Of a stretch of 27,122 nt of DNA, positions 1 through 27,122 are shown piece after piece. Source of the DNA: a virus; IMG/VR virus record IMGVR_UViG_3300029858_000001, positions 1 through 27,122 of that record; one strand, 5' to 3'. A program made the position numbers and the translations under genes. The notes beneath the pieces are model-generated. The model was not told where the DNA came from and made no database searches. It worked only from the letters and a program-made list of their open reading frames with translations. Positions within the stretch are counted from its first letter, which is position 1, and the number at the start of each line of letters is the position of its first letter.

Positions 1-525
1 GCTGAATGTATGTGCTGCGGTAAAGGCTATGAAGCTGATCCAAGTGGAAATGTAGATGCATTTGTAGAATGTGATAAAGTTGTATGTGCGACCTGTGAAG
101 GCAAAGTTCAGTGCGATGATTGCGGAGCTTGGATTGATAGTGAAGATGCTTGGTTCTGTAGTGAAGATGGTGCAACGTATTGTAGTTGGTGTGCAGATGG
201 TCGCACCCAGGTCTGTAGCTGTTGCGGAGAAACTAAATGGCTTGATTATGATTTCAAGAAGCAGGCTCTTCCCTATATGTTTGAAGTAAAAACTCCTAAT
301 GGTAAGCATCGTCGAGATATTGGAAATCCCATTGATGTTTGTGATGATTGTTACGAAGATTATGATTTTGATGATGTACCGAAGGAGCCAGACTTGTGGG
401 GCGATTTTCAGTATATTGATGTTGACAAGGTAGATAAGAAGGTATGGGAGCCATTTTTGTCCCTTGACAGAATTGCTGATGCCAAGATGCGGCTAAAGGC
501 GATTTACCCTGATGATTATATTTAG
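1..525 (+). CDS. Cys-rich multi-CxxC (zinc-ribbon-like) protein, 5'-truncated at window edge. Its C-terminal architecture resembles the C-termini of 5522-7165, 8682-9680 and 9761-11083
   Basis: Frame is open from nt 1. It has tandem CxxC pairs (CATCEG, CDDCGAW, CSWC, CSCCGE, CDDC). It ends at TAG 523-525. Because TAG is sense elsewhere in this window, the true end may be TAA 577-579. Confidence 0.6.
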   Translation, partial: AECMCCGKGYEADPSGNVDAFVECDKVVCATCEGKVQCDDCGAWIDSEDAWFCSEDGATYCSWCADGRTQVCSCCGETKWLDYDFKKQALPYMFEVKTPNGKHRRDIGNPIDVCDDCYEDYDFDDVPKEPDLWGDFQYIDVDKVDKKVWEPFLSLDRIADAKMRLKAIYPDDYI

Positions 526-604
526 TTTAAATTCTTGCCAAAATTGAATACTCGAAAATTTATAAAAAATTTGATATAATATATATAGAAAGGATGGGAG
601 AGAT

Positions 605-1060
605 ATGGAACGCATTTATAGATTAACATATGGTCCTTATTATGAAAAGCAGGAACTTGGTTATCTTACTGAAGATAAATTGAATGATTATCTTGAAGAG
701 TTGTTTAATTCTACATTGTTTAGAAACTCTGTCTATAGTCATTTTGAAACTCTTAAAGCTGAAAAAGCTCGGTATGAAACTAAACGCCATGAAGCAATTC
801 AGGATATGAATAAATATCTCTCTATCCTTCAGGCCGGAAAAGCAAGTCTTGAATACAAAGACGCCAAGAAACAATATAAGAAATATGAACGTATTGTCAT
901 TGATTGTAACTGCCAAATGAAGAAAATAGATAAGTTAGTTGAAGAACATAATAAATGGACAGCAACTGATTGGCTTCATTGGGCTGATTACAATTGGGAA
1001 TCTATTGAACTTAATGTAGTCAGACCGGTTAATGAGAGGGCAAACGAGGATTGGATGTAA
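605..1060 (+). CDS. hypothetical protein (151 aa)
   Basis: Long ORF with an SD-like GAAAGGATGGGAG upstream. It follows a promoter-like TGaTATAAT extended -10. Confidence 0.6.
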   Translation: MERIYRLTYGPYYEKQELGYLTEDKLNDYLEELFNSTLFRNSVYSHFETLKAEKARYETKRHEAIQDMNKYLSILQAGKASLEYKDAKKQYKKYERIVIDCNCQMKKIDKLVEEHNKWTATDWLHWADYNWESIELNVVRPVNERANEDWM

Positions 1061-1296
1061 TGGAAAAGAAAGAAATGGTAATTAAAATCCTTAAAGAAAG
1101 CGGCACTCTTACTGCAAAGCAAATTTCAGCATTTGCAAAGCGTAAGTATGATTTTGATATTACACCGCAGGGTGCTTCGGGTGTTATGCGTAGTCTCATC
1201 GGTCAGGGGCTGGCGGCGAGTTCTAAAGATGGCAGCAATCAAACACGATATTGGCTTAATGCCTGTACATGGAAGGATATGACTGCAAATGATTAA
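1051..1296 (+). CDS. small putative DNA-binding (HTH/winged-helix-like) protein
   Basis: 81-aa ORF overlapping the previous stop. The segment KEMVIKILKESGTLTAKQIS looks like an HTH. Confidence 0.45.
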   Translation: MDVMEKKEMVIKILKESGTLTAKQISAFAKRKYDFDITPQGASGVMRSLIGQGLAASSKDGSNQTRYWLNACTWKDMTAND

Positions 1297-1519
1297 AAAA
1301 TGTGTTGTAACTATTTTATTAACTGCATTTATTGGGGTACTTCTTATTTCCTCTTGGAAATATACTTGTAATAAAATTCGTATTTTCCCTGATACTCTTT
1401 GGTCTAAAGGCGTTGAAATTCAAAAGCGAGATGGATATAAAATTGATCTTCATCATCCGTATGAAATGGTTGAAACAGAAGAAGGTTATGATTTAATCAT
1501 TCATTTTGTAGAGGAATAA
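1289..1519 (+). CDS. small membrane-anchored protein
   Basis: 76-aa ORF with an N-terminal hydrophobic helix (VVTILLTAFIGVLLISSW). Confidence 0.45.
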   Translation: MIKKCVVTILLTAFIGVLLISSWKYTCNKIRIFPDTLWSKGVEIQKRDGYKIDLHHPYEMVETEEGYDLIIHFVEE

Positions 1520-1520
1520 G

Positions 1521-1673
1521 CATGGCTGAATGTATTTATTTTAGGTATGAAGATACAACTCCTTGGCATGGTGATGTATTTGACCATCCTGATTATGAAT
1601 ATTATTGTGTGAGAAATACAAAAAAGAAAGAAATTTTTCCTTGGACTTGTCTCGAATGTCCTCATTACACTAA
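1521..1673 (+). CDS. small hypothetical ORF (50 aa)
   Basis: ATG preceded by GAGGAATAAGC. It is not in the supplied ORF track because it is under 60 aa. Translated by hand. Confidence 0.25.
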
Positions 1674-1690
1674 AGAAAGAGGAGAAAACC

Positions 1691-1963
1691 ATGATTCATA
1701 AAATGATTGCTTGTTCAAAAGAATGTCTTCGCTTTGCCTGCTGTGATTTCTGCAAGTATGTTATTCAGGATTATTTTTTTAATGAAGATAAAGATGGAAA
1801 TATGCAGATTGTAAATGGCGGACCTGATGGCTGTTCTCTTCATAAAGATAAAGAGCATCAAAGGATTGCTAAAAATTGTGGCTATTGCCAAGATTTCCAT
1901 TGCGTAAATGCAACTGAAAATAATAAAGATAGCTGGGTTGTAAAGGAGTTCGTAGATGACTGA
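1691..1963 (+). CDS. Cys-rich small protein (90 aa)
   Basis: ORF with GAGGAGAAAACC SD. It contains 10 Cys (CCDFC, CGYCQDFHC). Confidence 0.5.
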   Translation: MIHKMIACSKECLRFACCDFCKYVIQDYFFNEDKDGNMQIVNGGPDGCSLHKDKEHQRIAKNCGYCQDFHCVNATENNKDSWVVKEFVDD

Positions 1964-2204
1964 ATATAAATGTAAAGTATATGTGATTGAACCGCAGATA
2001 GGATGGCATGGATTTAGTCTGGTCGCTGCCCTTGATGCTGAACATGCCAATCAAACTATTCGCAAAGCCGCTGGAGAGAGTAGATATTATTGGGGATATT
2101 CACATGTGCGAGAGTATGATGCTATTGATAATGTTTATTCTGATACTATTGGATTTGTATATGAGGGGATTTTTGAAGATGATGAATATAGCAGAATTGA
2201 TTAA
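1956..2204 (+). CDS. hypothetical protein (82 aa)
   Basis: ORF overlapping the stop of the previous gene (ATGACTGA). Confidence 0.45.
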   Translation: MTEYKCKVYVIEPQIGWHGFSLVAALDAEHANQTIRKAAGESRYYWGYSHVREYDAIDNVYSDTIGFVYEGIFEDDEYSRID

Positions 2205-2421
2205 ACTGGTTGAAAAAACTGATTGGAATAAATACCGGAAAAAAGATATTCTTGATTTGGTCAAAGAGCATCCTGAACTTCTGGATATGACACCTGTTCA
2301 GCTTCGTACTAGAGCCAGAGATTTGGATTGGGATGCTGATGGATACATGAATAAAGTTAATAGCCTTGAAAATGAAGCGTCTTTGACCAGAGATTTAATT
2401 GAAATTATGTATGGAGAGTGA
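2179..2421 (+). CDS. hypothetical protein (about 80 aa; the ORF also opens at 2008 but that start overlaps 1956-2204)
   Basis: Internal ATG at 2179 is preceded by GAGGGGATTTTTGAAG. The frame is shared with track ORF 2008-2421. Confidence 0.4.
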   Translation: MMNIAELIKLVEKTDWNKYRKKDILDLVKEHPELLDMTPVQLRTRARDLDWDADGYMNKVNSLENEASLTRDLIEIMYGE

Positions 2422-3233
2422 TAATTATGAATTACCATTCAGATAAATGGGTTATGGATAAAGTAGAAACTCATTTAGAAGCAGCTAATGTTAGAAGCGA
2501 AAATTGGGTTAGTTTAATGGCTTATGGTAGCCAGAATTATGGTCTTGATACTCAATCGTCTGATGTAGATACCCGGCTTATTGTTCTTCCTTCATTTGAA
2601 GATATTGTATTAAATAAGAAGCCGGTATCTTATACCAAGATTCTTCCTAATGATGAACACATTGATTTTAAAGATATTCGTTTGTTCATTGATTGTTTAA
2701 AGAAACAGAATATGGCTTATCTTGAATGTATTTTCACTCCTTATAAAATGGCATCAAGCGAATATTGGAATGAATGGCAGGAGCTGCTCAATGAGCGTGA
2801 AGCTATTGCCCGTTATAATCCTTATAAGGCAGTTAAAACTATGAAGGGTATTGCTATGGAAAAATACCATGCAATGGAACATAGATATCCTATCAAGGTT
2901 CCCCTAATTGATACATATGGTTATGATAGTAAGCAGCTTATGCATTTGTTCCGTATTGAACAGTATCTTGGACGTTATATTGATGGGGTTAAGTATGCTG
3001 ATTGTCTTCCAGCACCAAGGGGTGATTATCTTCTTGCTGTAAAAAATTATCACTATGATCTTGAAGCTGCACGAATTGTAGCTAAAACTGCTATTGACAA
3101 TATTACAAGAGTAGCTGATAATTATTGTGCCAAAACTAAAGATGAAGGTAATAAAGAACTTGAAGATTTTATGAATAATGTCGTTTATAAAATCATGAAG
3201 AAAAGAGTAGTAAAGGAAATGTTAAATGTCTAA
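2418..3233 (+). CDS. Pol-beta superfamily nucleotidyltransferase (MNT-like)
   Basis: Motif GSQNYGLDTQSSDVDTRLIV matches the minimal nucleotidyltransferase signature G-S-x9-13-D-x-D. Confidence 0.6.
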   Translation: MIIMNYHSDKWVMDKVETHLEAANVRSENWVSLMAYGSQNYGLDTQSSDVDTRLIVLPSFEDIVLNKKPVSYTKILPNDEHIDFKDIRLFIDCLKKQNMAYLECIFTPYKMASSEYWNEWQELLNEREAIARYNPYKAVKTMKGIAMEKYHAMEHRYPIKVPLIDTYGYDSKQLMHLFRIEQYLGRYIDGVKYADCLPAPRGDYLLAVKNYHYDLEAARIVAKTAIDNITRVADNYCAKTKDEGNKELEDFMNNVVYKIMKKRVVKEMLNV

Positions 3234-3417
3234 CGAAAATATGACTATTGAAATTGATATTCGAGATATTGAAGAAATTGAAAAGAATATCGAAATTTTA
3301 GCTGAATGGATGACAAATCATTATACACGATTTGGTGCTCAAGCAATTGCACTTACAGCCATTTTTGATAAAGTAGAGGAATTAAAGAAAGAGCTGGCTG
3401 AAGAAGAAAATACATAA
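3226..3417 (+). CDS. small acidic protein (63 aa)
   Basis: ORF overlapping the previous stop. It is Glu-rich. Confidence 0.4.
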   Translation: MSNENMTIEIDIRDIEEIEKNIEILAEWMTNHYTRFGAQAIALTAIFDKVEELKKELAEEENT

Positions 3418-3430
3418 GGAGGAACCTTCA

Positions 3431-4210
3431 ATGTTCAAGGACTATTTGATTAGAGGCGACTGTCATGGTGATTTTACATGGCTTAATGCAAAAATGTTTA
3501 GAATTTTAAATCCAAAAGACTATGCAATCATCATTCTTGGAGATGTTGGTTTTAATACTGGTAGTACATTCCGAGATAATATGAAGAAAGAATACGCAAG
3601 CCAGTTTGGATATTTTATTTATTGTGTGCGGGGCAATCATGAAGTACGTCCTGAGAACATTGAAGGCATGGAGCGTGTTTGGGATAGTAATGTTCAAGCT
3701 AATGTATGGTATGAGCCAGCTTATCCTCTAATTAGATATTTTGATAATTACGGGATTTATTATCTTAAAACTGAAGATAGAGAATATCGTACATTAGTTA
3801 TTGGTGGTGCTTATTCTGTTGATAAATATTATCGTCTTAAAAACAATCTGCTTTGGTGGGAAGATGAACAATTAAGCGATAAAGAAAAGGCTGATGCTGA
3901 AATGCTTATTCGACAAACTAATAAGCATTTTGATCTTGTACTATCACACACATGCCCTTATTCTCTTAGGCCAGTTGATAAATTCCTTTCAGTAGTAGAT
4001 CAATCTACTGTAGATACCTCTATGGAAGAATGGCTTGAAGAAATTAAGAATATGATTACATATGATGTATGGCTTAGTGGTCATTATCATTGCGATAAAT
4101 TTATTAATAAGCATAATATTATCTTTTTTAATTGTATCGACCCTTTGGAAGATATTTTCCTTTGGCATGATAAAATGGATGATACTGTAAATAATATTGA
4201 CCGCTTTTAA
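3431..4210 (+). CDS. calcineurin-like metallophosphoesterase (Ser/Thr phosphatase-like)
   Basis: Motifs GDCHGD, ILGDVGFNTG and VRGNHE match the GDxHG / GDxxDRG / GNHE phosphoesterase signature. The RBS is AGGAGGAACC. Confidence 0.75.
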   Translation: MFKDYLIRGDCHGDFTWLNAKMFRILNPKDYAIIILGDVGFNTGSTFRDNMKKEYASQFGYFIYCVRGNHEVRPENIEGMERVWDSNVQANVWYEPAYPLIRYFDNYGIYYLKTEDREYRTLVIGGAYSVDKYYRLKNNLLWWEDEQLSDKEKADAEMLIRQTNKHFDLVLSHTCPYSLRPVDKFLSVVDQSTVDTSMEEWLEEIKNMITYDVWLSGHYHCDKFINKHNIIFFNCIDPLEDIFLWHDKMDDTVNNIDRF

Positions 4211-4237
4211 ACGATCAATTCTTTTTAGCTATTAAAT

Positions 4238-4266
4238 TTGACTTTTCATATGAAATATAGTATTAT
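4238..4266 (+). promoter_or_regulatory. sigma70-like promoter, TTGACT-17 nt-TATTAT
   Basis: TTGACT lies at 4238-4243 and TATTAT at 4261-4266, with exactly 17-nt spacing. It sits upstream of the 4304 gene. Confidence 0.5.
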
Positions 4267-4303
4267 TTACTAAGTATTTATTTTATATTGAAGGAGAATT
4301 AAT

Positions 4304-4891
4304 ATGCGAAAATTCTTAAATGTCATTCTTGTAATCACTATGGTTGCTTTAATGATGATGCCAGTAAGTGCTTTTAATATAATAAGTTATAGTGCTGATG
4401 GCGGAAGCAGGTCAGAAATCGAATACGGTCTTACAGAATATTGTAATTGCGGAATCGACCATACTAATAAACCCTTTGAATGGTGGACTGATATTACATC
4501 TACTGATAGTCCACAATGGGATTTAATTCATAACTATTTAACTATTCAAGAGAATGGCACATTAGCTACTGATGATGGCTATACCGCTTGTGCTCTTGGA
4601 AGATATTTCGGTAAAATTGGCTCAAAATGGATTTTTATTTGTGAAGACGGTTCAGAGATTAAGGTAGTTAAAGCTGATGAAAAGCAAGACCGCCATACAA
4701 AAAACTGGGATTTAATTCACGGTATTATTTGCGATGAATTAATTGAGCTTGTTGTAGATAGTAAGATTAGTCAAACTTGCCCAACTGGTAATTTCAAAGA
4801 CCTTGAAGGTTTTGAAGGTAATATAATTGGGTGGAAAGAAGTTCTTAATAATGAATTACCTGATTTATTAAAAGGAACAATTTATAAATAA
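4304..4891 (+). CDS. secreted or exported protein with an N-terminal signal peptide
   Basis: The N-terminus MRKFLNVILVITMVALMMMPVSAF is a typical signal peptide. The RBS is GAAGGAG. Confidence 0.6.
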   Translation: MRKFLNVILVITMVALMMMPVSAFNIISYSADGGSRSEIEYGLTEYCNCGIDHTNKPFEWWTDITSTDSPQWDLIHNYLTIQENGTLATDDGYTACALGRYFGKIGSKWIFICEDGSEIKVVKADEKQDRHTKNWDLIHGIICDELIELVVDSKISQTCPTGNFKDLEGFEGNIIGWKEVLNNELPDLLKGTIYK

Positions 4892-4917
4892 AATAATATT
4901 AAACGAGGTAATATAAA

Positions 4918-5418
4918 ATGAGCGTAGTTGCCGCGAAGGTATATGACAATAATATTCAAATGTCTGCGGATAGTATTTTAACTAATGGATGGGAAAAAGA
5001 CCCCAATACTAACTTTACTAAAATTATTTCTTTAAATGATATGATTGTTGGTAGTGTTGGTAATGCGGATGAATGCAGTCTTATGTGGCTATATATGGAA
5101 AATCATCAACCGCTTAATGCCACAGAAAGAGAAATTCTTAATTATTTTACTGAATTTGGTAAATGGAAAGGCGAGATTTCTAGTACTCGTGAGATTAGGA
5201 ATAGTTATTTAATGGCTTTTGGAGGTCATCTTTTTCAGATTTGTGGATATTTGGTTAGAGAAATTAAAGATTATTATGCCATTGGGGCTGGCGCTCCTTA
5301 TGCTTTGACCGCACTTCATCTTGGACATGATTCAGAAGAAGCTGTTAAAGTTTCTTGTGCTATGTGTTGTTTCGTTTGTGAACCTATTGTGACATATAGT
5401 CAAAAAAGAGGCGATTAA
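4918..5418 (+). CDS. HslV / 20S-proteasome beta-subunit-like Ntn-hydrolase
   Basis: Segments VGSVGNADECSL and AIGAGAPYALTAL resemble HslV AGFAGGTADAFTL and AIGSGGPYAQAAARAL. A Ser/Thr follows the Met. Confidence 0.55.
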   Translation: MSVVAAKVYDNNIQMSADSILTNGWEKDPNTNFTKIISLNDMIVGSVGNADECSLMWLYMENHQPLNATEREILNYFTEFGKWKGEISSTREIRNSYLMAFGGHLFQICGYLVREIKDYYAIGAGAPYALTALHLGHDSEEAVKVSCAMCCFVCEPIVTYSQKRGD

Positions 5419-5426
5419 ATATAGAT

Positions 5427-5470
5427 AAAAAGGGATAAAGATTTGATTCTTTATCCCTTTTTGATTTTTA
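5427..5470 (+). terminator. rho-independent terminator
   Basis: Stem AAAAGGGATAAAGA / TCTTTATCCCTTTTT followed by a T-tract. Confidence 0.7.
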
Positions 5471-5521
5471 TAATAAAATATTATAAAATATTTATAGAAA
5501 AAATAAAGGGAGTAAATAATC

Positions 5522-7165
5522 ATGACACCTTATGAAGCATTGACTGCACAAGATAAGGAATATATTACTGAATATATTGAAACATGGGGTGGCATTAATT
5601 CCCCAATTAAGCTTAAAGCACCTCTTAATTATATTCTTGGAGAATGGAATAAGAGTAAGCAAACTTTGTTTAATATCTTTGGCGAAAAGTTAATGCTGGA
5701 GAAGGAAATTCAAGTTGAAGATGGAGATAACAAAAAAATAAGAGAAGTTAGTGAGTATCTCTATAGCTTTAACCCTGGTATTAATTTTATTAAGAATCTT
5801 CGTAAGTTATTTGAGCTTAACGATACTTATTTTGAAAATACTTATGCAACAAAACATGCAATATATAATTTAATTCAAGCTTATCAACTTTTTACTAATA
5901 GAGTTGCTAAAGGATTTACTTATCATAATAAAGATGGTAAAATAGTTAAAGTTCCAGAAGGAGCTAAGGTAATGAAAGTTCTTCAGAAAATGGCTAAAGA
6001 ATTTGATTTGCCTGATTTTGAAATTTTTCGTAATCATATTTCGCGTATCACTGAAGTACGCAAATCTAAAATTAAATTTACTCTATCTATTCATCCTCTG
6101 GATTATATGACTATGAGTGATAATGTGAATGGGTGGGAAAGTTGTATGAACTGGACTCAAGGACCAGGTAGTTATCGTTCTGGTACTATTGAGATGATGA
6201 ATAGTCCATTAGTTGTTGTAGCTTATATTACTACTAAACCTTATTATCCAACAAATACTTCTATTGAATGGACTTCCAAAAGCTGGAGAGAATTGATTAT
6301 TGTTCATCCGAATACTATTTGTTCTGTAAAATCTTATCCTTATTACAATATTGCCTTTGATAAAGCTCTTGTTAATTGGCTTGCTAATCTGGTTGAAGAA
6401 AAAACTGAATGGCGTTATAACAGAAAACAGCCACAAGAGAGTTTGGAAAGTTGTTCTTATATTGAAGCTTGGCAAGATAAAGAAGATGAAGATAATCATT
6501 TCCTGTTGGATTTTGAAACAAATGAAATGTATAATGATTTTGGTAACACAGAAAATTATGGGATTTTTTCAATTAATCCACCAGACAATAAATATCGTAC
6601 ATTCGCAATTAATTATTCTGGTTTGATGACTTGTATGTGCTGTGGCGAGGATGGTTATTGGTCTGATGATACTGAAGCAGTAGTTTGTGAAGACTGTGAT
6701 CCACCCACTTATTGTTATTGCTGTGGCGAACGAGTTAATGCAAATGATGCAATTGAAGTAGATGGTGAATGGGTTTGCGAAGATTGTTATAATGATTTGC
6801 ATAGATGCTTATGCTGTGAGGATGCTCATTTTGATGAAGATTTCACTACTGTATTTGTTGGACATATTGATAATCAAACTATTAATATTGATTATGATGA
6901 GCATTATATTTGTAATGAATGTCTTGCCAATAAAGAATATTTAAAGTATCTCAGAGATACTAATATTAGGGCTGAAACAATTCGATTGGATGGCGGTCCT
7001 TATTATGGTATAGTGGCTCTCTTAATTGAAGAAGATGATTTAAATGTAGAGGCTAAAAAGATAATTTCTAATGATCCTTATTCTACTATAATTACTGATT
7101 ATACTTATGCTATTCGTCGTTATCCTGAGCGTTTTTATAGTTACAATAGGTCAATTGCGATTTAA
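5522..7165 (+). CDS. large protein: N-terminal 'HPLDY...W-SC' domain plus C-terminal multi-CxxC zinc-ribbon array (paralog of 9761-11083)
   Basis: SIHPLDYMTMSDNVNGWESCMNW resembles SVHPLDYLSLSENTHNWRSCHAL in 9761. Repeated CxxC pairs occur in the last 180 aa. Confidence 0.7.
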   Translation: MTPYEALTAQDKEYITEYIETWGGINSPIKLKAPLNYILGEWNKSKQTLFNIFGEKLMLEKEIQVEDGDNKKIREVSEYLYSFNPGINFIKNLRKLFELNDTYFENTYATKHAIYNLIQAYQLFTNRVAKGFTYHNKDGKIVKVPEGAKVMKVLQKMAKEFDLPDFEIFRNHISRITEVRKSKIKFTLSIHPLDYMTMSDNVNGWESCMNWTQGPGSYRSGTIEMMNSPLVVVAYITTKPYYPTNTSIEWTSKSWRELIIVHPNTICSVKSYPYYNIAFDKALVNWLANLVEEKTEWRYNRKQPQESLESCSYIEAWQDKEDEDNHFLLDFETNEMYNDFGNTENYGIFSINPPDNKYRTFAINYSGLMTCMCCGEDGYWSDDTEAVVCEDCDPPTYCYCCGERVNANDAIEVDGEWVCEDCYNDLHRCLCCEDAHFDEDFTTVFVGHIDNQTINIDYDEHYICNECLANKEYLKYLRDTNIRAETIRLDGGPYYGIVALLIEEDDLNVEAKKIISNDPYSTIITDYTYAIRRYPERFYSYNRSIAI

Positions 7166-7236
7166 TTGAAATTTTTAAAATAAAATAATATAATATATAC
7201 ATAAAATAAAGAAAAAATAAAAGGAGTTATTAAATT

Positions 7237-7632
7237 ATGGAAAAGAAATTTACGAAGCGTGAGCTGTATGATGCTCTGATTGGCAAGCTGTGCGGTGAAG
7301 AGGTTGAGGTTGATGCACAGACTCTGGTTGATTTTTGTCAGGCAGAGATTGACCGTATCGACCAGCGTAATGCCAAGGATCGCGAGAAGCGTGAAGCCAA
7401 GAAGGCTGAGCCTGATGTTGCGCGCGAGAAGGTATTTGCGGCACTTGACGAGCAATTCCGTACTGCTAATGTAATTCATGATTCTATTGGTGATGAAGAT
7501 ATTACTCTGGGTAAGGTTCGTCATCGTCTTGCAGGTCTTGTTCGTGATGGTCTGGTGAAGAAGCAGGAGATGAAGATTCCTGGTGGTGAAGGTGAGAAAG
7601 CACGTCACGCTATGTGCTACGCAAAGGTTTAA
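7237..7632 (+). CDS. hypothetical protein in a GC-rich (about 48%) compositionally foreign island
   Basis: Codon usage and GC differ sharply from the flanks (GAGCTG, GCGCGCGAG). The RBS is AAAAGGAG. A strong terminator follows. Confidence 0.6.
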   Translation: MEKKFTKRELYDALIGKLCGEEVEVDAQTLVDFCQAEIDRIDQRNAKDREKREAKKAEPDVAREKVFAALDEQFRTANVIHDSIGDEDITLGKVRHRLAGLVRDGLVKKQEMKIPGGEGEKARHAMCYAKV

Positions 7633-7639
7633 TACATGA

Positions 7640-7668
7640 AGGGTCGGGAAACCGGCCCTTTTGTTTTG
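7640..7668 (+). terminator. rho-independent terminator (GGGTCGG-GAAA-CCGGCCC plus T-tract)
   Basis: GC-rich hairpin with a GAAA tetraloop, followed by TTTTGTTTT. Confidence 0.7.
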
Positions 7669-7799
7669 CCATTTTAGGGTGCTGCTCCAGCCAAGGTCAG
7701 GCGTCTATACCGAACGTCCAAATTAAAAAGCGGTTTAAGAATTTTTTTGACTAAATGTTAATAATATGATAAAATAATATAAAAAAGGAGTAGATAAAA

Positions 7800-8627
7800 A
7801 TGAAAGTTTGTTTAAGACATAACCAAGAAGAACAATATCTCCAAAAGGCAGAATAGGTTGAGGTTAAATGGGCATATATTGACCAACTTCTTGATTTAGT
7901 AGAAAAATATCCTGATAAAGATTTTATCATAGATGCTCCAAAAGGCAAGCCAATGGATTGGAAAAGTATAGCCACTTGTAAGGCCGGCCTGCATTAGGGC
8001 CATACCTTCTATATTCGGCTGCATGATCTAAATCCTTTGCTTACATTACGCTGGATGGAGAAATATGATCTTAAATTTTTTTATAGTGAACCGGCAAAAA
8101 CCTATTATGAGCTGTATAATTTAAAAAAATTAGGTGTATCATATGCTTATATTGATGCTCCTATTTTCTTTGATTTAAATGAAGTAAAAAAAATAGATAT
8201 TCCATTAAGACTTGTACCAAATCGCGCATATATTCAAGGGCATATTCCACAAATGAGTGGCTTACATGGCACTTGGGTTCGTCCAGAAAAACTTGATATT
8301 TATGAACCATATTTTGATGTTTGTGAATTTGAAAATGATGGACCTACACAAGAACGAGCTTTCTACCGCATTTATTTTGAAGATAAGTCTTGGCCAAATG
8401 ACATGAATTCATTAATTTTTGGACTTAATACTAATATTGATGATAGATTAGTATATGAAGGTCTTGATGAAATGCGTCTTAATTGTAAACAAGTATGTGA
8501 AACGCCTAAGCCCTATTGCCAAATGTGTGATAAAGTATTGTACTTTGAACGTGCAGGACGCCAATGGGCTAAGGAGTATATTGCCGAACATGAGGGAGAA
8601 GACCAAGAACAGATAAGCCCTAATTGA
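7800..8627 (+). CDS. hypothetical protein (275 aa) with two in-frame TAG sense codons (7854, 7995)
   Basis: ATG 7800 has the RBS AAAAGGAG. Its frame is continuous with track ORF 8037-8627. The only interruptions are TAG. It ends at TGA. Confidence 0.6.
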
Positions 8628-8681
8628 TTATTTAATAAAATTATTATATAATATTTATATAATAATAGAAGGGAATAAGAA

Positions 8682-9680
8682 ATGGGTAAAAAAGTTTTAG
8701 TTCCTGAATTTACTGAAAATTGTAGGGGGCTTTTGGAAGGACTATTCAAGATTAGTGAAGTAGGTCTTTTGAAAGCTCTCGGTGATTTTGTATCTAATAA
8801 ATATTCTAATGTAGAAATTACAGAAGATTATGTATATGCTGAAGGCAATATTCCTGTTATGCTTATTGCACATGTAGATACTGTATTTAGACAACCAATT
8901 CGTCAATTTACTTATAATGAGAAAAGAGCTGTTTATAAAGGCAAGGAAGGTCTTGGAGCAGACGATAGAGCAGGTGTTTTTGCGATTATTCAGATTTTGC
9001 GTAAAAAGTATAGACCTTATGTTCTTTTTACAACAGATGAAGAAATGGGTGGCTACGGGGCACATATATTTGTTGAAGCACATCCAACAGCTCCAAATAT
9101 TAAGTATATGATTGAACTTGATAGAGCTGGTGAAAGAGATTGCGTCTTCTATGAGTGTGAGAATTTTACATTCATGGATTATGTTGAAAGTTTTGGTTTT
9201 AAGCAAGCGATTGGGTCATTTACAGATATTAGTATTATTATGCCTGAATGGGAAGTCGCTGGAGTAAATTTATCAGTTGGTTATCATCATGAACATACTC
9301 AGAATGAAGATTTACATATTAGAACATTGTATAATACAATTAGTAAAGTATGTAAAATGCTTGATGATATTGAAAATGCAGATAAATATAAGTTTATCCC
9401 CAGCAAGGAATATCTCCAATGGATTACATTGACTAATAAATATCATATGCCTTATGATTTTGATGATGATAAACTTCTTAATTGTAGTTTTTGTAATCAG
9501 TTGTATTATGAGTGGGAAGATTTTCCTCTTGATATTGATGGAGTAAAAGTTCATGTGTGCCCTGAATGTTTAGCACTTGATCCTAATATTCATCAATGTG
9601 AAAAGTGTTATAATTTATTTTATTCAAATAATATGAAGGAAAGAGTATGTGATAAATGTCGAGTCCCTGTTGTAATTTAA
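8682..9680 (+). CDS. M42/M20-like metallopeptidase-fold protein with a C-terminal CxxC zinc-ribbon array
   Basis: Motifs HVDTV, GADDRAG and TTDEEMGG match the HxD / GxDD(R/K)xG / EE motifs of M42/M20 peptidases. The C-terminus has CSFC, CPEC, CEKC and CDKC. Confidence 0.55.
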   Translation: MGKKVLVPEFTENCRGLLEGLFKISEVGLLKALGDFVSNKYSNVEITEDYVYAEGNIPVMLIAHVDTVFRQPIRQFTYNEKRAVYKGKEGLGADDRAGVFAIIQILRKKYRPYVLFTTDEEMGGYGAHIFVEAHPTAPNIKYMIELDRAGERDCVFYECENFTFMDYVESFGFKQAIGSFTDISIIMPEWEVAGVNLSVGYHHEHTQNEDLHIRTLYNTISKVCKMLDDIENADKYKFIPSKEYLQWITLTNKYHMPYDFDDDKLLNCSFCNQLYYEWEDFPLDIDGVKVHVCPECLALDPNIHQCEKCYNLFYSNNMKERVCDKCRVPVVI

Positions 9681-9760
9681 ATGAAATTAAAGAACAAGTA
9701 AAGAAGGTTATTGCCTATTCATAGGGGCTGGATATTAACCTTTTAAATATTGATAAATTA

Positions 9761-11083
9761 ATGAATGATTGGGAAGAGAATAAATGCAAATTTTATAGTA
9801 GGCTTCCTGGTAATAAATTAATTTATCAAAGCCATACGCCTATTACAATGTCTATTTCAGAAGATGATAAAAAAGCTGAATTAGATTGTTTTATTGACAA
9901 TATTCGTTGGCATTATGGTTTATTTGAATTAAAAGATTTTGTTGAAAATAATAGAAAAGATTTTTATAATAATATTTTAAGCGAAGATTATTCAATGAAT
10001 AATGGGACTGTCATTCCAAAAGGAATGAAAATAATTAAAGCATTTAAATATTTTGTAGAAGATAAGGAAATTCTTACTGAAATACAAGATAAAGCTAGTA
10101 TGCTTATTCAAAATACAAAAATTAGTGGATATTTTTGTATGTCAGTTCATCCATTGGATTATCTTAGTTTAAGTGAAAATACACATAATTGGCGGTCATG
10201 CCATGCTCTTGATGGAGAGTATCGTGCTGGTAATTTATCTTATATGGCAGATAATTGTACAATTATATGTTATATTAAGAGTGAACATGACGCGGTTTTA
10301 CCTAGATTCCCAGAGGATATACCATGGGCAGATAAGAAATGGCGTATGCTTCTTCATGTATCTGATGATAATACTATGGTTATTTCAGGTCGGCATTATC
10401 CTTATGAAAGTAAAGGATTACAAGATTTCGCTCTTGAATTATATGAAACATTTTTCGGGCTAGGATACCGTTTTACTGATTGGTGTCATGAAAAATATAA
10501 TACATTTACAATAAATGATAAAATTTTTTCTAATGAGAGTCGTTTATTACCTACTGGATACGTAATGACCCCAGATATTAAGGTTATTGTTGATCCGAAA
10601 AATCCTTTGCACTATAATGATCCTCTCCATTCTACTGTGTATGACTATTGGTTTAGTATTGCTTATAGTGAACCTTATTGGCATGAAGAAGGTATTCCAC
10701 AAGATAAATTAATTCTTCCAAGAACTCGTACTACTACTAAAGTTAACATAGGACATGGGGTAAAATGCTGTATTTGCGGCAAAAATGATTGTGTTTTAAC
10801 AGATACAATGCTTTGTATTGATTGTGAGCTTGAATATGGTACAGAAGAAACAGAAGATTTTACTTTCTGTAGAGAGTGTGGTAGACGTATTTATATTCCT
10901 GAAGCAATATCATTAGATGATGATGATGGTTATGTATGCCGTAGCTGCGGAGATAATTATTAGATATGTGATAATTGTAATATGTATTATGATAAAAAAG
11001 ATTTAATTTATGATGAAGAAAACAATGCTTATTATTGTGAAGCTTGTTTTGATGAAATTTTATTTGATAGGGAGAATGAATAA
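9761..11083 (+). CDS. paralog of 5522-7165 (HPLDY domain plus zinc-ribbon array), read through TAG at 10961
   Basis: After TAG the frame continues in clearly coding, CxxC-containing sequence to TAA 11081. This overlaps the next start (TAATG). Confidence 0.65.
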
Positions 11084-11391
11084 TGGCAAAAGGTAGTATT
11101 GCTAAAGATGCTGTCGTAGAAAAAATTGCAGAAGCATTTGGTGAAGATTTCCTTGGATCTTATGATAAAAAGTATTATGTGCGAGCTAAAGAAAATGGAC
11201 AATATATTCAGATTGCAATTAGTTTAACTTGTCCGAAGACTCCTGTGGAAAATTTTGGTTCTATGGATTTTGGTAATAATGAACTTAATTTTGAAGATGG
11301 AGCAACAATTCAGCCTGCGAAGAAGGCTACAGAAATTAGTCCAGAGGAAGAAGAAAATTTAAGAGCTTTAATTGAGAAATTAGGATTATAA
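11083..11391 (+). CDS. small acidic hypothetical protein
   Basis: 102-aa ORF. Confidence 0.5.
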   Translation: MAKGSIAKDAVVEKIAEAFGEDFLGSYDKKYYVRAKENGQYIQIAISLTCPKTPVENFGSMDFGNNELNFEDGATIQPAKKATEISPEEEENLRALIEKLGL

Positions 11392-11393
11392 TT

Positions 11394-12005
11394 ATGATTT
11401 TAAGAATAATTTATAATGAAAATGAATCTTATGATTATGATTTAGGAGAATACCATACAGATAAATTTAAACTTTTGACAAGTGTTTATCCAGCTTGTGA
11501 AATTAATATATTATATTTCCATGATATTAATGATACAGAAAATTCTAAATTTGATAAAATTGCAAAAGAAATTCAATCAAAACCTTTTTTATTAATTAAA
11601 GAAGTTCAAATTTTAAATAAAAATACTGTTGTTTTTAAACAAAATAGAATGATAAAAAATATTGTTTATAGAGATATTTTTTATTCTGCTGGTCATAATT
11701 TAATTAAAGAAGAAGCTTTAACATTTAAATTCCAAGAAAATTGTAAAGCTATCATTGATAGAGAAAAAGAACAAATTTTTTGTGATAAAGAAAATTGTAT
11801 GTATTTTAAACAAGGACATTGTTTTAATTATAATACAGACCTTTATCAAAGTGGAGAAGAATTTGTTCCTTGTTATCCTTGTTTTCTTGAATGTGATACT
11901 GGATTTAAATTTTCTGAAATTTATTCATTTTATACAAAGTTACAAAATAAGGCAGAAGATGAGGGACATTTACCTTATCAACCTTATACAATAAGAGATA
12001 ATTGA
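11394..12005 (+). CDS. hypothetical protein (203 aa), Cys-containing
   Basis: ORF immediately after the previous stop. Confidence 0.5.
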   Translation: MILRIIYNENESYDYDLGEYHTDKFKLLTSVYPACEINILYFHDINDTENSKFDKIAKEIQSKPFLLIKEVQILNKNTVVFKQNRMIKNIVYRDIFYSAGHNLIKEEALTFKFQENCKAIIDREKEQIFCDKENCMYFKQGHCFNYNTDLYQSGEEFVPCYPCFLECDTGFKFSEIYSFYTKLQNKAEDEGHLPYQPYTIRDN

Positions 12006-12060
12006 AAAAAATAAAAAAATAATATATAATATATATATAAAATAAAGAAAAAAATAAATA

Positions 12061-12194
12061 AAGACTTTAACAGCAAAAAATGGACAGTAAATCCGTCGCA
12101 AATGCTACGTAGGTTCGAATCCTACCCTCCCCACCATTATATGGCGGAGGTAGGGAAGTGGTTAAACCCAACGGAACCAAACCAAATAAGTCTT
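12061..12194 (+). tRNA. circularly permuted type-II tRNA-like unit. The 3' half (12092-12136: TCCGT anticodon-stem strand, long variable arm, T-arm GTAGG-TTCGAAT-CCTAC, acceptor CCTCCCC-A-CCA) precedes the 5' half (12144-12175: acceptor GCGGAGG, TA, D-arm GGG-AAGTGGTTAAA-CCC, anticodon-stem ACGGA). The unit is flanked by the inverted repeat AAGACTT / AAGTCTT.
   Basis: Acceptor complementarity is 6/7. The anticodon-stem halves are perfectly complementary 5-mers (ACGGA/TCCGT). The T-arm is canonical. A 7-bp long-range terminal helix is present. No anticodon could be assigned. Confidence 0.4.
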
Positions 12195-12259
12195 GTTTGA
12201 ATAAAATAATTATTTGATTTTTAATAAAAAATATTATATAATATTTATATAAAAAAAGA

Positions 12260-12377
12260 AAGGCTTTTACAGCAATTTAAACTTTTTTCCGTGGTCGAAT
12301 AACTGGATAATTCATCAGAGTTAATTCTGAAAATAAGGATTCGAATTCCTTCCTTGGAGCAAAGCGTAAAAAGTCTT
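12260..12377 (+). tRNA. tRNA-like gene (core 12288-12359) with a 6-nt anticodon loop GTTAAT, flanked by the inverted repeat AAGGCTTTT / AAAAGTCTT. It shares the leader ACAGCAA with the 12061 unit.
   Basis: D-arm GAAT-AACTGGATA-ATTC, T-arm AAGGA-TTCGAAT-TCCTT, and an acceptor with one mismatch and one wobble. No CCA. The anticodon is not assignable. Confidence 0.35.
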
Positions 12378-12453
12378 GGGTAAATTTCTTAATTTGAAAA
12401 AATTAAAAAAATATAATATAATATATAAGTAATCAATAAGAAATCAAATAAAT

Positions 12454-12602
12454 GCTCTCGTAGCTCAATTGGTCAGAGCCGGCGACTTATCCAAGATTAG
12501 TTTAAATGGTAAAATAGTCTATGCGCAAGAAAGATGTGAGTTCAAGCCTAACATCTTGGGCCAAATCGCCAGATGTGGGTTCAAATCCCGACGGGAGCAC
12601 CA
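12454..12602 (+). tRNA. tRNA (Ile-like, anticodon loop CTTAT|AA, UAU) interrupted by a 73-nt tRNA-like insertion (12491-12563) after anticodon position 36
   Basis: Outer acceptor GCTCTCG / CGGGAGC-A-CCA. D-arm GCTC-AATTGGTCA-GAGC. Anticodon-stem GGCGA / TCGCC is split by the insert. The insert has termini CCAAGAT / ATCTTGG, a T-arm GTGAG-TTCAAGC-CTAAC, and its own G-CCA. Confidence 0.5.
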
Positions 12603-12628
12603 TATTCCAATAGAAAGGAATTAAAATA

Positions 12629-12868
12629 ATGAAGTTGACGAATATTAAACAGGTTGAAGATTTTATTGCAGCGGTTAATCGCGCTCATAGTAATGTATGG
12701 CTGGTAAGTCCGCAGGGTGACAGATACAATATGAAATCTGCACTTTCACAATATATCGCGCTTGGCGCATTACTTGGTCAGCATGGTGATGAACTGGAAC
12801 TTTTCTGTGATAGTAAGCAAGATGAAGGCTTATTTATTGAATTTTTCATAAAATATCCTGAAGTATAA
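12629..12868 (+). CDS. hypothetical protein (79 aa)
   Basis: RBS GAAAGGAATTAAAATAATG. It lies between tRNA genes and the nuclease gene. Confidence 0.5.
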   Translation: MKLTNIKQVEDFIAAVNRAHSNVWLVSPQGDRYNMKSALSQYIALGALLGQHGDELELFCDSKQDEGLFIEFFIKYPEV

Positions 12869-12871
12869 ATT

Positions 12872-13795
12872 ATGCCTAAACTTATTGATATTCCGATAGA
12901 AACTAAATTTAATAGATGGACTGTTCTTAAAAGAGATACTACTAAGAAACGAGGATACTGGTTTTGTTAGTGCGATTGTGGTAATCCTGAAATTAGAAGT
13001 ATAAATATTACTACATTAAAAAGTGGACGTTCAAAATCTTGTGGTAAATGTGGATAGTATGATGAAATTGGTAAGACTTATGGACGTTTAAAAGTTCTTG
13101 AAGTTGATTTAGATTATAAAGAGTAGTATAAGACTAAAGTTTCAGGTTATTATTATAAATGTTAGTGCTCTTGTGAAAATAAAACAATTATTACCGTAAG
13201 TGGCATTAATTTAAGAAATGGACATACAAAATCTTGCGGATGCTTAATTAAAGAAGGGTGTAATAAAAAAGATCTAACAGGTCAAGTTTTTGGGTTTTTA
13301 AAAGTTTTATATCCGACTGAATAGAGGGTATCTTCTTATATCATTTGGCATTGTCGTTGTTTAAATTGTAATAATGAATGTGATGTTTCATCCAGAAATT
13401 TAATTGAAGGAAGAACTAGCTCTTGTGGATGTTTGCGTTCAGTTGGAGAAGCAAATATAAAAAAAATATTGCAAAATAATTAGATAGATTTTTCTTAGGA
13501 AAAAAATTTTTCAGATTTAATTAATCCAGATACTACATATTTATTACGTTATGATTTTTATTTACCTCAATTTAATAGGCTTATAGAATTTGATGGAGAG
13601 TAGCATTTTAAATATAAAAAAAATAATTCTACTTGGAACAATGAAGAAAATTATTTAAAAACAGTGCATAATGATAAAATAAAAAATGATTATGCTAAAT
13701 AGCACAATATTCCATTAGTTCGTATTCCTTACTGGGAACGTGATAATATTACTCTTGATATGTTATTAGGAGATTAGTATTTAATTAACAAATAA
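12872..13795 (+). CDS. free-standing homing-endonuclease-like protein: three tandem Cys4 zinc-finger repeats (W-C-x-C-x-C-G-N ... S-C-G-C) plus a C-terminal Vsr/PD-(D/E)XK-like nuclease domain (YRYDFYLPQFNRLIEFDGEQHF). Contains 10 in-frame TAG sense codons.
   Basis: Hand translation gives a single frame from ATG 12872 to TAA 13793. The only interruptions are TAG. The repeats WFC(TAG)CDCGNPE, YKC(TAG)CSCENK and WHCRCLNCNNE are each followed by SCG(K)C. Confidence 0.65.
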
Positions 13796-13900
13796 TTTAT
13801 TGAATTTTTTGTCCATCATCCTGAAGTTTAATTGAAAAATTAAAAAAAATATTATAAAATATATATACAAAATAAATGAGAAATAAATTCTCATTTGTAT

Positions 13901-13977
13901 GGGACAGTAGCTTACGAGGTCGGAGCATTGGTCTGAAAAACCAAAGGATGGAGGTTCGATACCTCTCTGTCCCACCA
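13901..13977 (+). tRNA. tRNA-Phe (GAA)
   Basis: Acceptor GGGACAG / CTGTCCC. Anticodon loop CTGAAAA. T-arm GGAGG-TTCGATA-CCTCT. The discriminator is A and CCA is encoded. Confidence 0.85.
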
Positions 13978-13978
13978 A

Positions 13979-14058
13979 TTGGTCTTATACATGGGGTTTT
14001 CGATTTGAACTAGGCAGATTAGTCACCTGCCGTTGGCAATAGACCAATTAAAAATAAA
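13979..14058. ncRNA. short structured element / degenerate tRNA-like hairpin enclosed by TTGGTCT / AGACCAA
   Basis: 7-bp terminal helix. It has an internal GGCAG-ATTAGTCAC-CTGCC stem-loop that reads GTGACTAAT on the minus strand. No canonical cloverleaf forms on either strand. Confidence 0.25.
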
Positions 14059-14195
14059 CTGAGGCAAAGGGAAATCGGGTAGCTATGATGAATTTCATAG
14101 TAAAATCCTCTCATAATCAAGCTAATTGGGAGAGGGGTAGCACGGGAACGGGGAGAAGCGTGCTATAAAAGGTGAAATACTTCTTTCCACCATAT

Positions 14196-14271
14196 GCCGG
14201 TGTAGCCGAATGGCATAGGCGAATGATTTAGGATCATTAATCTGAAGGTTCGAGTCCTTTCACCGGTACCA
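14196..14271 (+). tRNA. tRNA with anticodon UAG (decodes CUN Leu codons) but a type-I (short variable arm) body
   Basis: Acceptor GCCGGTG / CACCGGT-A-CCA. Anticodon-stem AATGA / TCATT. Loop TTTAGGA. T-arm GAAGG-TTCGAGT-CCTTT. Confidence 0.65.
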
Positions 14272-14355
14272 ACAGTGAAGTAGTAGCTATACTCACTATA
14301 ATCAAGGCTCGGTGGTTGGTGGCTCCATCGTTATGTAAATAAGTCATATATATAT

Positions 14356-14426
14356 TACTTCTTGGTGTAATGGAAGCATGCTGCCTGAAAGAGGCGGAGG
14401 TATTGGTTCAATTCCAATAGAAGGAT
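14356..14426 (+). tRNA. tRNA-like element lacking a canonical anticodon loop (loop TGAAAGA or GAAAG pentaloop)
   Basis: Acceptor TACTTCT / AGAAGGA with one mismatch. T-arm ATTGG-TTCAATT-CCAAT is perfect. Anticodon-stem CTGCC / GGCGG. No CCA. Confidence 0.35.
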
Positions 14427-14795
14427 TAATTAAAGCTGGGAAATAATAGTCGCCCATAACTAATTATTTAATATAGGACTATTATTAAAGGTTATTTAAG
14501 TTAAAGAAATGCGGTTGAAGTTATTACTAACTTGATTATAAAATAACATGACCGCAAGACGAGTGTTTGAAGCTTGTCTATAAACAAATTCTTCATATGT
14601 TGTCTTTTTATACTTACTCTTTGGTTGTTTCTTGACATATAAGTAAAAACGGAAAGGGAGTTAAAGGTTCAGCTAAAAAACCGGTTTGTTTTTTGATAAG
14701 GTTTTAAAAATTATTAGGTGACAAAATCTTATTTGAGTGACGCTGCTCAGGAGGGTCCGGAACCTCTGAAATGCGTATAATAAAGGAGATAAAAT

Positions 14796-14972
14796 ATGAA
14801 ATTTCAATTAAGGTATTTTCATTGTCCTATTTGTCATTTACAAATGACGGCTCCTAAAACCAAGAATTTCAAAAAATCTTCTTATAAAGGGAAAAAACAT
14901 CGAAAAATAATGTATTGCATTAATTGTAAAAAAGAACAAAATTTTATTTTAGATGAAATTTCTATTGTATAA
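14796..14972 (+). CDS. small zinc-ribbon protein (58 aa; CPIC...CINC)
   Basis: ATG with RBS AAAGGAG. It is not in the ORF track because it is under 60 aa. Hand-translated MKFQLRYFHCPICHLQM...CINCKKEQNFILDEISIV. Confidence 0.45.
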   Translation: MKFQLRYFHCPICHLQMTAPKTKNFKKSSYKGKKHRKIMYCINCKKEQNFILDEISIV

Positions 14973-15011
14973 ATGATGGTGTGGCCTAGCGGTAAGGCAC
15001 CTGCCTTTGAT

Positions 15012-15745
15012 TTAGTAGCATAAGTAATGCAATTTCGAACTGGGTCAAAGAAGGTTAAGAGAATTAATTTAGGAATTAAATAACAGTGAAAGGAGCTGTT
15101 ATTTATGGCTAAAACTAATTCAGAAAATGTATGTAATTTTGTTAGAAATAGAAAAGCTAATTTAATTTCTTTATTTCATAGTAAATGTTGTATTTGTGGT
15201 TTCGATAAATTTCAAGAAGCTTTAGAATTTCATCATATAAATCCTAAAGAAAAAGAAATTTCTCTATCAGCTAATACAATGGTGTCATTAGAACGTCAAA
15301 TCAATGAGGCTAAAAAATGTATTTTAGTTTGTTCTAATTGCCATAAGGGAATACATGCTGGATATTATCAAATTCCTTCTAATTATTAGGATTTATTTGA
15401 TAATGAATAGGCAGAATATTTATTATAGATGAATAAAGAAATTAAAGAAGGTAAAAAACATTATTGCAAACAATGTGGTAAATTATTAAATTCTAATACA
15501 ACTTATTGTTTAGATTGTAGTCATATTATTTAGCGTAAAACAGAAAGACCAGATAGAGAAACTTTAAAGTAGTTAATTCGTAATTAGTCTTTCGTAGCAA
15601 TAGGTAAATAGTATGGAGTAAGTGATAATGCTATTCGCAAATGGTGTGTTTCTATGAATTTACCTACTAAAAAAACAGAAATTAACCTTTATAATGACGT
15701 CTAGTGGGAATAGATATAAGTTCAAATCTTGTTTAAATCACCATA
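15012..15745 (+). mobile_element. intervening sequence (intron-like) inside the tRNA-Gln anticodon loop, carrying a homing endonuclease gene
   Basis: It lies between the exon halves above. It contains ORF 15105-15719. A hairpin AACAG-TGAAAGGAGC-CTGTT presents the SD. Confidence 0.6.
15105..15719 (+). CDS. HNH homing endonuclease (N-terminal HNH: CCICGF...HHINPKE...CSNCH; C-terminal HTH: LIRN(Q)SFVAIGK(Q)YGVSDNAIRKWC) with 7 in-frame TAG sense codons
   Basis: The standard-code ORF is 15105-15389. With TAG read as sense the frame continues to TAA 15717. The frame was verified codon by codon. Confidence 0.7.
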
Positions 15746-15784
15746 AGCAGGGTACCGAGGGTTCAAATCCCTCCACCATCACCA

Positions 15785-16315
15785 GGTCAAGTTTGAGAAA
15801 TTTCATAAAGCATCGCTGACGTTAAATGGCACTTATATGAAAACGCGTAAGTAATATAAGATAGCAAAATTCTCGTAGTTCATCCTATTAGAGAATCTTA
15901 AAGAGTAATGGCAAGATCATATCGCGGGAGACCGTGCGTATGAGATACCAATAAAGGTAGCACATCTTGTGTTGAGCAAGATAAAAGATGGAAAGGATAC
16001 CTGCCATGCTTGGACGGTAAAAGAAGGCGTTGAATGTAATCGAAAAACATTCCGTTGGTTCTTAGGGGAGCGACGTAACAGTGAAACCCGAGGTTTGAGT
16101 CACCTTGTCCAAACGCTATGTATAGTCAAAGTCTAGGCAACAAGGTTTTAATTAGAGTTAATATTGTTTTAATTAAACTCATACTTGTGGAAATCAAGCA
16201 GGTCCACCTTACTGGGCCTACTGTAAAAGCCAGTTTGATATAGCCTCCATACCCAATGAGGATTTTTATAAAAGTCTATTTAATTTTTCGGGCGGTTTAA
16301 TTAGATAGATTAAAT
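15785..16315. ncRNA. about 530-nt non-coding, comparatively GC-richer, hairpin-rich region between tRNA-Gln and tRNA-Val. Candidate structured RNA of unknown class.
   Basis: No ORF in any frame even allowing TAG. TAA/TGA are dense in all frames. Many local helices are present (GTGGA...TCCAC, CCTC...GAGG). It contains a TATAGTC motif reminiscent of group I P7 but no matching GACTA partner. Confidence 0.3.
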
Positions 16316-16392
16316 GCCGAGATAGTGCAACTGGTTAACACGTCGCTTTTACACAGCGAAGAGTCTGAGTTCAAGTCTCAGTCTCGGCACCA
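16316..16392 (+). tRNA. tRNA-Val (UAC)
   Basis: Acceptor GCCGAGA / TCTCGGC-A-CCA. Anticodon-stem TCGCT / AGCGA. Loop TTTACAC. T-arm CTGAG-TTCAAGT-CTCAG. Confidence 0.85.
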
Positions 16393-16457
16393 ACAAATTT
16401 GAAAATTTAAAAAAAATATTATATAATATATATATAATAATAAAGGAGATATTTGAA

Positions 16458-16622
16458 ATGGCAACTACTAAGAAACCTGCAATTAAAATGGATAATACAG
16501 AGTTGAACGAGTATCTTCTGTTTCGCCGTCGTAGATCTATTGTTCCTGCTAAGAAAGGCAAGGGCATGGAATATGATAGAGCAAAGGAAAAAGAAAAGTC
16601 AAGAGATTTGGCTTCTGATTAA
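16458..16622 (+). CDS. small basic protein (54 aa)
   Basis: RBS AAAGGAG. Hand-translated MATTKKPAIKMDNTELNEYLLFRRRRSIVPAKKGKGMEYDRAKEKEKSRDLASD. It is embedded in the tRNA operon. Confidence 0.45.
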   Translation: MATTKKPAIKMDNTELNEYLLFRRRRSIVPAKKGKGMEYDRAKEKEKSRDLASD

Positions 16623-16726
16623 CTTAGGCGGCAAGAACATTTCTGTTCCTTGTAAATATAGCACATACTAATAACTTAGGAGTTGTGCCCTACAGCCAGT
16701 GAGTAGTTTTCAGGCTGGCATTATAT

Positions 16727-16801
16727 GGCCCCATCGACAAGTGGTCAAGTCCCAGGGTTTTCATCCCTGTATCGTCGGTTCGAATCCGGCTGGGGTCACC
16801 A
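16727..16801 (+). tRNA. tRNA-Glu (UUC)
   Basis: Acceptor GGCCCCA / TGGGGTC-A-CCA. Anticodon-stem CAGGG / CCCTG. Loop TTTTCAT. T-arm GTCGG-TTCGAAT-CCGGC. Confidence 0.85.
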
Positions 16802-16899
16802 TTAAGTGTGATATATTCCAAACACGTAGGGTGGTAAGCACACGGGTTTTCTAGAAGCCTTCCCTATGAATATGGGAGACTAGCCTAGTGGTTCAGGCA

Positions 16900-17373
16900 G
16901 CGGACTGTTTCTTCTGACTTACAATGTTGTAGAATTATGTTAAATTCAAAACAAATTGGTAATATCACAGAAATGGAATCAATGCTTGCTTTTTTAAAGT
17001 TAGGTTATAATGTTCTTACTCCTTATGGAGATTGTGAGCGTTATGACTTCGTAGCTGATGTGAATGGAAATTTTTATAAAATTCAATGTAAAACTTCTCA
17101 TGCTTTTGGTGAGAATGAAGGTATTGAATTTAGTTGCAGAAGTTCTCATCGAGCCGAAGGAAAATGTATTAACGAACGATATACAGCAGATGATGTAGAT
17201 TTTTTTGCTACAACATTTAATGGGAAATGTTATTTAGTTCCTTTTAATGAATGTGGTGGCAGTAAAAAATTAAGATTTGTTAATCCAAAAAATGGACAAA
17301 TTCAACGAGTATCATTTGCTGAAAATTATGAATTAGAGAAGGTGTTAATGACATTGTAACTGATGTAAGAAGC
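16900..17373 (+). mobile_element. intervening sequence in the tRNA-Asn anticodon loop carrying a PD-(D/E)XK homing endonuclease gene
   Basis: Bounded by the exon halves above. ORF 16937-17359 occupies nearly all of it. Confidence 0.55.
16937..17359 (+). CDS. PD-(D/E)XK homing endonuclease, I-Ssp6803I-like (known from a cyanobacterial tRNA-fMet intron)
   Basis: Motif ERYDFVADVNGNFYKIQCK fits D...(D/E)xK. The size is 140 aa. It lies inside a tRNA anticodon loop. It has no TAG codons. Confidence 0.55.
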   Translation: MLNSKQIGNITEMESMLAFLKLGYNVLTPYGDCERYDFVADVNGNFYKIQCKTSHAFGENEGIEFSCRSSHRAEGKCINERYTADDVDFFATTFNGKCYLVPFNECGGSKKLRFVNPKNGQIQRVSFAENYELEKVLMTL

Positions 17374-17519
17374 AATCCGCCAAGCAAGGTTCAATTCCTT
17401 GGTTTCCCGCCACCGCACTCGCGGAAAACATACAACTCAACTGGTGCATAGAACTGGATGGAGCGTTCTATTAGTCTGATGCCTGCATTAGATTAAGTTT
17501 TATAACCATCATACTTGGG

Positions 17520-17590
17520 GACATAGTTTATGGTAGGAAAACGTTGAATTTAATTCAAAGTCGAGGGTTCGAATCCCACTCCCGCAACCA
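17520..17590 (+). tRNA. tRNA-like 3' element (GAGGG-TTCGAAT-CCCAC ... TCCCGCA-A-CCA) with an unresolved 5' partner. Possibly another split or degenerate tRNA.
   Basis: Canonical T-loop and a CCA end. No complementary acceptor 5' strand was found within 150 nt. Confidence 0.25.
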
Positions 17591-17713
17591 TATGAAAAGC
17601 CCATACAGCAACTTTTAATAGGATAAATAAGAAATTCTGCAAAAATTTTTTAGAGTTGGTTCAAATCCAGCAAATGATTTTAGGGCTTTGTTAAAATTAT
17701 TAAGGAGAAAATA

Positions 17714-17899
17714 ATGAAGTTTAATCCAGGAGATAAGGTCTGGTGTAAGAGGTACGGTAAGGGTAAGTGCCGCAAGGCTGATAATAAGGATAATTTTATG
17801 ACTTATCTTTTCAGATTTTATGATGGCACTTTAATTTGGATGCCAAAACATCAGGCTGAACATTTTGTAAAAGTTCGTTCCACCGAGGCCACGGTGTGA
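17714..17899 (+). CDS. small hypothetical protein (61 aa)
   Basis: RBS AAGGAG. ORF in the track. Confidence 0.5.
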   Translation: MKFNPGDKVWCKRYGKGKCRKADNKDNFMTYLFRFYDGTLIWMPKHQAEHFVKVRSTEATV

Positions 17900-18059
17900 A
17901 TATAAAGTCCGGTTATAGGAAATCCTGTCATTAGGCGGCAGGCTACCGGTAATCCTTTCTTATATATTTAAATATGTAAGGAACAAAAACTATACAATAG
18001 ATAGAGTTTTTACGCCTTGGCGCAATGCTTGTTTTTTTACTATCTATTTTTTTATACTT

Positions 18060-18151
18060 GTTGGGTTGGCTGAGAGGTCGATAGCGGCTGCCTGCTAAGC
18101 AGTTGTCCCTGGAAACGGGGACCAAAGGTTCAAATCCTTTACCCAACGCCA
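18060..18151 (+). tRNA. tRNA-Ser (GCU), type II
   Basis: Acceptor GTTGGGT / ACCCAAC-G-CCA. Loop CTGCTAA. Long variable arm TGTCCCTGGAAACGGGGACC. T-arm AAAGG-TTCAAAT-CCTTT. Confidence 0.85.
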
Positions 18152-18157
18152 TTATAT

Positions 18158-18245
18158 GTAGGAGTGCCAGAGTGGTCGATTGGGTTAGTCTCCAAAACTA
18201 ATTGTAGCTACACATCCAGGGTTCGAATCCCTTGCTCCTATGCCA
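18158..18245 (+). tRNA. tRNA with anticodon CCA (Trp-decoding) but a type-II body (3-bp D-stem with 11-nt D-loop, 14-nt variable arm TTGTAGCTACACAT)
   Basis: Acceptor GTAGGAG / CTCCTAT-G-CCA. Anticodon-stem TTAGT / ACTAA is perfect. Loop CTCCAAA. Confidence 0.5.
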
Positions 18246-18515
18246 TATATTAAGACTCATTTTCAGCAAACTTTTGCCTGTAAAGGTTCTACATACTTAC
18301 TTATCAAATAATAGATGAAAAAGTATAATAAAGAAAATAAAGTATATTTTGAAAAGTTTTTTCTTTTTAGCTGGTTTAGTAAGCTAAATTCCGTGTTTTT
18401 ATTTTGGCTTTTCAATGAGTCTTGTTTTTTAAAATAATTGGTATCGCTAAGCTTCATGGTAATTGTGGCGTATTTAAATCATAGATAGTTAAGGGTCTAT
18501 AGCCAATTATAATAT

Positions 18516-18604
18516 GCGGAATTAACTTGCCCGGCGGTAAGCCTTGTCTTGAAAACAAGTGGTCCTGTGAAAGGGATGGGGATCGACACCTCAGTTCCGC
18601 GCCA
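18516..18604 (+). tRNA. tRNA-Ser (UGA), type II
   Basis: Acceptor GCGGAAT / GTTCCGC-G-CCA. Anticodon-stem CTTGT / ACAAG. Loop CTTGAAA. Long variable arm. T-arm TGGGG-ATCGACA-CCTCA. Confidence 0.75.
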
Positions 18605-18643
18605 CTCGTTTCAGATTCGTTCATTGCATTTCATCCTTTCTAA

Positions 18644-18680
18644 AAATAAATCCATCTTTAAAGATGGATTTATTTTTTTG
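18644..18680 (+). terminator. rho-independent terminator ending the tRNA array
   Basis: Perfect hairpin AAATCCATCTTTAAAGATGGATTT followed by TTTTTTT. Confidence 0.75.
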
Positions 18681-18783
18681 CTTTTCTTCAAAATTTATAG
18701 TATAATATAAATGGTTAAAAGAGATTAAATGTATTAAGAAATATTTTATTATTATTAGAAATATTTTAAGGAGGATTCTTAAT

Positions 18784-19155
18784 ATGGTTTATGAAATTAC
18801 TTGTACTGATCCTAATGGAGAGAAAAAAACTTTAATTGTTTAGGATACAGACAACATTAAAATAAGTATAGAATATCAAGAAAGTGGAAATCTTCTTACT
18901 TTCGCAAATGATTTTAATCAATAGGCTGAAAAAAGTTCTGATATGGATAATCTTTTTAATTTTCTATCAAAAAAAGATACAGATTTTAGTATCAGCGTTA
19001 ATGTAAATGAAAATAAATTTAGTTATGCTACTTTTAAGTCAATAACTAATATTAAATATACTATTAGTTTAAATCCAACAGAAAATAAAAGACCAGATAC
19101 TAAATTATTTACAGCTATGGTTCAAGCTGAATTTAAAAAAGGAGATGAAGTATAA
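18784..19155 (+). CDS. small protein (123 aa, 2 TAG sense codons), tandem paralog of the next gene
   Basis: RBS AAGGAGG. Frame is continuous with track ORF 18943-19155. Shared motif DFSISVNVNENKFSYATFKSITN. Confidence 0.55.
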
Positions 19156-19541
19156 TGTTGATTTATGATATATCTTTTATAGATAGCAATTCTGAAAAAC
19201 ATAGTATTCCATTCCCAATACCAAATACTAATATTGAAATTTCCTATGGTACAGATCAAAAACGTTATTTAACTTTAACTTATAAATATAATACTACAGA
19301 AGAAAGAGAAGAATACCTAAGCAAAATATAGCAATTTAATTTAAGTTCTAATTCTGATTTTACTATTTCTATTTTAGATGATGATAATTCAGTTTCTTCT
19401 TTTATTTTTACTACTTTTAAAAATTTAAGAGAAGAAGAAGTTCAAAATACTATAAATAAAGATTATATCTATCGAGCTATAGATGATAGTCCTAAATTTG
19501 AATTACATTTATTCTGTCAATTAGGTGAAAATAATGAGTAA
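19155..19541 (+). CDS. small protein (128 aa, 1 TAG), paralog of 18784-19155
   Basis: The start overlaps the previous stop (TAATG). Motif DFTISILDDDNSVSSFIFTTFKN. Confidence 0.5.
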
Positions 19542-20124
19542 AATTTTATGGGATGATTTAAAAACTTTATATACTGAATTAAATACTCAAAGATAGAAAT
19601 TTTAGTTAGATACTGTTAGTGTCCCATCCAATTAGAATAAACAAACTAAAACCAGTGATATATCTACTTTAAAAGATGCTATTCAATCTATGAGTTCTCA
19701 TGCTTAGATTGGGGACAATGCTTCTACTACCTCAGTAATTGTTCCTGATTAGTATAGCCAAATGCGTCAAACCCCAATTACTCAAATGCGAACAGTAATT
19801 AATCGTATTTCTTAGTTAGCATTTAACGCTGGTAATTTTAGTAATCATAATGGTACTAATTTCGGTGGATTCCATAGTAGCCATTTTGGTGGCTTCGATG
19901 GCTTTAATTTTAGTGGATTCCATAGCGGTAATTTTACTAATGTTAATAACAGCAATAATGCTAATGTGAATAATAGTAATAATGCCGGTTTTTATAATAG
20001 TAATAATACTGGTAATAATATTCCATGTTTTAATGGTAATTATAATTTTAACATTAGTAGCCATAGATGTACCAGTTTTAGCTGTCCTAGCTTCAGATGT
20101 TTTAACTGTAGATTTAATCCGTAA
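19534..20124 (+). CDS. Gln(TAG)-rich protein with a low-complexity N/G/F/H/S repeat region (GGFHSSHFGGFDGFNFSGFHSG) and a Cys-rich C-terminus (CFNGNYNFNISSHRCTSFSCPSFRCFNCRFNP). Candidate precursor or substrate of the downstream radical-SAM enzymes.
   Basis: Hand translation with 8 TAG read as sense. It ends at TAA 20122. It lies immediately upstream of rSAM gene 1. Confidence 0.5.
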
Positions 20125-20159
20125 AATAATAATAATAATAACTAAGAAAGGTTATATTA

Positions 20160-21638
20160 ATGGATAAAATTATAAATTGTTTAGATAAAATAAATTGGAA
20201 AACTGTTATAATAGTTTCTGGAGGATGTAATTTAAATTGTAAGTACTGTTTAGTTAATAAATCTAAATCAGGAACTAACTATCCTAATTTTTTAAAAGAT
20301 ACTAATGCTGCGATAGCTAATGGTTCTTACTTAGATACTTTTAAAAAAGCATTTTAGAAATATAATCAAAGTCCTCGCCAAGTTGAAATTATGGAATTAT
20401 GGGGCAATGAACCAACTTTAATGCTTAAAGATTTAAATAAAGTTTGGAAAGACTGGTTAGAAGTTTTTTCTGGATTAAAAGGAATGACTTTTTCAACAAA
20501 CGGAATTGATTGTACTGATGATATATTTAATTTTATTTTAGAAATAGATAAGTATATCGACCATGAAATAGAAATAAGTATTTAGTATTCTTATGATGGC
20601 TTTCAAGGTGAAATAAATGAAAGACAACATAACAAAGAGAAGAAAGATACAGAATAGGATAGCATAGTTATTAATAATTTAATTAATTTAATAACAAAAC
20701 TTAACAGTGTAAAATTACATAATGTTAAAATAGATTTTATTCTTCATGCTGTACTATCTATGTTTATTGTAGATAATTTTAATACAACTGAAGATATTAG
20801 TAAATTTGTTGAACAATATATGGATACACTATATAGAATTAATCAATCTATTATCAACCAAAGAATTATATTCCGTGGAGGAGTATTTTTACATGAAAAT
20901 GCTCATGATTGGACCAGCGATGATGGAATTAATTATTGTAGCTTTATGAGAAAGTTCCAAAATATTTTAAGTGCTAAGAAACATAATTTTAAAAATGAAG
21001 GCGTCCAATATAGACATATTTTTAAAGAAGTTTTTGGAACTTTAGAAGAGGATATAATTAGTTTATGTTATAAAACTAATTGTCGTTCAATTGATACATT
21101 AATAGATAATTTTATAACTAATAAAGATTTACCAATTAATAGTTATTGTAGTTCTTTTGATGGTGTTTTACGAATAGATTATCAAGGAAATCTTTTAGAC
21201 TGCCATGCTTCTTTATATGACCCTTACCTAGAAAAGGATAAATTAACTAATACAATTTTAGATCAGGGTCGATGGATGTGTAAAGAACATGGACGGTATC
21301 TTAATATTCTAAAAAATGATAAAGAAGAAATTGAAAAATTACTTGATTTTTATCTTACTGCTCGTGACCCAACGGTAACTTTATTTGAAACATAGCAAAT
21401 GATAAATAAAATATATTTATTAGCTTTATGTGGATAGGCTAATGAATCTTATCTATATGATTTTAATAAATTAAAACGTCATGCTTTTATACTGGCTAAA
21501 GCATATCAATGCTATAATATATTAAAATGCCGGAATGGCTCTATTTTTGTTAGAGGAAATGAAGAAATAAGATTTTTCTGTAATGGTATTTTAGATATAG
21601 CTGAAGAAAATATAAATAGAGAAATTGGAGATTTTTAA
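20160..21638 (+). CDS. radical SAM enzyme with a SPASM/twitch domain (CNLNCKYC is CxxxCxxC; GNEPTL is the GGEP-like motif; CSSFDGVLRIDYQGNLLDC is Cx12Gx4C). It includes 4-5 TAG sense codons. Track fragments 20160-20357, 20391-20585 and 20760-21395 are one frame.
   Basis: All fragments are in frame 0 and separated only by TAG (20355, 20583, 20655). After TAG 21393 the same frame continues through a Cys-rich tail (ALCGQ, YQCYNILKCRNG, FFCNG) to TAA 21636. The minimal end is 21395. Confidence 0.65.
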
Positions 21639-21640
21639 TA

Positions 21641-23065
21641 ATGACTTATAAAGAACAAGAAAGAGATTTATTAAAATTATATTTAGATACAGCTTTATTA
21701 CCATATCCCACTAATTCAAATTCTGATGGAGACTATTTTTTAAATGAAAATGGATTTGAATTAATAGTACGTCCTTAGTGTAATTAGCATTGTTCATATT
21801 GCTATATAGCTAATTATGGCAAAGAACTTTATCCAACAGTGTTAAATAAAAAGGATACTTTAAAAAATATTGATCTTGTTTTAGATTATGTTTATAATAT
21901 AAGAAAAAATTTCTGTTATAATATAGCTCTGTTTGCCGGAGATATGTTTAATGATGAAATTTTCTTTGATATTGTTGATCTGCTTGAAAAATATCTAAAT
22001 CCTATTTTAATAAAACATCCTGAATATTTTAATAAACAGGGTTTAATTCAATGTCCTTGTAATTTACGATGGGTATATGAAAAACCTCAATTAGTATCAA
22101 GATTTAGAAAAATATATTATCATTTTAAAAATGTTTATAATATATATATGAGTTTTTCTTGGAGTACTGATGGATTACCAGCAATAAAAAATAGAGAAAA
22201 AATTGATATAGATCAACATTATTTTGATACTATTTTTTAGTTTACTAAAGAATTTGGTTTCGGATACCATCCTATGATTAGTGCCGAAAATATTGATGTT
22301 TGGTGTGAAAATATTGATTGGTGGTATGACATGTATAAGAAATTTGATTTAGCTGCTCCTAATGGTTATTATCAACCTTATATGCTTGAAGTACGTAATG
22401 GTAATTGGACTCCAGAAACTATTGAATTACATAATAAATTTCTTGAACATTTTATGAAAAAAAGATTTGAATTATGTGATAGTGATAAAACTAAATTTGT
22501 ACATCATTTATTAATTGGGACTGATGAAGATGGAAATTTACCATTCCCTCAAGGATGTGATCCATTAGATTTAAAATCCAGTAGCTCAACAAGTAGTAAT
22601 TTTGATAAAATGAGCTGTGGTGCTTAGAGTATGATTCATTTTAATTGTACTAATCTATCTTTAGTATTTTGTCATAGAATGTCTTATCCTCTTTACACTG
22701 GTGGGTATTTTAAAACAGATGAAGAGAAAAATCATATTATTGATATAGATCCCTATAATGTAAGTGCATATATAACTATGAAAACGGCAAAAACAACTAC
22801 TTTCCCTTTGTGCGCAAAATGCAAATACTTTAGTCTTTGCAAGTTAGGATGTCTTGGGGCTTAGACTGAAGATAGTGGAGAACCTTATATGCCAATTAAA
22901 GCTGTTTGTGCTTTTAATAAAGTTAAATATGAAAAATTGACTGATTTATATTATCAATATGGTGTTTATGATATAGGAGTTAAAAAAGGTTGGCTCACAA
23001 AAGATAAATCTTGGTTAACATTTATCTACAATCAAGGAATAGAAAGAGGGTATATAAATGAATAA
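21641..23065 (+). CDS. second radical SAM / SPASM enzyme (P(Q)CN(Q)HCSYC is CxxxCxxC with two TAG inside the motif; C-terminal CAKCKYFSLCKLGC is CxxCx5Cx3C). Track fragments 21839, 22274 and 22631 are one frame with 5 TAG.
   Basis: Frame 2 is continuous from ATG 21641 (RBS GGAGAT) to TAA 23063. The interruptions at 21776, 21785, 22238, 22625 and 22862 are all TAG. Confidence 0.65.
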
Positions 23066-23423
23066 AAAAGTTAAATTTTTAATTGCCTTAAATTCTATTA
23101 AAGAAAACTTTGATATTAATAATATAAATGATTATCAAGAATTAATTGATATTTGCAGTCGAATAAATTATGCAAAAGAAAAGGATGAAGATATTCTTTC
23201 ATTCGTTAAAGAAATTATATAGTTAATTGCATTAAAATAGATAGACTCAAAAGAATGTGATTCTTGTTGGCAAGAATATATACCTGATATTCCAATTGAC
23301 AATCAACCTGAAAATGATGATTTTTATAGTCATAGTAATACTTTTTAGAATTTATTTAAATTGGATATATTCAATCCTTTAAATCCAGATTATAAGTATA
23401 CAAATATTTTAAAATTTAATTAA
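23058..23423 (+). CDS. small hypothetical protein (about 121 aa, 3 TAG)
   Basis: ATG overlaps the previous gene's end. Hand-translated in frame 0 to TAA 23421. Confidence 0.4.
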
Positions 23424-23438
23424 AAAGAGAAAAAAATA

Positions 23439-24296
23439 ATGATTTATTTTACTTTACAAAATTTTTATGAAAATCAAAAATTAAATAATATATTTTTCAT
23501 TGTGCAAGATAAATTTTCTGGCTCTTTTAAAGTTCCTGTTAAATTTATTTATACCGCCGGTTCTTTCCCCTATACCTATTGGAACGGCGGTATAAATAAC
23601 AACTTTGGTATTGGCGATAATACTTATGATACAATTATAGAATATTCTAATAATAACCTATTGCCTTTAAGAATTAATTGTAGTAATATTAATTTAAATC
23701 CTAATGATTTTGATGATACTATTATGAATGTAATTTTAAATTTATTAAATAATAGTAGCAATGCTATTGAATTATCAAATTTGGAATTATATGAATATCT
23801 ATATAAAAAGTATCCTAACTTTCATTATATTTTATCGAATAATTTTAACTTAATTAACTCACTAACTCCAGAATTAATTAATAAATTGAATGAAATTTGT
23901 GATTTTTATTTAATTCAAATTCCATTAAATAAAATTAAAGATTTAAATTTCTTAAAAGCAATACAAAATAAAAGGAACATTGAGTTACCTGTTGGAGATA
24001 TTTGTAATTGTACAAGTTTAGACGATTGTAATATTAAAGAACAAATAGCTCAATATAACTATTCAGATTCTTTTACTAAAATAAATTGTTCTAAATGTTC
24101 AGGACTTAATTATAGTTTATCTATAGAAGATATTCAGAATAATTATGTTCCTTTAGGATTTCATAATTTTATTTTACCAGATTATTGTAATTCAAAAAAT
24201 AATAATATAATTAAATTTTTTATTGATTTTTTTATTAAAGATTCTGACAAATTATTGATTTATGAATTTATAGAGGAGCAAATGTATTATGGTTAA
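23439..24296 (+). CDS. U32-family-like protein A (paralog of the next gene; Cys-rich, CNCTSLDDC, CSKCSG)
   Basis: Shares NSLTPE, PLGF(H/E) and YP(N/M)(F/Y)(H/K)Y motifs with 24289-25158. No TAG. Confidence 0.45.
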   Translation: MIYFTLQNFYENQKLNNIFFIVQDKFSGSFKVPVKFIYTAGSFPYTYWNGGINNNFGIGDNTYDTIIEYSNNNLLPLRINCSNINLNPNDFDDTIMNVILNLLNNSSNAIELSNLELYEYLYKKYPNFHYILSNNFNLINSLTPELINKLNEICDFYLIQIPLNKIKDLNFLKAIQNKRNIELPVGDICNCTSLDDCNIKEQIAQYNYSDSFTKINCSKCSGLNYSLSIEDIQNNYVPLGFHNFILPDYCNSKNNNIIKFFIDFFIKDSDKLLIYEFIEEQMYYG

Positions 24297-25158
24297 GTAT
24301 GCAATTCCAGGAATGTATGAATTAGCAAATTTAAATTTTAAACTCTTAGATTTAAAATCTGCTAATCCTGAATATTTTTACGATGACGTAGAAATTGAAA
24401 TTAGTTATGGTAATCCTCAATTTTGTATCTGGGATGGAGGAAGAGTATTTTCTTTTTATAAACAAGCTTCTATTGATATTATAAAAAATATAATTGATAC
24501 ATATAATAATAAATATCATATCCCTATTAGATATGTATTTACAAATAATCAATTAACTCCAAAAGAATATAAAAATAGATTTTGTAATTTATTAATGGAA
24601 GCAGGAAGTAACGGTCCTAATGAAGTAGTAGTCGCTGATGATGATTTTATGCTTTATCTTAAAGAACAATATCCTATGTATAAATATGTATCATCGACTA
24701 CTAAAGTTATTACTGATCCAGAAGAGGCAAAAAAAGAAATTGATAAAAAAGATTATAAACTTACCTGTTTACATTATGATTTAAATTTCAATTTTAAATT
24801 TTTGAATTCTTTAACACCAGAAGAGCGAGCAAAAACAGAGTTTTTAATTAATCCAATCTGTCCTGCTGGTTGTCAATTCAGAAAAGAACATTATAAACTG
24901 AACAGTCAAATGGTTTTAAATTATGGTAAATCTTACACTACTCCTTGGTGCGGAATTACTAAAAATAATTTCTATCCATCTGTTCGTAAAAATCATATGA
25001 GTTATGAACTAATTAAAGAAAAATATGCTCCTTTAGGTTTTGAGCATTATAAAATTGAAGGACGTACTTGGGAAGAGTTAGAGGCAGCTTTAACTTATTG
25101 CGAGTATATGATAAAACCAGAATATCAAAATTACGTACTACCTTATTTAATGGGCTGA
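24289..25158 (+). CDS. peptidase-U32-family protein B (RlhA/UbiU/UbiV/TrhP superfamily)
   Basis: The C-terminal motif GFEHYKIEGRT matches the conserved U32 KIEGR segment (compare E. coli YhbU HSLKIEGRTKS). Cys residues CPAGC and WCG may bind an Fe-S cluster. No TAG. Confidence 0.5.
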   Translation: MVKYAIPGMYELANLNFKLLDLKSANPEYFYDDVEIEISYGNPQFCIWDGGRVFSFYKQASIDIIKNIIDTYNNKYHIPIRYVFTNNQLTPKEYKNRFCNLLMEAGSNGPNEVVVADDDFMLYLKEQYPMYKYVSSTTKVITDPEEAKKEIDKKDYKLTCLHYDLNFNFKFLNSLTPEERAKTEFLINPICPAGCQFRKEHYKLNSQMVLNYGKSYTTPWCGITKNNFYPSVRKNHMSYELIKEKYAPLGFEHYKIEGRTWEELEAALTYCEYMIKPEYQNYVLPYLMG

Positions 25159-25187
25159 TTAATTTAATCAGTCCATCTTTTTTTTTA
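25155..25187 (+). terminator. probable terminator (palindrome CTGATTAA-T-TTAATCAG followed by a T-run)
   Basis: 8-bp perfect hairpin. The T9 run begins 6 nt downstream. Confidence 0.45.
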
Positions 25188-25338
25188 TATATTTTAAAGA
25201 CAGTAGGTTATGAACTGCTCTAGCCGGCTTGGGATGCTAAAACCGAATGCTTAAATTAAAATTCCATTTAAGAAATTTTCGGTCCAATAGGTATAGAGCA
25301 ACATAAAATAATTTTAAATATGAAAGGAGAAGGACAAT

Positions 25339-25452
25339 ATGAAAATGTTTATTCTTTCATATAAGGGCGGCAAAGACGGCGGCGACATTGACAAAGAAGA
25401 TACTTCTAAGTCAACAGGCGGCTGGGATGGCGGCTCTATAGATGATGATTAA
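25339..25452 (+). CDS. 37-aa Gly/Asp-rich peptide (MKMFILSYKGGKDGGDIDKEDTSKSTGGWDGGSIDDD)
   Basis: RBS AAAGGAGAAGG at good spacing. It lies between the U32 genes and the tail-fiber genes. Confidence 0.35.
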   Translation: MKMFILSYKGGKDGGDIDKEDTSKSTGGWDGGSIDDD

Positions 25453-25469
25453 AGAAAGGAGAACACGAG

Positions 25470-26531
25470 ATGGCTGAAATTATTAAGTTAAGACGTGGTA
25501 AATCAACCAGTTGGTCTAAAAAGAATATAGTTCTTGCAGCTGGTGAAATCGGCGTAGAACTTGATACACATTAGATTAAAGTCGGCGATGGTTCAACACC
25601 TTGGAATAAACTATCTTATGTAGGCGGAACTAAAGTTGTTAATGTTCAAGAATACACTGATAATCCAGCAGTTGTAGATGGCGTGCCTTATCAATCTATT
25701 GATGTAGCATTTATGAAGGCTCCAGCAGGAAGTACAATTCGTCTTAATACCAACTTTGATAACAGCGTTTCTATTGATAAAGCATTGACTATTGAATTAA
25801 ATGGTAATGATATTATCAACAATGAAAAAACTCCAATAGATATCAAAGCAAATGGCGATCTAACTATTAAGGGCCAAGGCACTATTGAATGTAATAAGAA
25901 TGAAAATGCCGCAGTTTTTAATAATGGTAATATTACTATTAATAATGGTAAATTACAACGTACTACTGATGTATCAGGCAATGGCTATTATACTGCTGTT
26001 AATCATGGCATTATGACAATTAATGGTGGCATGTTTATGAGTGGTGGCGAGTTTTCTAGTATGATTGAAAATGGCTATTGGGATTATCACGCTGGTAATG
26101 CTACTAATGGTTATGTTCAAGGTCAAAATGCTGAAATGCCTACATTAACTATTAATGATGGTACATTCGCTGGCGGCTTATATGCTATAAAAAATGATGA
26201 TAATGCTGTTTTAAATATTAATGGCGGCACATTCTATAATACTATTCTTGCTAATGGTAAGTCAATGACTATTACTAATGGATATTTTGAAAATAGTAAA
26301 CCAAGCCAAGGGGAATATAATTTTTATCTTCGTAAATTAAGTGAAGATATAAATCCTCAAAATACATACATTAGTGGCGGTACATTTATTACTGCACAAG
26401 ATAAGAATTTCAAGGTTGAGGGTGACCCTCATATTGAAATTAGTGGTGGTCGTTTTAATAGAGAATTAGATCCTTCTTATTTAGCTCCTGGCTATAGACA
26501 AGTACTTGTCAATGGCTTCTATACTGTCTAG
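25470..26531 (+). CDS. tail fiber / receptor-binding protein with a conserved N-terminal domain and a beta-helix-like NGG repeat body (1 TAG at 25572)
   Basis: The N-terminus IKLRRGKSTSWSKKNIVLAAGEIGVELDTH(TAG)IKVGDGSTPWNKLSYVGG parallels the next gene. It has repeats NGGTFYN and NGGMFMSGG. The frame is continuous into track ORF 25683-26531. Confidence 0.6.
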
Positions 26532-26546
26532 AAGGAGGAATAATCT

Positions 26547-27062
26547 ATGGGTGATATCATCAAGTTCAAAAGAGGTCGATCAACTACATGGCGCGAAAAG
26601 AACTTATTGCTTAAGGACGGCGAGCCTGGATTTGAATTAGACACTTATAAACTGAAAATTGGTGATGGTAAAACTTTATGGAATGATTTACCATATATTG
26701 GTGGCGAAAGTGGTATAATTGATCTTCCTGATAATGTAATGGAATTTTTAGGTACAGTTGATGCACTTCCAGCTACCGCTGAGGATGGAGAAATGTGTAT
26801 TTATAATGGTAAATTATATATTTATGATGGTAAATGGACAACTACAGAAACTTCTTCTTCAACACAAAATTCTTTCAATTCTTTAGTAGATGCAATTAAT
26901 TATATCACTTAGCATAATTGTGTTGGTCAAATTGTATCTATCTTTTAGAATAATAAATGGTTGCCTTATATTGTAGATGTAAATAATAATCTTGTACCTA
27001 TTCAATATGGAGAAGATAGTTATGATATTCTTAATGGTGGCAACGCAAATACTCTTAATTAA
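26547..27062 (+). CDS. second tail-fiber-like protein sharing the same N-terminal domain (2 TAG at 26910, 26946)
   Basis: The N-terminus IKFKRGRSTTWREKNLLLKDGEPGFELDTYKLKIGDGKTLWNDLPYIGG parallels the previous gene. The frame continues after TAG to TAA 27060. Confidence 0.55.
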
Positions 27063-27084
27063 TTTTATAGGAGGAAAATGATTT

Positions 27085-27122
27085 ATGGCTGATAAAATTC
27101 TTAATACTCGTATTCAAGTATT
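27085..27122 (+). CDS. start of next gene (truncated by the window end)
   Basis: AGGAGG lies 10 nt upstream of ATG 27085. Confidence 0.4.
   Translation, partial: MADKILNTRIQV

What the first reader, a model, noticed from the sequence alone, without database searches (positions are those of the whole stretch)
16864..17412. Second split tRNA: tRNA-Asn(GUU) interrupted by a roughly 475-nt element that is almost entirely a PD-(D/E)XK (I-Ssp6803I-like) endonuclease ORF
Joining GCGGA-CTGTT with AA-TCCGC recreates exactly the E. coli tRNA-Asn anticodon arm. The acceptor and T-arm are intact across the insert. ORF 16937-17359 fills the insert, leaving under 60 nt non-coding. The insert therefore cannot be a conventional stand-alone group I ribozyme. 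I-Ssp6803I is the only characterised PD-(D/E)XK homing endonuclease and also sits in a tRNA intron, so this may be a related but far more compact element. Alternatively the tRNA is processed by a different, perhaps protein-dependent, pathway.
Basis: partly seen in the sequence, partly recalled or inferred. Interest (0 to 1): 0.8.

Follow-up and report, generated by a model that had tools for sequence, protein, structure and literature searches.

The report
Ribozyme-less endonuclease insert splitting phage tRNA-Asn
A phage tRNA-Asn gene is split exactly after its anticodon by a mobile 464-base insert that is almost all homing-endonuclease gene and has no ribozyme, yet keeps a conserved RNA helix holding both junctions, so it is either a new kind of tRNA intron in bacterial viruses or a new way for a selfish gene to live inside a tRNA.

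Summary
Window 16874-17412 is a tRNA-Asn(GUU) gene interrupted between nt 36 and 37 by a 464-nt insert (16910-17373). The ORF at 16937-17359 is an I-Ssp6803I-family PD-(D/E)XK endonuclease (Pfam E=3e-28; Foldseek to 2OST, TM 0.76). Only 41 nt are non-coding.

Insert-free alleles in close relatives fix the boundaries to the base, in the window's own lineage and in about 29 Enterococcus phages. The element is therefore mobile.

It belongs to a large, almost phage-only family: 615 protein clusters. The members examined, apart from free-standing copies, sit at 36/37 of tRNA-Asn, Lys, Ile, Arg, Val, Pro and others.

No group I core was found in about 170 kb of such loci. The insert ends in C, not G, and there is no bulge-helix-bulge.

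Instead, U33:A37, the anticodon paired to the last three insert bases, and +1..+3 paired to -4..-6 form one helix. That helix holds both junctions 3 bp apart, with strong covariation (95.8% paired against 66% in shuffles).

Best reading (about 0.5): a protein-dependent cut-and-ligate tRNA intron of a new type. Main rival (about 0.33): an unspliced endonuclease cassette that uses the tRNA as an RNA scaffold. Splicing itself was not tested.

The parts
16874..16909 (+). tRNA-Asn(GUU) 5' exon, nt 1-36: acceptor GGGAGAC, D arm, anticodon stem GCGGA, loop CTGTT
   Evidence: Sequence. ARAGORN with introns allowed. 100% identical to the insert-free allele in L067, and adjacent to the 3' exon in L063.
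16910..17373 (+). Mobile insert (putative intron), 464 nt, lying between tRNA nt 36 and 37
   Evidence: Exactly absent from L063, L067 and L068. A homologous insert sits at the same site of tRNA-Asn in Enterococcus phage EFP01 and is absent from about 29 relatives.
16937..17359 (+). Homing endonuclease gene, 140 aa, PD-(D/E)XK family, I-Ssp6803I type (PF11645)
   Evidence: D37, Q50 and K52 are invariant in 25 homologues and align with the same residues of 2OST.
17374..17412 (+). tRNA-Asn 3' exon, nt 37-76: AA, anticodon stem TCCGC, variable loop, T arm, acceptor GTTTCCC, discriminator G, encoded CCA
16906..16913 (+). Helix a, 5' strand: U33, anticodon G34 U35 U36, and insert nt +1 to +4. The 5' junction lies inside it, between 16909 and 16910.
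   Evidence: Pairs with 17367-17374. Full-length minimum-energy fold. Register table. Covariation.
17367..17374 (+). Helix a, 3' strand: insert nt -7 to -1 (AAGAAGC) plus A37. The last three insert bases, AGC, pair with the anticodon. The 3' junction lies between 17373 and 17374.
   Evidence: The tail follows the anticodon in other host tRNAs: aaa for UUU, auc for GAU, cgu for ACG, gua for UAC.
16914..16918 (+). Internal-loop motif, 5' strand: cUGAC
   Evidence: Conserved as UGAC/UGAY across the Asn and Lys class. Together with 17360-17366 it could form tandem G.A pairs. That is an inference.
17360..17366 (+). Internal-loop motif, 3' strand: CUGAUGU
   Evidence: Nearly invariant CUGAU(G/U)U in the Asn and Lys class. 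Absent from the Ile and UUA classes.
16919..16926 (+). Helix b, 5' strand: TTACAATG, in the 5' UTR of the endonuclease gene
   Evidence: Perfect 8-bp complement of 17352-17359. Every family member folded has an equivalent helix of 6-16 bp.
17352..17359 (+). Helix b, 3' strand: CATTGTAA, the last codons and stop codon of the endonuclease gene

Best explanation
DNA level (largely shown). The window holds a phage tRNA-Asn(GUU) gene invaded exactly between nt 36 and 37 by a homing element. The element is an I-Ssp6803I-type PD-(D/E)XK endonuclease gene with 27 + 14 nt of flanks. The endonuclease presumably cuts insert-free tRNA-Asn genes of co-infecting phages at the pseudo-palindromic anticodon arm, and repair then copies the insert in. 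Presence/absence with base-exact boundaries is shown. The cleavage itself is inferred.

RNA level (anatomy shown, chemistry inferred). The element has no ribozyme. Its two ends and the anticodon loop fold into one continuous helix that extends the anticodon stem:
- U33 pairs with A37.
- The anticodon pairs with the last three insert bases.
- Insert +1..+3/4 pairs with -4..-6/7.
- An internal loop follows, and then a second helix closes off the ORF.

Both junctions therefore lie in one duplex. They sit on opposite strands, 3 bp apart, with a 3' stagger, at a fixed distance from the tRNA body.

I propose that this duplex is the substrate of a protein endonuclease that cuts both strands, and that an RNA ligase of the phage or host tRNA-repair type then reseals the anticodon loop. 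That would be a cut-and-ligate tRNA intron. It would work like archaeal bulge-helix-bulge splicing but with a different RNA signal. Neither the nuclease nor the ligase has been identified.
For: Mobility and exact site:
- EFP01 against about 29 insert-free Schiekviruses, with flanks 92-98% identical.
- L063, L067 and L068 against the window.

Endonuclease identity and intact active site.

No ribozyme:
- Rfam finds no group I or other ribozyme hit in the window, or in the region at E<=10.
- None is found in EFP01, in 20 viral loci or in 4 further 15-20 kb loci.
- Non-coding sequence is only 14-54 nt per insert, and 14 nt in L023.
- The Synechocystis tRNA-fMet intron is 655 nt for a 150-aa ORF (PMC1995217).
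- Synonymous codon entropy is flat at 0.33-0.69 along the ORF.

Helix across the junctions:
- It appears in the full-length minimum-energy fold, z = -4.6.
- It appears in all 23 mini-constructs folded.
- In a fixed register, pairs 34:-1, 36:-3, +1:-4 and +2:-5 form in 24 of 24 distinct sequences.
- Overall 95.8% of cells are paired against 66.1% in shuffles and 36-44% in slid controls. The covariation score is 0.758 against 0.160. Eleven of 12 pairs show double changes. None of 500 shuffles reaches any measure.
- The 3-nt tail follows the anticodon when the element sits in other tRNAs: Lys UUU/aaa, Ile GAU/auc, Arg ACG/cgu, Val UAC/gua, UUA/uaa.

Pairing is tightest right at the junctions and looser further out; +4:-7 pairs in only 13 of 24. 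This points to junction recognition rather than bulk stability.

Canonical loop features are kept, including U33, A37 and the C32.A38 mismatch.

A frameshifted ORF seen in two samples still has intact helix and exons.

Context:
- The same phage carries an RNA end-healing gene set: a RlaP-like nucleotidyltransferase, a calcineurin-like phosphoesterase and an AAA_33 kinase. RlaP tracks RNA ligases in jumbo phages (PMC7824862).
- The same phage also carries ORF-less tRNA inserts that could only matter if anticodon-loop breaks are resealed.
Against: - No spliced RNA has been seen. Nothing here tests splicing.
- No endonuclease or ligase candidate was identified. No RNA ligase was recognised within 10 kb upstream of the repair-like genes.
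- Bacteria have no known tRNA-splicing endonuclease, and RtcB/Rnl ligases are not universal (general knowledge).
- The 3-nt stagger does not fit RNase III, which leaves 2 nt.
- No ORF-less derivative of this insert type was found. A rule-based scan of all fetched loci returned only inserts of 430-485 nt. There was no extra copy of the 3' element without the ORF, and no mini-version in metagenome contigs. True introns usually leave such derivatives.
- A few host tRNAs look damaged: L012 has U33C, L017 has a D-arm duplication, and L004 has an altered anticodon arm.
- Frequent homing into fresh targets could by itself explain why the exons look intact.
Confidence: 0.5

Rival explanations
1. Not an intron. 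The endonuclease gene has simply split a dispensable phage tRNA gene and is never spliced out. The cloverleaf plus the closing helices act as an RNA scaffold. RNase P and 3' processing cut the chimera out of the highly transcribed tRNA array. The structured ends stabilise the endonuclease mRNA, as in engineered tRNA scaffolds. The tRNA itself is lost. The element persists by homing drive.
For: - No ribozyme and no splicing enzymes were found.
- The insert is never seen without its ORF.
- Free-standing copies of the same endonuclease family lie between tRNAs in the same arrays (L057 10809-11210). The gene can therefore live without an intron.
- Several host tRNAs look decayed: L004, L012 and L017.
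- In L004 the anticodon has changed to GCU, which pairs perfectly with the tail agc. This is what helix-driven drift would give.
- Helix b overlaps the ORF end and its 5' UTR, which suits control of expression.
- Phage tRNAs are usually dispensable (general knowledge).
Against: - Pairing is conserved most strictly at the two junctions and is re-evolved for each new anticodon. Bulk stability would not demand that.
- The C32.A38 mismatch, U33 and the anticodon stay canonical instead of drifting towards a better helix.
- Arrays with three or more interrupted tRNAs (L059: Asn, Pro, Val) would be steadily destroyed.
- A frameshifted ORF keeps intact ends and exons in two samples.
Confidence: 0.33
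2. RNA-catalysed removal. Either the short conserved ends form a new minimal self-splicing or self-cleaving motif, or a trans-acting RNA enzyme does the cutting. Candidates for the latter are RNase P or a large phage RNA such as ROOL, which lies near some of these loci.
For: - The element spreads across phages of very different hosts with nothing but its own ORF. That favours autonomy or a universal factor.
- The Asn and Lys class has a nearly invariant internal loop, UGAC / CUGAUGU.
- ROOL RNA lies 0.5-1.1 kb downstream in EFP01 and L028.
- The ORF-less short inserts of the same arrays look like RNase P substrates.
Against: - No ribozyme family was matched, even at E<=10.
- The loop motif is absent from the Ile and UUA classes, and L023 has only 14 non-coding nt.
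- Both junctions lie inside a continuous duplex, not at a single-strand/helix boundary as RNase P prefers.
- There is no terminal G for group I chemistry.
- The window has no ROOL or GOLLD hit.
Confidence: 0.08
3. The intron-encoded PD-(D/E)XK enzyme is itself the splicing nuclease. The RNA helix re-creates, in double-stranded form, the left half-site and central anticodon triplet of its DNA target. The enzyme cuts both RNA strands with the same 3-nt 3' stagger it makes in DNA, leaving 3'-OH and 5'-P ends for an Rnl-type ligase.
For: - The junction geometry is 3 bp apart, 3' staggered and flanking the anticodon triplet. This matches what I recall for I-Ssp6803I on DNA (Bonocora and Shub 2001). 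That is from memory; I could not retrieve the paper.
- The tail's complementarity to the anticodon would be explained directly.
- The ORF is the only component that always travels with the element.
Against: - The model's best fold matches are DNA enzymes: I-Ssp6803I, Hjc resolvases and EcoRV. No tRNA-splicing endonuclease appears in the top 50.
- The intron side of the helix does not mimic the right half-site. The window has UCUUCUG where the target has AAUCCGC.
- No PD-(D/E)XK restriction-type enzyme is known to cut double-stranded RNA (general knowledge).
- The frameshifted ORF in L070 and L071 would abolish splicing.
Confidence: 0.07

Closest known systems
Synechocystis PCC 6803 tRNA-fMet group I intron encoding I-Ssp6803I
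   Same: - The endonuclease family and fold are the same.
- The host gene type is the same: a tRNA, interrupted in the anticodon loop. From memory the site is also after nt 36.
- It is a mobile element that targets the anticodon arm.
   Different: - The cyanobacterial intron is 655 nt with about 200 nt of self-splicing group I core (PMC1995217). This element is 464 nt with 41 non-coding nt.
- This element has no core and no terminal G.
- This element has a terminal helix that pairs the anticodon with the 3' end of the insert.
- Family members also sit after G36, C36 and A36, which group I chemistry disfavours.
Archaeal bulge-helix-bulge introns, including rRNA introns that carry LAGLIDADG homing endonuclease genes
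   Same: - There is no ribozyme.
- A homing endonuclease ORF is enclosed by a helix formed from the intron ends.
- The anticodon pairs with the intron.
- The two junctions are related by approximate two-fold symmetry, with the 5' exon overhanging.
- The presumed mechanism is protein cut-and-ligate.
   Different: - There are no 3-nt bulges.
- Three continuous base pairs, not 4 bp between bulges, separate the junctions.
- The position is 36/37.
- The hosts are bacteriophages of Firmicutes and gut bacteria, which have no known EndA-type enzyme.
- The endonuclease family is different.
'Enigmatic' short tRNA introns of Lak megaphages (Devoto et al., preprint 10.1101/356790)
   Same: Both are non-group-I insertions in phage tRNA anticodon loops in gut phages with large tRNA arrays. 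The window itself holds one such short insert at 12491-12563.
   Different: Those inserts are short and ORF-less, and some are tRNA-like. The ones examined here end in N-CCA next to a 7-bp acceptor-like stem. They do not pair with the anticodon. The present element carries a homing endonuclease and follows a different structural rule.
Intervening sequences of bacterial 23S rRNA, excised by RNase III without religation
   Same: A long imperfect duplex encloses an insert, sometimes with an ORF, in a structural RNA gene of bacteria. There is no ribozyme.
   Different: - rRNA works as fragments, whereas a tRNA cut in the anticodon loop must be religated to decode.
- The junction stagger here is 3 nt, not 2 nt.
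- This element is a homing element with base-exact presence/absence.
Free-standing phage homing endonuclease genes that split host genes (genes in pieces)
   Same: An endonuclease gene without an intron ribozyme is inserted into its own target gene. It spreads by homing. Free-standing paralogues lie nearby.
   Different: Here a structural RNA is split inside its functional loop. The insert ends also co-evolve with the anticodon to keep a junction-spanning helix.

Membership tests
Group I intron | Conserved catalytic core (P3-P9), roughly 200 nt or more of structured non-coding RNA | tested here: not met
   - No Intron_gpI hit at gathering score or at E<=10 with lax filters.
- None in EFP01 or in 24 related loci.
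- 41 nt are non-coding here, and 14-54 nt across the family.
- No stretch of synonymous constraint inside the ORF.
Group I intron | Intron ends in G (omega G), and the 5' exon ends in U paired with G in P1 | tested here: not met
   - The last insert base is C at 17373. In relatives it is C, A, U or G, following nt 34.
- The 5' exon ends in U here, but in G, C or A in the Arg(ACG), Pro(UGG), Val(UAC) and UUA hosts.
- U36 pairs with A(-3) near the 3' end of the insert, not with an internal guide sequence.
Group I intron | Self-splicing in vitro with Mg2+ and guanosine | not testable with these tools
   This needs an in vitro transcript of 16850-17420.
Bulge-helix-bulge (archaeal/eukaryal-type) tRNA intron | Two 3-nt bulges on opposite strands, separated by a 4-bp helix, with the cuts in the bulges | tested here: not met
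   The junctions lie in a continuous helix, separated by 3 base pairs, with no bulge at the 5' junction. This holds in the predicted folds and in the covarying register.
Bulge-helix-bulge (archaeal/eukaryal-type) tRNA intron | EndA/Sen-type splicing endonuclease available in the host or virus | not tested
   - No such gene was seen among the window ORFs scanned.
- The whole phage genome of about 187-189 kb was not scanned.
- Bacterial hosts are not known to have one (general knowledge).
PD-(D/E)XK homing endonuclease, I-Ssp6803I family (PF11645) | Sequence membership above the curated threshold | tested here: met
   PF11645: 99 bits against a cut-off of 26.1, E=3e-28, covering 3-133 of 140 aa. 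2OST: E=2.4e-7.
PD-(D/E)XK homing endonuclease, I-Ssp6803I family (PF11645) | Same fold and conserved catalytic residues | tested here: met
   The model has pLDDT 90.6. Foldseek's top four hits are all 2OST chains, TM 0.65-0.77, followed by Hjc resolvases. D37, Q50 and K52 are invariant in 25 homologues and align with D, Q and K of 2OST.
PD-(D/E)XK homing endonuclease, I-Ssp6803I family (PF11645) | Encoded inside its own target site, with occupied and empty alleles in related genomes (homing) | tested here: met
   Base-exact presence/absence in two lineages.
PD-(D/E)XK homing endonuclease, I-Ssp6803I family (PF11645) | Site-specific double-strand cleavage of the insert-free tRNA gene | not testable with these tools
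   This needs purified protein and mapping of cuts on GCGGACTGTTAATCCGC.
tRNA-Asn(GUU) | Cloverleaf with a CUGUUAA anticodon loop once the insert is removed, and identity with bona fide tRNA-Asn genes | tested here: met
   - The in-silico spliced product is called tRNA-Asn gtt, 75 nt.
- The exons are 100% identical to the uninterrupted gene in L067.
- The orthologous uninterrupted gene in Enterococcus phages is annotated tRNA-Asn.
RNase III-processed intervening sequence | Cuts on both strands of a long duplex, leaving 2-nt 3' overhangs | tested here: not met
   A long duplex is present. However, the positions that must be cut to regenerate the tRNA are 3 bp apart. The actual cleavage sites have not been measured.
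Unspliced free-standing homing endonuclease cassette | No selection on RNA structure at the insert/host junctions | tested here: not met
   The junction-spanning helix covaries strongly and tracks the anticodon. This lowers that filing but does not exclude it, because a scaffold function could also select for a helix.

The most novel reading that the evidence does not exclude
These inserts are a new class of intron: the first protein-dependent (cut-and-ligate) tRNA introns of bacterial viruses. They are defined by a bulge-less helix in which the anticodon pairs with the last three intron bases, so that both splice sites sit 3 bp apart in one duplex. They are mobilised by I-Ssp6803I-type endonucleases. 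They are resealed by phage or host tRNA-repair ligases, which would give those enigmatic repair enzymes a routine substrate. In the boldest version, which I put at about 0.07 on its own, the homing endonuclease itself cuts the RNA duplex as a mimic of its DNA target.
Probability: 0.45. Interest if true: 0.92.

Novelty: categorically new. Interest (0 to 1): 0.86.

Why it matters
Bacterial and phage introns are thought to be self-splicing (group I or II). Protein-spliced tRNA introns are regarded as an archaeal and eukaryotic trait. A 2014 review states that all phage introns then known sat in protein genes despite the many phage tRNA genes (PMC3984707). The Lak-phage work called phage tRNA introns 'enigmatic'.

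This is a large family: 615 protein clusters. The exact window protein occurs in 173 blocks of public assemblies. Its anatomy is clear and covarying, and it fits no known intron class.

If it is spliced:
- It adds a new intron type and a new RNA processing pathway in bacteria or phages.
- It gives phage RNA ligase and repair genes a housekeeping role.
- It shows how a homing endonuclease can survive after losing, or without ever having, a ribozyme.

If it is not spliced, it shows a natural 'tRNA scaffold' for expressing a selfish gene.

There is also a practical consequence. Standard tRNA finders miss these genes, so phage tRNA repertoires and codon-usage inferences are being under-counted.

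An isolated, culturable phage, Enterococcus phage EFP01, carries the element. Close relatives lack it. The question is therefore directly testable.

Tried and rejected
- Group I intron: rejected.
- Asp(GUC) with a 35/36 junction and a terminal G, as ARAGORN places it: rejected by the insert-free alleles.
- Bulge-helix-bulge: rejected on the covarying register.
- Hammerhead or C/D-box K-turn reading of CUGAUG/UGAC: by inspection the strand order and bulge sizes do not fit, there is no Rfam hit, and the motif is absent from the Ile and UUA classes.
- Similarity to the T7 R1.1 RNase III site: I fetched it. It shares only a chance UGACC, on the other strand. Dropped.
- ORF-less derivatives of this insert: not found in viral contigs, in a rule-based scan of all loci, or in metagenome contigs with an 8-38-nt gap.
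- Circularised-insert junction GATGTAAGAAGC|TCTTCTGACTT in metagenome contigs: no hit. This is uninformative, because the data are mostly DNA.
- Search for an RNA ligase or splicing nuclease among neighbouring ORFs using Pfam, PHROGs, NCBIfam and PDB sequences: none found. Only a RlaP-like nucleotidyltransferase, a metallophosphoesterase and an AAA_33 kinase turned up.
- Bacterial chromosomal copies that would prove essentiality: only 5 loci in 185,579 species genomes, all on contigs of metagenome-assembled genomes (MAGs).
- Literature check of the I-Ssp6803I cut geometry: the primary papers are not held and the reviews do not state it. That point rests on memory.
- Junction of the short insert at 12491-12563: no insert-free allele was found.
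Full report
**1. What is in the window**

Reading 16700-17600 gives a complete tRNA once 464 nt are removed.
- 5' exon, 16874-16909: GGGAGAC TA GCCT AGTGGTTC AGGC A GCGGA CTGTT.
- 3' exon, 17374-17412: AA TCCGC CAAG CAAGG TTCAATT CCTTG GTTTCCC G CCA.

Default ARAGORN and Rfam do not report this gene. ARAGORN with introns allowed reports a tRNA at 16874-17412 with a 464-nt intron. The insert is 16910-17373. It holds one ORF, 16937-17359 (140 aa), which leaves 27 + 14 non-coding nt.

The window is part of a phage tRNA array. At least ten tRNAs lie between 12.4 and 18.3 kb. The phage genome is about 187-189 kb and comes from gut metagenomes.

**2. The junction is 36/37 and the tRNA is Asn**

ARAGORN's placement would give Asp(GUC) and an insert ending in G. 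Insert-free alleles rule this out.
- Three viral contigs carry GCAGCGGACTGTTAATCCGCCAAG uninterrupted.
- In L063, a close relative of the window phage, the bases matching window 16909 and 17374 are adjacent. Its flanks are 99% and 93.5% identical.
- The L067 gene is 100% identical to both exons.

Enterococcus phage EFP01 independently carries a homologous 463-nt insert, 68% identical at the nucleotide level. It lies in a tRNA that about 29 related Schiekviruses have uninterrupted and annotated as tRNA-Asn. EFGrNG reads CTGTTAACCAG. EFP01 reads CTGTT|insert|AACCAG.

The element is therefore a mobile insertion with base-exact boundaries in two unrelated phage lineages.

**3. The ORF**

- It matches PF11645 (PDDEXK_5) at E=3e-28.
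- It matches I-Ssp6803I (PDB 2OST) at E=2.4e-7.
- An AlphaFold model built on 25 homologues has pLDDT 90.6.
- The model's four best PDB matches are the 2OST chains (TM up to 0.77). Hjc resolvases and EcoRV follow. No tRNA-splicing endonuclease appears in the top 50.
- D37, Q50 and K52 are invariant and align with the same residues of 2OST.

It is a DNA homing endonuclease of the I-Ssp6803I type.

**4. It is one of a large family**

- A scan of IMG/VR found 29 loci, all in phage tRNA arrays.
- The protein database holds 615 clusters at E<=1e-5.
- The exact window protein occurs in 173 blocks of public assemblies.
- Among 185,579 species genomes only 5 loci were found, all on MAG contigs. The family is in effect phage-specific.

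With one damaged exception (L004), and apart from some free-standing copies between tRNAs, the examined members sit between nt 36 and 37 of a tRNA.
- Asn(GUU) is the most frequent host.
- Other hosts are Lys(UUU), Ile(GAU), Arg(ACG), Val(UAC), Pro(UGG), a UUA-anticodon tRNA and probable Thr.
- Some arrays carry several interrupted tRNAs plus free-standing PDDEXK_5 and GIY-YIG genes.

**5. It is not a group I intron, nor any other known ribozyme or a BHB intron**

Rfam gives only tRNA hits in the window.
- It gives no ribozyme family match in 16800-17480 even at E<=10; the only two hits are sub-threshold chance matches inside the ORF.
- It gives no group I hit in EFP01, in 20 viral loci or in four loci of 15-20 kb.

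Other lines of evidence agree.
- Non-coding sequence per insert is 14-54 nt. The Synechocystis tRNA-fMet intron is 655 nt for a 150-aa ORF (PMC1995217).
- Synonymous codon variability is even along the ORF, so no conserved RNA core is hidden in the coding sequence.
- The insert ends in C, not G.
- In relatives the 5' exon can end in G, C or A.
- There are no 3-nt bulges at the junctions.

**6. What is conserved instead**

Folding the whole 539-nt precursor gives the cloverleaf plus a long extension of the anticodon stem that encloses the ORF (z = -4.6). All 23 mini-constructs of relatives fold the same way.

In a register fixed by the two junctions, the pairs are as follows.
- U33:A37, in 23 of 24 distinct sequences.
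- 34:-1, in 24 of 24 (G:C or U:A).
- 35:-2, in 23 of 24.
- 36:-3, in 24 of 24.
- +1:-4, in 24 of 24.
- +2:-5, in 24 of 24, with five pair types.
- +3:-6, in 21 of 24.

On an ungapped alignment (A2), the following hold.
- 95.8% of cells are paired, against 66.1% in shuffles and 36-44% when partners are slid.
- Eleven of 12 pairs show double changes.
- The covariation score is 0.758 against 0.160.
- None of 500 shuffles reaches any measure.

The last three insert bases complement whatever anticodon the host has: agc for GUU, aaa for UUU, auc for GAU, cgu for ACG, gua for UAC, uaa for UUA.

Beyond helix a, the Asn and Lys class has a nearly invariant internal loop: 5' UGAC and 3' CUGAUGU (window 16914-16918 and 17360-17366). 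A helix b follows, made of the ORF's 5' UTR and its last codons (16919-26 with 17352-59). Other classes lack the loop motif but keep the helices.

The consequence is that the two junctions lie on opposite strands of one duplex, three base pairs apart, with the 5' exon overhanging 3'. The arrangement is approximately two-fold symmetric and sits at a fixed distance from the tRNA body.

**7. Mechanism**

Shown:
- Mobility.
- Endonuclease identity.
- Absence of a ribozyme.
- A junction-spanning helix under selection.

Inferred, reading A (favoured): the helix is the recognition structure for excision by a protein nuclease, followed by ligation. Four observations favour this.
- Conservation is tightest exactly at the junctions, and pairing is re-evolved after each change of host tRNA.
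- The canonical loop nucleotides are kept, including the C32.A38 mismatch.
- A frameshifted ORF found in two samples still has intact ends and exons.
- The same phage has RNA end-healing genes: a RlaP-like nucleotidyltransferase at 2418-3233, a phosphoesterase at 3431-4210, and an AAA_33 kinase just upstream in a relative. RlaP tracks RNA ligases in jumbo phages (PMC7824862).

The same phage also has ORF-less tRNA inserts, which only make sense if anticodon-loop breaks are resealed.

Inferred, reading B (main rival): the cassette is never spliced, and the cloverleaf and helices serve as a processing and stability scaffold for the endonuclease mRNA. Three observations support this.
- No ORF-less derivative was found.
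- Free-standing paralogues exist nearby.
- A few host tRNAs are decayed (L004, L012, L017).

Neither nuclease nor ligase was identified. RNase III does not fit a 3-nt stagger. RNase P does not fit junctions buried in a duplex. The homing endonuclease cutting an RNA mimic of its DNA target is geometrically attractive but chemically unprecedented. My recollection that I-Ssp6803I leaves 3-nt 3' overhangs flanking the anticodon could not be checked against the source.

**8. Literature**

- A 2014 review states that all phage introns then known were in protein-coding genes (PMC3984707).
- Lak-phage authors reported 'enigmatic' tRNA introns and knew of no earlier report.
- The Jug-phage paper counts 80 stand-alone PDDEXK_5 genes without linking them to tRNAs (PMC12880540).
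- Patescibacterial tRNA-Asn and tRNA-Asp introns are ordinary group I introns at 35/36 (PMC13011429).
- Eight full-text searches found no description of this architecture.

**9. Verdict**

- The endonuclease is a new member of a known family.
- The element as a whole fits no known intron class and is widespread.
- Whether it is spliced is the open and directly testable question.
- My estimate is that about 0.6 of the probability lies on splicing by some route, and 0.33 on no splicing.

Noticed in passing
window 12454-12602 (insert about 12491-12563); relatives L063-L065; L062 13565-13702; L060 11223-11366; L057 19669-19814: This is the other split tRNA, and it belongs to a different class. A 73-nt ORF-less insert begins with a 7-bp acceptor-like stem (CCAAGAT/ATCTTGG). 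It contains D-arm-like and T-arm-like hairpins (TTCAAGC loop). It ends in G-CCA immediately before exon A37, so it is a tRNA-like minihelix nested in the anticodon loop. Relatives show a compensatory change (CCAAAAT/ATTTTGG). L062 has the same design (CGTAGAT...ATTTACG A CCA | exon). This suggests excision by RNase P plus a CCA-end-forming nuclease, followed by ligation. The anticodon would be UAU (Ile) if the junction is 36/37. No insert-free allele was found to confirm that.
   Followed up: partly
window 2418-3233 and 3431-4210; L072 1670-2206: A likely RNA end-healing gene set lies 13-15 kb upstream of the split tRNA. It comprises a RlaP-like Pol-beta nucleotidyltransferase (Pfam E=7.6e-7; phrog_388 E=2.5e-21), a calcineurin-like phosphoesterase (E=1.6e-12) and, just beyond the window in a near-identical contig, an AAA_33 P-loop kinase (E=5.9e-12). 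No RNA ligase was recognised nearby.
   Followed up: partly
L057 19094-19549; L059 15443-15925 and 16607-17089; L057 10809-11210; L059 8006-8236: Close relatives of the window phage carry further PDDEXK_5 inserts at 36/37 of tRNA-Arg(ACG), tRNA-Pro(UGG) and tRNA-Val(UAC), each with a tail complementary to its anticodon. They also carry free-standing PDDEXK_5 copies and several GIY-YIG genes between tRNAs. These tRNA arrays are hot-spots for homing endonucleases.
   Followed up: partly
L023 1486-1921: The most compact member has only 14 non-coding nt. The host tRNA has a UUA anticodon, like an ochre suppressor, with a Gln-like U1:A72 and G73. The ORF's TAA stop codon is itself the 3-nt tail that pairs with the anticodon.
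   Followed up: no
L002 1480-1926; L004 1501-1923: The endonuclease ORFs of these two loci contain 2-3 in-frame TAG codons but align full-length, so these phages probably read TAG as sense. L004 also has an altered anticodon arm: GCU, which pairs perfectly with the tail agc, plus a stem mismatch.
   Followed up: no
L070 701-1125; L071 158-582; L069 403-826: These endonuclease ORFs are broken by a frameshift (115 + 29 aa, identical in two independent samples; 47 + 98 aa in a third). The tRNA exons and terminal helices remain intact.
   Followed up: partly
L012; L017: Some interrupted host tRNAs carry lesions. L012 has U33C. L017 has a roughly 10-nt duplication in the D arm compared with the otherwise near-identical L016.
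   Followed up: no
L001 3968-4554; L028 3114-3420; L004 3034-3370; L024 1006-1428; L059 13386-13498: Large or unusual RNAs lie next to these tRNA arrays. ROOL RNA is present in EFP01 (265 bits) and L028. tmRNA genes are present in L004 and L024. RAGATH-33 is present in L059.
   Followed up: no
window 14356-14426; 15690-15784; 17517-17584; 18158-18245: The array contains several odd tRNA calls: Phe with an AAA anticodon; a 95-nt Leu(CAA) seen only by ARAGORN; a weak tRNA (32.6 bits) just downstream of the split Asn; and an 88-nt 'Trp(CCA)' abutting tRNA-Ser.
   Followed up: no
window 18543-18593: A 50-nt stretch is 90% identical to nine Prevotella Lak megaphage genomes and to one 635-kb uncultured phage. 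It was not characterised.
   Followed up: no

Follow-up and report, generated by a model that had tools for sequence, protein, structure and literature searches.

The window, which is the whole stretch of gut-phage DNA that was analysed (27,122 nucleotides), was found to contain an operon of eight genes at 18784-25158, in the order up1, up2, A, rSAM1, rSAM2, orf121, U32a and U32b. The genes overlap or are tightly packed and an intrinsic terminator lies at each end, making them one unit. The features of this region and of a block upstream of it were as follows.

7237..12005, + strand: upstream syntenic block of six ORFs with homologues near the module in other loci
7237-7632, 7800-8627, 8682-9680, 9761-10963, 11083-11391 and 11394-12005, + strand: ORFs of this block
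18642..18677, + strand: intrinsic-terminator-like hairpin, 16-bp stem and T-rich tail
18784..19155, + strand: up1, 123 aa, two in-frame TAG codons, paralogue of up2
19155..19541, + strand: up2, 128 aa, at the ORF position directly 5' of A
19534..20124, + strand: protein A, 196 aa, putative substrate, conserved domain and tail
20160..21638, + strand: rSAM1, 492 aa, C23/C27/C30 radical SAM cluster, WGxEP (GGE-like) motif
21641..23065, + strand: rSAM2, 474 aa, C47/C51/C54 radical SAM cluster, canonical 7-Cys SPASM
23058..23423, + strand: orf121, small acidic helical protein between rSAM2 and U32a
23439..24296, + strand: U32a, 285 aa, U32-like TIM-barrel paralogue, no in-frame TAG
24289..25158, + strand: U32b, 289 aa, U32-like TIM barrel, best-conserved module gene
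25150..25186, + strand: intrinsic terminator, 12-bp stem and T9

The hairpin at 18642..18677 closes a tRNA/intron array (12.0-18.7 kb), which in the window stands between the upstream block and the module, and forms the 5' boundary of the operon. The terminator at 25150..25186 is the 3' boundary and the mosaic junction with a tail-fibre block. Translation of the ORFs showed that the genes of the unit are intact given TAG as Gln; the set of ORFs 19534-20124, 20160-21638, 21641-23065, 23439-24296 and 24289-25158 stays open only with TAG as a sense codon. In an alignment of homologues, including that of a standard-code prophage, the TAG codons of rSAM1 (142, 426) and rSAM2 (49, 329, 408) fell on invariant or near-invariant Gln columns. 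Because TAG positions coincide with Gln columns that are invariant in standard-code homologues, the reading of TAG as Gln in the module genes is supported at the sequence level. The preliminary description had correctly listed A, both rSAM genes and both U32 genes, but had overlooked orf121, up1 and up2 of the same operon. It had also counted a 37-aa Gly/Asp-rich peptide (25339-25452) as a cluster member. This ORF was rejected as a module component, as it lies 3' of the terminator within the 97%-identical tail-fibre block, and L003 and L004, both near-identical relatives, are the only others in which it travels with the module.

Up1 and up2, which together span 18784-19541, resemble each other at about 1e-7 (phmmer), and up1 has a homologue of 50% identity in L003. 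In 16 of 18 loci an ORF of about 115-150 aa was present immediately 5' of A; the ORFs at this up2 position showed weak homology across loci and no Pfam match. Similarly, each of the 16 loci checked in which U32a follows rSAM2 has an ORF of 87-227 aa between the two, and three of these loci also hold a larger gene there. The L001 homologue of orf121 was detected at 3e-7.

The order up-like ORF, A, rSAM1, rSAM2, small ORF, U32a and U32b recurs at more than 30 loci of phages or prophages, with identities as low as 22-35%. The carriers include recoded and standard-code phages as well as an SPbeta-like prophage (YonG, YonD, YonB and terminase present) of a cultured Clostridiales strain. Most are viral contigs of 110-220 kb, many of them TAG-recoded, with the module among the recoded (late) genes. 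That a candidate substrate stands beside the enzymes is supported, with A in the same operon and present in every complete locus examined. One locus (L007) has two tandem copies of the module, each with its own divergent A tail, and L011/L055 have multiple precursors. A YcaO gene lies immediately 3' of U32b in at least six loci, GT2 or rSAM-GT2 genes occur in at least seven, and some lineages have GT2 fusions or an aldo-keto reductase with ferredoxin genes. Domain searches of the conserved core detected no RRE/PqqD domain, protease, exporter or immunity gene.

Protein A has two parts, a conserved helical domain (residues ~1-95) and a disordered tail (~96-196), with predicted pLDDT values above 90 and below 50, respectively, in an AF2 model. 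The tail of the window protein is composed of N (28%), F (17%), S (13%) and G (12%), with 24 aromatic residues and 5 Cys; all six in-frame TAG codons are within the domain. The A family comprises 85 clusters, nearly all having the domain and a tail of 30-150 aa rich in aromatic residues, S, N and G. While the tail sequence is hypervariable, its composition (S 20%, F 15%, N 12%, G 12%) stays constant, and aromatic residues (~24%) are spaced about four positions apart. Around these aromatics Ser at +2 (28%, 1.4-fold) and Asn at -3 (22%, 1.8-fold) form a modest positional motif. Family members are 130-420 aa in size and have a folded domain, N- or C-terminal, so they are not short peptides; the longest tails reach about 300 aa (L060). 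The Cys-rich C-terminus pointed out earlier is present in the window and close relatives but missing from the L001 and L007 homologues, making it lineage-specific, and sactipeptide/ranthipeptide-type Cys chemistry was rejected as the common denominator. As 15 of 73 tails have no Cys and Cys makes up 2.9% of the tail, Cys thioethers cannot be the shared chemistry.

Both rSAM1 and rSAM2 contain the CX3CX2C motif, and rSAM1 reached the Pfam threshold for PF04055 (32.2 bits; threshold 29.5). Two SPASM/twitch enzymes had been proposed. This holds in full for rSAM2, with SPASM cysteines C326, C344, C391-x2-C394-x5-C400-x3-C404 and C423, a 7-Cys pattern (CX2CX5CX3C) invariant in nine homologues. However, rSAM1 has only the C-x12-G-x4-C half motif (C330-x12-G-x4-C348) and one more invariant Cys (C451), which would correspond to a twitch-like or partial SPASM auxiliary-cluster domain. 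The best PDB relative of rSAM2 was the sactisynthase CteB (5wgg, 2.9e-6), and the commonest NCBIfam matches in its family were PapB (8/9), QhpD (8/9), nif11 (5/9) and SPASM (4/9). The rSAM1 family matched PapB (7/8), N_Twi_rSAM (5/8, best 1.7e-12) and the cyclophane synthase YhhB (4/8). As the family matches (PapB, QhpD, nif11, SCIFF, YhhB) are all far below curated cut-offs, homology does not reveal the chemistry. In family profile searches neither enzyme classified as an RNR activase or as HemN-like (coproporphyrinogen oxidase-like), the classes which the preliminary description had set against a peptide-modifying role. Judged from sequence, a closest similarity of both to peptide- or protein-modifying rSAM/SPASM maturases is supported; SPASM and twitch enzymes act on non-peptide substrates as well, and rSAM1 also gave Tes, MoaA and BtrN-type matches.

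The proposal of two paralogous U32-family Fe-S proteins is supported by the U32-like fold, four invariant cysteines in each protein (U32a C189, C191, C197, C217; U32b C160, C191, C195, C221, with C46 and C140 near-invariant) and the match of the U32a and U32b profiles (hhalign 98.8%, E 1.3e-16). Neither reached PF01136 in the Pfam profile search. Hydroxylation by UbiU-V is O2-independent and draws its oxygen from prephenate, and the same chemistry has been proposed for the whole U32 family (PMC10990095). Two genes 3' of U32b, the L001/L052 prophage encodes a true DAHP synthase, an enzyme of the pathway to prephenate; this likeness to UbiU/UbiV chemistry is confined to that lineage. To our knowledge, U32 hydroxylases act on quinone and RNA substrates only and none has a peptide or protein substrate.

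Altogether, the region is probably a RiPP-like cassette, carried by a phage, for the post-translational modification of A. The earlier RiPP-like reading is thereby kept for the maturase-like rSAMs, the conserved candidate substrate and the YcaO/GT2 add-ons, but without the 37-aa peptide and the Cys-rich end. Its chemistry and biological role we infer as follows. The operon would be expressed late, since its genes are TAG-recoded. The helical domain of A, whether N- or C-terminal, may serve as a leader-like docking element. With their 5'-deoxyadenosyl radicals, rSAM1 (twitch-like) and rSAM2 (SPASM, with two auxiliary clusters) would abstract H atoms in the tail. This could give intramolecular cross-links centred on the aromatics and resembling the cyclophanes of triceptides, and also Cys thioethers where the tail has Cys. 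U32a and U32b may form a UbiU/UbiV-like pair, an O2-independent, prephenate-dependent Fe-S hydroxylase of aromatic side chains. Backbone or glycosyl modifications would come from the lineage-specific YcaO, GT2, rSAM-GT2 and aldo-keto-reductase/ferredoxin genes. What becomes of the product is the least secure part of the proposal. With a precursor of 130-420 aa including a folded domain, and no protease or exporter in the conserved core, it may be either a released RiPP or a modified protein. We tentatively favour a protein that is modified, retains its domain and functions after lysis, virion-associated or free; a proteolytically released toxin peptide is possible but doubtful.

Alternatively, the module could be a lysogenic-conversion bacteriocin cluster, in which A is a long-leader precursor whose tail is cleaved, exported and kills competitors like sublancin in SPbeta. 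Phage-borne RiPPs have precedent, and the earlier statement that no phage-encoded version had been characterised was too broad, since sublancin, a glycocin, is a product of the SPbeta prophage (bioRxiv 10.1101/2020.10.01.322628). One carrier being an SPbeta-like prophage fits this explanation, as do the variable core, multiple precursors and tailoring enzymes typical of RiPP clusters and the M20/M28-like peptidase (8682-9680) of the upstream block. Nevertheless, we regard it as unlikely, as a transporter, an immunity gene and a dedicated leader peptidase are all missing from the conserved core, the carriers are mostly large contigs with the module among recoded (late) genes, and the tails can be very long and the A domain C-terminal.

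The enzymes could also mature a virion component, the Mtd_N tail-fibre proteins, in which case A would be a small protein unrelated to this, either structural or a chaperone. Two Mtd_N genes directly follow the module in the window and in L003/L004, and in L050 a baseplate-like gene (Gp10_C) is found 5 kb 5' of it. The position directly 5' of tail-fibre genes was, however, not kept elsewhere: the module adjoins terminase and head genes in L001/L052, and L009, L049, L051, L053-L060 and others have no adjacent tail-fibre gene, so the sole argument for this alternative fails there. Between the module and the tail-fibre block lie a terminator and a recombination junction, and no non-enzyme genes other than A and the two small ORFs accompany the module invariably, making this explanation very improbable.

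Slightly less weight still is given to nucleic-acid modification, with the U32 proteins hydroxylating pyrimidines of phage tRNA, rRNA or DNA like TrhP/RlhA and the rSAMs as partners. The tRNA array directly 5' of the module would offer a target, and U32 members characterised beyond ubiquinone synthesis act on RNA (PMC10990095, PMC6599085, PMC5727448). However, the array is an insertion: the first five block ORFs directly adjoin the module without it in L009, L049 and L054. Four of the five adjoin the module in L008, and both L001 and L007 have homologues of 11394-12005 just 5' of the up-like ORF that precedes A. Moreover, the SPASM/twitch rSAMs match peptide maturases and not RlmN/Cfr/MiaB types, and both the YcaO/GT2 add-ons and the constant presence of the aromatic-repeat protein are in keeping with protein chemistry. 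Least probable of all is a small-molecule pathway (cofactor, sugar, lipid) with A as scaffold or regulator, for which weak rSAM1 matches to Tes, MoaA and KamA-type models, the GT2 fusions and aldo-keto reductase, and the lipid-soluble aromatic substrate of UbiU/V could speak, against a hypervariable, composition-constrained, disordered tail that is the signature of a modified core, a duplicated L007 module with its own divergent A, and an rSAM2 nearest to protein/peptide maturases.

Taking the modification cassette as the preferred reading, we compared it with known systems. The sublancin cluster of SPbeta (sunA, sunS, bdbA/B, sunT, sunI) is likewise a phage-borne RiPP-type cluster, and one module carrier is SPbeta-like. 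SunS belongs to the GT2 family, and GT2 enzymes are frequent module add-ons. In contrast, the sublancin cluster has no rSAM or U32 gene and has an exporter and an immunity gene, of which the module has neither, and the module is mostly found in large, probably lytic phages. With UbiU/UbiV, TrhP and RlhA (PMC10990095, PMC6747719, PMC6599085, PMC5727448), U32a and U32b share a TIM barrel nearest the U32 peptidase structure, the anaerobic setting and, as adjacent paralogues with four invariant Cys each, a putative pairing like UbiU with UbiV, whereas the known substrates there are ubiquinone precursors and RNA pyrimidines and U32a/U32b score below PF01136.

The thioether-forming maturases CteB (SCIFF), PapB (ranthipeptides) and QhpD (QHNDH gamma subunit) are the best PDB/NCBIfam relatives of rSAM2 and share its 7-Cys SPASM, but rSAM2 scores under their family cut-offs and some A tails have no Cys. 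QhpD is an rSAM/SPASM maturase able to cross-link a real protein subunit. The His-Xaa-Ser system (HxsA, the rSAMs HxsB and HxsC, HxsD; TIGR03978 and relatives) likewise has two different rSAMs, a repeat protein and a small accessory protein. HxsA consists of short tripeptide-like repeats, and some A-family tails are rich in H-x-S (P0155, P0200). The HxsB model weakly matched only one of nine rSAM2 and one of eight rSAM1 members, the NCBIfam search of the module gave no HxsA or HxsD match, and we know of no U32 partner in the Hxs system.

Triceptide/cyclophane systems (3-CyFEs XyeB, FxsB, YhhB, ChlB) differ from the module, which has two different rSAMs, two U32-like enzymes, two small ORFs and no detected RRE, is carried by phages, and has a precursor with a folded domain of about 100 aa at either end and tails up to about 300 aa. 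YhhB, the best NCBIfam match of the window rSAM1 and a match of half of its family, scored far below the cut-off (25 bits vs 445). Nevertheless, these systems likewise place an rSAM/SPASM-type enzyme gene beside a precursor whose core is full of aromatic-x-x motifs. Their substrates are such motifs, with all four aromatic residues used (PMC11499958), and all four are present in the A-type system too.

The strongest evidence on this module comes from comparative genomics. The same gene order, a putative substrate (A), two radical SAM enzymes (rSAM1, rSAM2), a small ORF and two U32-like paralogues (U32a, U32b), recurs across many genomic settings. In the window the genes from up1 to U32b are separated by at most 35 nt or overlap.

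Genes of the module and the short reading frame downstream of it (window positions)
18784-19155, up1, small accessory ORF
19155-19541, up2, small accessory ORF
19534-20124, A, 196-aa putative modification substrate
20160-21638, rSAM1, radical SAM enzyme
21641-23065, rSAM2, radical SAM enzyme
23058-23423, orf121, small accessory ORF
23439-24296, U32a, U32-like protein
24289-25158, U32b, U32-like protein
25339-25452, 37-aa Gly/Asp-rich ORF downstream of the second terminator, with its own strong ribosome-binding site

The module was found in a standard-code SPbeta-like prophage (compared locus L001) of the cultured Clostridiales Family XIII strain PM5-7 (GCA_050435405.1), where its neighbours are YonG, YonD, YonB and terminase. 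It was also present on contigs of 67-188 kb that are closely related to the window, on GTDB MAG contigs (L007-L011, L031) and on further phage contigs (L049-L051). An alignment-based scan of IMG/VR detected a U32b relative on 33 contigs of 9-218 kb, 26 of them larger than 75 kb, and module genes on 22 of the 33; a scan with single proteins gave nothing. These 22 loci lay mostly on viral contigs of 110-200 kb, recoded and standard-code alike. DNA and protein searches of INPHARED found no counterpart of the 6-kb region or of rSAM1, and for U32b only four unannotated faecal-metagenome fragments; no cultured phage in INPHARED carried the module.

An ORF of about 115-150 aa directly preceded A in 16 of 18 loci. 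All 16 loci keeping rSAM2 ahead of U32a had a small ORF (87-227 aa) between rSAM2 and U32a, three of them together with a larger gene. L008 and L059 were rearranged (U32a, U32b, up-like, A, rSAM1, rSAM2). In L007 (5391-19086) two full tandem copies with different A tails were found with an rSAM-GT2 fusion gene between them, and upstream of these were two more rSAM-GT2 genes and a third U32-like gene. Such a third paralogue was also seen in L001 and L053. Additional enzymes were frequent at the module: GT2 or rSAM-GT2 fusions in L001, L007 (three copies), L011/L055, L050, L054 and L059; YcaO immediately after U32b in L009, L053, L054, L073 and L080, and a few genes past rSAM2 in the rearranged L059; and an aldo-keto reductase with a ferredoxin domain in L011. 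Two genes past U32b the prophage encodes a genuine DAHP synthase and not a KDO8P synthase (L001:11514-12317, the same as L052; TIGR01361, 350 bits). This DAHP synthase would be an auxiliary shikimate-pathway gene carried by a phage.

Terminator-like hairpins flank the module at 18642-18677 and at 25150-25176, the latter followed by T9; an 8.8-kb scan found four such sites where 1.9 were expected. The 37-aa ORF, which the preliminary description had counted as a member of the cluster, heads the tail-fibre block beyond the second hairpin. Its protein was identical in the near relatives L003 and L004, with all three nucleotide substitutions synonymous, and the ORF together with the 150 nt upstream of it (25177-25452) showed 97% identity to both. 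From the terminator onwards the window matches L003 at about 97% identity, with 96-97% for the tail-fibre proteins in comparison to only 55-81% for the module proteins. In no locus more distant than L003 and L004 did the ORF adjoin the module. Based on its position past the terminator, the contrast in identity and its absence at distant loci, it travels with the tail-fibre block and does not belong to the module. The proximity of module and tail-fibre genes, also part of the original picture, is likewise limited to the closest relatives of the window. The mosaic boundary at 25150-25186 suggests recent recombination at the terminator. An RNA element in the conserved 150 nt was considered and rejected, as the fold was not significant (z = -1.5) and no compensatory changes were seen.

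With the standard code only short ORFs are found beyond about 12 kb of the window; long ORFs reappear at 19456-25158 once TAG is taken as a sense codon. TAG codons in rSAM1 (142, 426) and rSAM2 (49, 329, 408) align with columns that hold Gln in all or nearly all homologues, including the standard-code prophage, and therefore a reading of TAG as Gln is supported by the alignments. The number of in-frame TAG codons was six in A, all within the N-terminal domain, five each in rSAM1 and rSAM2, three in orf121 and none in U32a and U32b. Ten other genes within 1-12 kb were also free of TAG. The ORF at 7800-8627 contains two in-frame TAG codons and has its true start at 7800, not at the TTG at 8037; this family was tried as a further U32 paralogue and rejected with hhalign. 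ORFs 10-525 and 9761-10963 seem to terminate at TAG; TAG usage is heterogeneous across the window. No tRNA with a CUA anticodon was found within the window, despite the reading of TAG as Gln. A tRNA-like sequence at 17517-17584 (32.6 bits with Rfam tRNA, no ARAGORN call) has the anticodon loop AUUUAAU, corresponding to anticodon UUA, and may be a stop-codon suppressor.

Protein A consists of a conserved domain (residues 1 to about 95) and a hypervariable, repeat-rich tail. Phmmer with the domain against 1.84 billion representatives gave 85 clusters at 50% identity. Nearly all of the proteins are 130-280 aa long and carry the domain N-terminally; in six it was C-terminal, as in L008. In the AF2 model the domain is helical and confident (pLDDT above 90), and the tail is predicted to be disordered (below 50). 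The nearest folds to the domain in BFVD were uncharacterised gut-phage proteins and nothing else, and A, up1, up2, orf121 and the proteins of the upstream block stayed unannotated with Pfam, NCBIfam and PHROGs. Across 73 tails (5710 residues) the main residues were S (19.6%), F (15.0%), N (12.2%), G (11.9%) and T (7.0%), followed by Y (4.8%), H (3.0%), C (2.9%) and W (0.9%). The median aromatic fraction was 24%, and the commonest spacing between aromatic residues was four. Around the aromatics Ser at +2 (28%, 1.4-fold) and Asn at -3 (22%, 1.8-fold) were modestly enriched, and N-x-S/T sequons occurred at 5.0 per 100 aa where 3.2 were expected. No sharp sequence motif was found in the 73 tails, only a constant composition with modest positional preferences. 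The Cys-rich C terminus noticed in the preliminary description is present in the window and its close relatives but is not a property of the family, with 15 of the 73 tails lacking Cys altogether. The longest tails reach about 300 aa (L060). One member, P0169 (373 aa), has an aromatic-repeat tail followed by a C-terminal Hint/intein-like domain (CLIPGT...IVHN), which hints at autoproteolytic processing or ligation in that lineage.

Both rSAM proteins belong, as judged from motif and profile, to the radical SAM superfamily, for which we looked for the CX3CX2C motif and a match to the core domain model PF04055 at its gathering threshold. rSAM1 scored 32.2 bits against a threshold of 29.5, with C23, C27 and C30 invariant in an alignment of eight sequences from related loci. 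rSAM2 alone reached only 15.5 bits; its C47, C51 and C54 are invariant in nine sequences and its profile matched CteB (5wgg, a sactionine synthase) at 2.9e-6. The presence of two rSAM enzymes, as first proposed, was thus upheld. SPASM/twitch motifs had been ascribed to both. The SPASM pattern (TIGR04085/PF13186; CX9-15GX4C, gap, CX2CX5CX3C, gap, C) provides two auxiliary 4Fe-4S clusters, and rSAM2 has its canonical form, with all seven cysteines (C326, C344, C391-x2-C394-x5-C400-x3-C404, C423) invariant in the nine sequences. TIGR04085 was matched by four of the nine family members (best 7.9e-6), with the rSAM2 of the window below the cut-off (E 0.01). Other NCBIfam matches of this family were to PapB (8/9), QhpD (8/9), nif11 (5/9) and SCIFF (3/9), and like that to SPASM they were all far under the curated cut-offs. 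The full seven-Cys pattern was absent from the eight rSAM1 sequences, in which only a twitch-like half is left (invariant C330-x12-G-x4-C348 and C451) together with a WGxEP motif. Family matches were to PapB (7/8), N_Twi_rSAM (5/8, best 1.7e-12) and YhhB (4/8), and by these features rSAM1 appears closer to twitch-type than to SPASM enzymes. Neither enzyme resembles the RNR activase or the HemN class, the assignments that had been named as speaking against peptide modification. SPASM and twitch enzymes are also known to act on non-peptide substrates.

No Pfam or NCBIfam matches were obtained for U32a and U32b of the window, and none to PF01136 at E<=1. U32b had 234 homologues at E<=0.001. Precomputed PF01136 annotation was present on three of the 120 homologues listed, and eight of 46 aligned relatives matched the model at E<=0.01 (best 5.5e-5). 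U32a matched the U32b profile with 98.8% probability, indicating that the two are paralogues, and the U32a/U32b family has the U32 TIM-barrel fold. Sequence searches of PDB, whether with single proteins or the U32b profile, yielded no useful match, and Foldseek against PDB found only generic TIM barrels. Four cysteines are invariant in each protein (C160, C191, C195 and C221 in U32b; C189, C191, C197 and C217 in U32a). In most U32 proteins four conserved cysteines ligating a 4Fe-4S cluster are said to define the Fe-S site (PMC10990095), and by likeness to the family these sets are candidate ligands. U32 members with known function are tied to hydroxylating aromatic or heteroaromatic carbons without O2, and for UbiU-V the oxygen donor was shown to be prephenate (PMC10990095). 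The aromatic side chains of A are by analogy the obvious candidate targets of the pair. The adjacent paralogues and the DAHP synthase next to the module in L001/L052 are circumstantial indications of a prephenate-dependent hydroxylase or a UbiU-UbiV-type heterodimer, the synthase in one lineage fitting a need for prephenate. Single U32b-like genes (26-35% identity; L014-L048, L074-L084) occur without rSAM partners in Lachnospiraceae, Treponema, other MAGs and viral contigs. A few of these single genes adjoin a gene for a 336-aa rSAM/SPASM protein, and their contexts vary. The neighbourhoods of those with 30-35% identity, mostly in Lachnospiraceae, were variable and uninformative on function.

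Further upstream there is a block of six genes (7237-12005), among which 8682-9680 encodes an M20/M28-like peptidase and 9761-10963 a 400-aa protein that is rich in Zn ribbons and paralogous to 5522-7165. In L009, L049 and L054 the module follows immediately on the first five genes (7237-11391), and in L008 on four of the five. In L001 and L007 homologues of the sixth gene (11394-12005; Cys-rich, 203 aa) shortly precede the up-like ORF and A. A tRNA/intron array at 12.0-18.7 kb parts the block from the module in the window and looks like an insertion between them. The array (12454-18245) contains 8-10 tRNA genes, three of them split by introns according to the ARAGORN intron search.

Intron-split tRNA genes called by ARAGORN (window positions)
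12454-12602, Trp(cca), 73-nt intron
14975-15784, Gln(ttg), 735-nt intron with ORF 15105-15719
16874-17412, Asp(gtc), 464-nt intron with ORF 16937-17359

GIY-YIG homing endonucleases were found in the equivalent region of L003 and L004. The early region of the window (2418-5418) encodes an RlaP-like nucleotidyltransferase, a calcineurin-like phosphoesterase and a homologue of the HslV-family peptidases.

A conserved recognition domain joined to a hypervariable, compositionally constrained and disordered tail, always beside two SPASM/twitch rSAM enzymes and often beside YcaO and glycosyltransferases, fits a RiPP-like or protein-modification system with A as the putative substrate. Because the tails share aromatic density and not Cys, the closest functional analogy for the rSAM chemistry is triceptide-type cross-linking, in which cyclophanes are formed on aromatic-x-x motifs (PMC11499958). 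In tails that contain Cys, thioethers may be formed. As the family cut-offs were not reached, the chemistry of the rSAM and U32 proteins is what we infer from such likeness. The product could be a released toxin or a modified protein. No RRE/PqqD domain, protease, exporter or immunity gene was found in the conserved core, and most carriers are large and probably lytic phages in which the module sits among TAG-recoded genes. The core without protease, exporter and immunity gene, the tails of up to about 300 aa, the probably lytic carriers and the recoded surroundings tip the balance slightly towards a modified protein and away from a released toxin.

In a more far-reaching reading, U32a and U32b could act as an O2-independent, prephenate-dependent hydroxylase turning Phe, Tyr, His and Trp of the tail into phenolic or catecholic residues, which rSAM1 and rSAM2 would then join by cross-links. 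In some lineages the product would also be glycosylated or carry azoline or thioamide groups. The outcome would be a rigid, protease-resistant, adhesive or metal-binding protein made by large gut phages under anoxia. We consider this combined reading, a new class of phage-encoded hyper-modified protein, speculative and rather unlikely as a whole. If A is the substrate, the module would provide the first U32-family enzyme with a protein substrate, in a family that is mostly uncharacterised, and a means of hydroxylating aromatic residues under anaerobic conditions. It would also extend RiPP-like chemistry beyond prophage bacteriocins to large stop-codon-recoded gut phages, and prompt one to ask what use a lytic phage has for a protein that is hyper-modified, intrinsically disordered and rich in aromatic residues. 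The standard-code copy in cultured PM5-7 (GCA_050435405.1) brings this question within direct experimental reach.

Phage-borne RiPPs are known already, as with sublancin in SPbeta (bioRxiv 10.1101/2020.10.01.322628). Full-text literature searches found no account of an rSAM, rSAM, U32, U32 module or of the A family, which by itself is no proof of novelty. The pairing of rSAM/SPASM maturases with U32-like Fe-S proteins is not known to have been reported previously, and if A is the substrate, the loci form a large family of phage-borne systems that modify proteins or peptides, undescribed until now. The module would fall within known rSAM/SPASM-based peptide or protein modification, set apart by its unusual combination of enzymes, its new family of putative substrates and a potentially new role of U32 proteins.

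Among the named systems, the His-Xaa-Ser type is recognised by matches to the HxsA, HxsB, HxsC and HxsD models. Here only HxsB was matched, by one of nine rSAM2 and one of eight rSAM1 relatives at 1e-4, and A, orf121 and up2 had no matches to the Hxs models. Triceptide synthases (3-CyFE: XyeB, FxsB, YhhB) are defined by a curated maturase family and an aromatic-to-C-beta cross-link on aromatic-x-x; the scores lay well outside these families (YhhB 25.4 bits against a cut-off of 445, FxsB E 0.17, XyeB in one of eight members). RiPP clusters in general are defined by a short leader-core precursor, leader-recognising enzymes, often with an RRE, and proteolytic release of the core. In the module the maturases adjoin a gene resembling a precursor, with its conserved domain and hypervariable tail; A is 130-420 aa long, and no RRE/PqqD domain and no protease or exporter in the core were detected.

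What the first reader, a model, noticed from the sequence alone, without database searches (positions are those of the whole stretch)
21393..21638. The radical-SAM 1 apparent stop is TAG followed by an in-frame Cys-rich tail
The track ORF ends at TAG 21393-95. The same frame continues for 81 codons containing ALCG, YQCYNILKCRNG and FFCNG before TAA. These extra Cys would complete a second auxiliary Fe-S site expected for a full SPASM domain. If so, amber suppression level would decide between a twitch-like and a full SPASM enzyme, a possible translational switch.
Basis: partly seen in the sequence, partly recalled or inferred. Interest (0 to 1): 0.55.

Follow-up and report, generated by a model that had tools for sequence, protein, structure and literature searches.

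The report
Phage reads TAG as glutamine
The apparent TAG stop is one of five TAG codons that this phage reads as glutamine inside one full-length radical-SAM enzyme gene, a known alternative genetic code of phages and not a gene-specific switch.

Summary
TAG sits at 21393-95 and the frame runs on to TAA at 21636-38. It is not a special stop. The same frame, 20160-21638, holds five in-frame TAGs (codons 66, 142, 166, 412, 426). The neighbouring radical-SAM gene holds five more, two of them inside its CX3CX2C motif.

Reading TAG as sense raises the window's + strand share in long open frames from 0.58 to 0.85. In three standard-code relatives with full-length orthologues, CAA or CAG stands where the window has TAG at codons 142 and 426; Gln142 is invariant. 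So TAG most likely encodes Gln, as in code 15, the known recoding of phage late genes.

The 80-codon tail belongs to the enzyme. It is kept in hundreds of relatives, has dN/dS 0.14 and high AlphaFold confidence, and carries invariant Cys451.

The SPASM idea fails. No SPASM HMM hit appears with or without the tail, and there is no CX2CX5CX3C. Only three or four conserved auxiliary Cys are present, which fits a twitch-like domain with one cluster. The canonical SPASM enzyme is the next gene.

A twitch/SPASM switch at codon 412 is implausible, because unsuppressed ribosomes stop first at codon 66. No CUA tRNA lies in this window.

The parts
20160..21638 (+). Complete radical-SAM gene 1: 492 sense codons with TAG read as Gln, plus a TAA stop
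   Evidence: Translation. Full-length homologues of about 470-500 aa. PF04055 scores 32.2 bits against a cut-off of 29.5.
20226..20249 (+). CX3CX2C motif (Cys23, Cys27, Cys30) that binds the radical-SAM [4Fe-4S] cluster
   Evidence: Invariant in 112 family members.
20355..20357 (+). In-frame TAG, codon 66, in a variable column (K/E/D/N/R in relatives)
20583..20585 (+). In-frame TAG, codon 142, at the invariant Gln of the IQYSYDG motif
   Evidence: CAA or CAG in L004, L006, L008, L009, L011 and L012; TAG in L001 and L007. Gln is invariant in 112 sequences.
20655..20657 (+). In-frame TAG, codon 166, in a lineage-specific insertion (GAA in L001)
21147..21203 (+). Cys330-X12-Gly343-X4-Cys348, the CX9-15GX4C hairpin motif that opens SPASM and twitch domains
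   Evidence: C330 and C348 are invariant and G343 at least 90% conserved. The family profile aligns this stretch to the start of the CteB SPASM domain (5wgg).
21393..21395 (+). The TAG of the finding, codon 412, a sense codon in a variable column
   Evidence: TAG in L001, CAA in L007, CAT/AAT/TCA/GGC in other relatives.
21435..21437 (+). Second TAG inside the 'tail', codon 426, at a Gln conserved at 90% or more among the 20 first-search family members
   Evidence: CAA or CAG in L004, L006, L007, L011 and L012; TAG in L001 and L009. Q426 is listed as nearly invariant.
21396..21635 (+). C-terminal helical region (codons 413-492) with invariant Cys451 (21510-12), Gly460-Ser461, and Cys474-Asn475-Gly476 (21579-87)
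   Evidence: Conservation. dN/dS is 0.14 against 0.25 upstream. AlphaFold2 block pLDDT is 78-97, mostly 85 or above, and drops to 69 only for the last two residues. Profile matches in relatives run to about position 480 of 487.
21636..21638 (+). TAA, the real stop codon of radical-SAM gene 1
   Evidence: Of 33 code-15 ORFs in the window, 27 end in TAA, 6 in TGA and none in TAG.
21641..23065 (+). Radical-SAM gene 2 (474 codons), the canonical seven-Cys SPASM enzyme of the pair. It has five in-frame TAGs (21776, 21785, 22238, 22625, 22862), including PQCNQHCSYC.
   Evidence: Weak TIGR04085 hit at residues 339-416.

Best explanation
The window comes from a bacteriophage whose late-gene region uses TAG as a sense codon, most likely glutamine (genetic code 15). 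The 'stop' at 21393-95 is codon 412 of one 492-codon radical-SAM gene (20160-21638, TAA stop) that contains five such TAGs.

The region downstream of this TAG is an integral part of the enzyme and is always translated with it. It is helical and carries Cys451, one of only three invariant cysteines outside the CX3CX2C motif. Together with Cys330 and Cys348 (a CX12GX4C hairpin), and usually Cys474, it probably binds one auxiliary Fe-S cluster. That would make the enzyme twitch-like and not a full SPASM enzyme.

Shown here:
- TAG is a sense codon in this window.
- TAG matches Gln codons at conserved positions in relatives.
- The tail is conserved and under purifying selection.
- The SPASM signature is absent.

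Inferred, not shown:
- The three or four Cys bind one auxiliary cluster.
- TAG is decoded by a phage suppressor tRNA(CUA) encoded outside this window.
- The suppressor appears during infection and so delays expression of the whole TAG-containing late module, as in the Borges et al. model. Any such gating would act on the whole protein from codon 66 onward, not on a choice between two enzyme forms.
For: (1) The gene has five in-frame TAGs and no in-frame TAA or TGA in 492 codons, P about 4e-17 from composition.

(2) With TAG as sense, the + strand share of the window in open frames of 100 codons or more rises from 0.58 to 0.85. Reading TGA as sense gives only 0.67. Five related contigs rise in the same way (0.52-0.71 to 0.84-0.93).

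(3) None of the 33 code-15 ORFs ends in TAG.

(4) Three relatives (L004, L011, L012) have full-length orthologues with no in-frame TAG. L004's orthologue uses TAG as its own stop. They carry CAG, CAA and CAG at the window's TAG codon 142, and CAA, CAA and CAG at codon 426.

(5) Gln is the residue most enriched opposite TAG columns, 5.4-fold. Gln142 is invariant in 112 family members.

(6) The neighbouring gene has TAG at the nearly invariant Gln of CNQxC and of GCLGAQ. An HNH endonuclease ORF with 10 in-frame TAGs matches PHROG HNH families over nearly its full length.

(7) Tail evidence:
- dN/dS is 0.14.
- The AlphaFold2 model of the 95%-identical P0001 has pLDDT 87.3 and pTM 0.87, with the tail mostly at 85-97.
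- There are 484 cluster representatives at E <= 1e-30, and nearly all of the 150 listed match through profile position about 475-485 of 487.

(8) TAG makes up about 5% of Gln codons in the early-type left part of the window and about 28% in the structural right part. This is the pattern reported for recoded phages (bioRxiv 10.1101/2021.08.26.457843).

(9) A TAG-recoded relative (L008) encodes release factor 2 about 1.4 kb upstream of the same rSAM gene (prfB 445 bits, cut-off 370). RF2 genes were also reported in TAG-recoded phages.

(10) TAG-to-Gln decoding has been shown by mass spectrometry in crAss-like phages (PMC9523058, abstract).
Against: No tRNA with a CUA anticodon, release factor or aminoacyl-tRNA synthetase was found in these 27 kb. 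The decoding agent is therefore assumed to lie elsewhere in the genome.

At the finding's own codon 412 the column is variable (Q, H, N, S, G). Its identity as Gln rests on the other TAG positions.

There is no protein-level evidence for this phage.

The one-cluster (twitch-like) assignment rests on conservation counts and fold similarity.
Confidence: 0.92

Rival explanations
1. Gene-specific amber read-through switch. TAG 21393 is a leaky stop. Low suppression gives a short twitch-like enzyme and high suppression gives a longer full-SPASM enzyme.
For: The TAG is followed by an open, Cys-containing frame. Timing of suppressor expression is a published hypothesis for recoded phages in general.
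Against: - Three TAGs lie upstream in the same gene, at codons 66, 142 and 166. A ribosome that stops at TAG never reaches codon 412.
- The short form would lack invariant Cys451.
- Relatives with no TAG always encode the long form.
- No SPASM HMM or CX2CX5CX3C motif appears even with the tail.
- TAG is a sense codon in many other genes of the window.
Confidence: 0.03
2. A decaying pseudogene. The TAGs are nonsense mutations in a dead radical-SAM gene.
For: Under the standard code the gene is broken into at least four pieces.
Against: - Only TAG interrupts the frame, never TAA or TGA, although both are much commoner off-frame.
- dN/dS is 0.25 before the TAG and 0.14 after it, against a 68%-identical relative that shares TAGs at codons 142, 412 and 426.
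- The same pattern is seen in neighbouring genes and in five related contigs.
Confidence: 0.01
3. TAG is a sense codon but encodes something other than Gln, for example pyrrolysine or another reassignment.
For: Several TAG columns are variable. Glu (2.2-fold) and Asn (1.4-fold) are also over-represented opposite TAG. No decoding tRNA was seen that would fix the identity.
Against: At the two conserved positions, TAG alternates only with CAA or CAG, apart from one TTA in L008 at codon 426. Gln142 is invariant in 112 sequences. No pyl genes or other aaRS were found among the window ORFs scanned. Published surveys and mass spectrometry find TAG = Gln in phages.
Confidence: 0.04

Closest known systems
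TAG-recoded (genetic code 15) bacteriophages: crAss-like, Lak, Garnet, Agate and others (Borges et al., bioRxiv 10.1101/2021.08.26.457843; Peters et al., PMC9523058)
   Same: - In-frame TAG in conserved genes.
- TAG aligns with Gln.
- Low GC content (31%).
- Recoding is concentrated in structural/late genes and scarce in early-type genes.
- The phage carries a tRNA array.
- RF2 is encoded in a relative.
- Closely related standard-code phages exist.
   Different: This phage matches no GenBank phage at the DNA level, and its rSAM1 protein has no tblastn match there either. Its standard-code relative L012 sits on a Clostridiales contig beside SPbeta-type yon-family genes, so the lineage may differ from the named recoded clades. 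That was not tested phylogenetically. No suppressor tRNA was seen in the 27 kb available.
Twitch-domain radical SAM enzymes, e.g. BtrN and SkfB (definition quoted from PMC5715301)
   Same: A radical-SAM core is followed by a CX9-15GX4C hairpin. There is no CX2CX5CX3C motif. The number of conserved extra Cys (3-4) fits one auxiliary cluster.
SPASM-domain radical SAM maturases: anSME, CteB, SuiB, TigE
   Different: There is no hit to PF13186 or TIGR04085, no CX2CX5CX3C motif and no seven-Cys pattern. Comparison with the SPASM neighbour's profile stops at the end of the core.
Programmed stop-codon read-through that gives two isoforms (e.g. the Qbeta A1 protein or retroviral gag-pol; from my own knowledge)
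   Same: A stop codon is followed by an open, functional reading frame.
   Different: Those systems have one leaky stop and both products function. Here there are five TAGs in the gene, invariant residues are encoded by TAG, and the use of TAG is genome-wide.

Membership tests
Genetic code 15 (TAG = Gln) phage | In-frame TAG codons inside conserved protein-coding genes, with coding density restored when TAG is read as sense | tested here: met
   Five TAGs in rSAM1, five in rSAM2 and ten in an HNH endonuclease gene. The + strand share in long open frames rises from 0.58 to 0.85.
Genetic code 15 (TAG = Gln) phage | TAG aligns with glutamine in homologues that use standard codons | tested here: met
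   CAA or CAG at codons 142 and 426 in the standard-code relatives L004, L011 and L012. Gln is enriched 5.4-fold opposite TAG. Q142 is invariant in 112 sequences.
Genetic code 15 (TAG = Gln) phage | TAG is not used as a terminator | tested here: met
   Of 33 ORFs, 27 end in TAA, 6 in TGA and none in TAG.
Genetic code 15 (TAG = Gln) phage | Phage-encoded suppressor tRNA with anticodon CUA | tested here: inconclusive
   None was found by ARAGORN, Rfam or a custom stem-loop scan of the 27 kb. The window is only part of a genome, and several tRNA genes in it are interrupted. Borges et al. also report recoded phages with no detectable suppressor.
Genetic code 15 (TAG = Gln) phage | Release factor 2 gene (an accessory, not universal, feature) | tested here: inconclusive
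   Absent from the window. Present on the recoded relative L008 next to the same cassette (prfB 445 bits).
Genetic code 15 (TAG = Gln) phage | Peptides with Gln at TAG positions (proteomics) | not testable with these tools
   Needs LC-MS/MS of the source samples.
Radical SAM superfamily (PF04055) | CX3CX2C motif and a Pfam hit above the gathering score | tested here: met
   [not shown]
SPASM domain (PF13186 / TIGR04085) | HMM match to the SPASM model | tested here: not met
   No hit at E <= 1 for the full-length window protein. No hit at E <= 10 for any of 20 family members. The truncated protein is contained in the full-length query, so it cannot hit either.
SPASM domain (PF13186 / TIGR04085) | Seven-Cys motif that includes CX2CX5CX3C and binds two auxiliary clusters (definition in PMC5715301) | tested here: not met
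   Only C330, C348 and C451 are invariant, and C474 is mostly conserved. The tail has CX5C (451/457) only in close relatives and no CX2CX5CX3C. The neighbour rSAM2 does have it: C391-X2-C394-X5-C400-X3-C404.
Twitch domain radical SAM | CX9-15GX4C hairpin after the core, no CX2CX5CX3C, and enough Cys for one auxiliary cluster | tested here: met
   C330-X12-G343-X4-C348. It aligns to the CteB hairpin. There are 3-4 conserved Cys.
Twitch domain radical SAM | Actual binding of one auxiliary Fe-S cluster by these Cys | not testable with these tools
   Needs model coordinates or Fe/S analysis and EPR. The structure tool returns no coordinates.
Programmed read-through isoform switch | A single leaky stop separating two products that are each complete and functional | tested here: not met
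   Three earlier TAGs lie in the same gene, from codon 66. The short product would lack invariant Cys451. TAG-free relatives encode only the long form.

The most novel reading that the evidence does not exclude
The recoding is ordinary. The gene set it sits in may be a new phage-encoded modification system. Window 19534-25158 is conserved in both TAG-recoded and standard-code phages or prophages of Clostridia-type hosts. It contains:
- a ~200 aa protein with a conserved N-terminal half and a hypervariable, repeat-rich G/N/S/F/H/C C-terminus;
- this twitch-like radical-SAM enzyme, from a family of 484 cluster representatives (50% identity) at E <= 1e-30, with no curated model;
- a canonical SPASM radical-SAM enzyme;
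- a pair of U32-like proteins resembling UbiU/UbiV.

In this reading the two radical-SAM enzymes and the U32-like pair cross-link or hydroxylate the repeat protein, which may be a virion or tail component because the cassette lies next to Mtd-type fibre genes. TAG recoding would confine production of the cassette to late infection.
Probability: 0.3. Interest if true: 0.6.

Novelty: new member of a known kind. Interest (0 to 1): 0.22.

Why it matters
For annotation, the window must be translated with TAG = Gln. Under the standard code about a third of its coding sequence is lost, and both radical-SAM genes, the homing endonucleases and other late genes are cut into fragments. The 'track ORF' that prompted this finding is one such fragment.

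For biology, this adds one more uncultivated phage lineage to the known TAG-recoded phages. It has close standard-code relatives that carry the same gene cassette, which gives natural pairs for studying how a code change spreads through late genes.

It does not reveal a new regulatory mechanism at this codon. The more interesting open question is what the conserved cassette of radical-SAM genes, U32-like genes and the repeat protein does.

Tried and rejected
- **DNA similarity to GenBank phages.** Megablast with 19400-25200 and with 1-12000 found nothing, and tblastn with rSAM1 found nothing. A peptidase from the window gave only distant hits of 41% identity or less.
- **Source contig.** Exact-match searches for both window ends in IMG/VR found nothing. 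An exact look-up of a window protein found only an 897-base contig. The rest of the genome, and any suppressor tRNA in it, could not be reached.
- **SPASM HMMs.** No hit for rSAM1. A profile-profile comparison with the SPASM neighbour aligned the core only.
- **Suppressor tRNA.** ARAGORN, Rfam at gathering and E-value thresholds, and a custom scan for stem-loops with a CUA anticodon were run. The only five-pair candidate (16851) has no T-arm and folds no better than shuffled sequence (z = -0.09), so it was rejected.
- **Interrupted tRNA genes.** I read them by eye to see whether splicing could create a CUA anticodon. None of the possible junctions does. This is my own reading and was not computed.
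- **Structure tools.** The afdb50 library was unavailable.
- **Literature.** A search for phage radical-SAM/SPASM cassettes found nothing relevant.

Full report
**The observation**

The sequence shows TAG at 21393-95 in the frame of the radical-SAM gene. That frame stays free of TAA and TGA until TAA at 21636-38. It contains the quoted strings ALCG, YQCYNILKCRNG and FFCNG. From local composition (A 0.38, T 0.36), 81 codons without TAA or TGA are expected by chance about 2 times in 1000.

The same frame also carries three more TAGs upstream, at 20355, 20583 and 20655. The frame opens at ATG 20160, preceded by AAGAAAGG, and codes for MDKIIN...GGCNLNCKYC, the CX3CX2C motif of radical-SAM enzymes. 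The standard-code ORF 20760-21395 is an internal fragment of a 492-codon gene. The chance of 492 codons without TAA or TGA is about 4e-17.

**TAG is a sense codon across the window**

- The next gene (21641-23065) has five in-frame TAGs. Two lie inside its cluster-binding motif, P*CN*HCSYC.
- With TAG as sense, + strand open frames of 100 codons or more grow from 15.8 kb to 23.2 kb. Reading TGA as sense gives 18.2 kb. As a share of the window this is 0.58 to 0.85.
- Of 33 ORFs defined with TAG as sense, 27 end in TAA, 6 in TGA and none in TAG.
- An ORF at 12872-13795 with ten in-frame TAGs matches PHROG HNH and homing-endonuclease families over nearly its whole length once TAG is translated.
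- PHROG and Pfam hits mark the window as phage: nucleotidyltransferase, metallophosphoesterase, peptidase, HNH endonucleases and Mtd_N tail-fibre N-termini. There is also a tRNA array.

**TAG most likely means glutamine**

The large protein database holds 19 full-length homologues of 455-498 aa, plus one 413-aa fragment. I fetched the DNA for eight relatives.

Five of them (L001, L006, L007, L008, L009) reproduce the database protein only if TAG is read as Gln. They carry 3-7 in-frame TAGs each.

Three (L004, L011, L012) have no in-frame TAG, and their called genes translate under the standard code. The L004 orthologue ends in TAG as its stop. L012 is a 429-kb contig of a Clostridiales Family XIII bacterium on which the cassette lies beside SPbeta-type yon-family genes and a terminase. 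The lineage is therefore probably a large temperate phage of Clostridia.

The codon comparison is as follows:

| Window TAG codon | Column conservation | Codons in relatives |
|---|---|---|
| 142 (IQYSYDG) | Gln invariant in 112 members | CAA or CAG in six relatives, TAG in two |
| 426 | Gln at 90% or more among the 20 first-search members | CAA or CAG in five, TAG in two, TTA in one |
| 412 (the finding) | variable | TAG in L001, CAA in L007, CAT/AAT/TCA/GGC elsewhere |

Over all 23 alignment columns where any sequence has TAG, Gln is the most enriched partner at 5.4-fold. Glu follows at 2.2-fold. In the neighbouring gene, TAG falls on the nearly invariant Gln of CNQxC and GCLGAQ.

This is the signature of genetic code 15. 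Borges et al. inferred it in the same way for many phage clades (10.1101/2021.08.26.457843). Peters et al. confirmed it by mass spectrometry for crAss-like phages (PMC9523058, abstract).

**Distribution of TAG**

In the left, early-type part of the window (1-12005), TAG is 5 of 98 Gln codons. In the right, structural part (18.7-27 kb) it is 26 of 93. It is densest in the homing-endonuclease ORFs of the tRNA region. Borges et al. describe the same bias toward late structural and lysis genes. They propose that these genes cannot be translated until phage suppressor functions appear.

One TAG-recoded relative (L008) encodes release factor 2 about 1.4 kb upstream of its rSAM1 orthologue. RF2 genes were reported in TAG-recoded Lak and Agate phages.

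The window itself contains no CUA-anticodon tRNA, release factor or aminoacyl-tRNA synthetase. The decoding agent is therefore inferred, not seen.

**The tail is part of the enzyme**

- It is present in every full-length homologue.
- In an exhaustive profile search, 484 cluster representatives score E <= 1e-30. Nearly all of the 150 listed are 450-510 aa and match through profile position about 475-485 of 487.
- Against the 68%-identical L001 gene, dN/dS is 0.14 in the tail and 0.25 upstream.
- The AlphaFold2 model of the 95%-identical P0001 has mean pLDDT 87.3 and pTM 0.87. Residues 404-488 form helices with block pLDDT mostly 85-97.
- In a 112-sequence alignment at 19-39% identity to the window protein, the invariant residues are C23, C27, C30, W81, G82, E84, N114, Q142, S144, D146, C330, C348 and C451. 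N475 and G476 are at least 90% conserved. C474 is replaced in P0007 (Phe) and L011 (Gly).

One of the three invariant non-motif cysteines, C451, lies beyond the TAG. A product ending at residue 411 would lack it.

**SPASM or twitch?**

By the definition quoted in PMC5715301, a SPASM domain has a seven-Cys motif that includes CX2CX5CX3C and binds two auxiliary clusters. A twitch domain lacks that motif and binds one.

For rSAM1:
- PF13186 and TIGR04085 give no hit at E <= 1 on the full-length protein.
- PF13186 gives no hit at E <= 10 in any of 20 members.
- The family has C330-X12-G343-X4-C348, a CX9-15GX4C hairpin. Its profile aligns this stretch to the opening of the CteB SPASM domain (5wgg; whole-sequence E = 2e-5).
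- Where CteB has CX2CX5CX3C, the family has none.
- A profile-profile comparison with the neighbour's family aligns only the core (residues 7-258).

The neighbour, rSAM2, is the textbook case. It has invariant C326, C344, C391-X2-C394-X5-C400-X3-C404 and C423.

I therefore classify rSAM1 as twitch-like. It probably has one auxiliary cluster bound by C330, C348, C451 and usually C474. This last step is an inference, because the tools return no coordinates.

**Why the switch idea fails**

If TAG terminated, the ribosome would stop at codon 66, long before 412. There is no condition in which a 411-residue 'twitch' form is the main product. Even with partial suppression, a 411-residue product would require read-through of three TAGs followed by termination at the fourth. 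TAG-free relatives make only the long form.

What remains plausible is the general, published idea that TAG codons delay the whole late module until suppression is established. That idea is not specific to this gene, and it is not tested here.

**Rivals**

- A pseudogene is excluded by three points: only TAG interrupts the frame, selection is purifying, and relatives share TAG positions.
- Another amino-acid identity for TAG is unlikely given the CAA/CAG alternation at conserved sites. Only proteomics can close this.

**Context noticed along the way**

The gene sits in a cassette (19534-25158) that is conserved in recoded and standard-code relatives. It contains:
- a ~200 aa protein with a conserved N-terminal half and hypervariable G/N/S/F/H/C-rich repeats;
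- rSAM1 and rSAM2;
- a ~120 aa protein;
- two paralogous ~290 aa proteins (E = 4e-10 between them).

Characterised U32-family members are UbiU/UbiV, TrhP and RlhA. The hydroxylations they are needed for depend on prephenate (PMC10990095, PMC6599085, PMC5727448). Relatives of this phage carry chorismate mutase (L007) or DAHP synthase (L012) beside the cassette. This is a lead, not a result.

**Verdict**

The finding is explained by a known phenomenon, TAG-to-Gln recoding in a phage. The tail is ordinary coding sequence of a twitch-like radical-SAM enzyme. Interest in the finding as posed is low, and the surrounding cassette deserves its own look.

Noticed in passing
window 19534-20124: The ORF just upstream of rSAM1 (196 aa, 6 in-frame TAGs) has a conserved N-terminal ~100 aa. 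Its C-terminus is hypervariable and low-complexity (FGGFHSSHFGGFDGFNFSGFHSGNF...CFNGNYNFNISSHRCTSFSCPSFRCFNCRFNP). Orthologues keep the N-terminus but have quite different repeats, such as GWNGSNA, HRSHRGTNVS and GSNFSGFYGTTASR. It looks like a substrate or precursor for the two radical-SAM enzymes. It has no Pfam hit.
   Followed up: partly
window 21641-23065: The second radical-SAM gene is the canonical seven-Cys SPASM enzyme (CX2CX5CX3C at residues 391-404). Two of its five TAGs lie inside the CX3CX2C motif (PQCNQHCSYC). A standard-code gene caller would miss the motif entirely.
   Followed up: yes
[not shown]
   Followed up: partly
window 14965-15784 and 16869-17413: Two tRNA genes appear to be split by long insertions in or next to the anticodon loop, each holding an endonuclease-type ORF. 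The first insertion holds an HNH ORF at 15105-15719 with 9 in-frame TAGs. The second holds a phrog_5018 ORF at 16937-17359. The 5' and 3' halves pair into normal cloverleaves by eye. The second would be tRNA-Asp(GUC) under group I splice-site rules. No Rfam group I intron hit was seen. ARAGORN mis-called the first as a 95-nt tRNA-Leu(CAA).
   Followed up: partly
window 12454-12599: A tRNA gene (Rfam 42.7 bits) has an insertion of about 75 nt in the anticodon loop, too short for a typical group I intron. The flanks are GGCGA-CU...CCAAA-UCGCC, which would give tRNA-Trp(CCA) if the insertion were removed after U33.
   Followed up: no
window 17517-17584: A weak tRNA-like element (Rfam 32.6 bits, missed by ARAGORN) has a poorly paired acceptor stem. 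Its anticodon loop AUUUAAU would give anticodon UUA, which reads the UAA stop codon and, by wobble, UAG. It is probably degenerate, but it is odd in a stop-recoding phage.
   Followed up: no
window 12060-12135, 17640-17680 and 18158-18245: - Orphan T-arm/acceptor-like pieces (GGTTCGAATCC...CCACCA at 12112, GGTTCAAATCC at 17658) have no detectable 5' half.
- An 84-88 nt tRNA with a CCA (Trp) anticodon has a long extra arm. It scores better against the tRNA-Sec model (39 bits, below the cut-off of 47) than against the general tRNA model.
   Followed up: no
window 14196-14271: The tRNA called Leu(UAG) is only about 73-76 nt long with a short variable loop. Bacterial tRNA-Leu normally has a long extra arm (from my own knowledge), so its amino-acid identity is uncertain. 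The standard-code relative L011 has similar short 'Leu' tRNAs of 77 nt.
   Followed up: no
window 1-12005 versus 18700-27122: TAG use changes sharply across the tRNA array. On the left, GC is about 0.33 and TAG occurs at 1.3 per 1000 codons. On the right, GC is about 0.26 and TAG occurs at 9.9 per 1000 codons. CAG almost disappears on the right (3 against 31).
   Followed up: yes
window 5522-7165 and 9656-11083: Two large paralogous proteins (547 and 475 aa; BLASTP E = 2e-18) share an HPLDY(M/L)(T/S)(M/L)S(D/E)N..W.SC motif and Cys-rich, zinc-ribbon-like C-termini. Neither has a Pfam hit; only the 547-aa one was scanned against PHROGs, also with no hit. The small ORF at 10-579 has similar CxxC repeats.
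   Followed up: no
window 25470-26543 and 26547-27062; L001 6835-8281: Two adjacent genes start with the Mtd_N (major tropism determinant N-terminal) domain typical of tail fibres or receptor-binding proteins. They lie directly downstream of the cassette, in this window and in relatives.
   Followed up: partly
L008 657-1676 and 7903-9639; L011 5155-7134; L012 5003-7072: Relatives carry further enzymes around the same cassette. The TAG-recoded L008 has release factor 2 and a YcaO-domain protein. The standard-code L011 and L012 have a radical-SAM/glycosyltransferase-2 fusion. L006 and L007 have GT8 glycosyltransferases.
   Followed up: partly
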